From positions 60,001-92,000 of the forward strand of contig NZ_NVQC01000009.1 in assembly GCF_003044035.1 (NCBI RefSeq): a stretch of 32,000 nt of DNA, read 5' to 3'. The translations under genes were made by a program, and so were the position numbers. This DNA comes from Candidatus Methylomirabilis limnetica. GTDB lineage: Bacteria; Methylomirabilota; Methylomirabilia; Methylomirabilales; Methylomirabilaceae. This document shows positions 1 to 32,000 of the stretch, in pieces. The notes under the pieces are model-generated. The model was not told the origin of the DNA and made no database searches. It saw only the letters and a program-made list of their open reading frames with translations. Within the stretch, counting starts at the first letter, position 1, and every line of letters begins with the position of its first letter.

Positions 1-39
1 CGGTCCTGAGAGAGCTATGAAAAAGGAGGGAAGGAAGAA

Positions 40-243
40 GTGAGGGTAAAAGGTAAGATCAAGTGGTTTAATGACAGCAAGGGGTACGGCTTTATTGAGC
101 GACCGGATGGCGATGACGTTTTTGTACATTTTTCCGCTATCCAGGGCTCCGGCTTCAAGACGCTGGCTGAGGGTCAGGAGGTCGAGTTTGAGGTTGTCGA
201 TGGGCCAAAGGGGAAACAGGCCGCGAACGTCGTCGGGCTTTAA
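40..243 (+). CDS. cspA: Cold-shock protein, CspA family (symbol is family-level only)
   Basis: 67-aa ORF with a GTG start at 40 and AGGAGG at 24-29. Cold-shock-domain motifs KGYGFI (RNP1) and VFVHFS (RNP2) are present. A strong hairpin terminator follows. Confidence 0.95.
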
Positions 244-264
244 CTCCGATCCTCTGTAACGAAC

Positions 265-302
265 AAAAAGCCCCCGCGAGGAAACTCGCGGGGGCTTTTT
301 TT
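265..302. terminator. Bidirectional intrinsic terminator between convergent genes
   Basis: AAAAA-GCCCCCGCGAG-GAAA-CTCGCGGGGGC-TTTTTTT. Perfect 11-bp GC-rich stem (270-280/285-295) with a 4-nt loop. T7 follows on the + strand and A5 precedes, so it reads as a T-run on the - strand. Confidence 0.85.
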
Positions 303-333
303 AACTGAAGGCTGATCGCTGAAAACGGAAAGC

Positions 334-1302
334 TCAGTTCTCTGCCTGGTTGATGGCCGAGAGGATCCAAGGGTTCGGACCGACCGGGCGCGTGACGGTC
401 CAGAACTCCTCAAACTTCACTGGATTGGTCCGGTTTCCTTCCACAACCTGGGAGGTTCCTTCGTCTACTGTGTAATCGAGGAGGTTCGCCAGGAATCGCA
501 CAGTGACATAGTCCTGCCCTTTTTCCTGCCACGCTTCGGTTAGTTCGATAGAGCGGACAGCGATGTTCTCCAGGCGGTTGATCCTACGTGCCGTCTTGAG
601 CTGCTCCACGTCCTCAGCAAGCTGGGAATACATCTGGGGCGTGAGGATCGCGCGGACTGATTCAAGATCACGATTCCCCCAAGCCGCCTGGACCCTGAAA
701 AAGAGATCGGTGCATGCCTCTCGAAAGCGCCCCTCCTCAAACCCGGAGTCCATCTGGCGGACATACGCCAAACCTTGATCCAGATCGGTTTCCTGGACCA
801 TTGTTGCCTGCGAAGTCGCCACCTGGTAGCGTTCTGACTCTCGTTCAACCAGGGCCACGCGCTGATATGGCCCCCCGACAGGCGCCGGCTGCCTCCTCTG
901 CTTCACCACCCAATAGATCGCAAAGCCGATCCCGCCCAGGATCACCATGTCCATCAAGCCGAACCCGCCGCCACCCATCCCGCCAAGGCCGGCGAAGCCC
1001 AGGCTCCGGAATAACATTCCGCCTAGAAGCCCGCCAAGCATACCTCCCGCCATGCTCCGCATGAACCCACCTCCGAACATGCCGGACGCCGGGGATGCGA
1101 GCGGAGACCGCGGCTCGGTCCGTGACTGAGCAGGGCTGGATGGCCTGGAATAGCTACGACTCGGGCTGGAAAAGCTGCGCGACCCGCGACTCCCAAAGCC
1201 GCCTCCGCCGCCCGCCCGCGCCCACGCATCGGGCACTGCGGCCGGCAGCGTGAAAACCACTGCAAGAACGATCAACGCCAAGCACTGTCCGTACTTCCGC
1301 AT
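334..1302 (-). CDS. Tim44-like domain membrane/secreted protein (COG4395-type)
   Basis: 322-aa ORF with GGAGGAGG just upstream of the ATG at 1302. It has an N-terminal signal peptide, a Gly/Ser-rich low-complexity stretch and one TM helix (ILGGIGFAIYWVV). The C-terminal ~150 aa resemble the Tim44-like domain by eye. Confidence 0.75.
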   Translation of the reverse strand: MRKYGQCLALIVLAVVFTLPAAVPDAWARAGGGGGFGSRGSRSFSSPSRSYSRPSSPAQSRTEPRSPLASPASGMFGGGFMRSMAGGMLGGLLGGMLFRSLGFAGLGGMGGGGFGLMDMVILGGIGFAIYWVVKQRRQPAPVGGPYQRVALVERESERYQVATSQATMVQETDLDQGLAYVRQMDSGFEEGRFREACTDLFFRVQAAWGNRDLESVRAILTPQMYSQLAEDVEQLKTARRINRLENIAVRSIELTEAWQEKGQDYVTVRFLANLLDYTVDEGTSQVVEGNRTNPVKFEEFWTVTRPVGPNPWILSAINQAEN

Positions 1303-1427
1303 CCTTACCTCCTCCTATCGCTGGCACCAACCCCAGCGGGCTGACAAAAAGACTACTAATAGCCAATCCACCGATAGAAGTATAAGCAATCCTCCCGGGC
1401 AACGCAAGTGAAATTCAGTCTCATCGT

Positions 1428-1609
1428 AACCATTCAGTGAGAGGGGGGAAATCATTAAATAAAATGCAGTATGTTTTTATAAAATCCCCCTTAATCCCCC
1501 TTTTCCAAAGGGGGAAACGGGTAGTCCCCCTCTTTGGAAAAGAGGGGCAAGAGCCTGCCCCGGCATGTAATAAGCCGGGGGGAGATTTTCTACCCGTAAC
1601 TGAATGGTT
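1428..1609. mobile_element. MITE-like non-coding element
   Basis: Perfect 11-bp terminal inverted repeats AACCATTCAGT (1428-1438) and ACTGAATGGTT (1599-1609). Near-adjacent 7-bp direct repeats CTCATCG lie at 1420-1426 and 1613-1619. Three internal hairpins occur at 1496-1514, 1527-1547 and 1558-1580. No credible coding capacity. Confidence 0.4.
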
Positions 1610-1718
1610 GCCCTCATCGCTTCTGACGGAGCAGATCAGTAATGAGCCGATAGAGTTTCCGGTTCTTTGGGCAGATACGCATTGACGATATTCCAGAGGT
1701 AACTGCAAGGTGTTTAGA

Positions 1719-1839
1719 CTGAAGGCTGAAGACTGGAGGTTCTAAATTATCTCGCAAGGCACGAATCGAGCCATTCAAGACCTTTTCGGAGTTTTGTATA
1801 ATCACGCATGACTTGCCCCTAAAAGCCTTCAGCCTTCAG
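1719..1839. repeat. 13-bp perfect inverted repeat pair
   Basis: CTGAAGGCTGAAG at 1719-1731 and its reverse complement CTTCAGCCTTCAG at 1827-1839, separated by 95 nt. A partial copy CTGAAGGCTGA lies at 305-315. Confidence 0.6.
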
Positions 1840-2010
1840 CCTATCTACCTTGTACCTCCAGAGATCAGCATCAGGAGACGCGGGCTATGCGTGGCGGAAG
1901 AGACGAAGGATCTTCAGGCGGACCGTTCCCCTCACGACCCAAGGCCTCCGCCAGTACGAGGCTTTCCGCGTGAGGGATAAAGGGGGCAGGAGTTTGATCT
2001 GCGCCAAGGG

Positions 2011-2640
2011 TTACTTGCGTGGCGACTCGCCTTCCATAGGGGTCAGAGTTCGATCCCTCGGGCCAGGCGATCCAACACTTTGGCTAGAAGCGGGCGGAAA
2101 CCCCCGACGACGCTGCCGGAGGTCCTGCATGACGCTGCGCATCTCGGTCTCAAATCGGTCTTCGAACAGGGCAAGGCGGGCTTGTTGCTCCAGGCTCAAG
2201 ATCGACCGCAGGCCTCCTCTGATGACTTGCTCGTGTCCCCTGAAGTCGGTTTCAGCGCGATCCAACAGATCGAGTCTCGCCTTGATCTCCTCATCTCGCA
2301 ATGGCCGTTGCTTCAAAAGCTCTGCCAGCTCCTCCCGGAGCAAGCGCTGCCGCCTCTGAAATTCGCGGCGTGAAGCCTCCAATTGTGCCAGCTTCGGAAA
2401 GAGCTTAACAGCTTGATCTTCGTCCAGATTGAGCGCCTCGGTCATCTTCCAAATCTTGATTGTCTCTATCAAGCGCTTCCCTTCCGGTACGCCAGGTGAC
2501 TTTGGGGCAGCAGGTGCGAGCGACTGGGCCATGACTTCAGAGAAAGGACTAAGCAGCCAGAGCAGCCCCACGGCGGCTACCGTAACAGACCAAGAGAGGA
2601 CCGAGCATCGCCCCTGTAATGGTTTCATGACTCTGACCAT
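2011..2640 (-). CDS. Periplasmic Spy/CpxP-family (LTXXQ-type) protein
   Basis: 209-aa ORF with a signal peptide ending VMAQS and a helical, Arg/Glu-rich body with an LSLEQQARL (LTXXQ-like) motif. It is the last gene of the ECF sigma/anti-sigma operon. An alternative ATG at 2628 overlaps the anti-sigma stop (ATGA). Confidence 0.65.
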   Translation of the reverse strand: MVRVMKPLQGRCSVLSWSVTVAAVGLLWLLSPFSEVMAQSLAPAAPKSPGVPEGKRLIETIKIWKMTEALNLDEDQAVKLFPKLAQLEASRREFQRRQRLLREELAELLKQRPLRDEEIKARLDLLDRAETDFRGHEQVIRGGLRSILSLEQQARLALFEDRFETEMRSVMQDLRQRRRGFPPASSQSVGSPGPRDRTLTPMEGESPRK

Positions 2641-3335
2641 CCAAGATGACTCAGGTGATCTAGCACGGCCTGCCGCTCCTTCTCGTCGAGCGTGGCGAGC
2701 GATTCCAATGGGTCGGCTTCTGGGCGTAGGACCCAGGCCGTTTCGAGCCGATCCGCAATCTCATTCACCCAGCGGAGCCGCTGAATCGCTTCTACCAGGA
2801 TAGAAGGCTCCTCAACCAGCTCTCCAGCCACTACGAACGGCTCGCCAGGGTGTTGATTCCCGTTATCGGGACGTGGTGCCATAGCCACATTGTAACCCCC
2901 GCCATTCTGGCCCCCGACCTTTTCCGTAGCAATAGGTGCCATCTGGCGATCTGCCCTTATGGGCAAGAAGCCTGGCATCCGGACGACGATGAACATTGAA
3001 ACGGCCGCCACCGCCAAGCCGGCGATGAGGCGGGGCCGGAAAGCAAACCACGACCCTACGCCAGCCAACCAGGCGGCGGTGGGTGTTGGCCTGTGCCTAC
3101 AGGCCTCCTGCTCGATTCGATGCTTCAGCGAAGGCAGGAACTCTTCCCAAAAGCCCGGCGACGGTTCAGGAACCGGGTCAGCCCGGACAAGAGCTAAGAG
3201 ATTGTGATACGCGGAGCGCTCAGCGGCGCACGTCGCACAGTCACGAAGATGCGCGAGAACCTCAGCCCTCTGCGCTGGCGGTAGATCCTCCTCGATCAAC
3301 TCGATCAGCTTGCACTCAACTTCCTCACATCGCAT
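2625..3335 (-). CDS. Anti-sigma factor, zf-HC2 type, single-pass membrane
   Basis: 236-aa ORF. The N-terminus carries the H-x3-C-x2-C motif (HLRDCATCAAE). A central TM helix (LIAGLAVAAVSMFIVV) is present. It lies immediately downstream of the ECF sigma gene. Confidence 0.8.
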   Translation of the reverse strand: MRCEEVECKLIELIEEDLPPAQRAEVLAHLRDCATCAAERSAYHNLLALVRADPVPEPSPGFWEEFLPSLKHRIEQEACRHRPTPTAAWLAGVGSWFAFRPRLIAGLAVAAVSMFIVVRMPGFLPIRADRQMAPIATEKVGGQNGGGYNVAMAPRPDNGNQHPGEPFVVAGELVEEPSILVEAIQRLRWVNEIADRLETAWVLRPEADPLESLATLDEKERQAVLDHLSHLGWSES

Positions 3336-3358
3336 GGCGACGTTGATCCTTTCCCCCC

Positions 3359-3910
3359 TCAGGCGCCTTCGCGCCAGTGCGCCAGCTTACGCCGTAGCGC
3401 TTGCACTGCATGAAAATAGTGGACCTTGGCCGTCGCCTCGGAGACCTTCAGGATTTCGGCGATCTCCCGGTGCGCGAGGTGATGATGGACGCGCAACGTC
3501 AGGCTCGCCCGCTGTTGCGTGGGAAGGGTCCCGATAGCACGGGCGAGCGCATCCGCTCGCTCCTTTTCCTCCAGCTGCGCGAGCGACCCTTCCGATGAAT
3601 CGGCCGGATCAGGAAGCTGGTCAACCGTGGCATAGAGGGAACGTGAGCCTCGGGTCAGATGGTTGAGGCAGAGGTTCACGACGATCCGGTACAACCACGT
3701 CGAGAGGCTGGAGCGACGATCAAACCGGCTTAAGTTCCGATACACCTGTAAGAAGGCCTCCTGCGACACGTCCCGCGCATCCTCTGCATTCCTGGTCATC
3801 CGGTAGGCCAGATTATACACCTCCCGCTGGCGCCTCTGGACCAGTTCATCGAACGCTGTCCCATCGCCCTGCAAGAACCGATCGATCAGTTCAAAATCCG
3901 CCTCGCGCAA
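3359..3910 (-). CDS. ECF (group 4) RNA polymerase sigma-70 factor
   Basis: 183-aa ORF with region 2 (DVSQEAFLQVYRNL, STWLYRIVVN) and a region 4 HTH (HREIAEILKVSEATAKVHYFHA). TTG at 3910 is the only start after the in-frame upstream TGA. Confidence 0.9.
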   Translation of the reverse strand: MREADFELIDRFLQGDGTAFDELVQRRQREVYNLAYRMTRNAEDARDVSQEAFLQVYRNLSRFDRRSSLSTWLYRIVVNLCLNHLTRGSRSLYATVDQLPDPADSSEGSLAQLEEKERADALARAIGTLPTQQRASLTLRVHHHLAHREIAEILKVSEATAKVHYFHAVQALRRKLAHWREGA

Positions 3911-3962
3911 GGCCTTCGTCTCTCACCGAGAGCCATCCCCCGTCCGACCGGCCCAGCCCAGC

Positions 3963-3990
3963 AACGGTGTTCTTGCAGGGCACGTTACCC
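3963..3990 (-). promoter_or_regulatory. Candidate ECF-type promoter (GTAAC-N17-CGTT)
   Basis: The minus strand reads GGGTAAC, then a 17-nt spacer, then CGTT, about 50 nt upstream of the sigma-factor start. The match to the generic ECF AAC/CGT pattern is weak and by eye only. Confidence 0.2.
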
Positions 3991-4034
3991 GATTCATTCC
4001 GTTGAGGGTTGATACCCCGCAGCTAGCCGCGAGT

Positions 4035-4102
4035 CCGTCATACCGGCGGAAGCCGGTATCCAGAGGGCCCGACTGGATTCCGTGTCAAGCACGGAATGAC
4101 GG
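4035..4102. repeat. Double-hairpin palindromic intergenic element
   Basis: Bounded by CCGTCAT (4035-4041) and ATGACGG (4096-4102). Hairpin TACCGGC/GCCGGTA at 4041-4058 and hairpin ATTCCGTG/CACGGAAT at 4077-4097. Conceptual translation is VIPAEAGIQRARLDS. Flanked by 17-bp direct repeats at 4014-4030 and 4121-4137 (16/17). Confidence 0.55.
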
Positions 4103-4192
4103 GCCAGCGCAGAAGCAGACACCCCGCAGCTTGCCGCAGGCTAGCTCATCTCCTTAGAACAGTTCAGCCGCCTGAATGTTTAATGCTCGGCC

Positions 4193-4288
4193 TTACTTCT
4201 TTCGGCGCTGGTGCCTGGTTCGCTTCAGAAGTTTCTTATGTTTGTGCTTACTCATCTTTTGCCGACGCTTCTTAACAACACTTCCCAC
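4193..4288 (-). CDS. 31-aa highly basic protein resembling ribosomal protein bS22 (AURKAIP1/COX24-type)
   Basis: Not in the supplied track (shorter than 60 aa). GTG at 4288 lies 7 nt after GGAGG (4300-4296) and the stop is TAA at 4195-4193. My own translation is (M)GSVVKKRRQKMSKHKHKKLLKRTRHQRRKK. This matches the remembered bS22 pattern MGSVIKKRRKRM-KKKHRKLL-RTR-QRR. Confidence 0.65.
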   Translation of the reverse strand: MGSVVKKRRQKMSKHKHKKLLKRTRHQRRKK

Positions 4289-4309
4289 TCACATCCCTCC
4301 TTTCTGTCC

Positions 4310-5752
4310 TTACGTCCGCTCAGTCAATCCGCTCTCCAGAGTTGCGGGAGCGGTCTTCGTGTCCCGTCTGATATGAAATTTCTCTAGACGATACTGGAGT
4401 GTCCGGTAGCTCAAGCCCAGGAGGCGCGCCGCCTTGGTGATCACCCAATCAGACTTCTCCATGGCCTGTAGGATCAAGTCACGCTCCAGCGCCTCCAAGT
4501 GAATTCCCTGCTCGGGAATCTCGATCGCGAACTTGCTGCCAGAGGAACTCGATGGGGCAAGCTGGACCGGGAGGTTAAAGAACCGAATCTCAATGGGAAG
4601 ATCGTAATGCTTGATCTCAGGTCCTTCGGATAGTAGGCTTGCCCGCTCGATCACCGCCTCCAGTTGCCGGACATTACCGGGCCAGTGGTAATTCATAAGG
4701 ATCCGCATCGCCTCGTTACTGATCCCCTGGATGGGCTTCCCCGCGCCCGCACCATGCTTTTTGATGAAATACTCGACGAGTTGAGGGATGTCGGTGCTTC
4801 GCTCGCGGAGGGGTGGGATCACAATGGAGACAACGTTTAGCCGATAGAACAGGTCCTCCCGGAGGAGCCCGTCTTTGACCGCCTCGACAGGATCCCGATT
4901 GGTCGCAGCGATGACGCGAACGTCAACGTCGATCTCGTTTTTCCCCCCCAGTCTTCTGAACGTCTCTCCCTGCAGGACACGCAGGAATTTGGCCTGAGTC
5001 GGCAGTTGCATCTCGGCGACCTCATCGAGGAAAATAGTCCCGCCATGCGCGAGCTCAAAACAGCCGGCCCTCCGCTCCGCTGCCCCTGTAAACGCGCCTC
5101 GTTCATGGCCGAAGATCTCACTCTCCAACAAACTCTCAGAGATGGCCGCGCAATTCACAGCAATAAAGGGGCGATCTTGGCGCTGGCTTTGTCGATGGAT
5201 GATCCGAGCGATCAGCTCCTTCCCGGTCCCGCTCTCCCCGATAAGGAGTACCGTAGAGTGGCTGTTCGAGATCTTGCCGACCTTTTCGAAGACCTCCTGT
5301 ATTCGGAAGTGGCTGCCCACGATCCCTTCGATGCGAAAACGCTCCTCCAACTGCTGTCGCAAGAGCCTGTTCTCCAGGCTCAACTGGATCCGCTCGAAGG
5401 CCCGCCGCACGGTAAGCAGCAGTTCCTCTCGCTCCAGCGGTTTCGTCAGGTAGTCGAAAGCGCCCCGCTTCAGCGCCTGCTCAACCGAATCGAGCGAGCC
5501 ATAGGCGGTCATCAGGATGACCAGGGTGGGTGGGTTGTCCCGGGGCAACCGCTCCACAAGAGCCAAGCCATCGGTTCCTGGCATTCGAAGATCGGTCAGA
5601 ACCAGGTCATACGGCTTCTCCTGGCAGCGCCTGACGGCCTCCGCTCCTCCTGACGCTGTCTCGACCGAGTAGCCTTCAGCCGACAGGATGGCCCGAAGAA
5701 TCTCCCGCTGGGATCCCTCGTCATCCACCACCAAGATCCTGCCCTTGTGCAT
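4310..5752 (-). CDS. Sigma-54-dependent response regulator (NtrC family)
   Basis: 480 aa. Receiver domain (VVDDE, LVLTDLRMPG), AAA+ domain with Walker A GESGTGKE and GAFTGA, and a C-terminal Fis-type HTH (ITKAARLLGLSYRTLQYRL). The start overlaps the kinase stop (TGATG at 5750-5754). Confidence 0.95.
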   Translation of the reverse strand: MHKGRILVVDDEGSQREILRAILSAEGYSVETASGGAEAVRRCQEKPYDLVLTDLRMPGTDGLALVERLPRDNPPTLVILMTAYGSLDSVEQALKRGAFDYLTKPLEREELLLTVRRAFERIQLSLENRLLRQQLEERFRIEGIVGSHFRIQEVFEKVGKISNSHSTVLLIGESGTGKELIARIIHRQSQRQDRPFIAVNCAAISESLLESEIFGHERGAFTGAAERRAGCFELAHGGTIFLDEVAEMQLPTQAKFLRVLQGETFRRLGGKNEIDVDVRVIAATNRDPVEAVKDGLLREDLFYRLNVVSIVIPPLRERSTDIPQLVEYFIKKHGAGAGKPIQGISNEAMRILMNYHWPGNVRQLEAVIERASLLSEGPEIKHYDLPIEIRFFNLPVQLAPSSSSGSKFAIEIPEQGIHLEALERDLILQAMEKSDWVITKAARLLGLSYRTLQYRLEKFHIRRDTKTAPATLESGLTERT

Positions 5753-7230
5753 CAGCCCTGTTCCTCCACTGGCAGCCTGATGCGCACAGTGGTTCCCTGG
5801 TCGCGAACGCTGGTCAACGCGATCACCCCGCCGTGCTCCTCTACAATCTTCTTCGTCAGGGCCAATCCCAGCCCGATCCCGACCTCCTTTGTAGTAAAGT
5901 ACGGCTCAAAGACCTTCTGCAAGTCTTCGGAGGCGATTCCGGACCCAGTGTCCTGGAAGCGGACCTCGACCCATCGTTCGCTCCCGGCGGGTGGCGTTGA
6001 GGTTGCTGGGTCGGTCCCGTTCACCAAAGCAGTGGTGATCGACAGCCTCCCCCCAGAGGGCATGGCCTGGAAGGCGTTCACCAGAACATTCACAAAGCAG
6101 GTCTTGATCTGCTCACCGTCTACCAATACCCGCGGCAGGTCAACCGAGGAGTCGCGTTCGATCTCAATCCCCTGTTCTTCGGCTTTGCCGCTGGCCATGC
6201 TCACAACATCGTGGAGCAGCGGGGCCAGGTCACACGGGCGCGGCTCAAGCTTGAGCGGCTTGCCATAGTTCAGGAAGTTGGTAATCATGGTGTTCAGCCG
6301 GTGGATCTCGCTTTTCATCCACGAGACCAGGTGGGTGAACTCCTCCCGCGAGCGGGGATCGGTGGGCGAAAACCGACTCCGCAGATGATCGATGCTCAGG
6401 TTGATGAAGTTCAACGGATTGCGGATCTCATGCGCGATGCCAGAGGCCAACTGGCCGATGCTGGAGAGGCGCTCGGCCTGGTGCAGGCGGTCTTCTAGCT
6501 CCTTGTTTGCCCGCAACTTGGCCACCATGTCGTTGAAGCTCGTGGTCAGCTCACCAATCTCATCGTTACGCTCCACCGGCAAGCTCTCCCGCAAATCACC
6601 CTGCGCGACCCGACGCGCCGCCTGGACCACCTGGTCGATCGGCCTGGTGTACTTCCAGGACAAAATAAGGGAGGCCACAATCCCGAGGCCGAAGACCAAC
6701 ACGGTAACAACCAGCCGTTTGACGAAGTTGAGTCGCGAGATCTGGGCAAAATCATCCAGCACCATGCTGATCAGGGCGTAGCCCATCCGCTGATTACCCA
6801 CCACGATCGGCACAATCAGGTTGTAGCTCTTTTGACCTTTCTCGGTCGCGAGCGTCTCCCCCAGTCTGGCGGTGATGAACAGGTCCCGCTGCCTGGGGTC
6901 GATGGCCGCGCCCACTCGCTTCGGATTGCTGCTGGCGATGACCTCTTCCTCATTGCTGACGATGGAGATCTCATTGACCCCTTTTCGTTGTAGGCGGCTG
7001 ACATAGTCCTGGAGGCGTGCCTCGTCGGTCCGCTCCTTGGAGGTGAGGCGCTCCACGCTGATCTGAATGGCGGTGGACAGATCCATCGTGTGCTTCTCCA
7101 CCTGGTCGATCAGCGCTCGCTCCGCATACCAATACAGCACGAACAGCGAGGCCAGCGTGAGCAATAGGAGGGAGAACATCATGAGGAGCAGCTTCGCCCT
7201 CAGCCCAAGATTGTCGAACAACCCCTTCAC
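5752..7230 (-). CDS. Sensor histidine kinase (TM-sensor-TM-HAMP-HisKA-HATPase_c)
   Basis: 492 aa with two TM segments flanking a ~150-aa extracytoplasmic region. HAMP is present, with H-box SGIAHEIRNPLN, G1 DTGSGI and G2 GIGLGLA. Confidence 0.9.
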   Translation of the reverse strand: MKGLFDNLGLRAKLLLMMFSLLLLTLASLFVLYWYAERALIDQVEKHTMDLSTAIQISVERLTSKERTDEARLQDYVSRLQRKGVNEISIVSNEEEVIASSNPKRVGAAIDPRQRDLFITARLGETLATEKGQKSYNLIVPIVVGNQRMGYALISMVLDDFAQISRLNFVKRLVVTVLVFGLGIVASLILSWKYTRPIDQVVQAARRVAQGDLRESLPVERNDEIGELTTSFNDMVAKLRANKELEDRLHQAERLSSIGQLASGIAHEIRNPLNFINLSIDHLRSRFSPTDPRSREEFTHLVSWMKSEIHRLNTMITNFLNYGKPLKLEPRPCDLAPLLHDVVSMASGKAEEQGIEIERDSSVDLPRVLVDGEQIKTCFVNVLVNAFQAMPSGGRLSITTALVNGTDPATSTPPAGSERWVEVRFQDTGSGIASEDLQKVFEPYFTTKEVGIGLGLALTKKIVEEHGGVIALTSVRDQGTTVRIRLPVEEQG

Positions 7231-7441
7231 CCTCAGACCCTCCCTAGACCCGGCACAGCGTAGCCGGGCGCTACAATGCAGCAGTGTAGCTTATCGGAAA
7301 TGCTGGGTCTTGTAAAGCTGATAGGGGTTCAGCACACAATCCTCTCCTAGTAGCCTGGACGAGGGAGGGGTCTTATGGGTGAGAACGAAACGGGATCGCT
7401 CGACAGGACCCGAGAGGGATGGGGGGTTCGTGCCGCGAACT

Positions 7442-7756
7442 TTACAAATCATTCCCCGCGTATGACAAGTTGAAACTCTTATTGACGAGCGGAAAATCGG
7501 GCACGATGTTTTTCAGAATGGCGTAATGAAGTGCCGGCCAGTTGGCGAATGACGGATCTTTGATCTTCACACGTGCAAGCCGATTCTGCTCACCGGCGAC
7601 AAGCCAATGCCAGATCGGGCCTCGCCATCCCTCAACCAGACCGAACCCACTCGTGCCCACCGGTAGCGCCGGGAGCGGCGTCGAGATCTTGCCCTCAGGG
7701 AGCCTGTCCAATGCGCGTAGGATCAGATTGGCGGCCTCGCGGGCCTCCTCTACCCG
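7442..7756 (-). pseudogene. C-terminal remnant of a NuoD/[NiFe]-hydrogenase group-4 large-subunit-family gene
   Basis: The open frame encodes RVEEAREAANLILRALDRLPEG...GLVEGWRGPIWHW...RVKIKDPSFANWPALHYAILKNIVPDFPLVNKSFNLSYAGNDL. This aligns by eye to the last ~100 aa of HycE/NuoD-type subunits. In-frame stops lie at 7757-7759, 7763-7765 and 7796-7798. No N-terminal 250+ aa is present. Confidence 0.65.
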
Positions 7757-7882
7757 TTACCATCAGTCGCGCCCAGAGAGGTCTGTAGAAACGCCCTACG
7801 CGAGGAGTCAAGCGGTAGCGCAGATGCCGCGTTCTGCTTGACCACCTTGGCACGGATCAATTTGGCGCAGTAGCCGGTGAGG

Positions 7883-8230
7883 TCAGCCAGAAGCGGCAAC
7901 AGAAATGAGAACAGCGATCCGAAGCTCCAGTTGGCGGTTGTAATAGATGAAGAGATACAGGATCAGCGGAGACGGGTGCTCCAAGGGGGCCCATCGAGAA
8001 AGGAAAGCGAAATAGATGATCAATGTTGAGACGAAGGACCCGATCAGGGCGAGCCGGAGCAGCTTCTTACGCCGGGGACTCCACCGGGATAGCCGCAATA
8101 CCCGATCCCCTCTCACGAAGAGATAGATCTGCGATGCAACCAGCATCCCAACGATGATCGACCGGAGAAGTATAAACCGCATTGAGAGGGGCATCGTTTG
8201 GCGGGGGTCCACACAGGAGAAGGTGGACAA
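7883..8230 (-). CDS. Hypothetical multi-pass membrane protein, possibly a 5' gene fragment
   Basis: 115-aa ORF with about three hydrophobic helices and no recognisable soluble domain. It is in the same frame as, and abuts, the decayed region upstream of the hydrogenase-like remnant. It may be a truncated gene. Confidence 0.3.
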   Translation of the reverse strand: MSTFSCVDPRQTMPLSMRFILLRSIIVGMLVASQIYLFVRGDRVLRLSRWSPRRKKLLRLALIGSFVSTLIIYFAFLSRWAPLEHPSPLILYLFIYYNRQLELRIAVLISVAASG

Positions 8231-8356
8231 GCAATTCCATTAGTGCTAATAGATTTCCGTGATCCTCGCAAGCTTCTTTACTTCCCAAAAAGGGATGGTC
8301 TTTAAGGTGGAGGCGGCAGGGGGCGAGACGATGCAGTTGCAACGAGGCTGGTAAGC

Positions 8357-9265
8357 GTGGCGAACGTACTCGTCCGTCCGACTACTTTTGACTGGAACCC
8401 GGCCCTCGAATTACGGTTAGCAGGGATCGACGGTGGGGAGATCTTTTATGCCGTAGCCGGTGAGGGGGCCCCGGTGCTCTTGCTCCACGGCTTTGGAGGA
8501 GAGATCTGGATGTGGGAAAGGCAGGTGGAGGCGATGTCAAAGCGATATCGCCTGTACATCCCCGATCTCCTCGGATACGGCTATTCGGATCGGCCAAAGG
8601 TTGACTACACGCCGTCGCTTTTCGTCGATACGATCAGGCAGTTCATGGACCAAATCGGCGTAAGCCGTGCCAGCCTGATCGGAAACTCAATGGGTGCGGG
8701 GATCGCCTGGGCGTTTGCCCTCACCTACCCCACGCGAGTTGACAAGCTTATCCTGATCGATGGTATCCCCCCACATGTGGTCCCCGCGGTTCGAAGTCGC
8801 CTCTTGCGTTGGTTTCTCGCGATCCGACACATCCCCCTATTGCCTTACCTGGCTCTCGCATTACGGACTCGCCTCATGGTGCGGGCAGAGCTGATGGAGG
8901 CCATCTATGACGATCGGTTGGTCACTGACATGGTGGTCGAACGGCAGCACCAGATCAGCCGCATTGAAGGGACCGCCAGGGTCATGGCCTCTACGGTGCG
9001 CTACGCTGATGGGGTTGCTCGGTATGCCGACGCACTGGAGACCTTGCGCAAGCCAACGCTGATCATCTGGGGTGAACAGGATGAACTGTTTCCTGTGGCG
9101 GTGGGTTCGCAGCTCCACGCCTCAATCCGGGATTCCGAGCTGGTTGTCATTAAAGACAGCGGTCATATGGTGATGTGGGAGAAGCCCGACGAGACCAACC
9201 AGGCGATCCTGGAGTTCCTTGGCCGTCCCCCAGAGCGGTCGTGTACTGGTATCCCGCCACGATGA
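8357..9265 (+). CDS. Alpha/beta-fold hydrolase
   Basis: 302 aa with a GTG start. Oxyanion HGFGG, nucleophile elbow GNSMG and catalytic His in DSGHMVMWEKP. The last ~13 aa (RPPERSCTGIPPR) run past the usual family C-terminus into the island junction. Confidence 0.9.
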   Translation: MANVLVRPTTFDWNPALELRLAGIDGGEIFYAVAGEGAPVLLLHGFGGEIWMWERQVEAMSKRYRLYIPDLLGYGYSDRPKVDYTPSLFVDTIRQFMDQIGVSRASLIGNSMGAGIAWAFALTYPTRVDKLILIDGIPPHVVPAVRSRLLRWFLAIRHIPLLPYLALALRTRLMVRAELMEAIYDDRLVTDMVVERQHQISRIEGTARVMASTVRYADGVARYADALETLRKPTLIIWGEQDELFPVAVGSQLHASIRDSELVVIKDSGHMVMWEKPDETNQAILEFLGRPPERSCTGIPPR

Positions 9266-9384
9266 GCCTCGCTATCCGCAGCATCGACGCCCAGCGCGAC
9301 GAGCCGATCGGCCGGATCGAGAAGCAACTGCGCCAGCGCCACACGCTCAACCCAGTATTCGCGTTTCGGTGGAGTCTGGCATGA
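9262..9384 (+). pseudogene. 3' fragment, paralogous to the C-terminus of the 88-aa ORF at 10872-11138
   Basis: IDAQRDEPIGRIEKQLRQRHTLNPVFAFRWSLA versus IDTQRDELIKRIEGQLHQRHALKPVFTFRWRLA gives 24/33 identical by hand alignment. The N-terminal half of the full copy is absent. Confidence 0.55.
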
Positions 9385-9593
9385 AAACGAATGCCCCAGT
9401 CAACATAAAGCAACTGTCGGGTTTCCTGCGTCAGGGTGAGGGCCCGGCGCTGGAGTTCAAGCGTTCCACGGGCGAGATAAAGGAAAGCATGCAGACGCTT
9501 TGCGCCTTCCTCAACGGTATCGGCGGTACGGTCATCTTCGGCATCTGGCCGGACTGCGTGGCAGGCAGTCCGCCGTATGGGGGAGAACCGTGA
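9381..9593 (+). pseudogene. 5' fragment of a COG2865/AlbA_2-domain gene, paralogue of 11135-12631
   Basis: 70-aa ORF whose first 58 aa are about 70% identical (40/58 by hand) to the N-terminus of the 498-aa protein. It includes LEFKRSTGE..MQTLCAFLNGIGGTVIFGI. Homology stops at about 9555. Confidence 0.7.
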
Positions 9594-10660
9594 TGACGCT
9601 ACGCCAGTTCCTGGCCAAGCACGAAAGCGTTCCCGCAACGACTGCTTGGTATCTTGCGGATCTGGGTGAGGCGCGCGGCAAGCAGGAGTTGTTCACGCGG
9701 CAGTCCCCGCAACGCTTGAAAGCGCTGCAGGAGCACGCGCTTATCGAAAGTGCGGTCTCCTCCAACCGAATCGAGGGGGTGGAGGTGGACAAGGCGCGCA
9801 TCGGTACGCTCATTTTCGGCAAGCCATTTCTGCGGGACCGCAACGAGGAAGAAGTGCACGGGTATCGCCAAGCGCTGAAGCTCATCCACGAGAAGGGTTC
9901 GAAGCTGCCCCTGACCGAAGAGACGGTCCTCCGTTTACACCGGATGGCCCGCGGCGAAATCTGGGACGCGGGCAAATATAAGGAAAAAGACGGAGACATT
10001 ATTGAGAGGCATGCGGACGGCACCTCGCGCATCCGCTTCAAGACCGTGCCGGCCGCCAAGACGCCAGGTGCCATGAAGGATCTGATCGCGCTCTGGAATA
10101 CCTGCATCGAGGAGCGCGCGGTGCACCCCCTCATTGCTTTGGCGGCCTTCAATCTGGATTTTCTGTGCATTCATCCGTTTCGGGACGGGAACGGCAGGAC
10201 GTCTCGTCTGCTGTTCTTGCTCCAATGTTACCATCTCGGCTACGAGGCGGGACGGTACATCAGCCTGGAGCGCCTCATCGAGCAGAATAAGGATCGTTAT
10301 TACGACACCTTGGAGCGAAGCTCCGCGAAATGGCACGAAGGGAAACACAATCCCTGGCCGCATGTGAACTACCTGCTCTACATTCTCAAAACCGCCTGCA
10401 GGGAATTCGAAGACCGCCTGGGTCGGATCAAAAGTCCGCGAGGCGAGAAGACGGGGCTGGTCGTTCAGGCGATCCATCGCATGACGGACGTCTTCCGCGT
10501 CGCCGACCTGCAGAAACAATGCCCGTGGGTCAGTGTGGACATGATCCGGCGGGTGCTCAAAAATCTACGGGCGAAAGAAGCCGTGGAATGTCTGGGGCGC
10601 GGGCAAAGCGCCACGTGGCGAAAAACGCCCAAGTGGCGGGAATTGGGTAATACCGATTGA
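9593..10660 (+). CDS. Fic family protein (Fic_N, Fic core, C-terminal wHTH)
   Basis: 355 aa from the ATG at 9593 (TGATG overlap with the upstream ORF). Canonical Fic motif HPFRDGNGRTSRLL. An N-terminal SNRIEG matches the [ST]xxxE[GN] autoinhibitory helix motif. The upstream 31 codons in the ORF track look like spurious extension. Confidence 0.9.
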   Translation: MTLRQFLAKHESVPATTAWYLADLGEARGKQELFTRQSPQRLKALQEHALIESAVSSNRIEGVEVDKARIGTLIFGKPFLRDRNEEEVHGYRQALKLIHEKGSKLPLTEETVLRLHRMARGEIWDAGKYKEKDGDIIERHADGTSRIRFKTVPAAKTPGAMKDLIALWNTCIEERAVHPLIALAAFNLDFLCIHPFRDGNGRTSRLLFLLQCYHLGYEAGRYISLERLIEQNKDRYYDTLERSSAKWHEGKHNPWPHVNYLLYILKTACREFEDRLGRIKSPRGEKTGLVVQAIHRMTDVFRVADLQKQCPWVSVDMIRRVLKNLRAKEAVECLGRGQSATWRKTPKWRELGNTD

Positions 10661-10673
10661 ATTAGGTAATGAA

Positions 10674-10875
10674 TTGGGTATCGTTGGAGCGACGGGTTCG
10701 GAGAAAATCCTCGTGCTCCTTCGGCGGAATCCAGAGGGTTTCCGCCAGGGGCATTGCAGACGCCGTGGGTCTGACCTCGCGGGCCGTGGAGAAACATCTG
10801 AGCAAACTGAAGCAGGAGGGCCGCCTCAAGCGCATCGGCCCCGACAAGGGTGGACGCTGGGAGGTGACCCGATGA
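10674..10875 (+). pseudogene. Frameshifted C-terminal winged-helix module of a COG2865-type protein
   Basis: Helix 1 (GSEKILVLLRRNPE) is in the frame of ORF 10674-11138. The rest (VSARGIADAVGLTSRAVEKHLSKLKQEGRLKRIGPDKGGRWEV) is in the frame of ORF 10669-10875. The frames join if one G of the GGG run at 10736-10738 is removed. Confidence 0.55.
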
Positions 10876-11138
10876 CGGAACCCACGATCATCTGCTCCAA
10901 GTGCAAGACTGACATCAAGCTCACAGAATCGCTGGCCGCCGCGCTCAAGGACAAGCTCGAAGCTCAGAGGGGGCTCAAGTCGCTGGAGGCCGAGCGGAAT
11001 AGGAAGCGCCGGGAGCTCTTCGACGCGCAGGACGCCATCGATACCCAGCGGGATGAACTCATCAAGCGGATCGAGGGACAACTGCACCAGCGCCACGCGT
11101 TAAAGCCGGTGTTCACGTTCCGGTGGAGGCTGGCATGA
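10872..11138 (+). CDS. 88-aa CxxC + coiled-coil protein of unknown function
   Basis: ATG at 10872 (ATGA overlap upstream) and stop overlapping the next ATG (ATGA at 11135-11138). Sequence is MTEPTIICSKCKTDIKL, then a charged helical region, then the conserved tail KPVFTFRWRLA. Confidence 0.55.
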   Translation: MTEPTIICSKCKTDIKLTESLAAALKDKLEAQRGLKSLEAERNRKRRELFDAQDAIDTQRDELIKRIEGQLHQRHALKPVFTFRWRLA

Positions 11139-12631
11139 ACCGCGGCACGACGGTCAACGCGCAAGAGCTATCGACGCTCCTGACTCATGGCGAGGGGGAG
11201 TCCATTGAGTTCAAGCGTTCGACCGGCGAGATGAAGGAGGCCATGCAGACCTTGTGCGCCTTCCTCAACGGTATCGGCGGTACGGTCATCTTCGGCATCC
11301 GGCCGGACGGCACGGCGGAAGGCCAGGACGTGACCGACAAAACATTGCGGGAGATTGCCCAAGCCACGGAGCGCTTCGAGCCTGCCGTTCATCTCTCGAT
11401 CCGCCGCGCCAAGGCCGAGGCGCGCCGTGAGGTCGTCGCCGTTTCTGTCGAGGGGGGATTGGACAAACGCCCGTTCACCTATGACGGCCGTCCCTACGAG
11501 CGGGTCGGAAGCACCACGCGACGCATGGCGCAGTCCAGATATGAGAAGACGCTCATGGACCGCGCCCACGGCACGCGTCGCTGGGAAAATGAACCAGCCG
11601 AGCGGGTGGAACTACGGGATATCGATCGGGACGAGGTGTTCCGAATCGTCAACATCGCAGCCTCTCTGGGCCGTCTTGCGGGTCCCGTGGGATCACGATT
11701 GGCGGATATCCTGGATCGCCTCAAACTGCGCCGGGACGGGAAGATTCTGCAGGCCGCCGTGGTCCTATTCGGCAAGGAGTTCATGCCAGACTATCCGCAG
11801 TGCGAACTTCGCATGGCGCGGTTCAAGGGCACCGACAAGGCGGAATTCATGGACCAGCGTCAAGTCCGTGCTCCGGCGTTCAAATTGCTTGAAGAAGCCG
11901 AGTTGTTCTGCCAGCGCCATTTTCCGATGCCGGCCAAGGTCGTACCGGAACAGCTTCGCCGCGTTGAATCGCCGCTCATTCCGATTGACGCCATGCGCGA
12001 GATTCTGGTCAACGCGCTCATTCATCGAGACTATTCCATCGCGGGCGGTGCGGTTTCGCTGGCCATCTTCGATGACCGGGTAGAGGTTTGGAGCGCGGGT
12101 ACCTATCCAACCGGGATTACACCAGATAAACTGAGCAAGCCCCATTTGTCTGTACAGCGCAACCCGATCATTGCGGATGTTTTCAACAGAACGGGGCTGA
12201 TCGAGAAGTGGGGACGGGGAACGAACCGGGTTATTGCGATGTGCCGGAAGGCGGGCCTTGCTCCTCCGACATTCGATGAGATTACCGGGGCGGCCGTGGT
12301 CACCTTCCTGGTCAACGTGCTGGGGCCTGGACGCGAGTCCGCACAAGTCGCGGGACCAAGTCGGGACCAAGTCGGGACCAAGTCGGGACCAAGTCGGGAC
12401 CAAGTCGCCGTACTTGAGCGGTGCCGCGATGCCCGCGCCTTGCTGGAGATCATGGGGGTCGCGGGTCGCACCAACCGCACCAAATTTCGCGAAGGCGTTC
12501 TCAAGCCGCTGATTGAAGCGGGGCTTCTGGAGCCGACCATTCCCGACAAGCCGAGAAGTCGGATGCAGCGGTACAAGACTACGGGGGCCGGGCTGGCCAT
12601 GCTGGAGAAGGAACGTCATGGCGAACCATAA
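11135..12631 (+). CDS. COG2865-type protein: AlbA_2 (Schlafen-related) domain, HATPase_c_4-like domain, C-terminal wHTH
   Basis: 498 aa. N-terminus has IEFKRSTGE...CAFLNGIGGTVIFGI (AlbA_2). The centre has NALIHRDYS...RNPIIADVFNRTGLIEKWGRGTNR (HATPase_c_4 type). The C-terminus has NRTKFREGVLKPLIEAGLLEPTIPDKPRSRMQRYKTT. The stop overlaps the mod start by 14 nt. Confidence 0.85.
   Translation: MNRGTTVNAQELSTLLTHGEGESIEFKRSTGEMKEAMQTLCAFLNGIGGTVIFGIRPDGTAEGQDVTDKTLREIAQATERFEPAVHLSIRRAKAEARREVVAVSVEGGLDKRPFTYDGRPYERVGSTTRRMAQSRYEKTLMDRAHGTRRWENEPAERVELRDIDRDEVFRIVNIAASLGRLAGPVGSRLADILDRLKLRRDGKILQAAVVLFGKEFMPDYPQCELRMARFKGTDKAEFMDQRQVRAPAFKLLEEAELFCQRHFPMPAKVVPEQLRRVESPLIPIDAMREILVNALIHRDYSIAGGAVSLAIFDDRVEVWSAGTYPTGITPDKLSKPHLSVQRNPIIADVFNRTGLIEKWGRGTNRVIAMCRKAGLAPPTFDEITGAAVVTFLVNVLGPGRESAQVAGPSRDQVGTKSGPSRDQVAVLERCRDARALLEIMGVAGRTNRTKFREGVLKPLIEAGLLEPTIPDKPRSRMQRYKTTGAGLAMLEKERHGEP
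12351..12405 (+). repeat. Perfect tandem repeat, 5 x 11 bp (CGGGACCAAGT), inside a CDS
   Basis: Read directly: units at 12351, 12362, 12373, 12384 and 12395. A partial unit ACAAGTCG lies at 12343-12350 and CG follows. It encodes GPSRDQVGTKSGPSRDQV. Confidence 0.97.
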
Positions 12632-14423
12632 GACCAAGCTGGAGCTGACCTGGATCGGCAAGGAGAACCGGCCGAGGCTGGAGCCGCGCATCCTCGTCGA
12701 GGACCCGGAGAAGTCCTATCACGCCTCATCTCGGGTGAGCGACAAAGACACCTTCGATAATCGGCTCATCTTCGGGGACAACTTGCTCGCCCTCAAGGCG
12801 CTGGAGCAAGAGTTTGCCGGGAAGATCAAGTGCATCTACATCGACCCGCCGTTCAACACCCAGCAGGCGATGGAGCACTACGACGACGGCGTGGAACACT
12901 CGATCTGGCTGACGCTGATGCGTGACCGTTTGGAGATTCTGCACCGCCTGCTGGCAAGTGACGGCACGCTGTTCGTGCATATCGACGACAATGAGTTAGG
13001 CTATCTCATCGTCTTGCTGGATGAGATATTTGGTCGTCCGAACCGCGTTCACGTGGTTACGTTCAAGCAGGGTTCGGCGACCGGGCACAAGTCGATCAAC
13101 CCAGGGTGCGTCAACACAACGAACTACATCGTGATCTACGCTAAGAACAAGACGCCGTGGAAGCCGAATCGCCTGTTCACAGGCCGCGAACGCGACACGC
13201 GATACGGGCAGTTCATCGTCAACATTGAGGATCATCACGAGGGTTGGGAGATCGTCACGCTTACAAAGGCATTTGGAAGTGCGCTCGGCGTCACTGACAA
13301 AGACGCCCGGAAGATCATCAAGGATGAGCCGCAGCGAGTGGAGTCGTTCGTTCTGCAAAACGCCCGCAGAGTGATTCGTAATGCCAGGCCCAACTATGAA
13401 GGGGTTAGCGAATCCGCGAGAGAGATGATCGATGCTTCAAAACTTAAACCCAAGACTATCTTGAGGCTGGAGCGAGAAGATCACTCCGACATGTACTTCA
13501 GGAACGGCGAACGAATCCTCTTTTACGCAGACAAGCTCAAACTGGTGGATGGTGAATATGTGGCCGGTGAGCCGCTGACGACATTGTGGGATGACATCTT
13601 GTCAAACAACCTGCACAACGAGGGCGGCGTGGACTTTCCCAAGGGTAAGAAGCCCGAAGCCCTCATCAAGCGAATCCTTGAACTATCAACCAACTCCGGC
13701 GACTGGGTGCTCGACTCGTTTGCCGGGTCCGGCACTGCCGGCGCGGTGGCGCACAAGATGGGCCGCCGGTGGATCATGGTGGAGCTCGGCGAGCACTGCC
13801 ACACGCACATCATTCCGCGTCTGAAGAAGGTCGTTGACGGCGAAGACAAGGGCGGCATCACCGAGGCCGTGGGCTGGAAAGGCGGCGGGGGCTTCCGGTA
13901 TTACCGCCTTGCCCCGTCGCTCCTGGAAAAGGACCAGTTCGAGAACTGGGTCATCAACCGGAAATATAACGCCGCCATGCTGACCGAGGCGATCTGCAAG
14001 TTGGAGGGGTTCGCCTACGCCCCCAGTGACACAATCTACTGGCAGCACGGCCGCTCGACCGAGAAGGACTTCATCTACGTTACGACGCAGACGCTCGCCC
14101 GCGAGCAGATCCAGAAGCTCTCAGACGAGGTGGGCGAGGAGCGGAGCCTGCTCGTTCTATGCGGCGCGTTCCGCGTGAAGAACCTCGATGCGTTTCCGAA
14201 TCTGACGGTCAAGAAAATCCCCAAGACCGTGCTGTCCCGCTGCGAATGGGGCAAGGACGACTATAGCCTTGAGATCAGAAGCCTGCCCATGAAATCTGCC
14301 GAAGAGGAACCAGATGTCGCCGCGCCGCCCTTTGGTAAGAACCCGCGCACCAAGGCCGAGCGCCGGGACCATGCCCAAGCCACGCTGTTCGACCTGACGG
14401 GCGAAGAAGGGATGGGGTCGTGA
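12618..14423 (+). CDS. mod: Type III R-M DNA methyltransferase (Mod), beta-class N6/N4 MTase
   Basis: 601 aa from the ATG at 12618. Motif IV IYIDPPFN precedes motif I DSFAGSGTAG, with a variable region between them, as in Mod subunits. The 35 upstream codons in the track are likely not translated. Confidence 0.9.
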   Translation: MANHKTKLELTWIGKENRPRLEPRILVEDPEKSYHASSRVSDKDTFDNRLIFGDNLLALKALEQEFAGKIKCIYIDPPFNTQQAMEHYDDGVEHSIWLTLMRDRLEILHRLLASDGTLFVHIDDNELGYLIVLLDEIFGRPNRVHVVTFKQGSATGHKSINPGCVNTTNYIVIYAKNKTPWKPNRLFTGRERDTRYGQFIVNIEDHHEGWEIVTLTKAFGSALGVTDKDARKIIKDEPQRVESFVLQNARRVIRNARPNYEGVSESAREMIDASKLKPKTILRLEREDHSDMYFRNGERILFYADKLKLVDGEYVAGEPLTTLWDDILSNNLHNEGGVDFPKGKKPEALIKRILELSTNSGDWVLDSFAGSGTAGAVAHKMGRRWIMVELGEHCHTHIIPRLKKVVDGEDKGGITEAVGWKGGGGFRYYRLAPSLLEKDQFENWVINRKYNAAMLTEAICKLEGFAYAPSDTIYWQHGRSTEKDFIYVTTQTLAREQIQKLSDEVGEERSLLVLCGAFRVKNLDAFPNLTVKKIPKTVLSRCEWGKDDYSLEIRSLPMKSAEEEPDVAAPPFGKNPRTKAERRDHAQATLFDLTGEEGMGS

Positions 14424-14959
14424 AAACGAAGCCGGCGTCCGCCTTGTATGGCCGCATCAGAGAGATTCTCGAGTCCGCCCGTGCAAGTGTCGCACGCTCC
14501 GTCAATACCACTCAGGTTGTGGCCAACTGGTTGGTCGGTCGGGAAATCGTAGAAGAGGAGCAGAAGGGGAAGGCGAAGGCGGCGTATGGGGAGCGGCTCC
14601 TGGCGGAACTCTCCAGCCGCCTCCGAGCGGAGTATGGTAACGGCTACTCGGTGGACAATCTCGAACTGTTCCGCCGGTTTTATGGGGAATATCCCGCCTT
14701 AATCTCTGACGCGCTGCCTCGGAAATTCTCCATGCCGCAGATTTCCGACGCACTGCGTCGGAAATCGCCTCCCGCGGATTTGGGCGCACTCGCGTTCGGC
14801 GGATCAGAGGTGCGCGCCGCCATGAGATGGAGACCCGGGATACTGCATCCGAATCCCTCATGGACCCATTACCGGCCAACTGAGGCCGAGCTCCGAGCGG
14901 AATTGCGGCGTGAAGTACGCGCGCTCACCGCTCCCAAGAAGCACGGAGACGCGCAATGA
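14420..14959 (+). CDS. DUF1016 (YhcG) N-terminal-domain protein lacking the PD-(D/E)xK core
   Basis: 179 aa with a GTG start overlapping the mod stop (GTGA). The N-terminus LYGRIREILESARASVARSVNTTQVVANWLVGREIVEEEQKGKAKAAYGERLL matches the DUF1016 N-domain by eye. After SWTHYR it jumps to a C-terminal-tail-like PTEAELRAELRRE. There is no room for the nuclease domain. Confidence 0.65.
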   Translation: MKTKPASALYGRIREILESARASVARSVNTTQVVANWLVGREIVEEEQKGKAKAAYGERLLAELSSRLRAEYGNGYSVDNLELFRRFYGEYPALISDALPRKFSMPQISDALRRKSPPADLGALAFGGSEVRAAMRWRPGILHPNPSWTHYRPTEAELRAELRREVRALTAPKKHGDAQ

Positions 14960-17640
14960 ACCCGGCTGTGAACACTATTGCCAACCGATTGAGCCTCCGC
15001 TCGCCGCAGCGGATCTCGCTCGAAATCCTGGCGCGAATCTGCGATATCATCTCCCTGGAAAAGGGCGCGGACGTGGCCCAGGCGATCAAGGCAGTCCGGT
15101 CGGAATTCTCGACGGTCACGGATTTCGAGCGGGACTTCCCGTCCCTCTGCTTTGCCCTGGCGACCGGCGTGGGCAAGACGCGGCTCATGGGCGCGTTCAT
15201 CGCCTATCTCCATAAGGCCGAGGGTATCCGTCACTTCTTCGTCCTCGCCCCGAACCTGACCATCTACAACAAGCTGATCGCGGACTTTACGCCCAACACG
15301 CCGAAGTACGTCTTCCAGGGAATCGCCGAGTTCGCGGTCGAGCCACCGGAGATCATTACCGGCGATAACTACGAGAGCGGGCGCGGCGTGCGGAGTCGAG
15401 ATCTCTTTGGCGACAAGAGCGTTCACGTCAATATCTTCAACATCGGCAAGATCACGAGCATCGAGACGCCCAAGGGCGCGGTCAAGACGAACGTCCCGAA
15501 GTTCCGCCGCCTGCAAGAGTACATCGGCCAGAGCTATTTCGAATGCCTCTCGAAGCTGGACGACCTCGTGCTCCTCATGGACGAGTCGCACCGCTACCGG
15601 GCGTCGGCGGGCATGAAGGCCATCAACGAGCTCAAGCCCATCCTGGGTCTGGAGCTCACCGCCACGCCGCAGATAGAGCGCGGCGGCGGATCGGAGCCGT
15701 TCAAGAACGTGATCTACAGCTACCCCCTGTCGGACGCGATGGAGGACGGCTTCGTCAAGGAACCCGCCGTTGCCACGCGCGAGAACTTCGACATCCGCAA
15801 CTACGACGAGGGCGGGCTAGAACGCCTCAAGCTTGGGGACGGCGTCCGCATCCATGAGAACACCAAGCTCGAGCTGGAGGTCTACGCCCGCGAAAACGGC
15901 GTGCCCATTGTAAAGCCCTTCATGCTCGTGATCGCCAAGGACACGGACCACGCCAACGCCCTGGTGAAGCTGATGGAGGACGACACCTTCTTCGAGGGCC
16001 GCTACAAGGGCAAGGTCATTACGGTACATTCCGCCCTCAGAGGAGAAGAGCGCGACGACACGGTCGAGCAACTGATCCACGTGGAGAAGCCCGACAACCC
16101 CACGGAGATCGTGGTCCACGTGAACATGCTCAAGGAAGGCTGGGACGTTACGAACCTTTACACGATCGTCCCGCTACGGGCGGCGAACTCGAGGACGCTC
16201 GTGGAGCAGTCCATCGGCCGGGGCTTGCGCCTGCCCTACGGAAAGCGCACCGGCATCGGCGCGGTGGACCGCCTGACCATCGTGTCGCACGACAAGTTCC
16301 AGGAGATCGTGGACTACGCCAACAGCCCCGAGTCCATCATCCGGGGCGGTCTGAGGGTCGTCTACGTCAGCGACGAACGATCCAAGATCGTGGTGGCAGA
16401 GCCGGAGATCGTCAGGCGGATCGCCGAACTCGTGTCTCCTTTCGGCAAGGCAGGCGAGCAGCAGAAGCTCCTATTCGAGTCGCCTAAGGAGCAGGAGGCG
16501 GCGAGGGCCACGCTGGAGGTCATCCGGGAGTTCGAGCGCCTGCCGCGCTCGGCCGACCTCACCAAGCCCGAAATCCATGAGCAGATTGTCGAGAAGGTCA
16601 AGACGCTCATCACGCCAGCCCAGCGGGAGATCGAGGGCGTGGCGGAGAAGGTGGACGTCGATCGAGTTGTCGCGGTCATGACGACGCAATACGTCGAACT
16701 GTCCATCGATATCCCCAGGATCACGATCCAGCCAGTGGGCGATGTGACACGGGGCTATCGCGAGTTCACGCTGGACCTTTCGCGGGTGAACTACCAGCCC
16801 GTGGAGAACGAGATCCTGATCCAGGAGTTGCACCGTCGCGAACAGCACCGCCTGATGAGCGGGACCGGTATCGTCCCCGAGGAGAAGCCGGAGGACTATT
16901 TGGTGCGCGGGCTCATCGACTTCAACGACATCTCCTACGACGACCAGGCCGAGCTACTCTACAAGCTGGTCGGGCAGGTCGTGGCCCACTTGCGCTCCTA
17001 TCTGAAGGACGAAAACGAGGTCCTCAACGTGCTCCAGTACCACCAGCAGGGGCTGGTGAACCTGATCCACGCGCAGATGCAGGAGCACTACGAGGAGAAG
17101 GCTACGGCCTACGAGGCGCACGTGAGCAGGGGATTCACGACGCTCCGGCCGAACAACTACTCGGCTCCGGACAACGAGGCTGCGCGCGACTTCCGCGCAC
17201 CCGTCATCGAGAAGCAGGACATCCGTAAGATGCTCTTCAGCGGCTTCAAGAGATGCCTCTATCGCGTCCAGAAGTTCGATTCGGATTCGGAGCGTCGGTT
17301 CGCGGTTGTGCTGGAGAACGACTCCGATGTGCTCAAGTGGTTCAAGCCCGCCAAGGGAGACATTCCGATCTACCATTCCGGCGACACGCCCTATGAGCCC
17401 GATTTCGCAGTCGAGACCAAGACGGCGAAATTCGTCTGTGAAACCAAGCGCGCGGACGAGATGGAGGACCGCGAGGTCCTGGCCAAGGCGAAGGCGGCCG
17501 CGGAATGGTGCGGACACGCCACGACGCATGAGGGCAAGAACGGCGGCAAGCCGTGGACCTACCTGCTGATCCCGCACGACGTGATCACGGACAACAAGAC
17601 GCTCAAGGGGTTGGCCGCGTCCTACACCTATCGTGGGTAG
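14956..17640 (+). CDS. res: Type III restriction endonuclease subunit (Res), SF2 helicase + C-terminal PD-ExK nuclease
   Basis: 894 aa. Motif I ATGVGKT, motif II LMDESHR and later helicase motifs (LKEGWDV, QSIGRGLR). The C-terminal YEPDFAVE...CETK is a nuclease-like motif. ATGA overlap with the upstream ORF. Confidence 0.9.
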   Translation: MNPAVNTIANRLSLRSPQRISLEILARICDIISLEKGADVAQAIKAVRSEFSTVTDFERDFPSLCFALATGVGKTRLMGAFIAYLHKAEGIRHFFVLAPNLTIYNKLIADFTPNTPKYVFQGIAEFAVEPPEIITGDNYESGRGVRSRDLFGDKSVHVNIFNIGKITSIETPKGAVKTNVPKFRRLQEYIGQSYFECLSKLDDLVLLMDESHRYRASAGMKAINELKPILGLELTATPQIERGGGSEPFKNVIYSYPLSDAMEDGFVKEPAVATRENFDIRNYDEGGLERLKLGDGVRIHENTKLELEVYARENGVPIVKPFMLVIAKDTDHANALVKLMEDDTFFEGRYKGKVITVHSALRGEERDDTVEQLIHVEKPDNPTEIVVHVNMLKEGWDVTNLYTIVPLRAANSRTLVEQSIGRGLRLPYGKRTGIGAVDRLTIVSHDKFQEIVDYANSPESIIRGGLRVVYVSDERSKIVVAEPEIVRRIAELVSPFGKAGEQQKLLFESPKEQEAARATLEVIREFERLPRSADLTKPEIHEQIVEKVKTLITPAQREIEGVAEKVDVDRVVAVMTTQYVELSIDIPRITIQPVGDVTRGYREFTLDLSRVNYQPVENEILIQELHRREQHRLMSGTGIVPEEKPEDYLVRGLIDFNDISYDDQAELLYKLVGQVVAHLRSYLKDENEVLNVLQYHQQGLVNLIHAQMQEHYEEKATAYEAHVSRGFTTLRPNNYSAPDNEAARDFRAPVIEKQDIRKMLFSGFKRCLYRVQKFDSDSERRFAVVLENDSDVLKWFKPAKGDIPIYHSGDTPYEPDFAVETKTAKFVCETKRADEMEDREVLAKAKAAAEWCGHATTHEGKNGGKPWTYLLIPHDVITDNKTLKGLAASYTYRG

Positions 17641-17773
17641 GTGCGGACGGGCGAATGAAGGGGAAATCAGCAACGATCGAGGAGCGAGCGGACCGACTTT
17701 ACCCGTATCCGTTGCCTTACCATCGTCGGGGACTTGATGGGTGGTGTGACGAACAGAGGCGTGCTACGCGGTG

Positions 17774-18355
17774 TTAACGCTGGCGTCCGGCCGATTGTCG
17801 GCGATCTGGGAGCGGTGAGAGATCAAGTCGTTGCTTGGCCCAGAGAATGCCGATGATGCTCTTGGCATCTACAAACTTATTTGACAGGACCCAGCGGTAG
17901 GCCTGTTCGAACGGGATCGCACGGGCCTGTAGGAACTCGGTAGGATCGTGGCGGCGGTCCCGGCCGGCTATGAGTCCTTGAGCCAGAAAAAGCTGGATGG
18001 AGCCGGTGGAGAAGCCAACTGCGGAATAGAAGGCGCACAGCTTGAGCAGTCGGCGCGGGCGAAGTCCGATCTCCTCTTCGCACTCCCGCCGGGCGGTTTC
18101 GACCGGGCGTTCGCCGTGATCGATGATGCCGGCCGGGATCTCGTAGATGGCCCGCTGGATGGCCGGCCGATACTGTCGAACCAGGTGGATTCGGCCGTCG
18201 TCATCGATCGGCACGATCGCGACTGCGTGCGGAGGGCGAACGATGTCCCGGATCGCCTGTCGCCCATCCGGCAGGACGACCGTCTGTTGCTCGGTTGAAA
18301 GGTACGCCCCCGCGTAGACTACCTGCGTGCCGAGGACTCGTTCGATGAGTTTCAT
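17774..18355 (-). CDS. NUDIX hydrolase (ADP-ribose pyrophosphatase-like)
   Basis: Nudix box GIIDHGERPVETARRECEEEIGL. I prefer the ATG at 18355, preceded by GGAGGAGG, over the track start at 18418. Confidence 0.88.
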   Translation of the reverse strand: MKLIERVLGTQVVYAGAYLSTEQQTVVLPDGRQAIRDIVRPPHAVAIVPIDDDGRIHLVRQYRPAIQRAIYEIPAGIIDHGERPVETARRECEEEIGLRPRRLLKLCAFYSAVGFSTGSIQLFLAQGLIAGRDRRHDPTEFLQARAIPFEQAYRWVLSNKFVDAKSIIGILWAKQRLDLSPLPDRRQSAGRQR

Positions 18356-18446
18356 GCCTCCTCCAGCGTCTATTGAACCTGTCGAGGAGAGGATAGAGGC
18401 GCTGCAGGCTGCTGTCAACGTCGACTTTTACGAGGGGAGGGAGAGG

Positions 18447-19748
18447 ATGGAGAAGAGAGAGATGAGCCAGCTTCGGATGCTTGTGAAGGCAGGCATGATC
18501 CTCAGCGCGAAGCTCTCCCTTGAAGATGTCTTGCAGCGTATTGCCAACATGGCCTGCAAGCTGACGAACGCTCGCTACGCGGCCCTCGGCGTCTTGGATG
18601 GTAAGGGCGGTCTCAGTCGCTTCATCACGGCCGGCGCCGACGAGACCACCAGGCAGGCCATAGGTGCGCCACCGGTGGGGAAGGGGATCCTGGCGGTGCT
18701 TATTCGGGAGGTGAAGCCCCTACGCCTGAAGAACCTGACAGGGGACCCTCGTGCGCACGGGTTCCCACCTCATCATCCTCCGATGAACTCCTTCCTGGGC
18801 GTGCCCGTCGTCTCAAAGGGGAAAGTCTTTGGGAACCTTTACGTCACGGAGAAGCTGGGCGCCGACGAATTCAGCGAAGAGGATGAGGCTTTGGCTATGA
18901 CGTTGGCCGCTCAGGCGGCCATTGCCCTCGAGAACGCCAATCTATACGAGGAGCTACGGCGCTCGTACGATGAACTGAAACAGTCGCAGCAGTTGCTGGT
19001 GCGGCAGGAGAAGCTCGCCTCGCTTGGTCGATTGGCTGCCGGACTGGCCCATGAACTGAACAACCCCCTCTCCTCGGTAGCCGGCTTTGCCGAGGCCCTC
19101 CAGCGGCGTGTCGAGACGGGGGAGATCAGTGACCCATCCGCTCTTGCAGAGGTGGGGCAGTATGTCACTATGATCCAAAACGAAGTGGCCCGCGCAGCGG
19201 CGATTGTCCGCCGCCTACTCGATTTCGCGCGGCAGCGCGAGCCCGCCTTCAACGTGGTGGATGTCTATGACGTGGTGTTGAACGCGGTATCGTTTGTGGA
19301 GCGGCAAGCCAGCCTCGAAAATCAGCAGGTTGTCGTAGTCCCATTCCCAGATGGGAGCGTGGTCCAGGCCGATGCTCAGATGCTTCAGCAGGTCTTGCTC
19401 AACCTTCTGACAAATGCGCTTGATGCCATCGAGAGTGGTGGAGAGATTCGTATCTATGCCCATCACCGTCGAGAGGTCATCGAGCCGGCTTTCAAACAAG
19501 AATGGCTCGATGTGTTCGTGTCCGATACGGGTAGCGGGATCTCGCCGGAGAACCTTCCGAGGGTCTTCGATCCGTTCTTTACCACCAAGGAGGTGGGCAA
19601 GGGGACAGGCCTTGGCCTTGCCATTAGCCAGAGCCTCGTCGAGCAGCACAAAGGGAGCATTGAGGTGCGAAGCGAGGGGATCGGAAAGGGGACGGTTGTC
19701 ATCGTCAGTCTGCCGCTGGCTGAGCGTAGCGGGAGGCTTGAAGGGTAA
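18447..19748 (+). CDS. GAF-domain sensor histidine kinase
   Basis: The ATG at 18447 follows GGGAGGGAGAGG. A cytoplasmic GAF-like N-terminal domain is present, with H-box AGLAHELNNPLS, DTGSGI and GTGLGLA. No TM segment is present. Confidence 0.9.
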   Translation: MEKREMSQLRMLVKAGMILSAKLSLEDVLQRIANMACKLTNARYAALGVLDGKGGLSRFITAGADETTRQAIGAPPVGKGILAVLIREVKPLRLKNLTGDPRAHGFPPHHPPMNSFLGVPVVSKGKVFGNLYVTEKLGADEFSEEDEALAMTLAAQAAIALENANLYEELRRSYDELKQSQQLLVRQEKLASLGRLAAGLAHELNNPLSSVAGFAEALQRRVETGEISDPSALAEVGQYVTMIQNEVARAAAIVRRLLDFARQREPAFNVVDVYDVVLNAVSFVERQASLENQQVVVVPFPDGSVVQADAQMLQQVLLNLLTNALDAIESGGEIRIYAHHRREVIEPAFKQEWLDVFVSDTGSGISPENLPRVFDPFFTTKEVGKGTGLGLAISQSLVEQHKGSIEVRSEGIGKGTVVIVSLPLAERSGRLEG

Positions 19749-19769
19749 CCCGGCCTTGAAGGATGAGGG

Positions 19770-21227
19770 GTGAACATGCTTCACATGAGTGAACGAAGCG
19801 GCGCGACCCGCGCGCTTGTCGTCGATGACGAGCGACCCATCCGGTTGCTCATGGAAAAGGAGTTGCCACGGGCGGGGTACGTGGTCACCTGTGTTGGAAG
19901 CGGCGAGGAAGCCCTGGAGCAGTTGCGAACGCGTGAGTTTGACGTCGTCCTCCTCGACCTCAAGATGCCCGGGATCGGTGGGATGGAGGCACTCCGCCGG
20001 ATTCGGGAATCCGGGACCTCGGCGGAGGTCGTCATCTTGACCGGTCACCCCGATGTGGACAGCGCCATCAAAGCGATGAAGCTGGGCGCCTACGACTACC
20101 TCACGAAGCCCTTCAAGCTCTCCGAATTGGAGGAGGTGCTGCGGCGGGCCGCGGAGAGGAAGCGCCTGCGGGAGGAGAACACGGCCCTGCGGCGCATGGT
20201 CGCCCAGCGCGAGTCGGCTCCCATCATGATCGGACAGAGCCCGGCCATGGCCGCTCTCCTCGCAACCGTGCAGCGCATCGCGCCGAGCGAGGCAAGCGTC
20301 CTCATCCAGGGGGAGAGCGGAACCGGCAAGAGCCTGGTTGCCAAGGCCATCCATATGGCTAGCCCTCGAGCGGGTGGCCCCTTCCTGGTCATCAACTGCA
20401 GTGGCTTTCAGGATCCGCTCCTGGAAAGCGAGCTCTTCGGGCATGAGAAAGGGGCGTTTACCGGCGCCACCAGCGTCAAGCAGGGTCTCTTCGAAGTGGC
20501 CGGAAGCGGTACCCTCCTGTTGGATGAGGTGGGGGAGATGAGCCCAGCCATGCAGGCCAAACTCCTTCAAGTGCTCGACACCAAGGAGCTGCGGCGGGTC
20601 GGGGGCATCCGTGTGCATCGAGTGGATGTGCGTATCATCGCCGCGACGAACAAAGACCTGGCCCAGGAGGTGAGGACAGGTCGGTTCCGTGAGGATCTCT
20701 ATTATCGGCTGAACGTAGTCAGTTTGACGCTGCCGTCCTTGCGTGAGCGGAAGGATGACATCCCGCTTCTCATTGAGCACTTCTTGCGGCAATTCCGGGT
20801 GACCGGTCATAAGGCCAAGACCGTCTCCCCGGAGGCCATGCCGTCGCTCGTGGGCTACCCGTGGCCGGGCAATGTACGAGAGCTTGCCAACACGATCGAG
20901 CGCATGCTGATCCTCTCCTCCGGCGACGTCATTAGTCTCGAAGACCTGCCACCCAACATCCAGTTTCCGATCGGCGTGTCGGGTGGGCCCGCCTCGCTGG
21001 CGGAAATGGAGCGGCTGCACCTCATCCGGGTGCTCGATCACACGGGGGGCAAAAAGATGCAGGCGGCGCGCCTACTTGGAATCGACCTCAAAACCTTGAA
21101 CAGTAAAATCAAGCGCTATAACATCCCCCCTGTGAAGTTTCCAGCGCAGCCCTACTCGAATTATGCTGACCAGCATGTATCGCCACGACAAAGCCCGGAG
21201 AACGTTGACAAGTTCCGGAAAACCTAA
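19770..21227 (+). CDS. Sigma-54-dependent response regulator (NtrC family)
   Basis: Receiver domain (VVDDE, VLLDLKMPG), Walker A GESGTGKS, GAFTGA and a Fis-type HTH (MQAARLLGIDLKTLNSKIKRY). The start is uncertain among GTG 19770, ATG 19776 and ATG 19785. Confidence 0.95.
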   Translation: MNMLHMSERSGATRALVVDDERPIRLLMEKELPRAGYVVTCVGSGEEALEQLRTREFDVVLLDLKMPGIGGMEALRRIRESGTSAEVVILTGHPDVDSAIKAMKLGAYDYLTKPFKLSELEEVLRRAAERKRLREENTALRRMVAQRESAPIMIGQSPAMAALLATVQRIAPSEASVLIQGESGTGKSLVAKAIHMASPRAGGPFLVINCSGFQDPLLESELFGHEKGAFTGATSVKQGLFEVAGSGTLLLDEVGEMSPAMQAKLLQVLDTKELRRVGGIRVHRVDVRIIAATNKDLAQEVRTGRFREDLYYRLNVVSLTLPSLRERKDDIPLLIEHFLRQFRVTGHKAKTVSPEAMPSLVGYPWPGNVRELANTIERMLILSSGDVISLEDLPPNIQFPIGVSGGPASLAEMERLHLIRVLDHTGGKKMQAARLLGIDLKTLNSKIKRYNIPPVKFPAQPYSNYADQHVSPRQSPENVDKFRKT

Positions 21228-21455
21228 GAGAGTCGCCGCAGTCGTGGAGTAGGAAATAGGGACAGACACTATTTGTTTGGCGCGAAGAATTGAGGGTTGG
21301 CCTGCGCTGGAACCGACCGCGTAGAGCGGGCGTTGGTGGAGGCGAGCCAGAAGCTGGTGGAGATTTTCGAGAAGAAGATTCAGTCGAAGCTGGCGGAGAT
21401 TTGGGGAGAGGAGATCGACGCAGGCACACAAGAGGCTTGAATGATGTATCCATTT

Positions 21456-21473
21456 TGGGTACACTCGTACCCA
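21456..21473. promoter_or_regulatory. Palindrome TGGGTAC-N4-GTACCCA abutting the start codon of the wHTH-NTase gene
   Basis: 7-bp perfect arms at 21456-21462 and 21467-21473, ending 2 nt before the ATG at 21476. A plausible autoregulatory operator for the HTH protein. No SD is visible. Confidence 0.35.
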
Positions 21474-21475
21474 TA

Positions 21476-22099
21476 ATGAGTACGGTCAGTCCAGTCCATA
21501 CGATCGGTACGGCGTTGTTCGGCAAGACGCAACGGGCGCTGCTGGGGCTCTTCTTCGTACGACCGGAGCAGTCGTTTTATCTCCGGCAGATTGTACGCAC
21601 GGCCGGGATCGGCCAGGGCGCAGCGCAGCGCGAGCTGGCACGCTGGGTCGAAGCTGGGCTACTTGTGCGGACGCGACGCGGGAACCAGGTGCATTACCGA
21701 GCCAATACGACGTCACCGGTCTTTGCCGAGTTGAAGGGTCTGGCGATCAAGACAGCAGGGATGGCGGAAGTCTTGCGAGAGGCGTTGACCGGACTGGTCG
21801 ACAGGATCACGGTGGCGTTTGTCCACGGATCGGTGGTGCGCGGCACAGAGAAGGCCGGAAGCGACGTGGATGTGGTGGTGGTGGTGGGTGCCGTAACTTT
21901 CAGTGAGGTCGCCATCGCCCTGCATAGCGCACAGGAACAGCTCGGACGCGAGGTGAACCCGACAGTGTATACGGTGCGGGAGTTCCATAAGAAGTTGGAC
22001 GCCGGCCATCATTTCCTGACGGCGACGGTGTCGGCGCCGAAGCTGTTTCTGATCGGAGGCGAGCGTGAGCTTGACCGATCACACCTGCTGCCGAAATAA
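21476..22099 (+). CDS. Winged-helix + minimal nucleotidyltransferase (MNT-like) fusion protein
   Basis: 207 aa. The N-terminus FGKTQRALLGLFF...YLRQIVRTAGIGQGAAQRELARWVEAGLL is a wHTH. The C-terminus HGSVVRGTEKAGSDVDVVVV carries the GS-x9-DxD NTase motif. The track ORF start at 21290 looks like a spurious extension. Confidence 0.75.
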   Translation: MSTVSPVHTIGTALFGKTQRALLGLFFVRPEQSFYLRQIVRTAGIGQGAAQRELARWVEAGLLVRTRRGNQVHYRANTTSPVFAELKGLAIKTAGMAEVLREALTGLVDRITVAFVHGSVVRGTEKAGSDVDVVVVVGAVTFSEVAIALHSAQEQLGREVNPTVYTVREFHKKLDAGHHFLTATVSAPKLFLIGGERELDRSHLLPK

Positions 22100-22250
22100 T
22101 TCATACCCGCTATGAAAACCATTGAGGGCCTGTCTGAGCACAGCCTAACAACGCGCCGTACTGGCTAGGGATTCCACGAGACAAGCCCCTACCCGCTACA
22201 GTATGCGCATAATCCAGTGGGCTGGTACTCCTTTGACCAGAGGTGAACGG

Positions 22251-23159
22251 ATGAAGGTGGCGGTGGTGGGGGTGGGGGCAGTAGGGGGTTACTTTGGCGG
22301 CCTGCTGGCCAAGGGTGGCGTCGATGTCACGTTCATCGCCCGCGGCGAGCGCCTGGAGGCGCTCAGGGCGAGGGGCCTTACGGTCAAGAGCGGGAAGGGG
22401 GATTTCTCCATCCGCATCGACGCTACTGACGATCCAGCGGAGGTTGGTCCCGTCAACCTGGTCCTCTTTTGCGTGAAATCGTACGATACTGAGTCGGCTA
22501 TTCGCCAGGCACTCCCAATGGTCGGGCAGGAAACCCTCGTCCTGTCGCTTCAGAACGGTATCGACAACGAGGAAAAGATCTCATCCTTCATTGGAACAGG
22601 GAAGGTCTTAGCGGGGGTAGCCTACATCGGGGCGAGCGTGCTGGAGCCTGGAGTGATCCTCCACCAGGAGGGCGGGAAGATCGTGTTCGGAGAGATCGAC
22701 GGCGGCGTCAGCGAACGGGTTGTCAGTCTCAAAGCGTTCTTCGACCGATGCGGCCTACCCGCTGAAGGCTCCCCTGACATGAAAAAGATCCTGTGGACGA
22801 AGCTCGCATGGAACGCCCCCTTCAACGCCATCAATACCCTGGTCGGCGGCCCGGTCAAGGCGATCATCGAGAACTCACACACCCTCGAGCTGGCGAGGCA
22901 GGTGACGGAAGAGGTCGTCACCGTGGCGAACGCCTCAGGGGTCCGCCTTGCCTTTGCGGAGGTATGGGAGCGGAATCTCCAGTTCTCCCAAGGCTACAAC
23001 GTCAAGACCTCGATGCTGCAAGACCTGGAGGCGAGCAAGCCTTTGGAGTGCGAAGCCCTCAATGGCGTGATTATCAAAAAGGCGGCCGAACTGGGTCTGC
23101 CCACGCCCTACAACTTCGCCCTCTATGCCCTCCTGTCAGGGCTTCAGATTGTAAGCTGA
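22251..23159 (+). CDS. panE: 2-dehydropantoate 2-reductase (ketopantoate reductase family)
   Basis: 302 aa from the ATG at 22251. N-terminal Rossmann motif VVGVGAVGGYFGG and overall ApbA/PanE-like architecture. Confidence 0.85.
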   Translation: MKVAVVGVGAVGGYFGGLLAKGGVDVTFIARGERLEALRARGLTVKSGKGDFSIRIDATDDPAEVGPVNLVLFCVKSYDTESAIRQALPMVGQETLVLSLQNGIDNEEKISSFIGTGKVLAGVAYIGASVLEPGVILHQEGGKIVFGEIDGGVSERVVSLKAFFDRCGLPAEGSPDMKKILWTKLAWNAPFNAINTLVGGPVKAIIENSHTLELARQVTEEVVTVANASGVRLAFAEVWERNLQFSQGYNVKTSMLQDLEASKPLECEALNGVIIKKAAELGLPTPYNFALYALLSGLQIVS

Positions 23160-23321
23160 GCAGTCCACCATGGCAGCAGCCGCACTGACGCCAAAACTTT
23201 TGCCCTTCGTGATGTGTCAAAAGTAGAATCGCTGTATCATCCTTCATCGGTGTAGTCGCACCAGTGGCCCTCTGTGTCCTCCGAGAGGCCGCCAACTGTT
23301 ATTACTCGGAGCATAAAATAG

Positions 23322-23407
23322 CTTACCCCCCTTTCGCAAAGGGTGGTAAGGGGGGATTTGAACCATCAGCAAATCCCCCTCAATCCCCCTTTTTTAAAGG
23401 GGGAAGT
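23322..23407. repeat. Palindromic repeat cluster related to 1481-1518
   Basis: A 13-bp stem hairpin with one mismatch at 23322-23350. An 8-bp hairpin CCCCCTTT/AAAGGGGG at 23385-23403. The stretch 23370-23407 matches 1481-1518 at 32/38 positions by hand alignment. Confidence 0.6.
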
Positions 23408-23518
23408 TGCTTGAGATGTTGTGCAAGAATGCAATCTAGTTAGTGCTTCCCGTAATACCTTGAACAGGAGAGCCAAGATCAAATTGTGGGGCACCCTATA
23501 CTCTACTGTCCTGATTTG

Positions 23519-23567
23519 TGCTAATATCGCTTGTCGCAAATTACCTGGCTTGCGAGACGCAAGCCAG
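23519..23567 (+). promoter_or_regulatory. Candidate extended -10 promoter and leader hairpin of gltA
   Basis: TGCTAATAT at 23519-23527 fits the TGn + TAATAT pattern. A perfect 10-bp stem CTGGCTTGCG-AGA-CGCAAGCCAG lies at 23545-23567, about 55 nt before the gltA ATG. Confidence 0.3.
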
Positions 23568-23623
23568 ACTTTACAGCCAAAAAGAGGGCATGAGAGGGGT
23601 CGCTCGGCGCGAGGAGGAGCTTC

Positions 23624-24934
23624 ATGGCAGACAGCTTGACCGTCATCGACAACCGAACCGAGAAGAAGTACGAAATCCCTATCGAAAACGGGACGATCAA
23701 GGCCATGGATCTTCGGAGGATCAAAACCTCTGACGACGATTTTGGGTTGATGAGCTATGACCCGGCGTTTACTAATACCGCTTGCTGCAAGAGCCAGATC
23801 ACGTTTATCGATGGTGAACAGGGGATCTTGCTGCATAGGGGCTATCCCATCGAGCAGTTAGCTGAGAAAAGCACCTACCTGGAGACCGCGTACCTCCTTA
23901 TCTATGGGGAACTCCCCAGCGGCGAAGAGATGGATGGATTCGTCAATCAGATAACACACCATACCATGGTTCACGAGAACATCAAGAAGTTGATGGATGG
24001 TTTTCACTACGACGCCCACCCGATGGGGATCCTCTTGGGGACGGTTGGCGCTCTCTCTACCTTCTATCCGGAGGCCAAGAATATCATGGATCAGGAGGAC
24101 CGCCACAGGCAGATGATTCGCCTGATTGCCAAGATGCCGACACTGGCGGCGTACGCCTATCGACATAGCCGCGGGCTACCGTACACCTACCCGGACAACA
24201 GCCTGAGCTTCACCGGCAACTTCCTCAGTATGCTGTTCCGGATTACAGAGCCAACATACCACCCGCATCCTGTGTTGGAAAGAGCCTTGGATCTCCTGTT
24301 TGTCCTGCACGCCGACCACGAGCAGAACTGTAGCGGCAATGCCATGAGGTCTGTCGGCAGCTCTCATGTCGACCCTTACTCGGCTGTGGCTGCAGCCATA
24401 GCGGCCCTCTACGGTCCCCTGCACGGCGGAGCCAATGAGGCCGTACTTCATATGCTGAAGGATATCGGGTCGAAGGACAAGGTGGCCGCGCATATCAAGA
24501 AGGTCAAGGCCGGCGAAGTGAGGTTGATGGGATTCGGACACCGCGTGTATAAGAACTACGATCCCAGAGCCAAGATCATCAAGCGGCTGGTCGAAGAGGT
24601 CTTTGAGGTCACGGGAATAAATCCCTTGCTGGAGGTGGCCCTTGAGTTGGAGCGAATAGCGCTTGAGGATGAGTACTTTATCGCGCGAAAGCTCTACCCA
24701 AACATCGATTTTTATACCGGTTTAATTTACGAGGCCATGAAGTTCCCGATGGACATGTTCCCGGTGCTATTCGCCATCCCCAGGACAGCCGGTTGGGTTG
24801 CCCAGTGGGAGGAAATGCTTCTCGATCCGGAACAGAAGATCGCCCGTCCCAGGCAGATCTATCTTGGTCAAATGCAGCGCGACTATTGCTCGATAACCAA
24901 TCGCCCAAGTCAGGCGCCGGCAAGAGATCGATGA
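23624..24934 (+). CDS. gltA: Citrate synthase (type II)
   Basis: 436 aa. Signature GFGHRVYKNYDPR is present. The catalytic-region HADHEQN and typical N-terminus ...YEIPIENGTI... are also present. Confidence 0.95.
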   Translation: MADSLTVIDNRTEKKYEIPIENGTIKAMDLRRIKTSDDDFGLMSYDPAFTNTACCKSQITFIDGEQGILLHRGYPIEQLAEKSTYLETAYLLIYGELPSGEEMDGFVNQITHHTMVHENIKKLMDGFHYDAHPMGILLGTVGALSTFYPEAKNIMDQEDRHRQMIRLIAKMPTLAAYAYRHSRGLPYTYPDNSLSFTGNFLSMLFRITEPTYHPHPVLERALDLLFVLHADHEQNCSGNAMRSVGSSHVDPYSAVAAAIAALYGPLHGGANEAVLHMLKDIGSKDKVAAHIKKVKAGEVRLMGFGHRVYKNYDPRAKIIKRLVEEVFEVTGINPLLEVALELERIALEDEYFIARKLYPNIDFYTGLIYEAMKFPMDMFPVLFAIPRTAGWVAQWEEMLLDPEQKIARPRQIYLGQMQRDYCSITNRPSQAPARDR

Positions 24935-24972
24935 AACATTGCGGTATCTTGGCGGGGTAGGCATCCGCTCCA

Positions 24973-25179
24973 GTGCATTCTTTCCGACGGCGTGTACGTC
25001 CAGTAGCTGTCACCCTCCCTGCCCTCTTCGAAGAGTATGGCTATCATCACCATCTCCAGACAGATCGGGGATTTGAAATTTCCGAGAAGTATGTCGTTGG
25101 CTACGATCTCGATGACAACCAGCGCTATCGCAACCTGCCTTGCATCGGTGTCCTGAAACCCGAGCTGACGGAACGCTAG
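24973..25179 (+). pseudogene. hpt: 3' remnant of hypoxanthine phosphoribosyltransferase gene
   Basis: The C-terminal [32 protein letters not shown] matches the HPRT C-terminus pattern (GFEIPDEFVVGYGLDY..YRNLPYIGVL). Only ~245 nt separate the gltA stop from this stop, so the ~120 N-terminal codons are missing. Confidence 0.7.
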
Positions 25180-25221
25180 GGCCTTTTTTCCAGGGGTTCC
25201 GGTCCGCCGTCTCTCCGCATC

Positions 25222-25250
25222 TCGACACCCTTGCCGAGATATGGTAGAAG
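25222..25250 (+). promoter_or_regulatory. Candidate sigma-70 promoter of tRNA-Leu
   Basis: TCGACA (25222-25227), a 17-nt spacer and TAGAAG (25245-25250), ending 8 nt before the tRNA 5' end. The match is partial. Confidence 0.25.
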
Positions 25251-25258
25251 TACATGAC

Positions 25259-25345
25259 GCCGGGGTGGTGAAACTGGCAGACGCACGGGACTCAAAATCC
25301 CGCGGACTTCGGTCCATGAGGGTTCGACCCCCTCCCCCGGCACCA
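25259..25345 (+). tRNA. tRNA-Leu (anticodon CAA), long variable arm, encoded CCA
   Basis: Hand fold: acceptor GCCGGGG/CCCCGGC. Anticodon stem CGGGA/TCCCG with loop CTCAAAA. Long variable arm CGGACTTCGGTCC. T-arm GAGGG-TTCGACC-CCCTC. Discriminator A followed by CCA. Confidence 0.93.
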
Positions 25346-25518
25346 CTTCTTTCAACAGTCTGGCCGCATCACCCCCCCACACATCCAAAGGGGATTTTTC
25401 CGCTGGCACTAGTTCTGGTACCAGTTCGGTAGGAAACCAAACGCCTGAGCGCTCGCCGTTTGTGATTCGGGGAGAGGTGGGCGTAGCACTGCACCATACC
25501 GTATAAGGCTTGAGAAAC

Positions 25519-27153
25519 TCACTTATCGACTGCTCTGTTTTTCCCCGGAGGGGCCAGAACTTTCTTCTTCTCTTTTGCTTCCCTGGAACAGATTCTGTTA
25601 CGACCTTCCTCCTTGGCAGAGTAAAGGGCTTCGTCAGCCCGCTTGAGAAAACTGGTATTTGTGTCATTGTCAGCCCAAGAGGTGACCCCGAAACTGCAGG
25701 TGACTTTACCTGCAGATGGGAACTCATTTGCCTCAATAACTGTTCTTAGTTTTTCCGCAACTGCCTCGGCTCTTTCAAGCCCGTCATCCCTTAACAGCAC
25801 GATAAACTCTTCCCCTCCAAAACGAACAAATATATCAATAACACGTATGGAGCCGGAGACCAGCCGAGACAAAGTTTTTAGCACTTCGTCCCCGACATCA
25901 TGGCCGAAGGAATCATTAATGAGCTTGAAATGATCGATATCGAACAGTATAAGGGACATTTCTGTTAGATTTCTTCGCTTTCGGTCAATCTCCTCAAGGA
26001 GAACCCTATTGAACTGCAATCTGTTATAAGCACCGGTGAGTGTGTCAGTCGAAGCCAGATAATCCTTCTCCGCCAGCAATCTCTGTGCAACCTCCAACAG
26101 ATGGTTGAAGCCTGTTGAAATACGACCTATCTCATCATCCGAGTTGGCTGGAATACGCTCACTGAAATCCATAGTTGTTGAAATTAAATCGATGCTCCTC
26201 AGTATGTTTCCAAGGGCTCGCAATAGACCGACAATAATCGATATTGTAATAATTATTATTACGGCGCCGATCGCCAAAGCCACTAAAATTCCCAGTCGTA
26301 TGGACCCCCTCAGCTCTTCAATTCTGGCAGTCGCTTTGCTTACGATATCTTCCAGCGATCTCTCTTCGACGTTTTTAAGCCCGTCCATAACGGAAGTTGC
26401 CATAGACCACCACATTTGTGTCGTAATGCGGGATGGTTTTTTCCCTGTTTGTACAGCCTGGGAGATCTCCTTTAAAGTCGACTGGATTTCAGGTGCAGAG
26501 ATCATTTCACCATATGCTTTCCTCAAATCCGGAGAAGCCTCAATTTGGAATTTGCGGAGTTCTTCTCCATATAGAGCGTTGATCTGTACAAGGTTGTGAT
26601 GTAGGTTGTCGTCTTCGCCGACGATTTCTAGCCATCGTCCTGTTGTTGCCCGCATCAACCCCATATATTCCTTTGTACCGACAAGATAGTGGTGGGCCAA
26701 AATCTCGTTTTTTGCCGAGGCGGAATCATGCTGCCTTGTGATTCGTTTCATTTCGTCCAGGATATCCCCTATCAACAAAGAATACGTATCCATGAGATCC
26801 GAGGGTTTGTGGGTGCCGCTATCGAAAGCTCTTCTCGCGCGTTCAAGCTTATGCCAAGCAAAGAAGGTCCCCCTGATAAACTGGCTCTGCATTGAGAGCA
26901 CCTTATCCGTTGCGGCACGTTGCGTAATAACCGCACCTTTACTGGCGTCCGACGCGGATATTTTTGATTTTCCCCTCTCCTTCTGCAATTCGTGAATCAC
27001 AATAGAATATGCCTTAATCACCCGTACATCATGCGAGATCGCTTCCACTTTACGGAGCTGGAGGGTGTATTCCGCATACTGGCCCCAGAGGGTAAGTGAT
27101 ATCCCGAATATCGAAAGAAGACCGAGCAGTATGATTTTTTGTCTGAGAGTCAT
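25519..27153 (-). CDS. NIT-sensor / HAMP / GGDEF diguanylate cyclase
   Basis: 544 aa. An N-terminal TM is followed by a periplasmic region with HELQKERG (NIT-domain hallmark, by memory). A second TM, HAMP and a GGDEF domain with an intact GGEEF and RxxD-like context follow. The gene is markedly AT-richer than its neighbours. Confidence 0.88.
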   Translation of the reverse strand: MTLRQKIILLGLLSIFGISLTLWGQYAEYTLQLRKVEAISHDVRVIKAYSIVIHELQKERGKSKISASDASKGAVITQRAATDKVLSMQSQFIRGTFFAWHKLERARRAFDSGTHKPSDLMDTYSLLIGDILDEMKRITRQHDSASAKNEILAHHYLVGTKEYMGLMRATTGRWLEIVGEDDNLHHNLVQINALYGEELRKFQIEASPDLRKAYGEMISAPEIQSTLKEISQAVQTGKKPSRITTQMWWSMATSVMDGLKNVEERSLEDIVSKATARIEELRGSIRLGILVALAIGAVIIIITISIIVGLLRALGNILRSIDLISTTMDFSERIPANSDDEIGRISTGFNHLLEVAQRLLAEKDYLASTDTLTGAYNRLQFNRVLLEEIDRKRRNLTEMSLILFDIDHFKLINDSFGHDVGDEVLKTLSRLVSGSIRVIDIFVRFGGEEFIVLLRDDGLERAEAVAEKLRTVIEANEFPSAGKVTCSFGVTSWADNDTNTSFLKRADEALYSAKEEGRNRICSREAKEKKKVLAPPGKNRAVDK

Positions 27154-27512
27154 TGTTTATACCACTACATAATTCAGAGAGTTATTGCTACGTCCTTTTC
27201 CAACTGTTTCAGTATCGGTTTGAAATAGTCAGTTGCCTCATAAAATACCCCGTCAAGCCCTTTGTAAACCCACTCCAATGTACAAAGTGTGGGGACAATA
27301 TGCTGTTTGTCGCGATCATTGTAGACTACCAGACATCAAGAAGCATGCACAAGCATATTGGGGAACCCAAGAGCCTGTCCTGCAAACCATCAGCTAACGG
27401 CTGAGATGTGATCGACGTGATGGGTACAAGTGTGGTCACCTGCCGGGACATGGGGCGTCAGAGCGTTGGAGTAGACCGCGCGCCGACGGCAAGAGCGGTC
27501 TGCGGGTCTCCA

Positions 27513-27767
27513 TTATCCGCTCGCCAGTGCTCGAACCCTCGCCGGCACGAAGCCCGCGCGCCAGAGCTTGAGCAGATTATGGGTGCTGCACCACAGCGAC
27601 CACTCCCCCTGGACCTGCTGAAGGCCCCGCAGCCAGAACCGGGTCAAGCCTCGCATGCTCATCTGCCCAAAGACCGGTTCGATGGTGCAGCTGCGCAACT
27701 TGTAGATAGCCTGCCCGAGACGGGTCAGCAGCTTCCGCTCCATCCAGGTGCATCTGATCCTGTGCAT
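27513..27767 (-). mobile_element. 3' remnant of an IS1182/IS5-like DDE transposase gene
   Basis: IYKLRSCTIEPVFGQMSMRGLTRFWLRGLQQVQGEWSLWCSTHNLLKLWR matches the conserved C-terminal block of these transposases (Y..R..VEPVFG.IK...G.RF.LRGL.KV..EW.L.C...NL.KL). The frame is closed by a TGA at 27786-27788. No catalytic core is present. Confidence 0.7.
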
Positions 27768-28048
27768 ATGGCAGAAAGTGATAGCTCATACTCGCCCTCC
27801 ATGCGTGAATGGTGTAGGGCTATGCTACGCTAGGAGGCGGGTGATCGCCAGACTGAAGTGCGCGTGCATGAGCATAAGGTTTGTCGGACAGGCTCATAGG
27901 GTACCATGATTGCATAAGTGCCCAAGGGATCGCTGCTCTATGCGGTGCAGAGAAGCCGAGACGAAGGTTGTGAAGCGAGGACTATGGGCGGGTAATGAAC
28001 CCGTGCCCTCATGGGACCACAGAGGCGCGAAGTCTAAGAACTGACGGA

Positions 28049-28726
28049 ATGCATATGCGGCGGCTCGTGATAGTCTTTGCTTGTTCAGCGGCAGCAGCTT
28101 CAAGCGGCTGCTCGGTGATCACGGCACCTTATTATGCAGTCAAAAATGTAGTTCAGGGGGGCGTATGGATCGTCAAAACAACCTATGTGGTTGCCAAAGG
28201 CACTACAAAAGTAATCTTAACAATCGGTGAATATACCTACGAAGTTGTCAAAGCACCCATCGAATGGGCGTTGACCCACGAGGAAATCGAGAGCATCGAT
28301 GGTCTTCCGGTCAAAGAGGCGATACTACAGGGCAGGATAAAAGCCGCACCCTATGTAGTCGCAGGAAGGCGGTACGTTCCTATGTCGCCAGCGAAGGCGA
28401 AGGATTACAGGGAAGAGGGCTTGGCATCGTGGTATGGCTATGAGAGCGGAAGAATGACCGCAAACGGAGAAGCGTTCAATCCCAACGGCCTTTCAGCGGC
28501 ACATAAATATCTGCCTATCCCCACATTTGTGAAGGTGACAAATCTTGAAAACAAGAAATCCATAATCGTGAGGGTAAATGACCGTGGGCCTTTCCCGAGC
28601 GTGCACAATGCCAGGTCAGGAGAGAGGATCATCGACCTCAGCATGGGCGCCGCCAAGAGACTTGAATTTCACGACAAAGGCGTCGCTCTCGTGAGGGTAG
28701 AGGCGATACAGGTGAAAGAAGAATAA
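28049..28726 (+). CDS. rlpA: Septal ring lytic transglycosylase RlpA family lipoprotein (DPBB domain)
   Basis: Lipobox ASSGC after MHMRRLVIVFACSAAA. The DPBB core is GLASWYGYESGRMTANGEAFNPNGLSAAHKYLPIPTFVKVTNLENKKSIIVRVNDRGPF. Confidence 0.85.
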   Translation: MHMRRLVIVFACSAAAASSGCSVITAPYYAVKNVVQGGVWIVKTTYVVAKGTTKVILTIGEYTYEVVKAPIEWALTHEEIESIDGLPVKEAILQGRIKAAPYVVAGRRYVPMSPAKAKDYREEGLASWYGYESGRMTANGEAFNPNGLSAAHKYLPIPTFVKVTNLENKKSIIVRVNDRGPFPSVHNARSGERIIDLSMGAAKRLEFHDKGVALVRVEAIQVKEE

Positions 28727-29081
28727 GCGACAGATTCCTTAAAGGGCTTCCGTCAACTTACTGATATTTCAAGAGGTTCTACGTACACTGTTCATACGTC
28801 CAGCGCTCTCGCAATGAGGCCGAGGAAGCGAAGTCGAGGTCGCGCCTTCCGGACCGGATCAGGGCGTCGGTCTCGACAGGGCTGTCGGCTCGTGATACGC
28901 TGCTGCCGATCTAGGCTAGGGGTACGATCTCAGGAGGCTTTCACGTCTGCGATGCATGCCTCCCCTTGCCTGCTTACAGGGAACATCTGCGATCGCTGTG
29001 TCCTATGGCATCGTGGGTTCCCCCATTGTCTGACCTGATCCAGGTCGGCGCGTTTACTATCGTCTACAACGGGAGGAAGAC

Positions 29082-29357
29082 ATGACTAAGACCGAACTCG
29101 CAGAGCAGATGGCCCAGGATGCCGGTATCAGTAAGGCCATCGCTGACACCGCACTTCGCAGTTGCATCGACAGCATCACCAACAGCTTAAAAAATGGGCA
29201 GGATGTGGCGATTGTGGGATTCGGGACCTTCAGTGTGGCGAGTCGAGCCGCCCGGACCGGCCGTAATCCGCAGACCGGGGAGCCGATCGCGATCAAGGCA
29301 TCTCGGGTGCCACGTTTCAAGCCGGGAAAGACCCTGAAGGATGCGGTGAACAGCTAA
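29082..29357 (+). CDS. hup: HU family nucleoid-associated DNA-binding protein
   Basis: 91 aa. MTKTELAE..., [38 protein letters not shown] (HU/IHF arm). GGGAGGAAG lies upstream. Confidence 0.95.
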
Positions 29358-29429
29358 AGGGAGCAAGGGAGCCTTAACGGCAGTCAGCAGCTTGGACGGA
29401 GATGGCGACGGGATACCGAGCGAGGCGGT

Positions 29430-30665
29430 GTGCCGTCGCAGAGAGGACTGAGGCCCATACAGACGAGTGGCGGTCGGTCATGCGAACAGAGGTGGATCCT
29501 CCACATCGACATGGACGCCTTCTACGCCTCTGTGGAGCAGCGCGATCACCCGGCCTGTCGCGGGCGTCCCGTGATCGTGGGGGCCGATCCCCACGGCGGG
29601 AGAGGCCGCGGGGTCGTATCCGCCGCCTCTTATGAAGCCCGGACGTTCGGTATCCACTCGGCCCTGCCGATCAGCCAAGCCTACCGGCGATGTCCGGAGG
29701 GGGTCTTCCTCCCTGTTCGGATGTCGCACTATCAGGCGGTCTCCGCTCAAATCTTCCAGATCTTTGGCCGCTACACCGACCTCGTGGAGCCGCTCAGCCT
29801 GGATGAGGCCTTCCTGGATGTGACTGGAAGTCTCCGTCTCTTCGGCTCCGCAGAGGCCATCGGACGGCGGATCCAGGCAGAGATCCTTACCGAGACGGAA
29901 CTCAGAGCCTCCGTCGGCATCGCCACGAACAAGTTCGTTGCCAAGGTCGCCTCCGACCTGCGGAAACCAAACGGCTTCGTAGTCGTCCCACCAGGGCAAG
30001 CGGCCCACTTCCTCCAGCCGCTTCCGATTGAGCGGCTCTGGGGCGTGGGGCCGAAGACCGCCGGACGCTTGCGGCAGATGGGGCTTATGACCATCGGTGA
30101 GCTGGCGGCTCGACCTCAGCTCGAGTTGGCGGCCGCCTTAGGGCCGCTTGGCGCGCACCTGTGGGATCTGGCCCAAGGGATCGATGTGCGGGAGGTGATC
30201 CCGGAGGAGCCCGCCCAGTCGGTGGGAGCGGAGACCACGTTTCCAGAGGATACGGCCGATCCCGTCCGGATCCGGCAGACGGTGCTGGCCCTATCGGAGG
30301 GGGTGGCTCGGCGCTTGCGGGTGGAGGCCATCCAGGCCGGCGCACTCACCCTGAAACTGCGGGACGAGACCTTCCAGACCCAGACCAGATCGGTCTCGCT
30401 CTCGGAGCCCACCGATCAATCTCAGGACATCTATCGGACGGCGCTGATGCTGCTGGAGCGACTTCCCTTCTCGGGCCGCAAGGTGCGTCTCCTGGGGGTG
30501 ACGGCCTCGAGACTGTCCGATCTCATGGGATCGGGGCAGCAACTCTCGTTGGAGATCAATCCTGCCGGCGCCAAGCAGCGCCGGTTGACGGAGGCCGTAG
30601 ATCGTATCCATGCGCGGTTTGGAAAGGGGGCGATCCGTCCGGCCAGCCTACTCGCTTCCTCGTGA
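29430..30665 (+). CDS. dinB: DNA polymerase IV (Y-family)
   Basis: ILHIDMDAFYASVEQRD, SLDEAFLDVTG and the HhH region VGPKTAGRL. The start is uncertain; GTG at 29430 is the only in-frame start upstream of the conserved N-terminus. Confidence 0.93.
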   Translation: MPSQRGLRPIQTSGGRSCEQRWILHIDMDAFYASVEQRDHPACRGRPVIVGADPHGGRGRGVVSAASYEARTFGIHSALPISQAYRRCPEGVFLPVRMSHYQAVSAQIFQIFGRYTDLVEPLSLDEAFLDVTGSLRLFGSAEAIGRRIQAEILTETELRASVGIATNKFVAKVASDLRKPNGFVVVPPGQAAHFLQPLPIERLWGVGPKTAGRLRQMGLMTIGELAARPQLELAAALGPLGAHLWDLAQGIDVREVIPEEPAQSVGAETTFPEDTADPVRIRQTVLALSEGVARRLRVEAIQAGALTLKLRDETFQTQTRSVSLSEPTDQSQDIYRTALMLLERLPFSGRKVRLLGVTASRLSDLMGSGQQLSLEINPAGAKQRRLTEAVDRIHARFGKGAIRPASLLASS

Positions 30666-30783
30666 CCGCAGATGCCTATAGAGACAGAAGCTGCAAGAGT
30701 GAGTTCGCGCTGCCCAATAAATCGTCGCCCTACTGAGAGGGTGAGAGCGGTTGTTAAAAACCTATCACGAGGAGGTTAGGGTT

Positions 30784-31089
30784 ATGAAGGTGCAAAGAAT
30801 TGTATTTGCCGCAATGCTCATGGTGGGGCTCATGGTGATTTCCGCCCCGATCGCGTCGGCAGCGGAGGTCGTGTACGATCTGAAGCCTGCGGCAACGATG
30901 AAGGCCATCCTGACGGATTCTATCGGCAAACGGGTGGTGTTGCGGCTGGAGTCCAGTGAGGAAATAGAGGGGACAGTGGTTGTGGTCGGTGAACATCTGG
31001 TTCATATCTCGAAACTTTCAAAGAGGGATTTTTTTGATGCCTTTGTCGGTATCGACCGAATCAGCGCGGTGATTATGAGGGCACGGTAA
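30784..31089 (+). CDS. Small secreted protein of unknown function
   Basis: The ATG at 30784 follows GAGGAGG. The signal peptide ends ASAAE, and the mature part is ~75 aa and beta-rich. No family was recognised. Confidence 0.5.
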   Translation: MKVQRIVFAAMLMVGLMVISAPIASAAEVVYDLKPAATMKAILTDSIGKRVVLRLESSEEIEGTVVVVGEHLVHISKLSKRDFFDAFVGIDRISAVIMRAR

Positions 31090-31239
31090 CGTCAGTGCAA
31101 AACTCCTTGCCTTTGGTACGGCGCTCTGATATAAGGCAAAGGCACCTTCGGTCAGGCTGATCCTGTAGACACACCGCCTGCGGCGCCACGGTTCGGACAA
31201 GGGCAAGTCGTGTCTTTAGAAGGTCTGTTGAGGTCCCTC

Positions 31240-32000
31240 ATGAGGTCTCTGTCGATGCCACGCCGCCTCTTACCTGTCTTATCGGTACTCTACGTCCTTA
31301 CTCTCCTTTGCTTCGTGCCTGTGGCTTCGGCTCAGGACACAGGATCCCGTGGCCTCCTTGATAAGCTCAATGAACTCAAGTCGACCGTTCGGATCGAGGC
31401 GAATGAGATGGAACGCCGCGAGAGCGACAAGCTCACCATCGCGAGAGGTGACGTCCGAATCCATATGGAGAATCGCATCCTCAATGCCGATGAGGTTGAG
31501 CTGGATCAGGCCCAGGAGGTCATCCGGGCCAAGGGGCGGGTTCAGCTCATCGATGGGGCAAGCCGTCTGAATGGCGATCGACTGGAATACCACTACCGCA
31601 CCAATACGGGTGTCATGTATCAGGCCAAAGGGGCGATTCCCCCAGCGACCACCTTTCAAGGCGTCGAGATCCACAAGGAAGGGGATCGCAGGTATCGGCT
31701 GATCGATGGCAGCTTCACCACCTGCAGTATCTGCCAACCCGAGTCCGGCGGTGTCGATTGGGAGATCCGGGCGAAAGAGGCGGTGATCGAACAGGACGAG
31801 TATCTTGAGGCCAAGTCAGCGTCGTTCTGGATTCGGGGTCTCCCGTCCCTTTACACCCCGTACCTCGTCTACCCTGTCGGCCCACGGCGTACCGGCCTTC
31901 TTATCCCCAAGATTGGCACCAGCAGTTTGTCAGGGGCCACCTTTAGGCAGCCGTTCTTCTGGGCTATCGATGAGTCTCAGGATCTGACCCTGACCGGAGT
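31240..32000 (+). CDS. lptD: LPS-assembly outer-membrane protein LptD (5' part, continues beyond window)
   Basis: The frame is open from the ATG at 31240 to the window end, so it is absent from the track for lack of a stop. Signal peptide ...VPVASA-QD. OstA-like N-terminal domain (IEANEMERRESDKLTIARGDVRIHMENRILNADEVELD). LptD-like LIPKIG...FFWAI is also present. Confidence 0.85.
   Translation, partial: MRSLSMPRRLLPVLSVLYVLTLLCFVPVASAQDTGSRGLLDKLNELKSTVRIEANEMERRESDKLTIARGDVRIHMENRILNADEVELDQAQEVIRAKGRVQLIDGASRLNGDRLEYHYRTNTGVMYQAKGAIPPATTFQGVEIHKEGDRRYRLIDGSFTTCSICQPESGGVDWEIRAKEAVIEQDEYLEAKSASFWIRGLPSLYTPYLVYPVGPRRTGLLIPKIGTSSLSGATFRQPFFWAIDESQDLTLTG

Follow-up and report, generated by a model that had tools for sequence, protein, structure and literature searches.

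A probable decayed defense island from an SNF2-Mod-Res system, carrying passenger genes, in Candidatus Methylomirabilis limnetica

The stretch of Candidatus Methylomirabilis limnetica DNA analyzed here, 32,000 nucleotides referred to below as the window, carries a type III restriction-modification (R-M) module amid several unrelated genes. We read positions 9227 to 17745, with a probability of about 0.7, as a decayed chromosomal defense island that derives from an SNF2-Mod-Res system and whose extra genes are presumably co-transcribed passenger defenses, not subunits or regulators. This is a known kind of arrangement rather than a new multisubunit enzyme; what appear to be new are the two-slot SNF2-Mod-Res family and a repeat of 11 nt within the Schlafen gene. 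The original prediction of a mosaic type III island was correct as to the mosaic and the non-R-M genes in an overlapping same-strand array, but its suggestion that these partners may regulate or extend the type III enzyme is not supported. The organism has not been brought into culture, and all that is known of it comes from enrichments and metagenomes.

All nine ORFs predicted between the flanking hydrolase and NUDIX genes are open on the plus strand, and these nine are also the genes called in the contig's public annotation. Their junctions were likewise as described: ATGA at 9262, 9381, 10872, 11135, and 14956, TGATG at 9591 to 9595, GTGA at 14420 to 14423, a 14-nt overlap at 12618 to 12631, and a single 13-nt gap (10661 to 10673). 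Four-nucleotide overlaps at the SNF2/cargo, Mod/DUF1016, and X/Res junctions are seen again in homologous loci, which argues that the tight packing is inherited and not due to chance. The ATGA at 9262 is an exception: it arose by accident when the inserting island took the place of the hydrolase's original stop codon. Promoter and terminator scans gave only chance-level signals. Judging from the alignments described below, five of the nine ORFs (40, 70, 68, 88, and 179 aa) are remnants, a point that the original prediction overlooked; Mod, Res, the Schlafen-ATPase-wHTH gene, and Fic are the intact four.

The island limits were set by DNA alignment with three empty-site relatives (L091, L093, and L095; L numbers denote relatives and their loci). 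Homology on the left flank ends at 9226 and resumes on the right at 17746, leaving an unstranded island of 8,519 bp (9227 to 17745). The empty site reads ...CTTAGCCGT-GA-GTGACGAACAG..., and the insertion point is the stop codon of the alpha/beta-hydrolase gene (8357 to 9265, plus strand; Pfam Abhydrolase_1), the last 12 codons and stop of which are island DNA. Empty-site hydrolase orthologues match residues 1 to 290 only and end in EFLSRE*. The convergent NUDIX gene (17774 to 18418, minus strand; gene calls and Pfam NUDIX) is a host gene outside the island, 28 nt from its end, and directly adjoins the hydrolase gene at empty sites. Many relatives have the empty site. At the same chromosomal locus, the sister species Ca. 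M. tolerans (L150) carries a complete SNF2-Schlafen-Mod-PDDEXK_3-Res set, while two relatives have lost Mod-Res at this site, L092 keeping Fic (99% identical) and L096 keeping an intact Schlafen gene. The window arrangement itself was found again in six or more contigs that come from different samples. L086 differs by one single nucleotide polymorphism (SNP) in 10.2 kb apart from repeat copy number.

The type III core is as originally identified. Mod (12618 to 14423, plus strand; 601 aa) matches Pfam N6_N4_Mtase and PADLOC MTase_III (9e-196), with DPPF (76) preceding FAGSGT (368), and has its own GGAG ahead of the ATG. Its variable target-recognition region spans approximately residues 197 to 344 (13206 to 13649); homologues align at residues 1 to 196 and 345 to 598 but not between, and 12956 to 13688 cannot be aligned to L150. 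Res (14956 to 17640, plus strand; 894 aa) joins an SF2 helicase to a PD-(D/E)xK nuclease at the C terminus (Pfam ResIII, Helicase_C, and RE_endonuc; PADLOC REase_III, 2e-228) and has ATGVGKT, DESH, QSIGRG, and PDFAVETKTAKFVCETK. In gene order (mod before res), in a beta-class N6/N4 methyltransferase whose central target-recognition region varies, and in the Res architecture, the pair resembles EcoP1I and EcoP15I (Mod2Res). Res scores only 47 bits against the NCBI model of the classical type III endonuclease, which has a cut-off of 564, and unlike EcoP1I/EcoP15I, the pair in this family normally has a DrmD-like SNF2 gene in front and cargo genes interrupting it.

The usual layout in 37 homologous loci is SNF2, slot 1, Mod, slot 2, Res. 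Identities of SNF2 and Res co-vary (Mantel r=0.51, p=5e-4), as do those of Mod and Res (r=0.38). Slot 1 ranges from 16 bp to 6.6 kb and holds changing defense cargo, including Schlafen/AlbA_2, LmuB-like ATPases, SIR2-HerA, Gabija, OLD, DUF2130, and AbiJ; slot 2 ranges from 3 bp to 2 kb and is either empty or usually filled by a full-length DUF1016 nuclease. Further slot cargo comprises PDC-S06, HEC-01, Thoeris-like, KwaB-like, and HTH-M78 genes, and nearly all cargo lies on the plus strand; L075 has none. The co-occurrence survey proposed for the Schlafen and DUF1016 genes gave a divided answer: both sit at the same positions, after SNF2 and between mod and res, in the six closest relatives (L003, L005, L008, L012, L019, and L150), but slot 1 in most loci has other cargo or none. 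In the window and in L150, L005, L027, L045, and L052, a Schlafen gene immediately precedes mod; in L008, L012, and L019 it comes straight after SNF2 or what remains of it, and other cargo separates it from mod.

The SNF2 proteins (Pfam SNF2-rel_dom and Helicase_C) are DrmD-like, scoring ~715 bits with PADLOC DrmD and 723 bits with NCBIfam DISARM_DrmD_b, the latter below the NCBIfam cut-off of 950 and over only profile positions 23 to 654 of 868. As in Class 1 DISARM (drmD, drmMI, drmA, drmB, drmC), the SNF2 gene stands just before an adenine methyltransferase. Unlike in DISARM, that methyltransferase is PF01555 and not pfam13659, and a type III Res takes the place of DrmA, DrmB, and DrmC; we found neither these nor any further conserved neighbor in the homologous loci, and an SNF2 gene is altogether absent from the window.

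The SNF2 gene was deleted from the island, where two 3' scars of it are left. The 40-aa ORF (9262 to 9384, plus strand) is the scar of copy a, in which the SNF2-upstream region is joined to the last ~33 SNF2 codons: SNF2 residues 919 to 951 map to 9280 to 9378 by tblastn, alignment to SNF2 C termini agrees, and window positions 9094 to 9293 and 9282 to 9553 align to L150 1 to 200 and 3047 to 3318, respectively. The 88-aa ORF (10872 to 11138, plus strand) had been taken for a coiled-coil protein. That candidate was rejected, as the ORF matches the last ~70 residues of the ~950-aa SNF2 helicase, aligning to this C terminus in 34 of the 37 loci with enough flank. It is best described as an in-frame DUF2130-5'::SNF2-3' fusion (copy b), with residues 1 to 25 from the N terminus of a DUF2130 cargo gene (the L042 protein used for comparison has a Pfam DUF2130 match) and residues 18 to 88 from SNF2, whose residues 885 to 951 map to 10932 to 11132. 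By tblastn, there is no SNF2 sequence elsewhere in the 32-kb window. Also overlooked was a direct repeat containing the SNF2-3'/Schlafen-5' junction, with a 281-nt left copy at 9282 to 9562 (plus strand) that is 78% identical to 11036 to 11316 (repeat families D1 and D2, with the offset constant at 1754).

Between the two scars lie the remains of an older Schlafen/AlbA_2 gene (copy a), within which the Fic gene is seated. The 70-aa ORF (9381 to 9593, plus strand) preserves 58 of its 5' codons, followed by 12 unrelated ones; it matches Pfam SLFN_AlbA_2 at positions 1 to 39 only, is 59% identical to residues 1 to 58 of the intact copy-a gene of L096, and shows 26% nucleotide divergence from L092. 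The 68-aa ORF (10669 to 10875, plus strand) is the 3' winged-helix remnant, with a weak Pfam HTH_24 match and 64% identity over residues 24 to 68 to the C-terminal wHTH of the L096 protein (429 to 473). L096 has no Fic gene and an intact copy a. The intact SoFic-like Fic gene (9593 to 10660, plus strand; 355 aa) matches Pfam Fic (PF02661) and PADLOC SoFic (4e-34), scores 56.6 bits against the NCBI SoFic equivalog, far under its cut-off of 550, and has the catalytic motif HPFRDGNGRTSR at residue 194. Versus L092, it has 10 synonymous and 5 nonsynonymous differences; the corresponding counts for the remnants are 2:6, 14:23, and 10:10. We infer that Fic would act as an AMPylating, abortive-type defense.

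In slot 2, the 179-aa ORF (14420 to 14959, plus strand) is a DUF1016 remnant consisting of the N domain and the last ~27 residues. It was correctly called nuclease-less (Pfam DUF1016_N only; PADLOC PDC-S02), and alignment to full-length 384- to 428-aa slot-2 proteins of L008, L012, L015, L018, and L054 places an in-frame deletion of ~215 aa at the YhcG PD-(D/E)xK nuclease domain, found as YhcG_C (Pfam) in the L012 protein.

The intact Schlafen gene (11135 to 12631, plus strand; 498 aa) is slot-1 cargo, 89% identical to that of L150. Pfam upholds its reading as an AlbA_2/HATPase_c_4/wHTH protein: a Slfn nuclease (SLFN_AlbA_2) with the Ex4(E/D)xK motif EGESIEFK at residue 20, a GHKL-like HATPase_c_4, and, at the C terminus, a wHTH (Fic-like_C). 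A perfect tandem array of five copies of the 11-nt unit CGGGACCAAGT (12351 to 12405, plus strand) is located in the linker that precedes this wHTH, 213 nt upstream of mod. Five copies keep the gene in frame; three copies are present in L086, where they cause a frameshift, and also in Ca. M. tolerans. The repeat is a candidate slipped-strand switch. Phasevarions rest on phase-variable type III mod genes with simple tandem repeats of 1- to 5-nt units. The window shares with them a repeat with a unit length that three does not divide, placed within a type III R-M operon and differing in copy number between near-identical genomes; here, however, the embedded Schlafen gene and not mod contains the repeat, which has an 11-nt unit and occurs so far with 5 and 3 copies only.

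Prokaryotic Schlafens are anti-phage tRNases that cut the tRNA anticodon arm (Nat Microbiol 2026, PMC13056530), and the window protein may be a phage-triggered tRNA nuclease by analogy. Like these pSlfns, it has an N-terminal Slfn domain fused to a histidine-kinase-like ATPase and HTH, in a defense neighborhood. Its Slfn-HisKinase-HTH architecture is the commonest, with 19% of prokaryotic Schlafens, and also occurs beyond R-M loci; Schlafen-HisKinase fusions were assayed, and both defense-giving systems were of other architectures, DUF262 and Ig-like fusions (PMC13056530). The gene also differs from those systems in being embedded in an R-M operon and in its frameshifting repeat.

The partners were said to have no described function, which is outdated. 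Variable co-expressed extra genes were noted for R-M loci of all four types in 2011-2013 (PMC3632139), and embedded defense genes are the topic of Payne et al. 2024 (bioRxiv 10.1101/2024.01.29.577857), from which the DUF1016 (PDC-S02), Fic-like (PDC-S04 and PDC-S24), and AAA_13 (PDC-S06) models stem. Highly variable cargo nested in the same orientation within a multigene system is common to those cases (see also Makarova et al. 2011/2013) and ours; the systems surveyed by Payne et al. were Hma, BREX, DISARM, and type I R-M, and included neither type III nor the SNF2-Mod-Res family, and unlike those cases the present one has two defined slots and is, in the window, heavily decayed. Across the 37 loci, both positions are occupied by many unrelated defense genes, known or candidate, or by nothing, which speaks against regulators or extenders of restriction, and the small ORFs are deletion remnants rather than designed subunits. 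Because the cargo varies and relatives have lost Mod-Res while keeping Fic or Schlafen, the partners are best read as autonomous embedded defenses.

The ancestor would have been a widespread three-gene system of DrmD-like SNF2 helicase, type III Mod, and type III Res. Its SNF2|Mod and Mod|Res junctions serve as slots gathering independent anti-phage genes in operon orientation. In the island, Mod is predicted to modify an asymmetric site and Res, through its helicase and nuclease, to cut unmethylated DNA. Deletion of the SNF2 gene left the two 3' scars; slot 1 retains the intact Schlafen gene, preceded by the remains of a second, older module into which Fic was inserted, and slot 2 a DUF1016 gene minus its nuclease domain. 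The start/stop overlaps are a heritage of the ancestral operon, and the presumably co-transcribed passengers would add defense layers. The overlaps may survive since most deletion scars are in frame, so that translation can still carry on to the following start; this is only suggestive. The tally of 8 in-frame scars in 11 (binomial p ~0.009) is biased, in-frame scars being easier to recognize and some being nested.

Alternatively, Mod-Res could hold the Schlafen tRNA nuclease latent until a phage disabling restriction releases it, which we consider unlikely. The anticodon nuclease PrrC is controlled in this manner inside the type Ic EcoprrI locus, so that a tRNase within an R-M operon has a precedent (PMC3632139), and the anticodon-arm cleavage by Schlafens, the gene's place directly upstream of mod in the window and five loci, their 14-nt overlap, and the nearby repeat switch all accord with such a device. 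In ~10 loci of the closest clade Schlafen directly follows SNF2, as a functional partnership would also predict. However, slot 1 in most family loci has other cargo or none, L096 keeps Schlafen intact without Mod-Res, Ca. M. tolerans has a frameshifted Schlafen beside intact Mod-Res, the architecture is the commonest one and not confined to R-M loci, and mod has its own GGAG. The parallel is also limited in kind: Schlafen and the HEPN/ABC protein PrrC are unrelated nuclease families, the host system is type III and not type I, and relatives here retain one component without the other. A variant of such coupling is that the wHTH or the DUF1016 N domain might also tune expression.

A more improbable alternative still is that the whole island, Mod-Res included, is a nonfunctional leftover heading for deletion. 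The loss of the SNF2 partner, five remnants among nine ORFs, deletion of Mod-Res in two sister lineages, and the empty site in many relatives would fit. Against it stand the full length and intact catalytic motifs of Mod, Res, Schlafen, and Fic, the repeated recovery of the arrangement from different samples, and the population variants of res, which show 84 synonymous versus 22 nonsynonymous differences. Moreover, L039, L041, and L076 likewise have Mod-Res pairs that lack SNF2.

The island, lying between an alpha/beta-hydrolase gene (8357-9265, + strand) and a convergent NUDIX gene (17774-18418, - strand), is best viewed as a decayed example of defence-gene embedding, a phenomenon already known, in a less-studied host system. 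The original prediction of a mosaic island was borne out in that the mosaic is real, but its embedded small ORFs did not hold up as functional parts, as five of the nine ORFs of the array are remnants. The dense packing was also as predicted, with ATGA junctions at 9262, 9381, 10872, 11135, and 14956, TGATG at 9591-9595, GTGA at 14420-14423, a 14-nt overlap at 12618-12631, and a single 13-nt gap at 10661-10673. The nine + strand ORFs are uninterrupted and correspond to the nine genes found in public calls for the source contig, and Pfam and PADLOC profile searches upheld the family calls. A promoter and terminator scan for the operon limits gave counts at chance level and was uninformative, and Rfam and tRNA scans gave no match inside the island.

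The R-M core of the window is intact and conserved. Mod (12618-14423, + strand, 601 aa) matched N6_N4_Mtase in Pfam and MTase_III in PADLOC (9e-196), and has DPPF at residue 76 and FAGSGT at residue 368, the order expected of beta-class N6/N4 methyltransferases. Its homologs could be aligned only over residues 1-196 and 345-598, leaving a variable central target-recognition region. Res (14956-17640, + strand, 894 aa), encoded downstream of mod, matched ResIII, Helicase_C, and RE_endonuc in Pfam and REase_III in PADLOC (2e-228). ATGVGKT, DESH, TATP, QSIGRG, and PDFAVETKTAKFVCETK were seen in Res, so that the motif order predicted for Mod and the ATGVGKT, DESH, and C-terminal PD..ExK motifs predicted for Res are all present. 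At the level of sequence, both proteins qualify as type III R-M components; judging from their families, Mod would methylate one strand of an asymmetric site and Res would cut unmodified DNA, type III cleavage depending on ATP and on unmodified sites in inverse orientation. In population variants of M. limnetica (L082, L083, and L084), res differed by ~6% of nucleotides (84 synonymous and 22 nonsynonymous changes), and the ~5.5 kb at 9262-14959, which begins with the first remnant and closes with that of DUF1016, was nearly invariant among M. limnetica samples (1-6 differences). This indicates that res is a recombined allele under purifying selection. A recombination breakpoint was also seen at or near the res start in these variants, and res alleles would thus be swapped independently of the rest of the island.

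The remaining ORFs outside the R-M core are cargo (variable defence genes lodged at the junctions of the host system) or scars. We fetched 80 loci encoding Res relatives (56-88% identity, many phyla; L-numbers denote loci fetched for comparison) and searched them with the window proteins. The 88-aa ORF (starting at 10872) was matched upstream of mod in most loci with enough 5' flank, at very unequal distances. ORF maps of these loci placed the match in the C-terminal ~70 residues of a ~950-1000-aa protein. The 88-aa coiled-coil protein had been predicted to be a gene of its own but is actually a SNF2 C-terminal tail, and for the same reason, a match to the C terminus of a ~950-aa SNF2 protein, we rejected it as a conserved small coiled-coil regulator. 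Its residues 1-25 match the N terminus of ~430-aa DUF2130 cargo proteins in three loci (L042, L044, and L074); because both parts were matched, the ORF is an in-frame fusion scar of a DUF2130 5' end and a SNF2 3' end. The only SNF2 pieces in the window correspond to aa 919-951 (at 9280-9378) and aa 885-951 (at 10932-11132), and the helicase partner of the window Mod-Res has been lost. SNF2 is likewise missing or scar-only in L019 and L043, and absent from L039, L041, and L076.

The 70-aa (9381) and 68-aa (10669) ORFs derive from the two ends, 5' and 3' respectively, of an older Schlafen gene, still intact in the same-site locus L096 (473 aa; AlbA_2, HATPase_c_4, and HTH_24). The segment 9282-9562 duplicates 11036-11316 with 78% identity, the offset being 1754 nt throughout. 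The original prediction mentions neither this duplication nor the 11-nt repeat described below. The 179-aa ORF (14420-14959, + strand) matched only DUF1016_N in Pfam, and PDC-S02 in PADLOC. In this ORF, the DUF1016 N-domain runs in frame into the ~27 C-terminal residues of the complete protein, and there is no ~215-aa YhcG nuclease domain like that of its counterparts between mod and res in L008, L012, L015, L018, and L054; the full DUF1016/YhcG class (PDC-S02) has DUF1016_N plus a C-terminal YhcG PD-(D/E)xK domain, whereas the window protein has DUF1016_N only. By our own count, 8 of 11 scars were in frame (binomial P of about 0.009, with ascertainment bias possible); a candidate in-frame SNF2 scar in L043 was rejected, its two parts being separated by a stop codon. 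We infer that in-frame scars fit selection for ribosomes reaching the next start codon, and they would persist by keeping ribosomes flowing to downstream genes. Several of the ORFs annotated as "hypothetical small proteins" in Ca. Methylomirabilis limnetica are deletion scars.

The Fic gene (starting at 9593, + strand, 355 aa; PF02661) sits between the 5' and 3' ends of the older Schlafen gene and is absent from L096. Its catalytic motif, HPFRDGNGRTSR, fits HxFx(D/E)GNGRxxR. The protein resembles the defence gene SoFic by its PADLOC match (4e-34, 116 bits, positions 36-316 of 361), and scored 56.6 bits against the NCBIfam SoFic equivalog, for which the cut-off is 550. Compared with the same-site locus L092, Fic differs at 1.5% of nucleotides and the adjoining remnants at 9-26%, with nonsynonymous changes in those remnants at least as numerous as synonymous ones.

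Homologous loci show what the complete host system looks like. In the 37 loci that allowed both the 3' end of SNF2 and the start of mod to be located, the gene order was SNF2, slot 1, Mod, slot 2, Res, the slots being the SNF2-Mod and Mod-Res junctions. Slot 1 ranged from 16 bp (L075, no cargo) to 6.6 kb, and its cargo almost always lay on the operon strand. This cargo comprised Schlafen/AlbA_2 genes, LmuB-like AAA_23 ATPases, DUF2130, SIR2 with HerA, PDC-S06 ATPases, OLD, Gabija (GajA and GajB), HEC-01, proteins with Thoeris ThsA-Macro or ThsB-TIR domains, a KwaB-like protein, AbiJ, and an HTH-M78 protein. Mod and res lay <140 bp apart in roughly one-half of the loci and 250-2060 bp apart in the others, and the commonest content of slot 2 was a full-length DUF1016 gene (15 loci). 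A 4-nt overlap at the res start was nearly universal among homologous loci. Across the 37 loci (14935-14959 in the window), the four or five codons immediately upstream of the res ATG (...GGAK/GDAQ, with GGAG) are alike whether they follow mod or DUF1016, so slot-2 cargo seems to have taken over the mod tail and the res ribosome-binding site. The two SNF2-Mod-Res junctions may be dedicated landing sites for other defence genes, and the slots offer a ready-made place to search for new ones.

Two loci deserve separate mention. In L058 (1460-9998), res is preceded by two mod genes in tandem, and a further SNF2 3' fragment (aa 889-949) accompanies the complete SNF2 gene; the duplicated junction of this locus resembles that of the window and suggests that tandem partial duplications recur in the family. 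L075 (Brevibacillus panacihumi W25, 6743-10004) is a minimal SNF2-Mod-Res locus without slot-1 cargo, in which mod is split by ~1.5 kb carrying two minus-strand ORFs, probably an insertion element.

The SNF2 protein of these loci (SNF2-rel_dom and Helicase_C in Pfam) scored ~715 bits against PADLOC DrmD, raising the possibility that they are class 1 DISARM. We rejected this identification. Against NCBIfam DISARM_DrmD_b, the protein scored 723 bits, below the curated cut-off of 950, and covered only profile positions 23-654 of 868. Around the 37 homologous loci, there was no other conserved neighbor and hence no DrmA/B/C, and drmA (helicase), drmB (DUF1998), and drmC (PLD) were not found in the window. 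The methylase also differs, as class 1 DISARM has DrmMI (pfam13659) and the window Mod belongs to PF01555; class 1 DISARM has a DrmD SNF2 helicase, whereas the window keeps two 3' SNF2 fragments only. MANTIS/Gao_RL was rejected as well because its components (AAA+ ATPase, MtsB, methyltransferase, helicase-nuclease) are different. Recruitment of DrmD-like helicases by other systems is already known, and here SNF2 co-diverges with Res (Mantel r = 0.51, P = 5e-4) no less closely than Mod does (r = 0.38, P = 0.01). A family made up of a DrmD-like SNF2 protein, a type III Mod, and a type III Res may be widely distributed across many phyla. We found no description of this triad with two slots in the literature, coverage of which was incomplete.

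The chromosomal site records how such an island comes and goes within one genus. The window proteins are those of Candidatus Methylomirabilis limnetica. A metagenome scan with the flanking hydrolase found nine relatives whose hydrolase and convergent NUDIX genes are direct neighbors, and DNA alignment to empty-site relatives set the exact island limits at 9227-17745, with entry at the hydrolase stop codon. The hydrolase gene lost its own last codon and stop to the insertion and ends 12 codons inside island DNA, which accounts for the ATGA at 9262. Compared with L092, it carries 31 nonsynonymous against 27 synonymous changes, an elevated level for a housekeeping gene. Three relatives, L150 (Ca. 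M. tolerans, JAIOIU010000023.1, 1-9603), L092, and L096, have an island at this site that shares the left junction. L150 has a complete arrangement of SNF2 (951 aa), Schlafen, Mod, PDDEXK_3, and Res, its Res being 89% identical to that of the window; the Mod target-recognition region (window 12956-13688) and the slot-2 gene have been swapped, and the parts flanking the swapped segments are 85-90% identical. L092 keeps Fic (99% identical) and has a deletion joining the 88-aa ORF in frame to Res residue ~741. L096 has an intact Schlafen, with Mod residue ~62 joined in frame to the 10 C-terminal residues of Res. A single site in one genus thus displays all stages, namely, empty, complete, SNF2-less, and R-M-less with cargo kept, and the series shows the building and dismantling of the island and cargo outliving its host system.

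This history bears on what the extra genes do. They had been predicted as possible regulators or extensions of the R-M module, but cargo varies between loci and is retained after Mod-Res loss in L092 and L096, and for these reasons we read the extra genes as independent defences sharing the operon's transcription. They are nested in a multigene modification-based system, lie on the same strand, and vary among the 37 loci, as embedded defences do. It is possible that the predicted Schlafen nuclease is coupled to Mod-Res in the manner of PrrC, for which a precedent exists (PMC3632139), and as a tRNase it might then serve as a back-up to restriction. The original prediction could point to no described function for such partners in type III restriction. 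Extra coexpressed genes have long been noted in R-M loci of all four types (PMC3632139), and embedding in Hma, BREX, DISARM, and type I systems has been described in detail (Payne et al. 2024, bioRxiv 10.1101/2024.01.29.577857). The PDC models matching here originate from that survey, but type III with SNF2 is not among its host systems. The case carries the idea of embedded defence genes beyond type I, BREX, DISARM, and Hma into a type III-based family that has a SNF2 partner, and nothing here overturns current views of type III restriction.

The Schlafen gene (starting at 11135, + strand, 498 aa; SLFN_AlbA_2, HATPase_c_4, and Fic-like_C in Pfam) matched PF04326 across the full domain (1.6e-18). 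EGESIEFK at residue 20 corresponds to the catalytic Ex4(E/D)xK motif that defines the prokaryotic Schlafen (pSlfn) nuclease domain, and the architecture is the commonest among prokaryotic Schlafens (PMC13056530). Some of these are phage-activated tRNA nucleases; RorSlfn5, an Ig-like fusion, cleaves tRNA and defends against phage, and EcoSlfn7, a DUF262 fusion, defends against phage (PMC13056530). Cleavage or defence has been demonstrated only for these two fusions. A PDB sequence search matched only 3lmm (uncharacterized) and 4rgl (Fic C-terminal domain).

In the linker before the Schlafen wHTH, 213 nt before the mod ATG, lies a perfect 11-nt tandem repeat (CGGGACCAAGT) in five copies (12351-12405). 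Over 10.2 kb, the locus L086 departs from the window only at one SNP and in having two repeat units fewer; its three copies shift the frame, giving a 451-aa product and a separate 59-aa wHTH ORF. Ca. M. tolerans (L150), at 11-15% nucleotide divergence, also has three units and a frameshifted gene, and protein identity across its out-of-frame wHTH region remains 93%. Homologous Schlafen genes usually have 12-nt, in-frame repeats at this position, and L008 has a degenerate 11-nt version. A perfect repeat within an ORF, a unit that is not a multiple of 3, and a copy-number difference between near-identical genomes are the sequence hallmarks of a contingency locus. The repeat therefore looks like a candidate slipped-strand, phase-variable switch, with only two states seen (five and three copies), in which five copies would give the full-length protein and three would cost it the wHTH. 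It would act on a predicted abortive-type tRNase directly ahead of mod and, if it is a real switch, would be an example of phase variation on a bacterial Schlafen. Four short-read (Logan) contigs break inside the repeat. To the joint proposal, an unnamed three-component SNF2-Mod-Res defence family with landing-site slots together with a phase-variable Schlafen in Methylomirabilis, we assign a tentative probability of about 0.3.

The remaining window is housekeeping in character and includes citrate synthase, PanE, and a DinB-type polymerase. The only tRNA gene found was tRNA-Leu(CAA) at 25259-25345. It is followed by a stretch of low GC content (25500-27500, 46-48% versus about 60%). The minus strand of this stretch encodes a NIT-HAMP-GGDEF protein, and the stretch, too, may have been acquired.

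Follow-up and report, generated by a model that had tools for sequence, protein, structure and literature searches.

A perfect 11-nt coding repeat upstream of the winged-helix domain of a Schlafen-type protein in Candidatus Methylomirabilis limnetica, a candidate low-rate mutational switch

Within a 32,000-nt stretch of DNA from Candidatus Methylomirabilis limnetica (hereafter the window; contig NZ_NVQC01000009.1, positions 60,001 to 92,000), the gene of a prokaryotic Schlafen-type protein that overlaps type III mod contains a perfect tandem array of 11-nt units. The array is a true microsatellite within coding sequence, placed in the disordered linker that connects the HisKinase-like and the winged-helix (wHTH) domains. 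The tract is real and prone to slippage; it probably switches at a low rate, with truncation of the Schlafen protein as the outcome. The reading that we prefer, with a probability of about 0.55, is a low-rate, reversible mutational switch between full-length and wHTH-less Schlafen, which would leave an abortive-infection effector armed or disarmed (or re-wired) and would not be a switch of Mod/Res. The features concerned are the following:

11135-12631, + strand: prokaryotic Schlafen-type gene, 498 aa (Pfam), with its TAA at 12629-12631
12342-12350, + strand: degenerate partial unit cACAAGTCG plus two extra register-setting bases (sequence, simulation)
12351-12407, + strand: perfect tandem array, 5.2 x CGGGACCAAGT (register GGGACCAAGTC) (Tandem Repeats Finder, sequence, simulation)
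12407-12628, + strand: coding region of the C-terminal wHTH (Fic-like_C) (Pfam, AlphaFold2 model)
12415-12417, + strand: TGA reached after losing one unit (4 or 7 units; simulation)
12510-12512, + strand: TGA reached at 3, 6 or 9 units, and the stop of the natural 3-unit allele P0002 (451 aa)

A preliminary description of this DNA had reported a perfect 11-bp repeat, five times in tandem, in the gene coupled to mod. Tandem Repeats Finder and the sequence itself agree (12351-12407, period 11, 5.2 copies, 100% matches, score 114, consensus CGGGACCAAGT). When one mismatch is allowed, GGGACCAAGTC occurs five times in the window, every time inside the array, against 0.72 expected, and 0 of 100 shuffles reached five occurrences. 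With its 57 nt, the array is the longest perfect one among those tabulated for perfection, which comprise 123 arrays of the metagenome scan (the longest perfect one measuring 45 nt) and those of 24 viral contigs. A single 11-mer, used in all three frames, encodes the linker peptide (A)GPSRDQV-GTKS-GPSRDQV, GTKS-GPSR-DQV being the three-frame reading of one unit.

Since the unit is 11 nt long, any change of copy number other than by multiples of three units shifts the frame just 5' of the winged-helix domain, and the partial unit with the two extra bases at 12342-12350 sets the gene in frame at 2, 5 or 8 units. We simulated the outcome in silico for 0-9 units. Full-length product is obtained with 2, 5 and 8 units; all other counts truncate the protein before the wHTH, which is missing from every such allele. 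The simulation reproduces two predictions made earlier, namely that loss of one unit leads to the TGA at 12415-12417 and removes the wHTH (4 or 7 units, product ending in ...GPSRRT), and that gain of one unit leads to the stop at 12510-12512 (3, 6 or 9 units). A perfect repeat inside an ORF, with a unit that is not a multiple of three, is one mark of a phase-variable locus, and five units are enough under the operational minimum of at least three units for units of at least 3 nt (PMC5909438).

The gene product (PTL36968.1/WP_107561131.1 of Ca. M. limnetica) carries, according to Pfam, a SLFN_AlbA_2 domain at residues 20-131 (PF04326, E = 1.6e-18), in which the Ex4ExK-like motif EGESIEFK begins at residue 20, and a HATPase_c_4 domain at residues 304-391 (PF13749, E = 3.8e-22). 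The repeat-encoded linker follows at residues 406-424, and the Fic-like_C wHTH spans residues about 425-498 (PF21247, E = 1.6e-10, Pfam match at residues 434-483). In the AlphaFold2 model, pLDDT is below 50 for the repeat-encoded residues and about 90 for the wHTH from helix 1 (RDQVAVLER) on. Judging from its motif and domain order, the protein would belong to the prokaryotic Slfn-HisKinase-HTH class. The SLFN_AlbA_2-HATPase_c_4-Fic-like_C architecture was once classed under COG2865.

The repeat is conserved at the level of DNA. A homologue scan that took only protein as its seed recovered GGGACCAAGTC, or variants of it that differ by one base, in three to six copies 5' of the corresponding wHTH module. 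At least eight phyla carry the array, with hosts in Elusimicrobia, Nitrospira, Gemmatimonadota, Deltaproteobacteria, Gammaproteobacteria, Verrucomicrobiota and Bacteroidota, among others. Cultured carriers are the gammaproteobacterium Lonepinella koalarum (ACM3666, L014), whose array has 4.5 perfect units, and three Bacteroides isolates (genomes L022, L023 and L032) with arrays of 31-48 nt; the Bacteroides array with 5 units (L016) belongs to a metagenome bin that is uncultured. Most arrays of the family have three to four units (median about 3.4), far below classical contingency tracts. No match to the array with its module was obtained in 5,426 complete E. coli genomes. In the literature, we found the repeat or peptide strings in no paper, and COG2865/HATPase_c_4 proteins were linked to repeats in none.

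The codons of the array are frozen. In the 20 protein-seeded occurrences, Lys is always AAG (20/20), Ser always AGT (20/20, vs 12% elsewhere in the same ORFs) and Gln always CAA (20/20 vs 32%); Leu is CTA in 11/11 cases (4% elsewhere) and Pro is CCA in 9/9 (13% elsewhere). The four-fold sites of the adjacent wHTH, with an entropy of 1.9 bits, are saturated with synonymous change. Units of one array change jointly: the choice of G or C at the synonymous Gly wobble goes with residue 5 (Gly/Ala) and residue 9 (Asp/His), in counts of 58/5/7/41 (Fisher p = 1e-17), and likewise in the protein-seeded set (14/0/1/5, p = 4e-4); these counts lack phylogenetic independence. Peptide-level selection was considered as the source of this conservation and rejected because the codons are frozen and the peptide is predicted to be disordered; with a pLDDT below 50, protein structure does not account for the freezing. 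An earlier suggestion was to see whether homologues encode the peptide with divergent codons. They do not: their codons are frozen in the 11-nt register, an outcome that favours the DNA tract. Since every base is read in three frames, the microsatellite is conserved down to the single base from phylum to phylum.

Natural alleles with 5 and with 3 units exist at the assembly level. Contig L001 differs from the window by one mismatch over 10.2 kb and by a 22-nt (2-unit) deletion in the array, which leaves 3 units instead of 5; the truncated product P0002 has the predicted 451 aa, and the wHTH frame is intact downstream of the array. The orthologue of Ca. M. tolerans (L203, 85.6% identical) likewise has 3 units and is out of frame; here too the frame of the wHTH is intact, and 225 nt show 6 synonymous and 3 non-synonymous differences. 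Both alleles measure exactly 3.2 units (35 nt) and are known from assembly consensus, in which mis-assembly of a 57-nt tandem array is possible. The 5-unit allele stands on seven contigs from several samples, among them a SPAdes contig at 407x and two JGI samples, and also in a relative with 94.6% identity (L002). The products of 0, 1, 2, 4, 6, 7, 8 and 9 units gave no exact match in a collection of 15 billion proteins, and two variant products on the L002 background were absent from the same collection. The nine remaining pairs of distinct loci whose flanks are at least 95% identical have arrays of equal or near-equal length, unlike what a classical high-frequency contingency locus would give. 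The proposal of a phase-variation switch and the comparison of copy numbers between orthologues thus came out divided: the 3-unit alleles of L001 and Ca. M. tolerans speak for switching, and the constancy of 5 units in the remaining contigs and in L002, with no other allele found and close pairs near-equal, speaks against it. Truncated alleles could also be plain loss of function of a dispensable defence gene.

Frameshifts that map to the array were also found in 4 of 52 metagenome loci (about 8%; L145, L149, L152 and L183) and in one additional locus (L004). Two further candidates (L005 and L008) were rejected because they are in frame, tblastn having matched another repeat frame with a similar translation, and the tract shift suspected in L007 is an internal deletion. 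Genome members L003, L007, L013, L017, L019 and L020 are remnants or deletion derivatives. Other Fic-like_C proteins (for example the Fic protein 4RGL and ATP-binding proteins of Legionella plasmids) have 12-nt (xxQV) linkers, which likewise lie directly 5' of the wHTH, are built from a related unit (..GGACAAGT..) and vary in copy number between relatives. The 12-nt unit preserves the frame (0 of 40 paralogous arrays out of frame), whereas the 11-nt unit, one base shorter, is read in three frames; the difference between about 66 arrays of the 11-nt type, with 5 out of frame, and the 40 of the 12-nt type is statistically not decisive. A search of plasmid proteins returned only linkers of the 12-nt type, and the Legionella plasmids L207 and L208 have 3 and 4 in-frame 12-nt units, respectively.

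In the mechanism that we propose, the 11-nt DNA repeat would be an old feature of this protein family, homogenised by recurrent slippage or unequal exchange (concerted evolution) and constrained in that every base of the unit serves as first, second and third codon position. A slip by a number of units that is not a multiple of three would produce a truncated protein of 412-473 aa, and a further slip would bring the frame back. We infer a low rate for such events, and an adaptive value of the array is likewise conjectural.

The surroundings of the Schlafen gene bear on the question of what the tract might control:

9593-10660, + strand: SoFic-like Fic gene of the same defence island, for which gene calling in L204 gives 355 aa (Pfam, PADLOC)
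10669-11138, + strand: two small ORFs (68 aa, 88 aa) whose stops and starts overlap, 5' of the Schlafen gene
12604-12612, + strand: Shine-Dalgarno-like GGAGAAGGA, 5 nt before the mod ATG (sequence)
12618-14423, + strand: type III mod, 601 aa (Pfam N6_N4_Mtase; PADLOC MTase_III, E = 9e-196)
14420-14959, + strand: DUF1016_N-only ORF, 179 aa, PADLOC candidate PDC-S02, between mod and res (Pfam, PADLOC)
14956-17640, + strand: type III res, 894 aa (Pfam ResIII + RE_endonuc; PADLOC REase_III, E = 1.6e-228)

With Mod and Res in one operon, the locus encodes a type III restriction-modification (RM) system. In Ca. M. tolerans, the sequence that aligns with the second small ORF (88 aa) is the 3' end of an SNF2 helicase gene. 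Promoter and terminator scans over 9-18 kb gave chance-level output. In a phasevarion, the tract lies in the mod ORF or in a promoter controlling Mod; on its sequence, the present locus does not appear to be one.

It had been suggested that the repeat toggles Mod/Res through translational coupling, as a phasevarion-like epigenetic switch. The 14-nt stop/start overlap between the Schlafen gene and mod is indeed there (ATG 12618, TAA 12629-12631), OFF alleles terminate 106 or 201 nt farther upstream, the mod ATG is paired within a 6-bp local stem, and Schlafen gene, mod and res belong to a chain of overlapping stops and starts across the whole locus. However, mod owns a good Shine-Dalgarno at optimal spacing, GGAGAAGGA, which sits in the loop of a weak hairpin, and the RNA fold around its start is ordinary compared with shuffles (z = +0.84). 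An RNA structure that makes mod dependent on coupling was rejected on this last result. Moreover, Tandem Repeats Finder detects no tandem repeat in mod itself (12618-14423), and array-bearing homologues have varied neighbours (type I, IIG and III RM, BREX-like genes, integrases) or none; it is thus the Schlafen gene, rather than mod, that the repeat accompanies. Control of Mod/Res by the tract is hence unsupported, and we regard this explanation as highly improbable. A different objection denies any real variation: the 3-unit alleles would have arisen as artefacts of assembly, and the tract would be a fixed linker, if an unusually repetitive one. Such artefacts would fit the length of 35 nt, the shortest array compatible with de Bruijn k-mers of about 29-33, and L001 is the single variant contig found in the M. 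limnetica population, all others carrying 5 units. Yet L001 is a MEGAHIT k141 contig, and k of at least 47 spans the 57-nt array; independent frameshifts located at the array occur at other lengths (L152, 45 nt perfect; L149, 71 nt); and continuing turnover of units is needed for the wobble sites to stay frozen. We hold artefact to be very unlikely.

If the variation is real, it may still serve no purpose. A slippery, non-adaptive linker, shaped by concerted evolution and the three-frame constraint, would suffer frameshifts that amount to effectively irreversible loss of function, with no selected switching. This is the most serious of the competing explanations, although we think it somewhat unlikely. 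The short arrays, their stable length between close relatives and the lone variant contig of M. limnetica are what it would lead one to expect, as are the many remnants and deletion derivatives among genome members, which suit fast-turnover defence genes. It has more difficulty with the rarity of interruptions, as a synonymous wobble change in a single unit would damp slippage, with the intact wHTH frame behind both 3-unit alleles, and with the persistence of the 11-nt form in many phyla despite the safe alternative that the 12-nt linkers of paralogues show to be available. The repeat and its 12-nt relatives might also be mainly patches of homology for swapping C-terminal wHTH modules between genes. 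Near-identical N-terminal bodies are in fact joined to different C-terminal modules at the repeat-encoded linker (P0010, P0015 and P0048; P0124 vs the window), and M. limnetica and M. tolerans show about 4-fold less synonymous divergence downstream of the array than upstream of it. In this pair, however, identity climbs about 120 nt upstream of the array and the conserved block extends into mod, so that the pair lends no support to the array as a breakpoint between the two species, and a domain boundary would favour crossover with or without repeats. A role mainly in recombination seems quite unlikely to us. The preferred reading of a low-rate truncating switch can also be widened. Evolution would then have maintained the 11-nt array as a frameshift element throughout a class of defence proteins in many phyla, comprising Schlafen-HisKinase-wHTH and a few Fic/DUF4062 proteins with the same wHTH; slippage would reversibly detach the C-terminal sensor or regulatory domain, a form of bet-hedging in which an abortive-infection nuclease is armed or disarmed. 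We offer this extension tentatively and consider it unlikely.

HsdS proteins of the NgoAV type offer a precedent for a repeat-driven truncated form. In phase-variable type I hsdS/hsdM (PMC7383803), as here, a repeat in a gene of an RM locus toggles between full-length and C-terminally truncated product; the target protein and its function differ, however, their tracts are homopolymers or short units, and the activity of a truncated Schlafen is putative. Simple sequence repeats also drive the phase variation of type III mod genes (modA, modB, modH and others), with units of 1-9 nt in the published survey (PMC5909438). The array shares with these phasevarions a perfect non-triplet repeat inside an ORF of a type III RM operon, the frame of which is shifted by gain or loss of units. 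In contrast, the repeat lies here in an accessory Schlafen gene and there in mod, the unit is 11 nt, copies number 3-6 as against 4-48, and the C-terminal domain is lost where the product is abolished in phasevarions (PMC5909438). The host, moreover, is an environmental NC10 methanotroph, and tract length is mostly invariant between close relatives.

The Slfn-HisKinase-HTH class has been reported as a class of defence effectors in passages of two recent papers (bioRxiv 10.1101/2025.07.24.666596; PMC12839542). The preprint passages define the Ex4(E/D)xK motif of the Slfn nuclease domain and describe the class as the commonest of those with an HTH, with about 19% of prokaryotic Schlafens (bioRxiv 10.1101/2025.07.24.666596). 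Judging by these passages, our protein shares with the class the order SLFN_AlbA_2 - HATPase_c_4 - wHTH, the Ex4ExK-like motif and the setting in a defence island or RM operon. According to the same two sources, as far as their passages go, seven representatives of distinct architecture were tested in E. coli and two were protective, a DUF262-Slfn fusion and RorSlfn5 with an Ig-like domain; the seven may or may not have included the HisKinase-HTH class (bioRxiv 10.1101/2025.07.24.666596; PMC12839542). The available passages of both papers make no mention of repeat-encoded linkers or frameshift alleles, and those of the preprint give no mechanism for the class. The anticodon nucleases PrrC and RloC (PMC3710099, Table 1) may serve as a functional analogy only, in that a latent RNase-type effector lies inside an RM operon, often with Fic/Doc-like genes; their fold is HEPN plus ABC ATPase, and no repeat-based switching has been described for them (PMC3710099).

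If the tract slips, full-length and truncated alleles that occur naturally side by side would make the role that the C-terminal wHTH plays in Slfn-HisKinase-HTH proteins accessible to simple genetics, and switching would be driven by a repeat in a defence effector of an uncultured environmental methanotroph. Should the array prove to be a maintained frameshift element, the repeat architecture would be a previously undescribed one, and phase variation would extend past host-adapted pathogens and past surface and methylase genes to innate-immunity effectors of environmental bacteria. The cultured carriers, Lonepinella koalarum and the Bacteroides isolates L022, L023 and L032, make the question of switching directly testable. 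Switching aside, the 11-nt array is an unusual, clean case in which concerted evolution puts a constraint on coding sequence. Annotators should note that COG2865/RecG-like genes that are split or 'truncated' at the array site are likely to be tract-length variants.

The 498-aa product of the Schlafen-type ORF at 11135-12631 corresponds exactly to PTL36968.1/WP_107561131.1 of Candidatus Methylomirabilis limnetica. It carries EGESIEFK from residue 20, and Pfam recognizes three domains.

Pfam domains of the 498-aa Schlafen-type protein
Residues 20-131, SLFN_AlbA_2
Residues 304-391, HATPase_c_4 (HisKinase-like, HisK)
Residues 434-483, Fic-like_C (C-terminal winged helix, wHTH)

In a recent preprint, Slfn–HisKinase-like–HTH is the second commonest architecture of prokaryotic Schlafens (19.2%), and these proteins are reported to be anti-phage effectors whose active site is Ex4(E/D)xK (bioRxiv 10.1101/2025.07.24.666596). 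A second source describes this architecture as a widespread 'backup' RNase beside BREX and related systems (PMC12839542).

The ORF contains 5.2 copies of CGGGACCAAGT at 12351-12407 without a mismatch (Tandem Repeats Finder score 114; reading of the sequence), which bears out the five-copy perfect 11-bp repeat of the preliminary description. With up to one mismatch allowed, the 11-mer has five matches in the 32-kb window, all within the array, against 0.72 expected. In a simulation of 0-9 units, the gene stays in frame with 2, 5 or 8 units, stops at the TGA 12415-12417 with 4 or 7, and at the TGA 12510-12512 with 3, 6 or 9; the stops previously predicted for the loss (4 units) and the gain (6 units) of one copy are thereby reproduced. 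Three units (33 nt, GGG ACC AAG TCG GGA CCA AGT CGG GAC CAA GTC) are translated as G-T-K-S-G-P-S-R-D-Q-V, so that successive passes through all three frames of one 11-mer make up the linker peptide. When the last 100 residues were modelled with AlphaFold2 (19 homologues as input), the repeat-encoded residues had pLDDT <50 and no secondary structure, whereas the wHTH that follows reached about 90, its helix 1 starting at the last RDQV. The model thus shows the repeat as encoding a flexible, apparently disordered interdomain linker.

Natural ON (full-length frame) and OFF (frameshifted, wHTH lost) alleles occur in assemblies. A homologue search retrieved P0002, a 451-aa protein without Fic-like_C whose first 418 residues are 100% identical to the window protein. 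Its 10.2-kb contig L001 (ENA ERZ27287891, MEGAHIT k141) matches window 7896-18133 except for one mismatch and a single gap, where a deletion of 22 nt has reduced the array to three units; P0002 terminates at the alternative stop predicted for three units, and an intact 59-aa ORF of its own still encodes the wHTH. In Ca. M. tolerans the orthologue (L203, 85.6% identity) is likewise out of frame, with three units; its wHTH frame remains open and shows 6 synonymous and 3 non-synonymous differences over 225 nt. The 5-unit allele was found in seven contigs, including a SPAdes contig at 407x coverage and contigs from two JGI samples with 1 and 10 mismatches to the window, and in a relative (L002, 94.6% identical) with one substitution in unit 1. 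An assembly artefact could be invoked for the variant alleles, but a k141 or k55 assembler would not be expected to collapse the 57-nt array, which k-mers of at least 47 span. No exact match to the predicted products of 0, 1, 2, 4, 6, 7, 8 or 9 units was found among about 15 billion proteins. The copy-number polymorphism to be looked for thus exists in assemblies, as 5 versus 3 units, but it is rare, the seven contigs and L002 all having five.

The array is a feature of a protein family rather than of one genome. In a scan of one genome per GTDB species, for which only aligned protein sequences of the C-terminal module served as query, every 'RTKFR'-type module had a tandem array of 3-6 copies directly upstream, made of GGGACCAAGTC or a one-base variant (GGCACCAAGTC, GGGACTAAGTC or GGGACCAAGTT). 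Hosts include Elusimicrobia, Nitrospira, Gemmatimonadota, Deltaproteobacteria, Pseudomonadales, Verrucomicrobiota, Bacteroides and Chlorobiaceae, as well as Lonepinella koalarum, whose complete genome has 4.5 perfect units; at least 120 further loci came from metagenomes scanned for the DNA pattern. Among the matches listed, full-length array-bearing proteins have Fic-like_C in 47/47 cases, HATPase_c_4 in 46/47, SLFN_AlbA_2 in 30/47, DUF4062 in 7/47 and Fic in 1/47. Neighbouring genes include type I, IIG and III restriction-modification genes, BREX-like genes and integrases. C-terminal modules of other types have 12-nt (xxQV) arrays at the equivalent position.

Several linkers depart from the common pattern. 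The 12-nt arrays of a DUF4062/HATPase_c_4 protein on Legionella plasmids (L207/L208, ~2990-3040) differ between species in both unit sequence and copy number, with the frame kept: L. pneumophila has 3 x ACCGGACAAGTT (TGQV), and in L. anisa one ACC.. unit precedes 3 x GCCGGACAAGTT (AGQV). Both periods meet in one linker of metagenome locus L152 (~5150-5210, reverse strand), where a 12-nt repeat encoding GTKLGTKLGTKS lies directly 5' of a perfect, out-of-frame 4-unit 11-nt array. In an Elusimicrobia MAG (L003, ~3920-4270), the first ~15 Schlafen-type codons (MTVGIPANAKQ...) are fused directly to the linker and wHTH; this mini-gene either arose by internal deletion or encodes a wHTH protein that stands alone. 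IMG/VR contigs L211, L212, L215, L218, L219, L223 and L228 carry perfect TGGGACTAAGT arrays of ~30 nt whose unit resembles that of the Schlafen linker. In the four inspected (L211, L212, L218 and L223, which have flanks in common), the array stretch is closed in three frames and dispersed copies lie nearby. These contexts look like iterons or binding sites, and the resemblance may be coincidental.

The preliminary description had reasoned that synonymous divergence of the repeat in homologues would mean selection on the peptide. We found the opposite: in 20 protein-seeded occurrences, compared with the rest of the same ORFs, codons are fixed as the 11-mer predicts (binomial p 1e-5 to 5e-19).

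Codon use in the array and elsewhere in the same ORFs
Lys AAG, 20/20 in the array, 57% elsewhere
Ser AGT, 20/20 in the array, 12% elsewhere
Gln CAA, 20/20 in the array, 32% elsewhere
Leu CTA, 11/11 in the array, 4% elsewhere
Pro CCA, 9/9 in the array, 13% elsewhere
Arg CGG, 13/14 in the array, 25% elsewhere

Four-fold sites of the neighbouring wHTH are saturated at these loci (1.9 bits of entropy). Moreover, a synonymous Gly wobble (G/C) covaries with the choice of Gly or Ala at residue 5 and of Asp or His at residue 9, these being one unit position read in three frames (58/5/7/41, p = 1e-17; protein-seeded set 14/0/1/5, p = 4e-4; neither set of counts is phylogenetically independent). In Bacteroides, the variant GGGACCAAGTT encodes GTKL..SW.QV, which is what one base change spread to all units would give. 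These counts, phylogenetically non-independent as they are, and the saturated flanks show at the sequence level that the array is kept homogeneous as DNA. Single-unit wobble changes are synonymous and should drift in, yet they are absent, which points either to recurrent homogenization by slippage or unequal exchange or to selection for a perfect repeat. In either case, gain and loss of units must be recurrent over evolutionary time, and two-thirds of such events shift the frame.

Over short divergence, the arrays are stable. Among the metagenome loci listed with a long upstream ORF and a recognizable module, 48/52 are in frame and 4/52 out (L145, L149, L152 and L183), the shift lying in the array in all four; L004 (Nitrospira) provides a fifth out-of-frame array. 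Both classifiable viral-contig loci are in frame, as are 40/40 of the 12-nt arrays; the contrast between 11-nt and 12-nt arrays has the expected direction but is statistically not decisive. The other nine pairs of distinct loci with at least 95% flank identity have equal or near-equal array lengths, and lengths differ (31, 48, 50 and 56 nt) only among Bacteroides-type loci of ~86-92% identity. With 57 perfect bases, the window array is the longest perfect one among the 123 metagenome-scan arrays listed (the next has 45 nt), and should therefore rank among the least stable.

The array is best explained as a slippage-prone coding microsatellite of long standing in the Schlafen-type protein family. 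Much as contingency loci work, it would be a low-rate, reversible mutational switch that changes the Schlafen–HisK–wHTH protein between its full length and a wHTH-less form; slippage as the mechanism, reversibility, rate and adaptive value are what we infer. The phase variation originally proposed is favoured in part, by the frame logic and the assembly-level 3-unit alleles, and weakened by the apparent stability of the tract. As a rival, the tract could be a non-adaptive hazard. It could also be a recombination joint for the exchange of modules, as module swaps suggest: P0010, P0015 and P0048, and likewise P0124 and the window protein, have near-identical N-terminal bodies and different wHTH modules joined in the repeat-encoded linker. 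However, the identity profile between M. limnetica and M. tolerans does not suggest such a joint.

A further proposal was that the tract toggles Mod/Res through translational coupling. The Schlafen-type gene is one member of a chain with overlapping stops and starts, and the 14-nt overlap reported with mod (ATG at 12618) is correct.

Genes around the Schlafen-type gene
9593-10660, SoFic-like Fic gene, just upstream of the chain
10669-10875, 68-aa ORF, first of the chain
10872-11138, 88-aa ORF, directly 5' of the Schlafen-type gene
12618-14423, type III mod (PADLOC MTase_III, E = 9e-196)
14420-14959, DUF1016_N-only ORF (PADLOC candidate PDC-S02)
14956-17640, type III res (REase_III, E = 1.6e-228)

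A Shine-Dalgarno sequence of its own (GGAGAAGGA) lies 5 nt 5' of the mod ATG, in a hairpin loop, and shuffled sequences fold as well as the RNA around the mod start (z = +0.84). A search of mod for a tandem repeat found none, and the array accompanies the Schlafen-type gene into many different neighbourhoods. Sequence analysis thus gave no support for control of Mod/Res by the tract, and with its repeat lying outside mod the tract is no phasevarion. Under the operational definition of a survey of type III mod genes (at least 3 units; only 1-9-nt units covered; PMC5909438) the tract counts as a repeat. It differs from the surveyed repeats in its 11-nt unit, low copy number and interdomain linker position, in its target (a defence effector) and host (an environmental NC10 bacterium), and in that the repeat itself is conserved across phyla. 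Our literature search found no paper on the repeat, peptide or frameshift alleles of array-bearing Schlafen-type proteins. The main interest lies in an 11-nt microsatellite read in three frames and conserved across phyla, and further in the naturally occurring alleles, known here from assemblies, that truncate a Schlafen defence protein.

Window 12233-12832, which runs from the HisK-like end across array and wHTH into mod (first 200 nt), is 92-99% identical to Ca. M. tolerans, compared with 80-88% for the remainder of the Schlafen gene, and synonymous divergence is ~4-fold lower 3' of the array. This suggests that the block was exchanged recently. Inside mod, identity to the M. tolerans gene falls to ~45-65% at 12933-13700, between flanks of 87-99%, as would be seen after a swap of the target-recognition domain; the two species would then differ in Mod specificity.

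In Ca. M. tolerans the equivalent position is taken by a 951-aa SNF2-family helicase gene, whose 3' end aligns with the 88-aa ORF (10872-11138; L203 2944-3149); the ORF is probably a remnant. Upstream of Fic, 9282-9554 is a second copy of the junction at 11036-11308 (77% identity) and includes a 70-aa ORF (9381-9593) that has a weak SLFN_AlbA_2 match, suggesting that most of a second Schlafen cassette was replaced by Fic. Elsewhere in the window, tRNA-Leu(CAA) (25259-25345) lies within 23000-28000, where G+C drops from ~0.60 to 0.47-0.53; this drop may mark the boundary of a mobile or island region. A ~35-nt hairpin-forming motif, AAATCCCCCT[TC]AATCCCCCTTTT..AAAGGGGGAA, occurs at two distant sites (1480-1520 and 23370-23410) and may be a small dispersed palindromic element.
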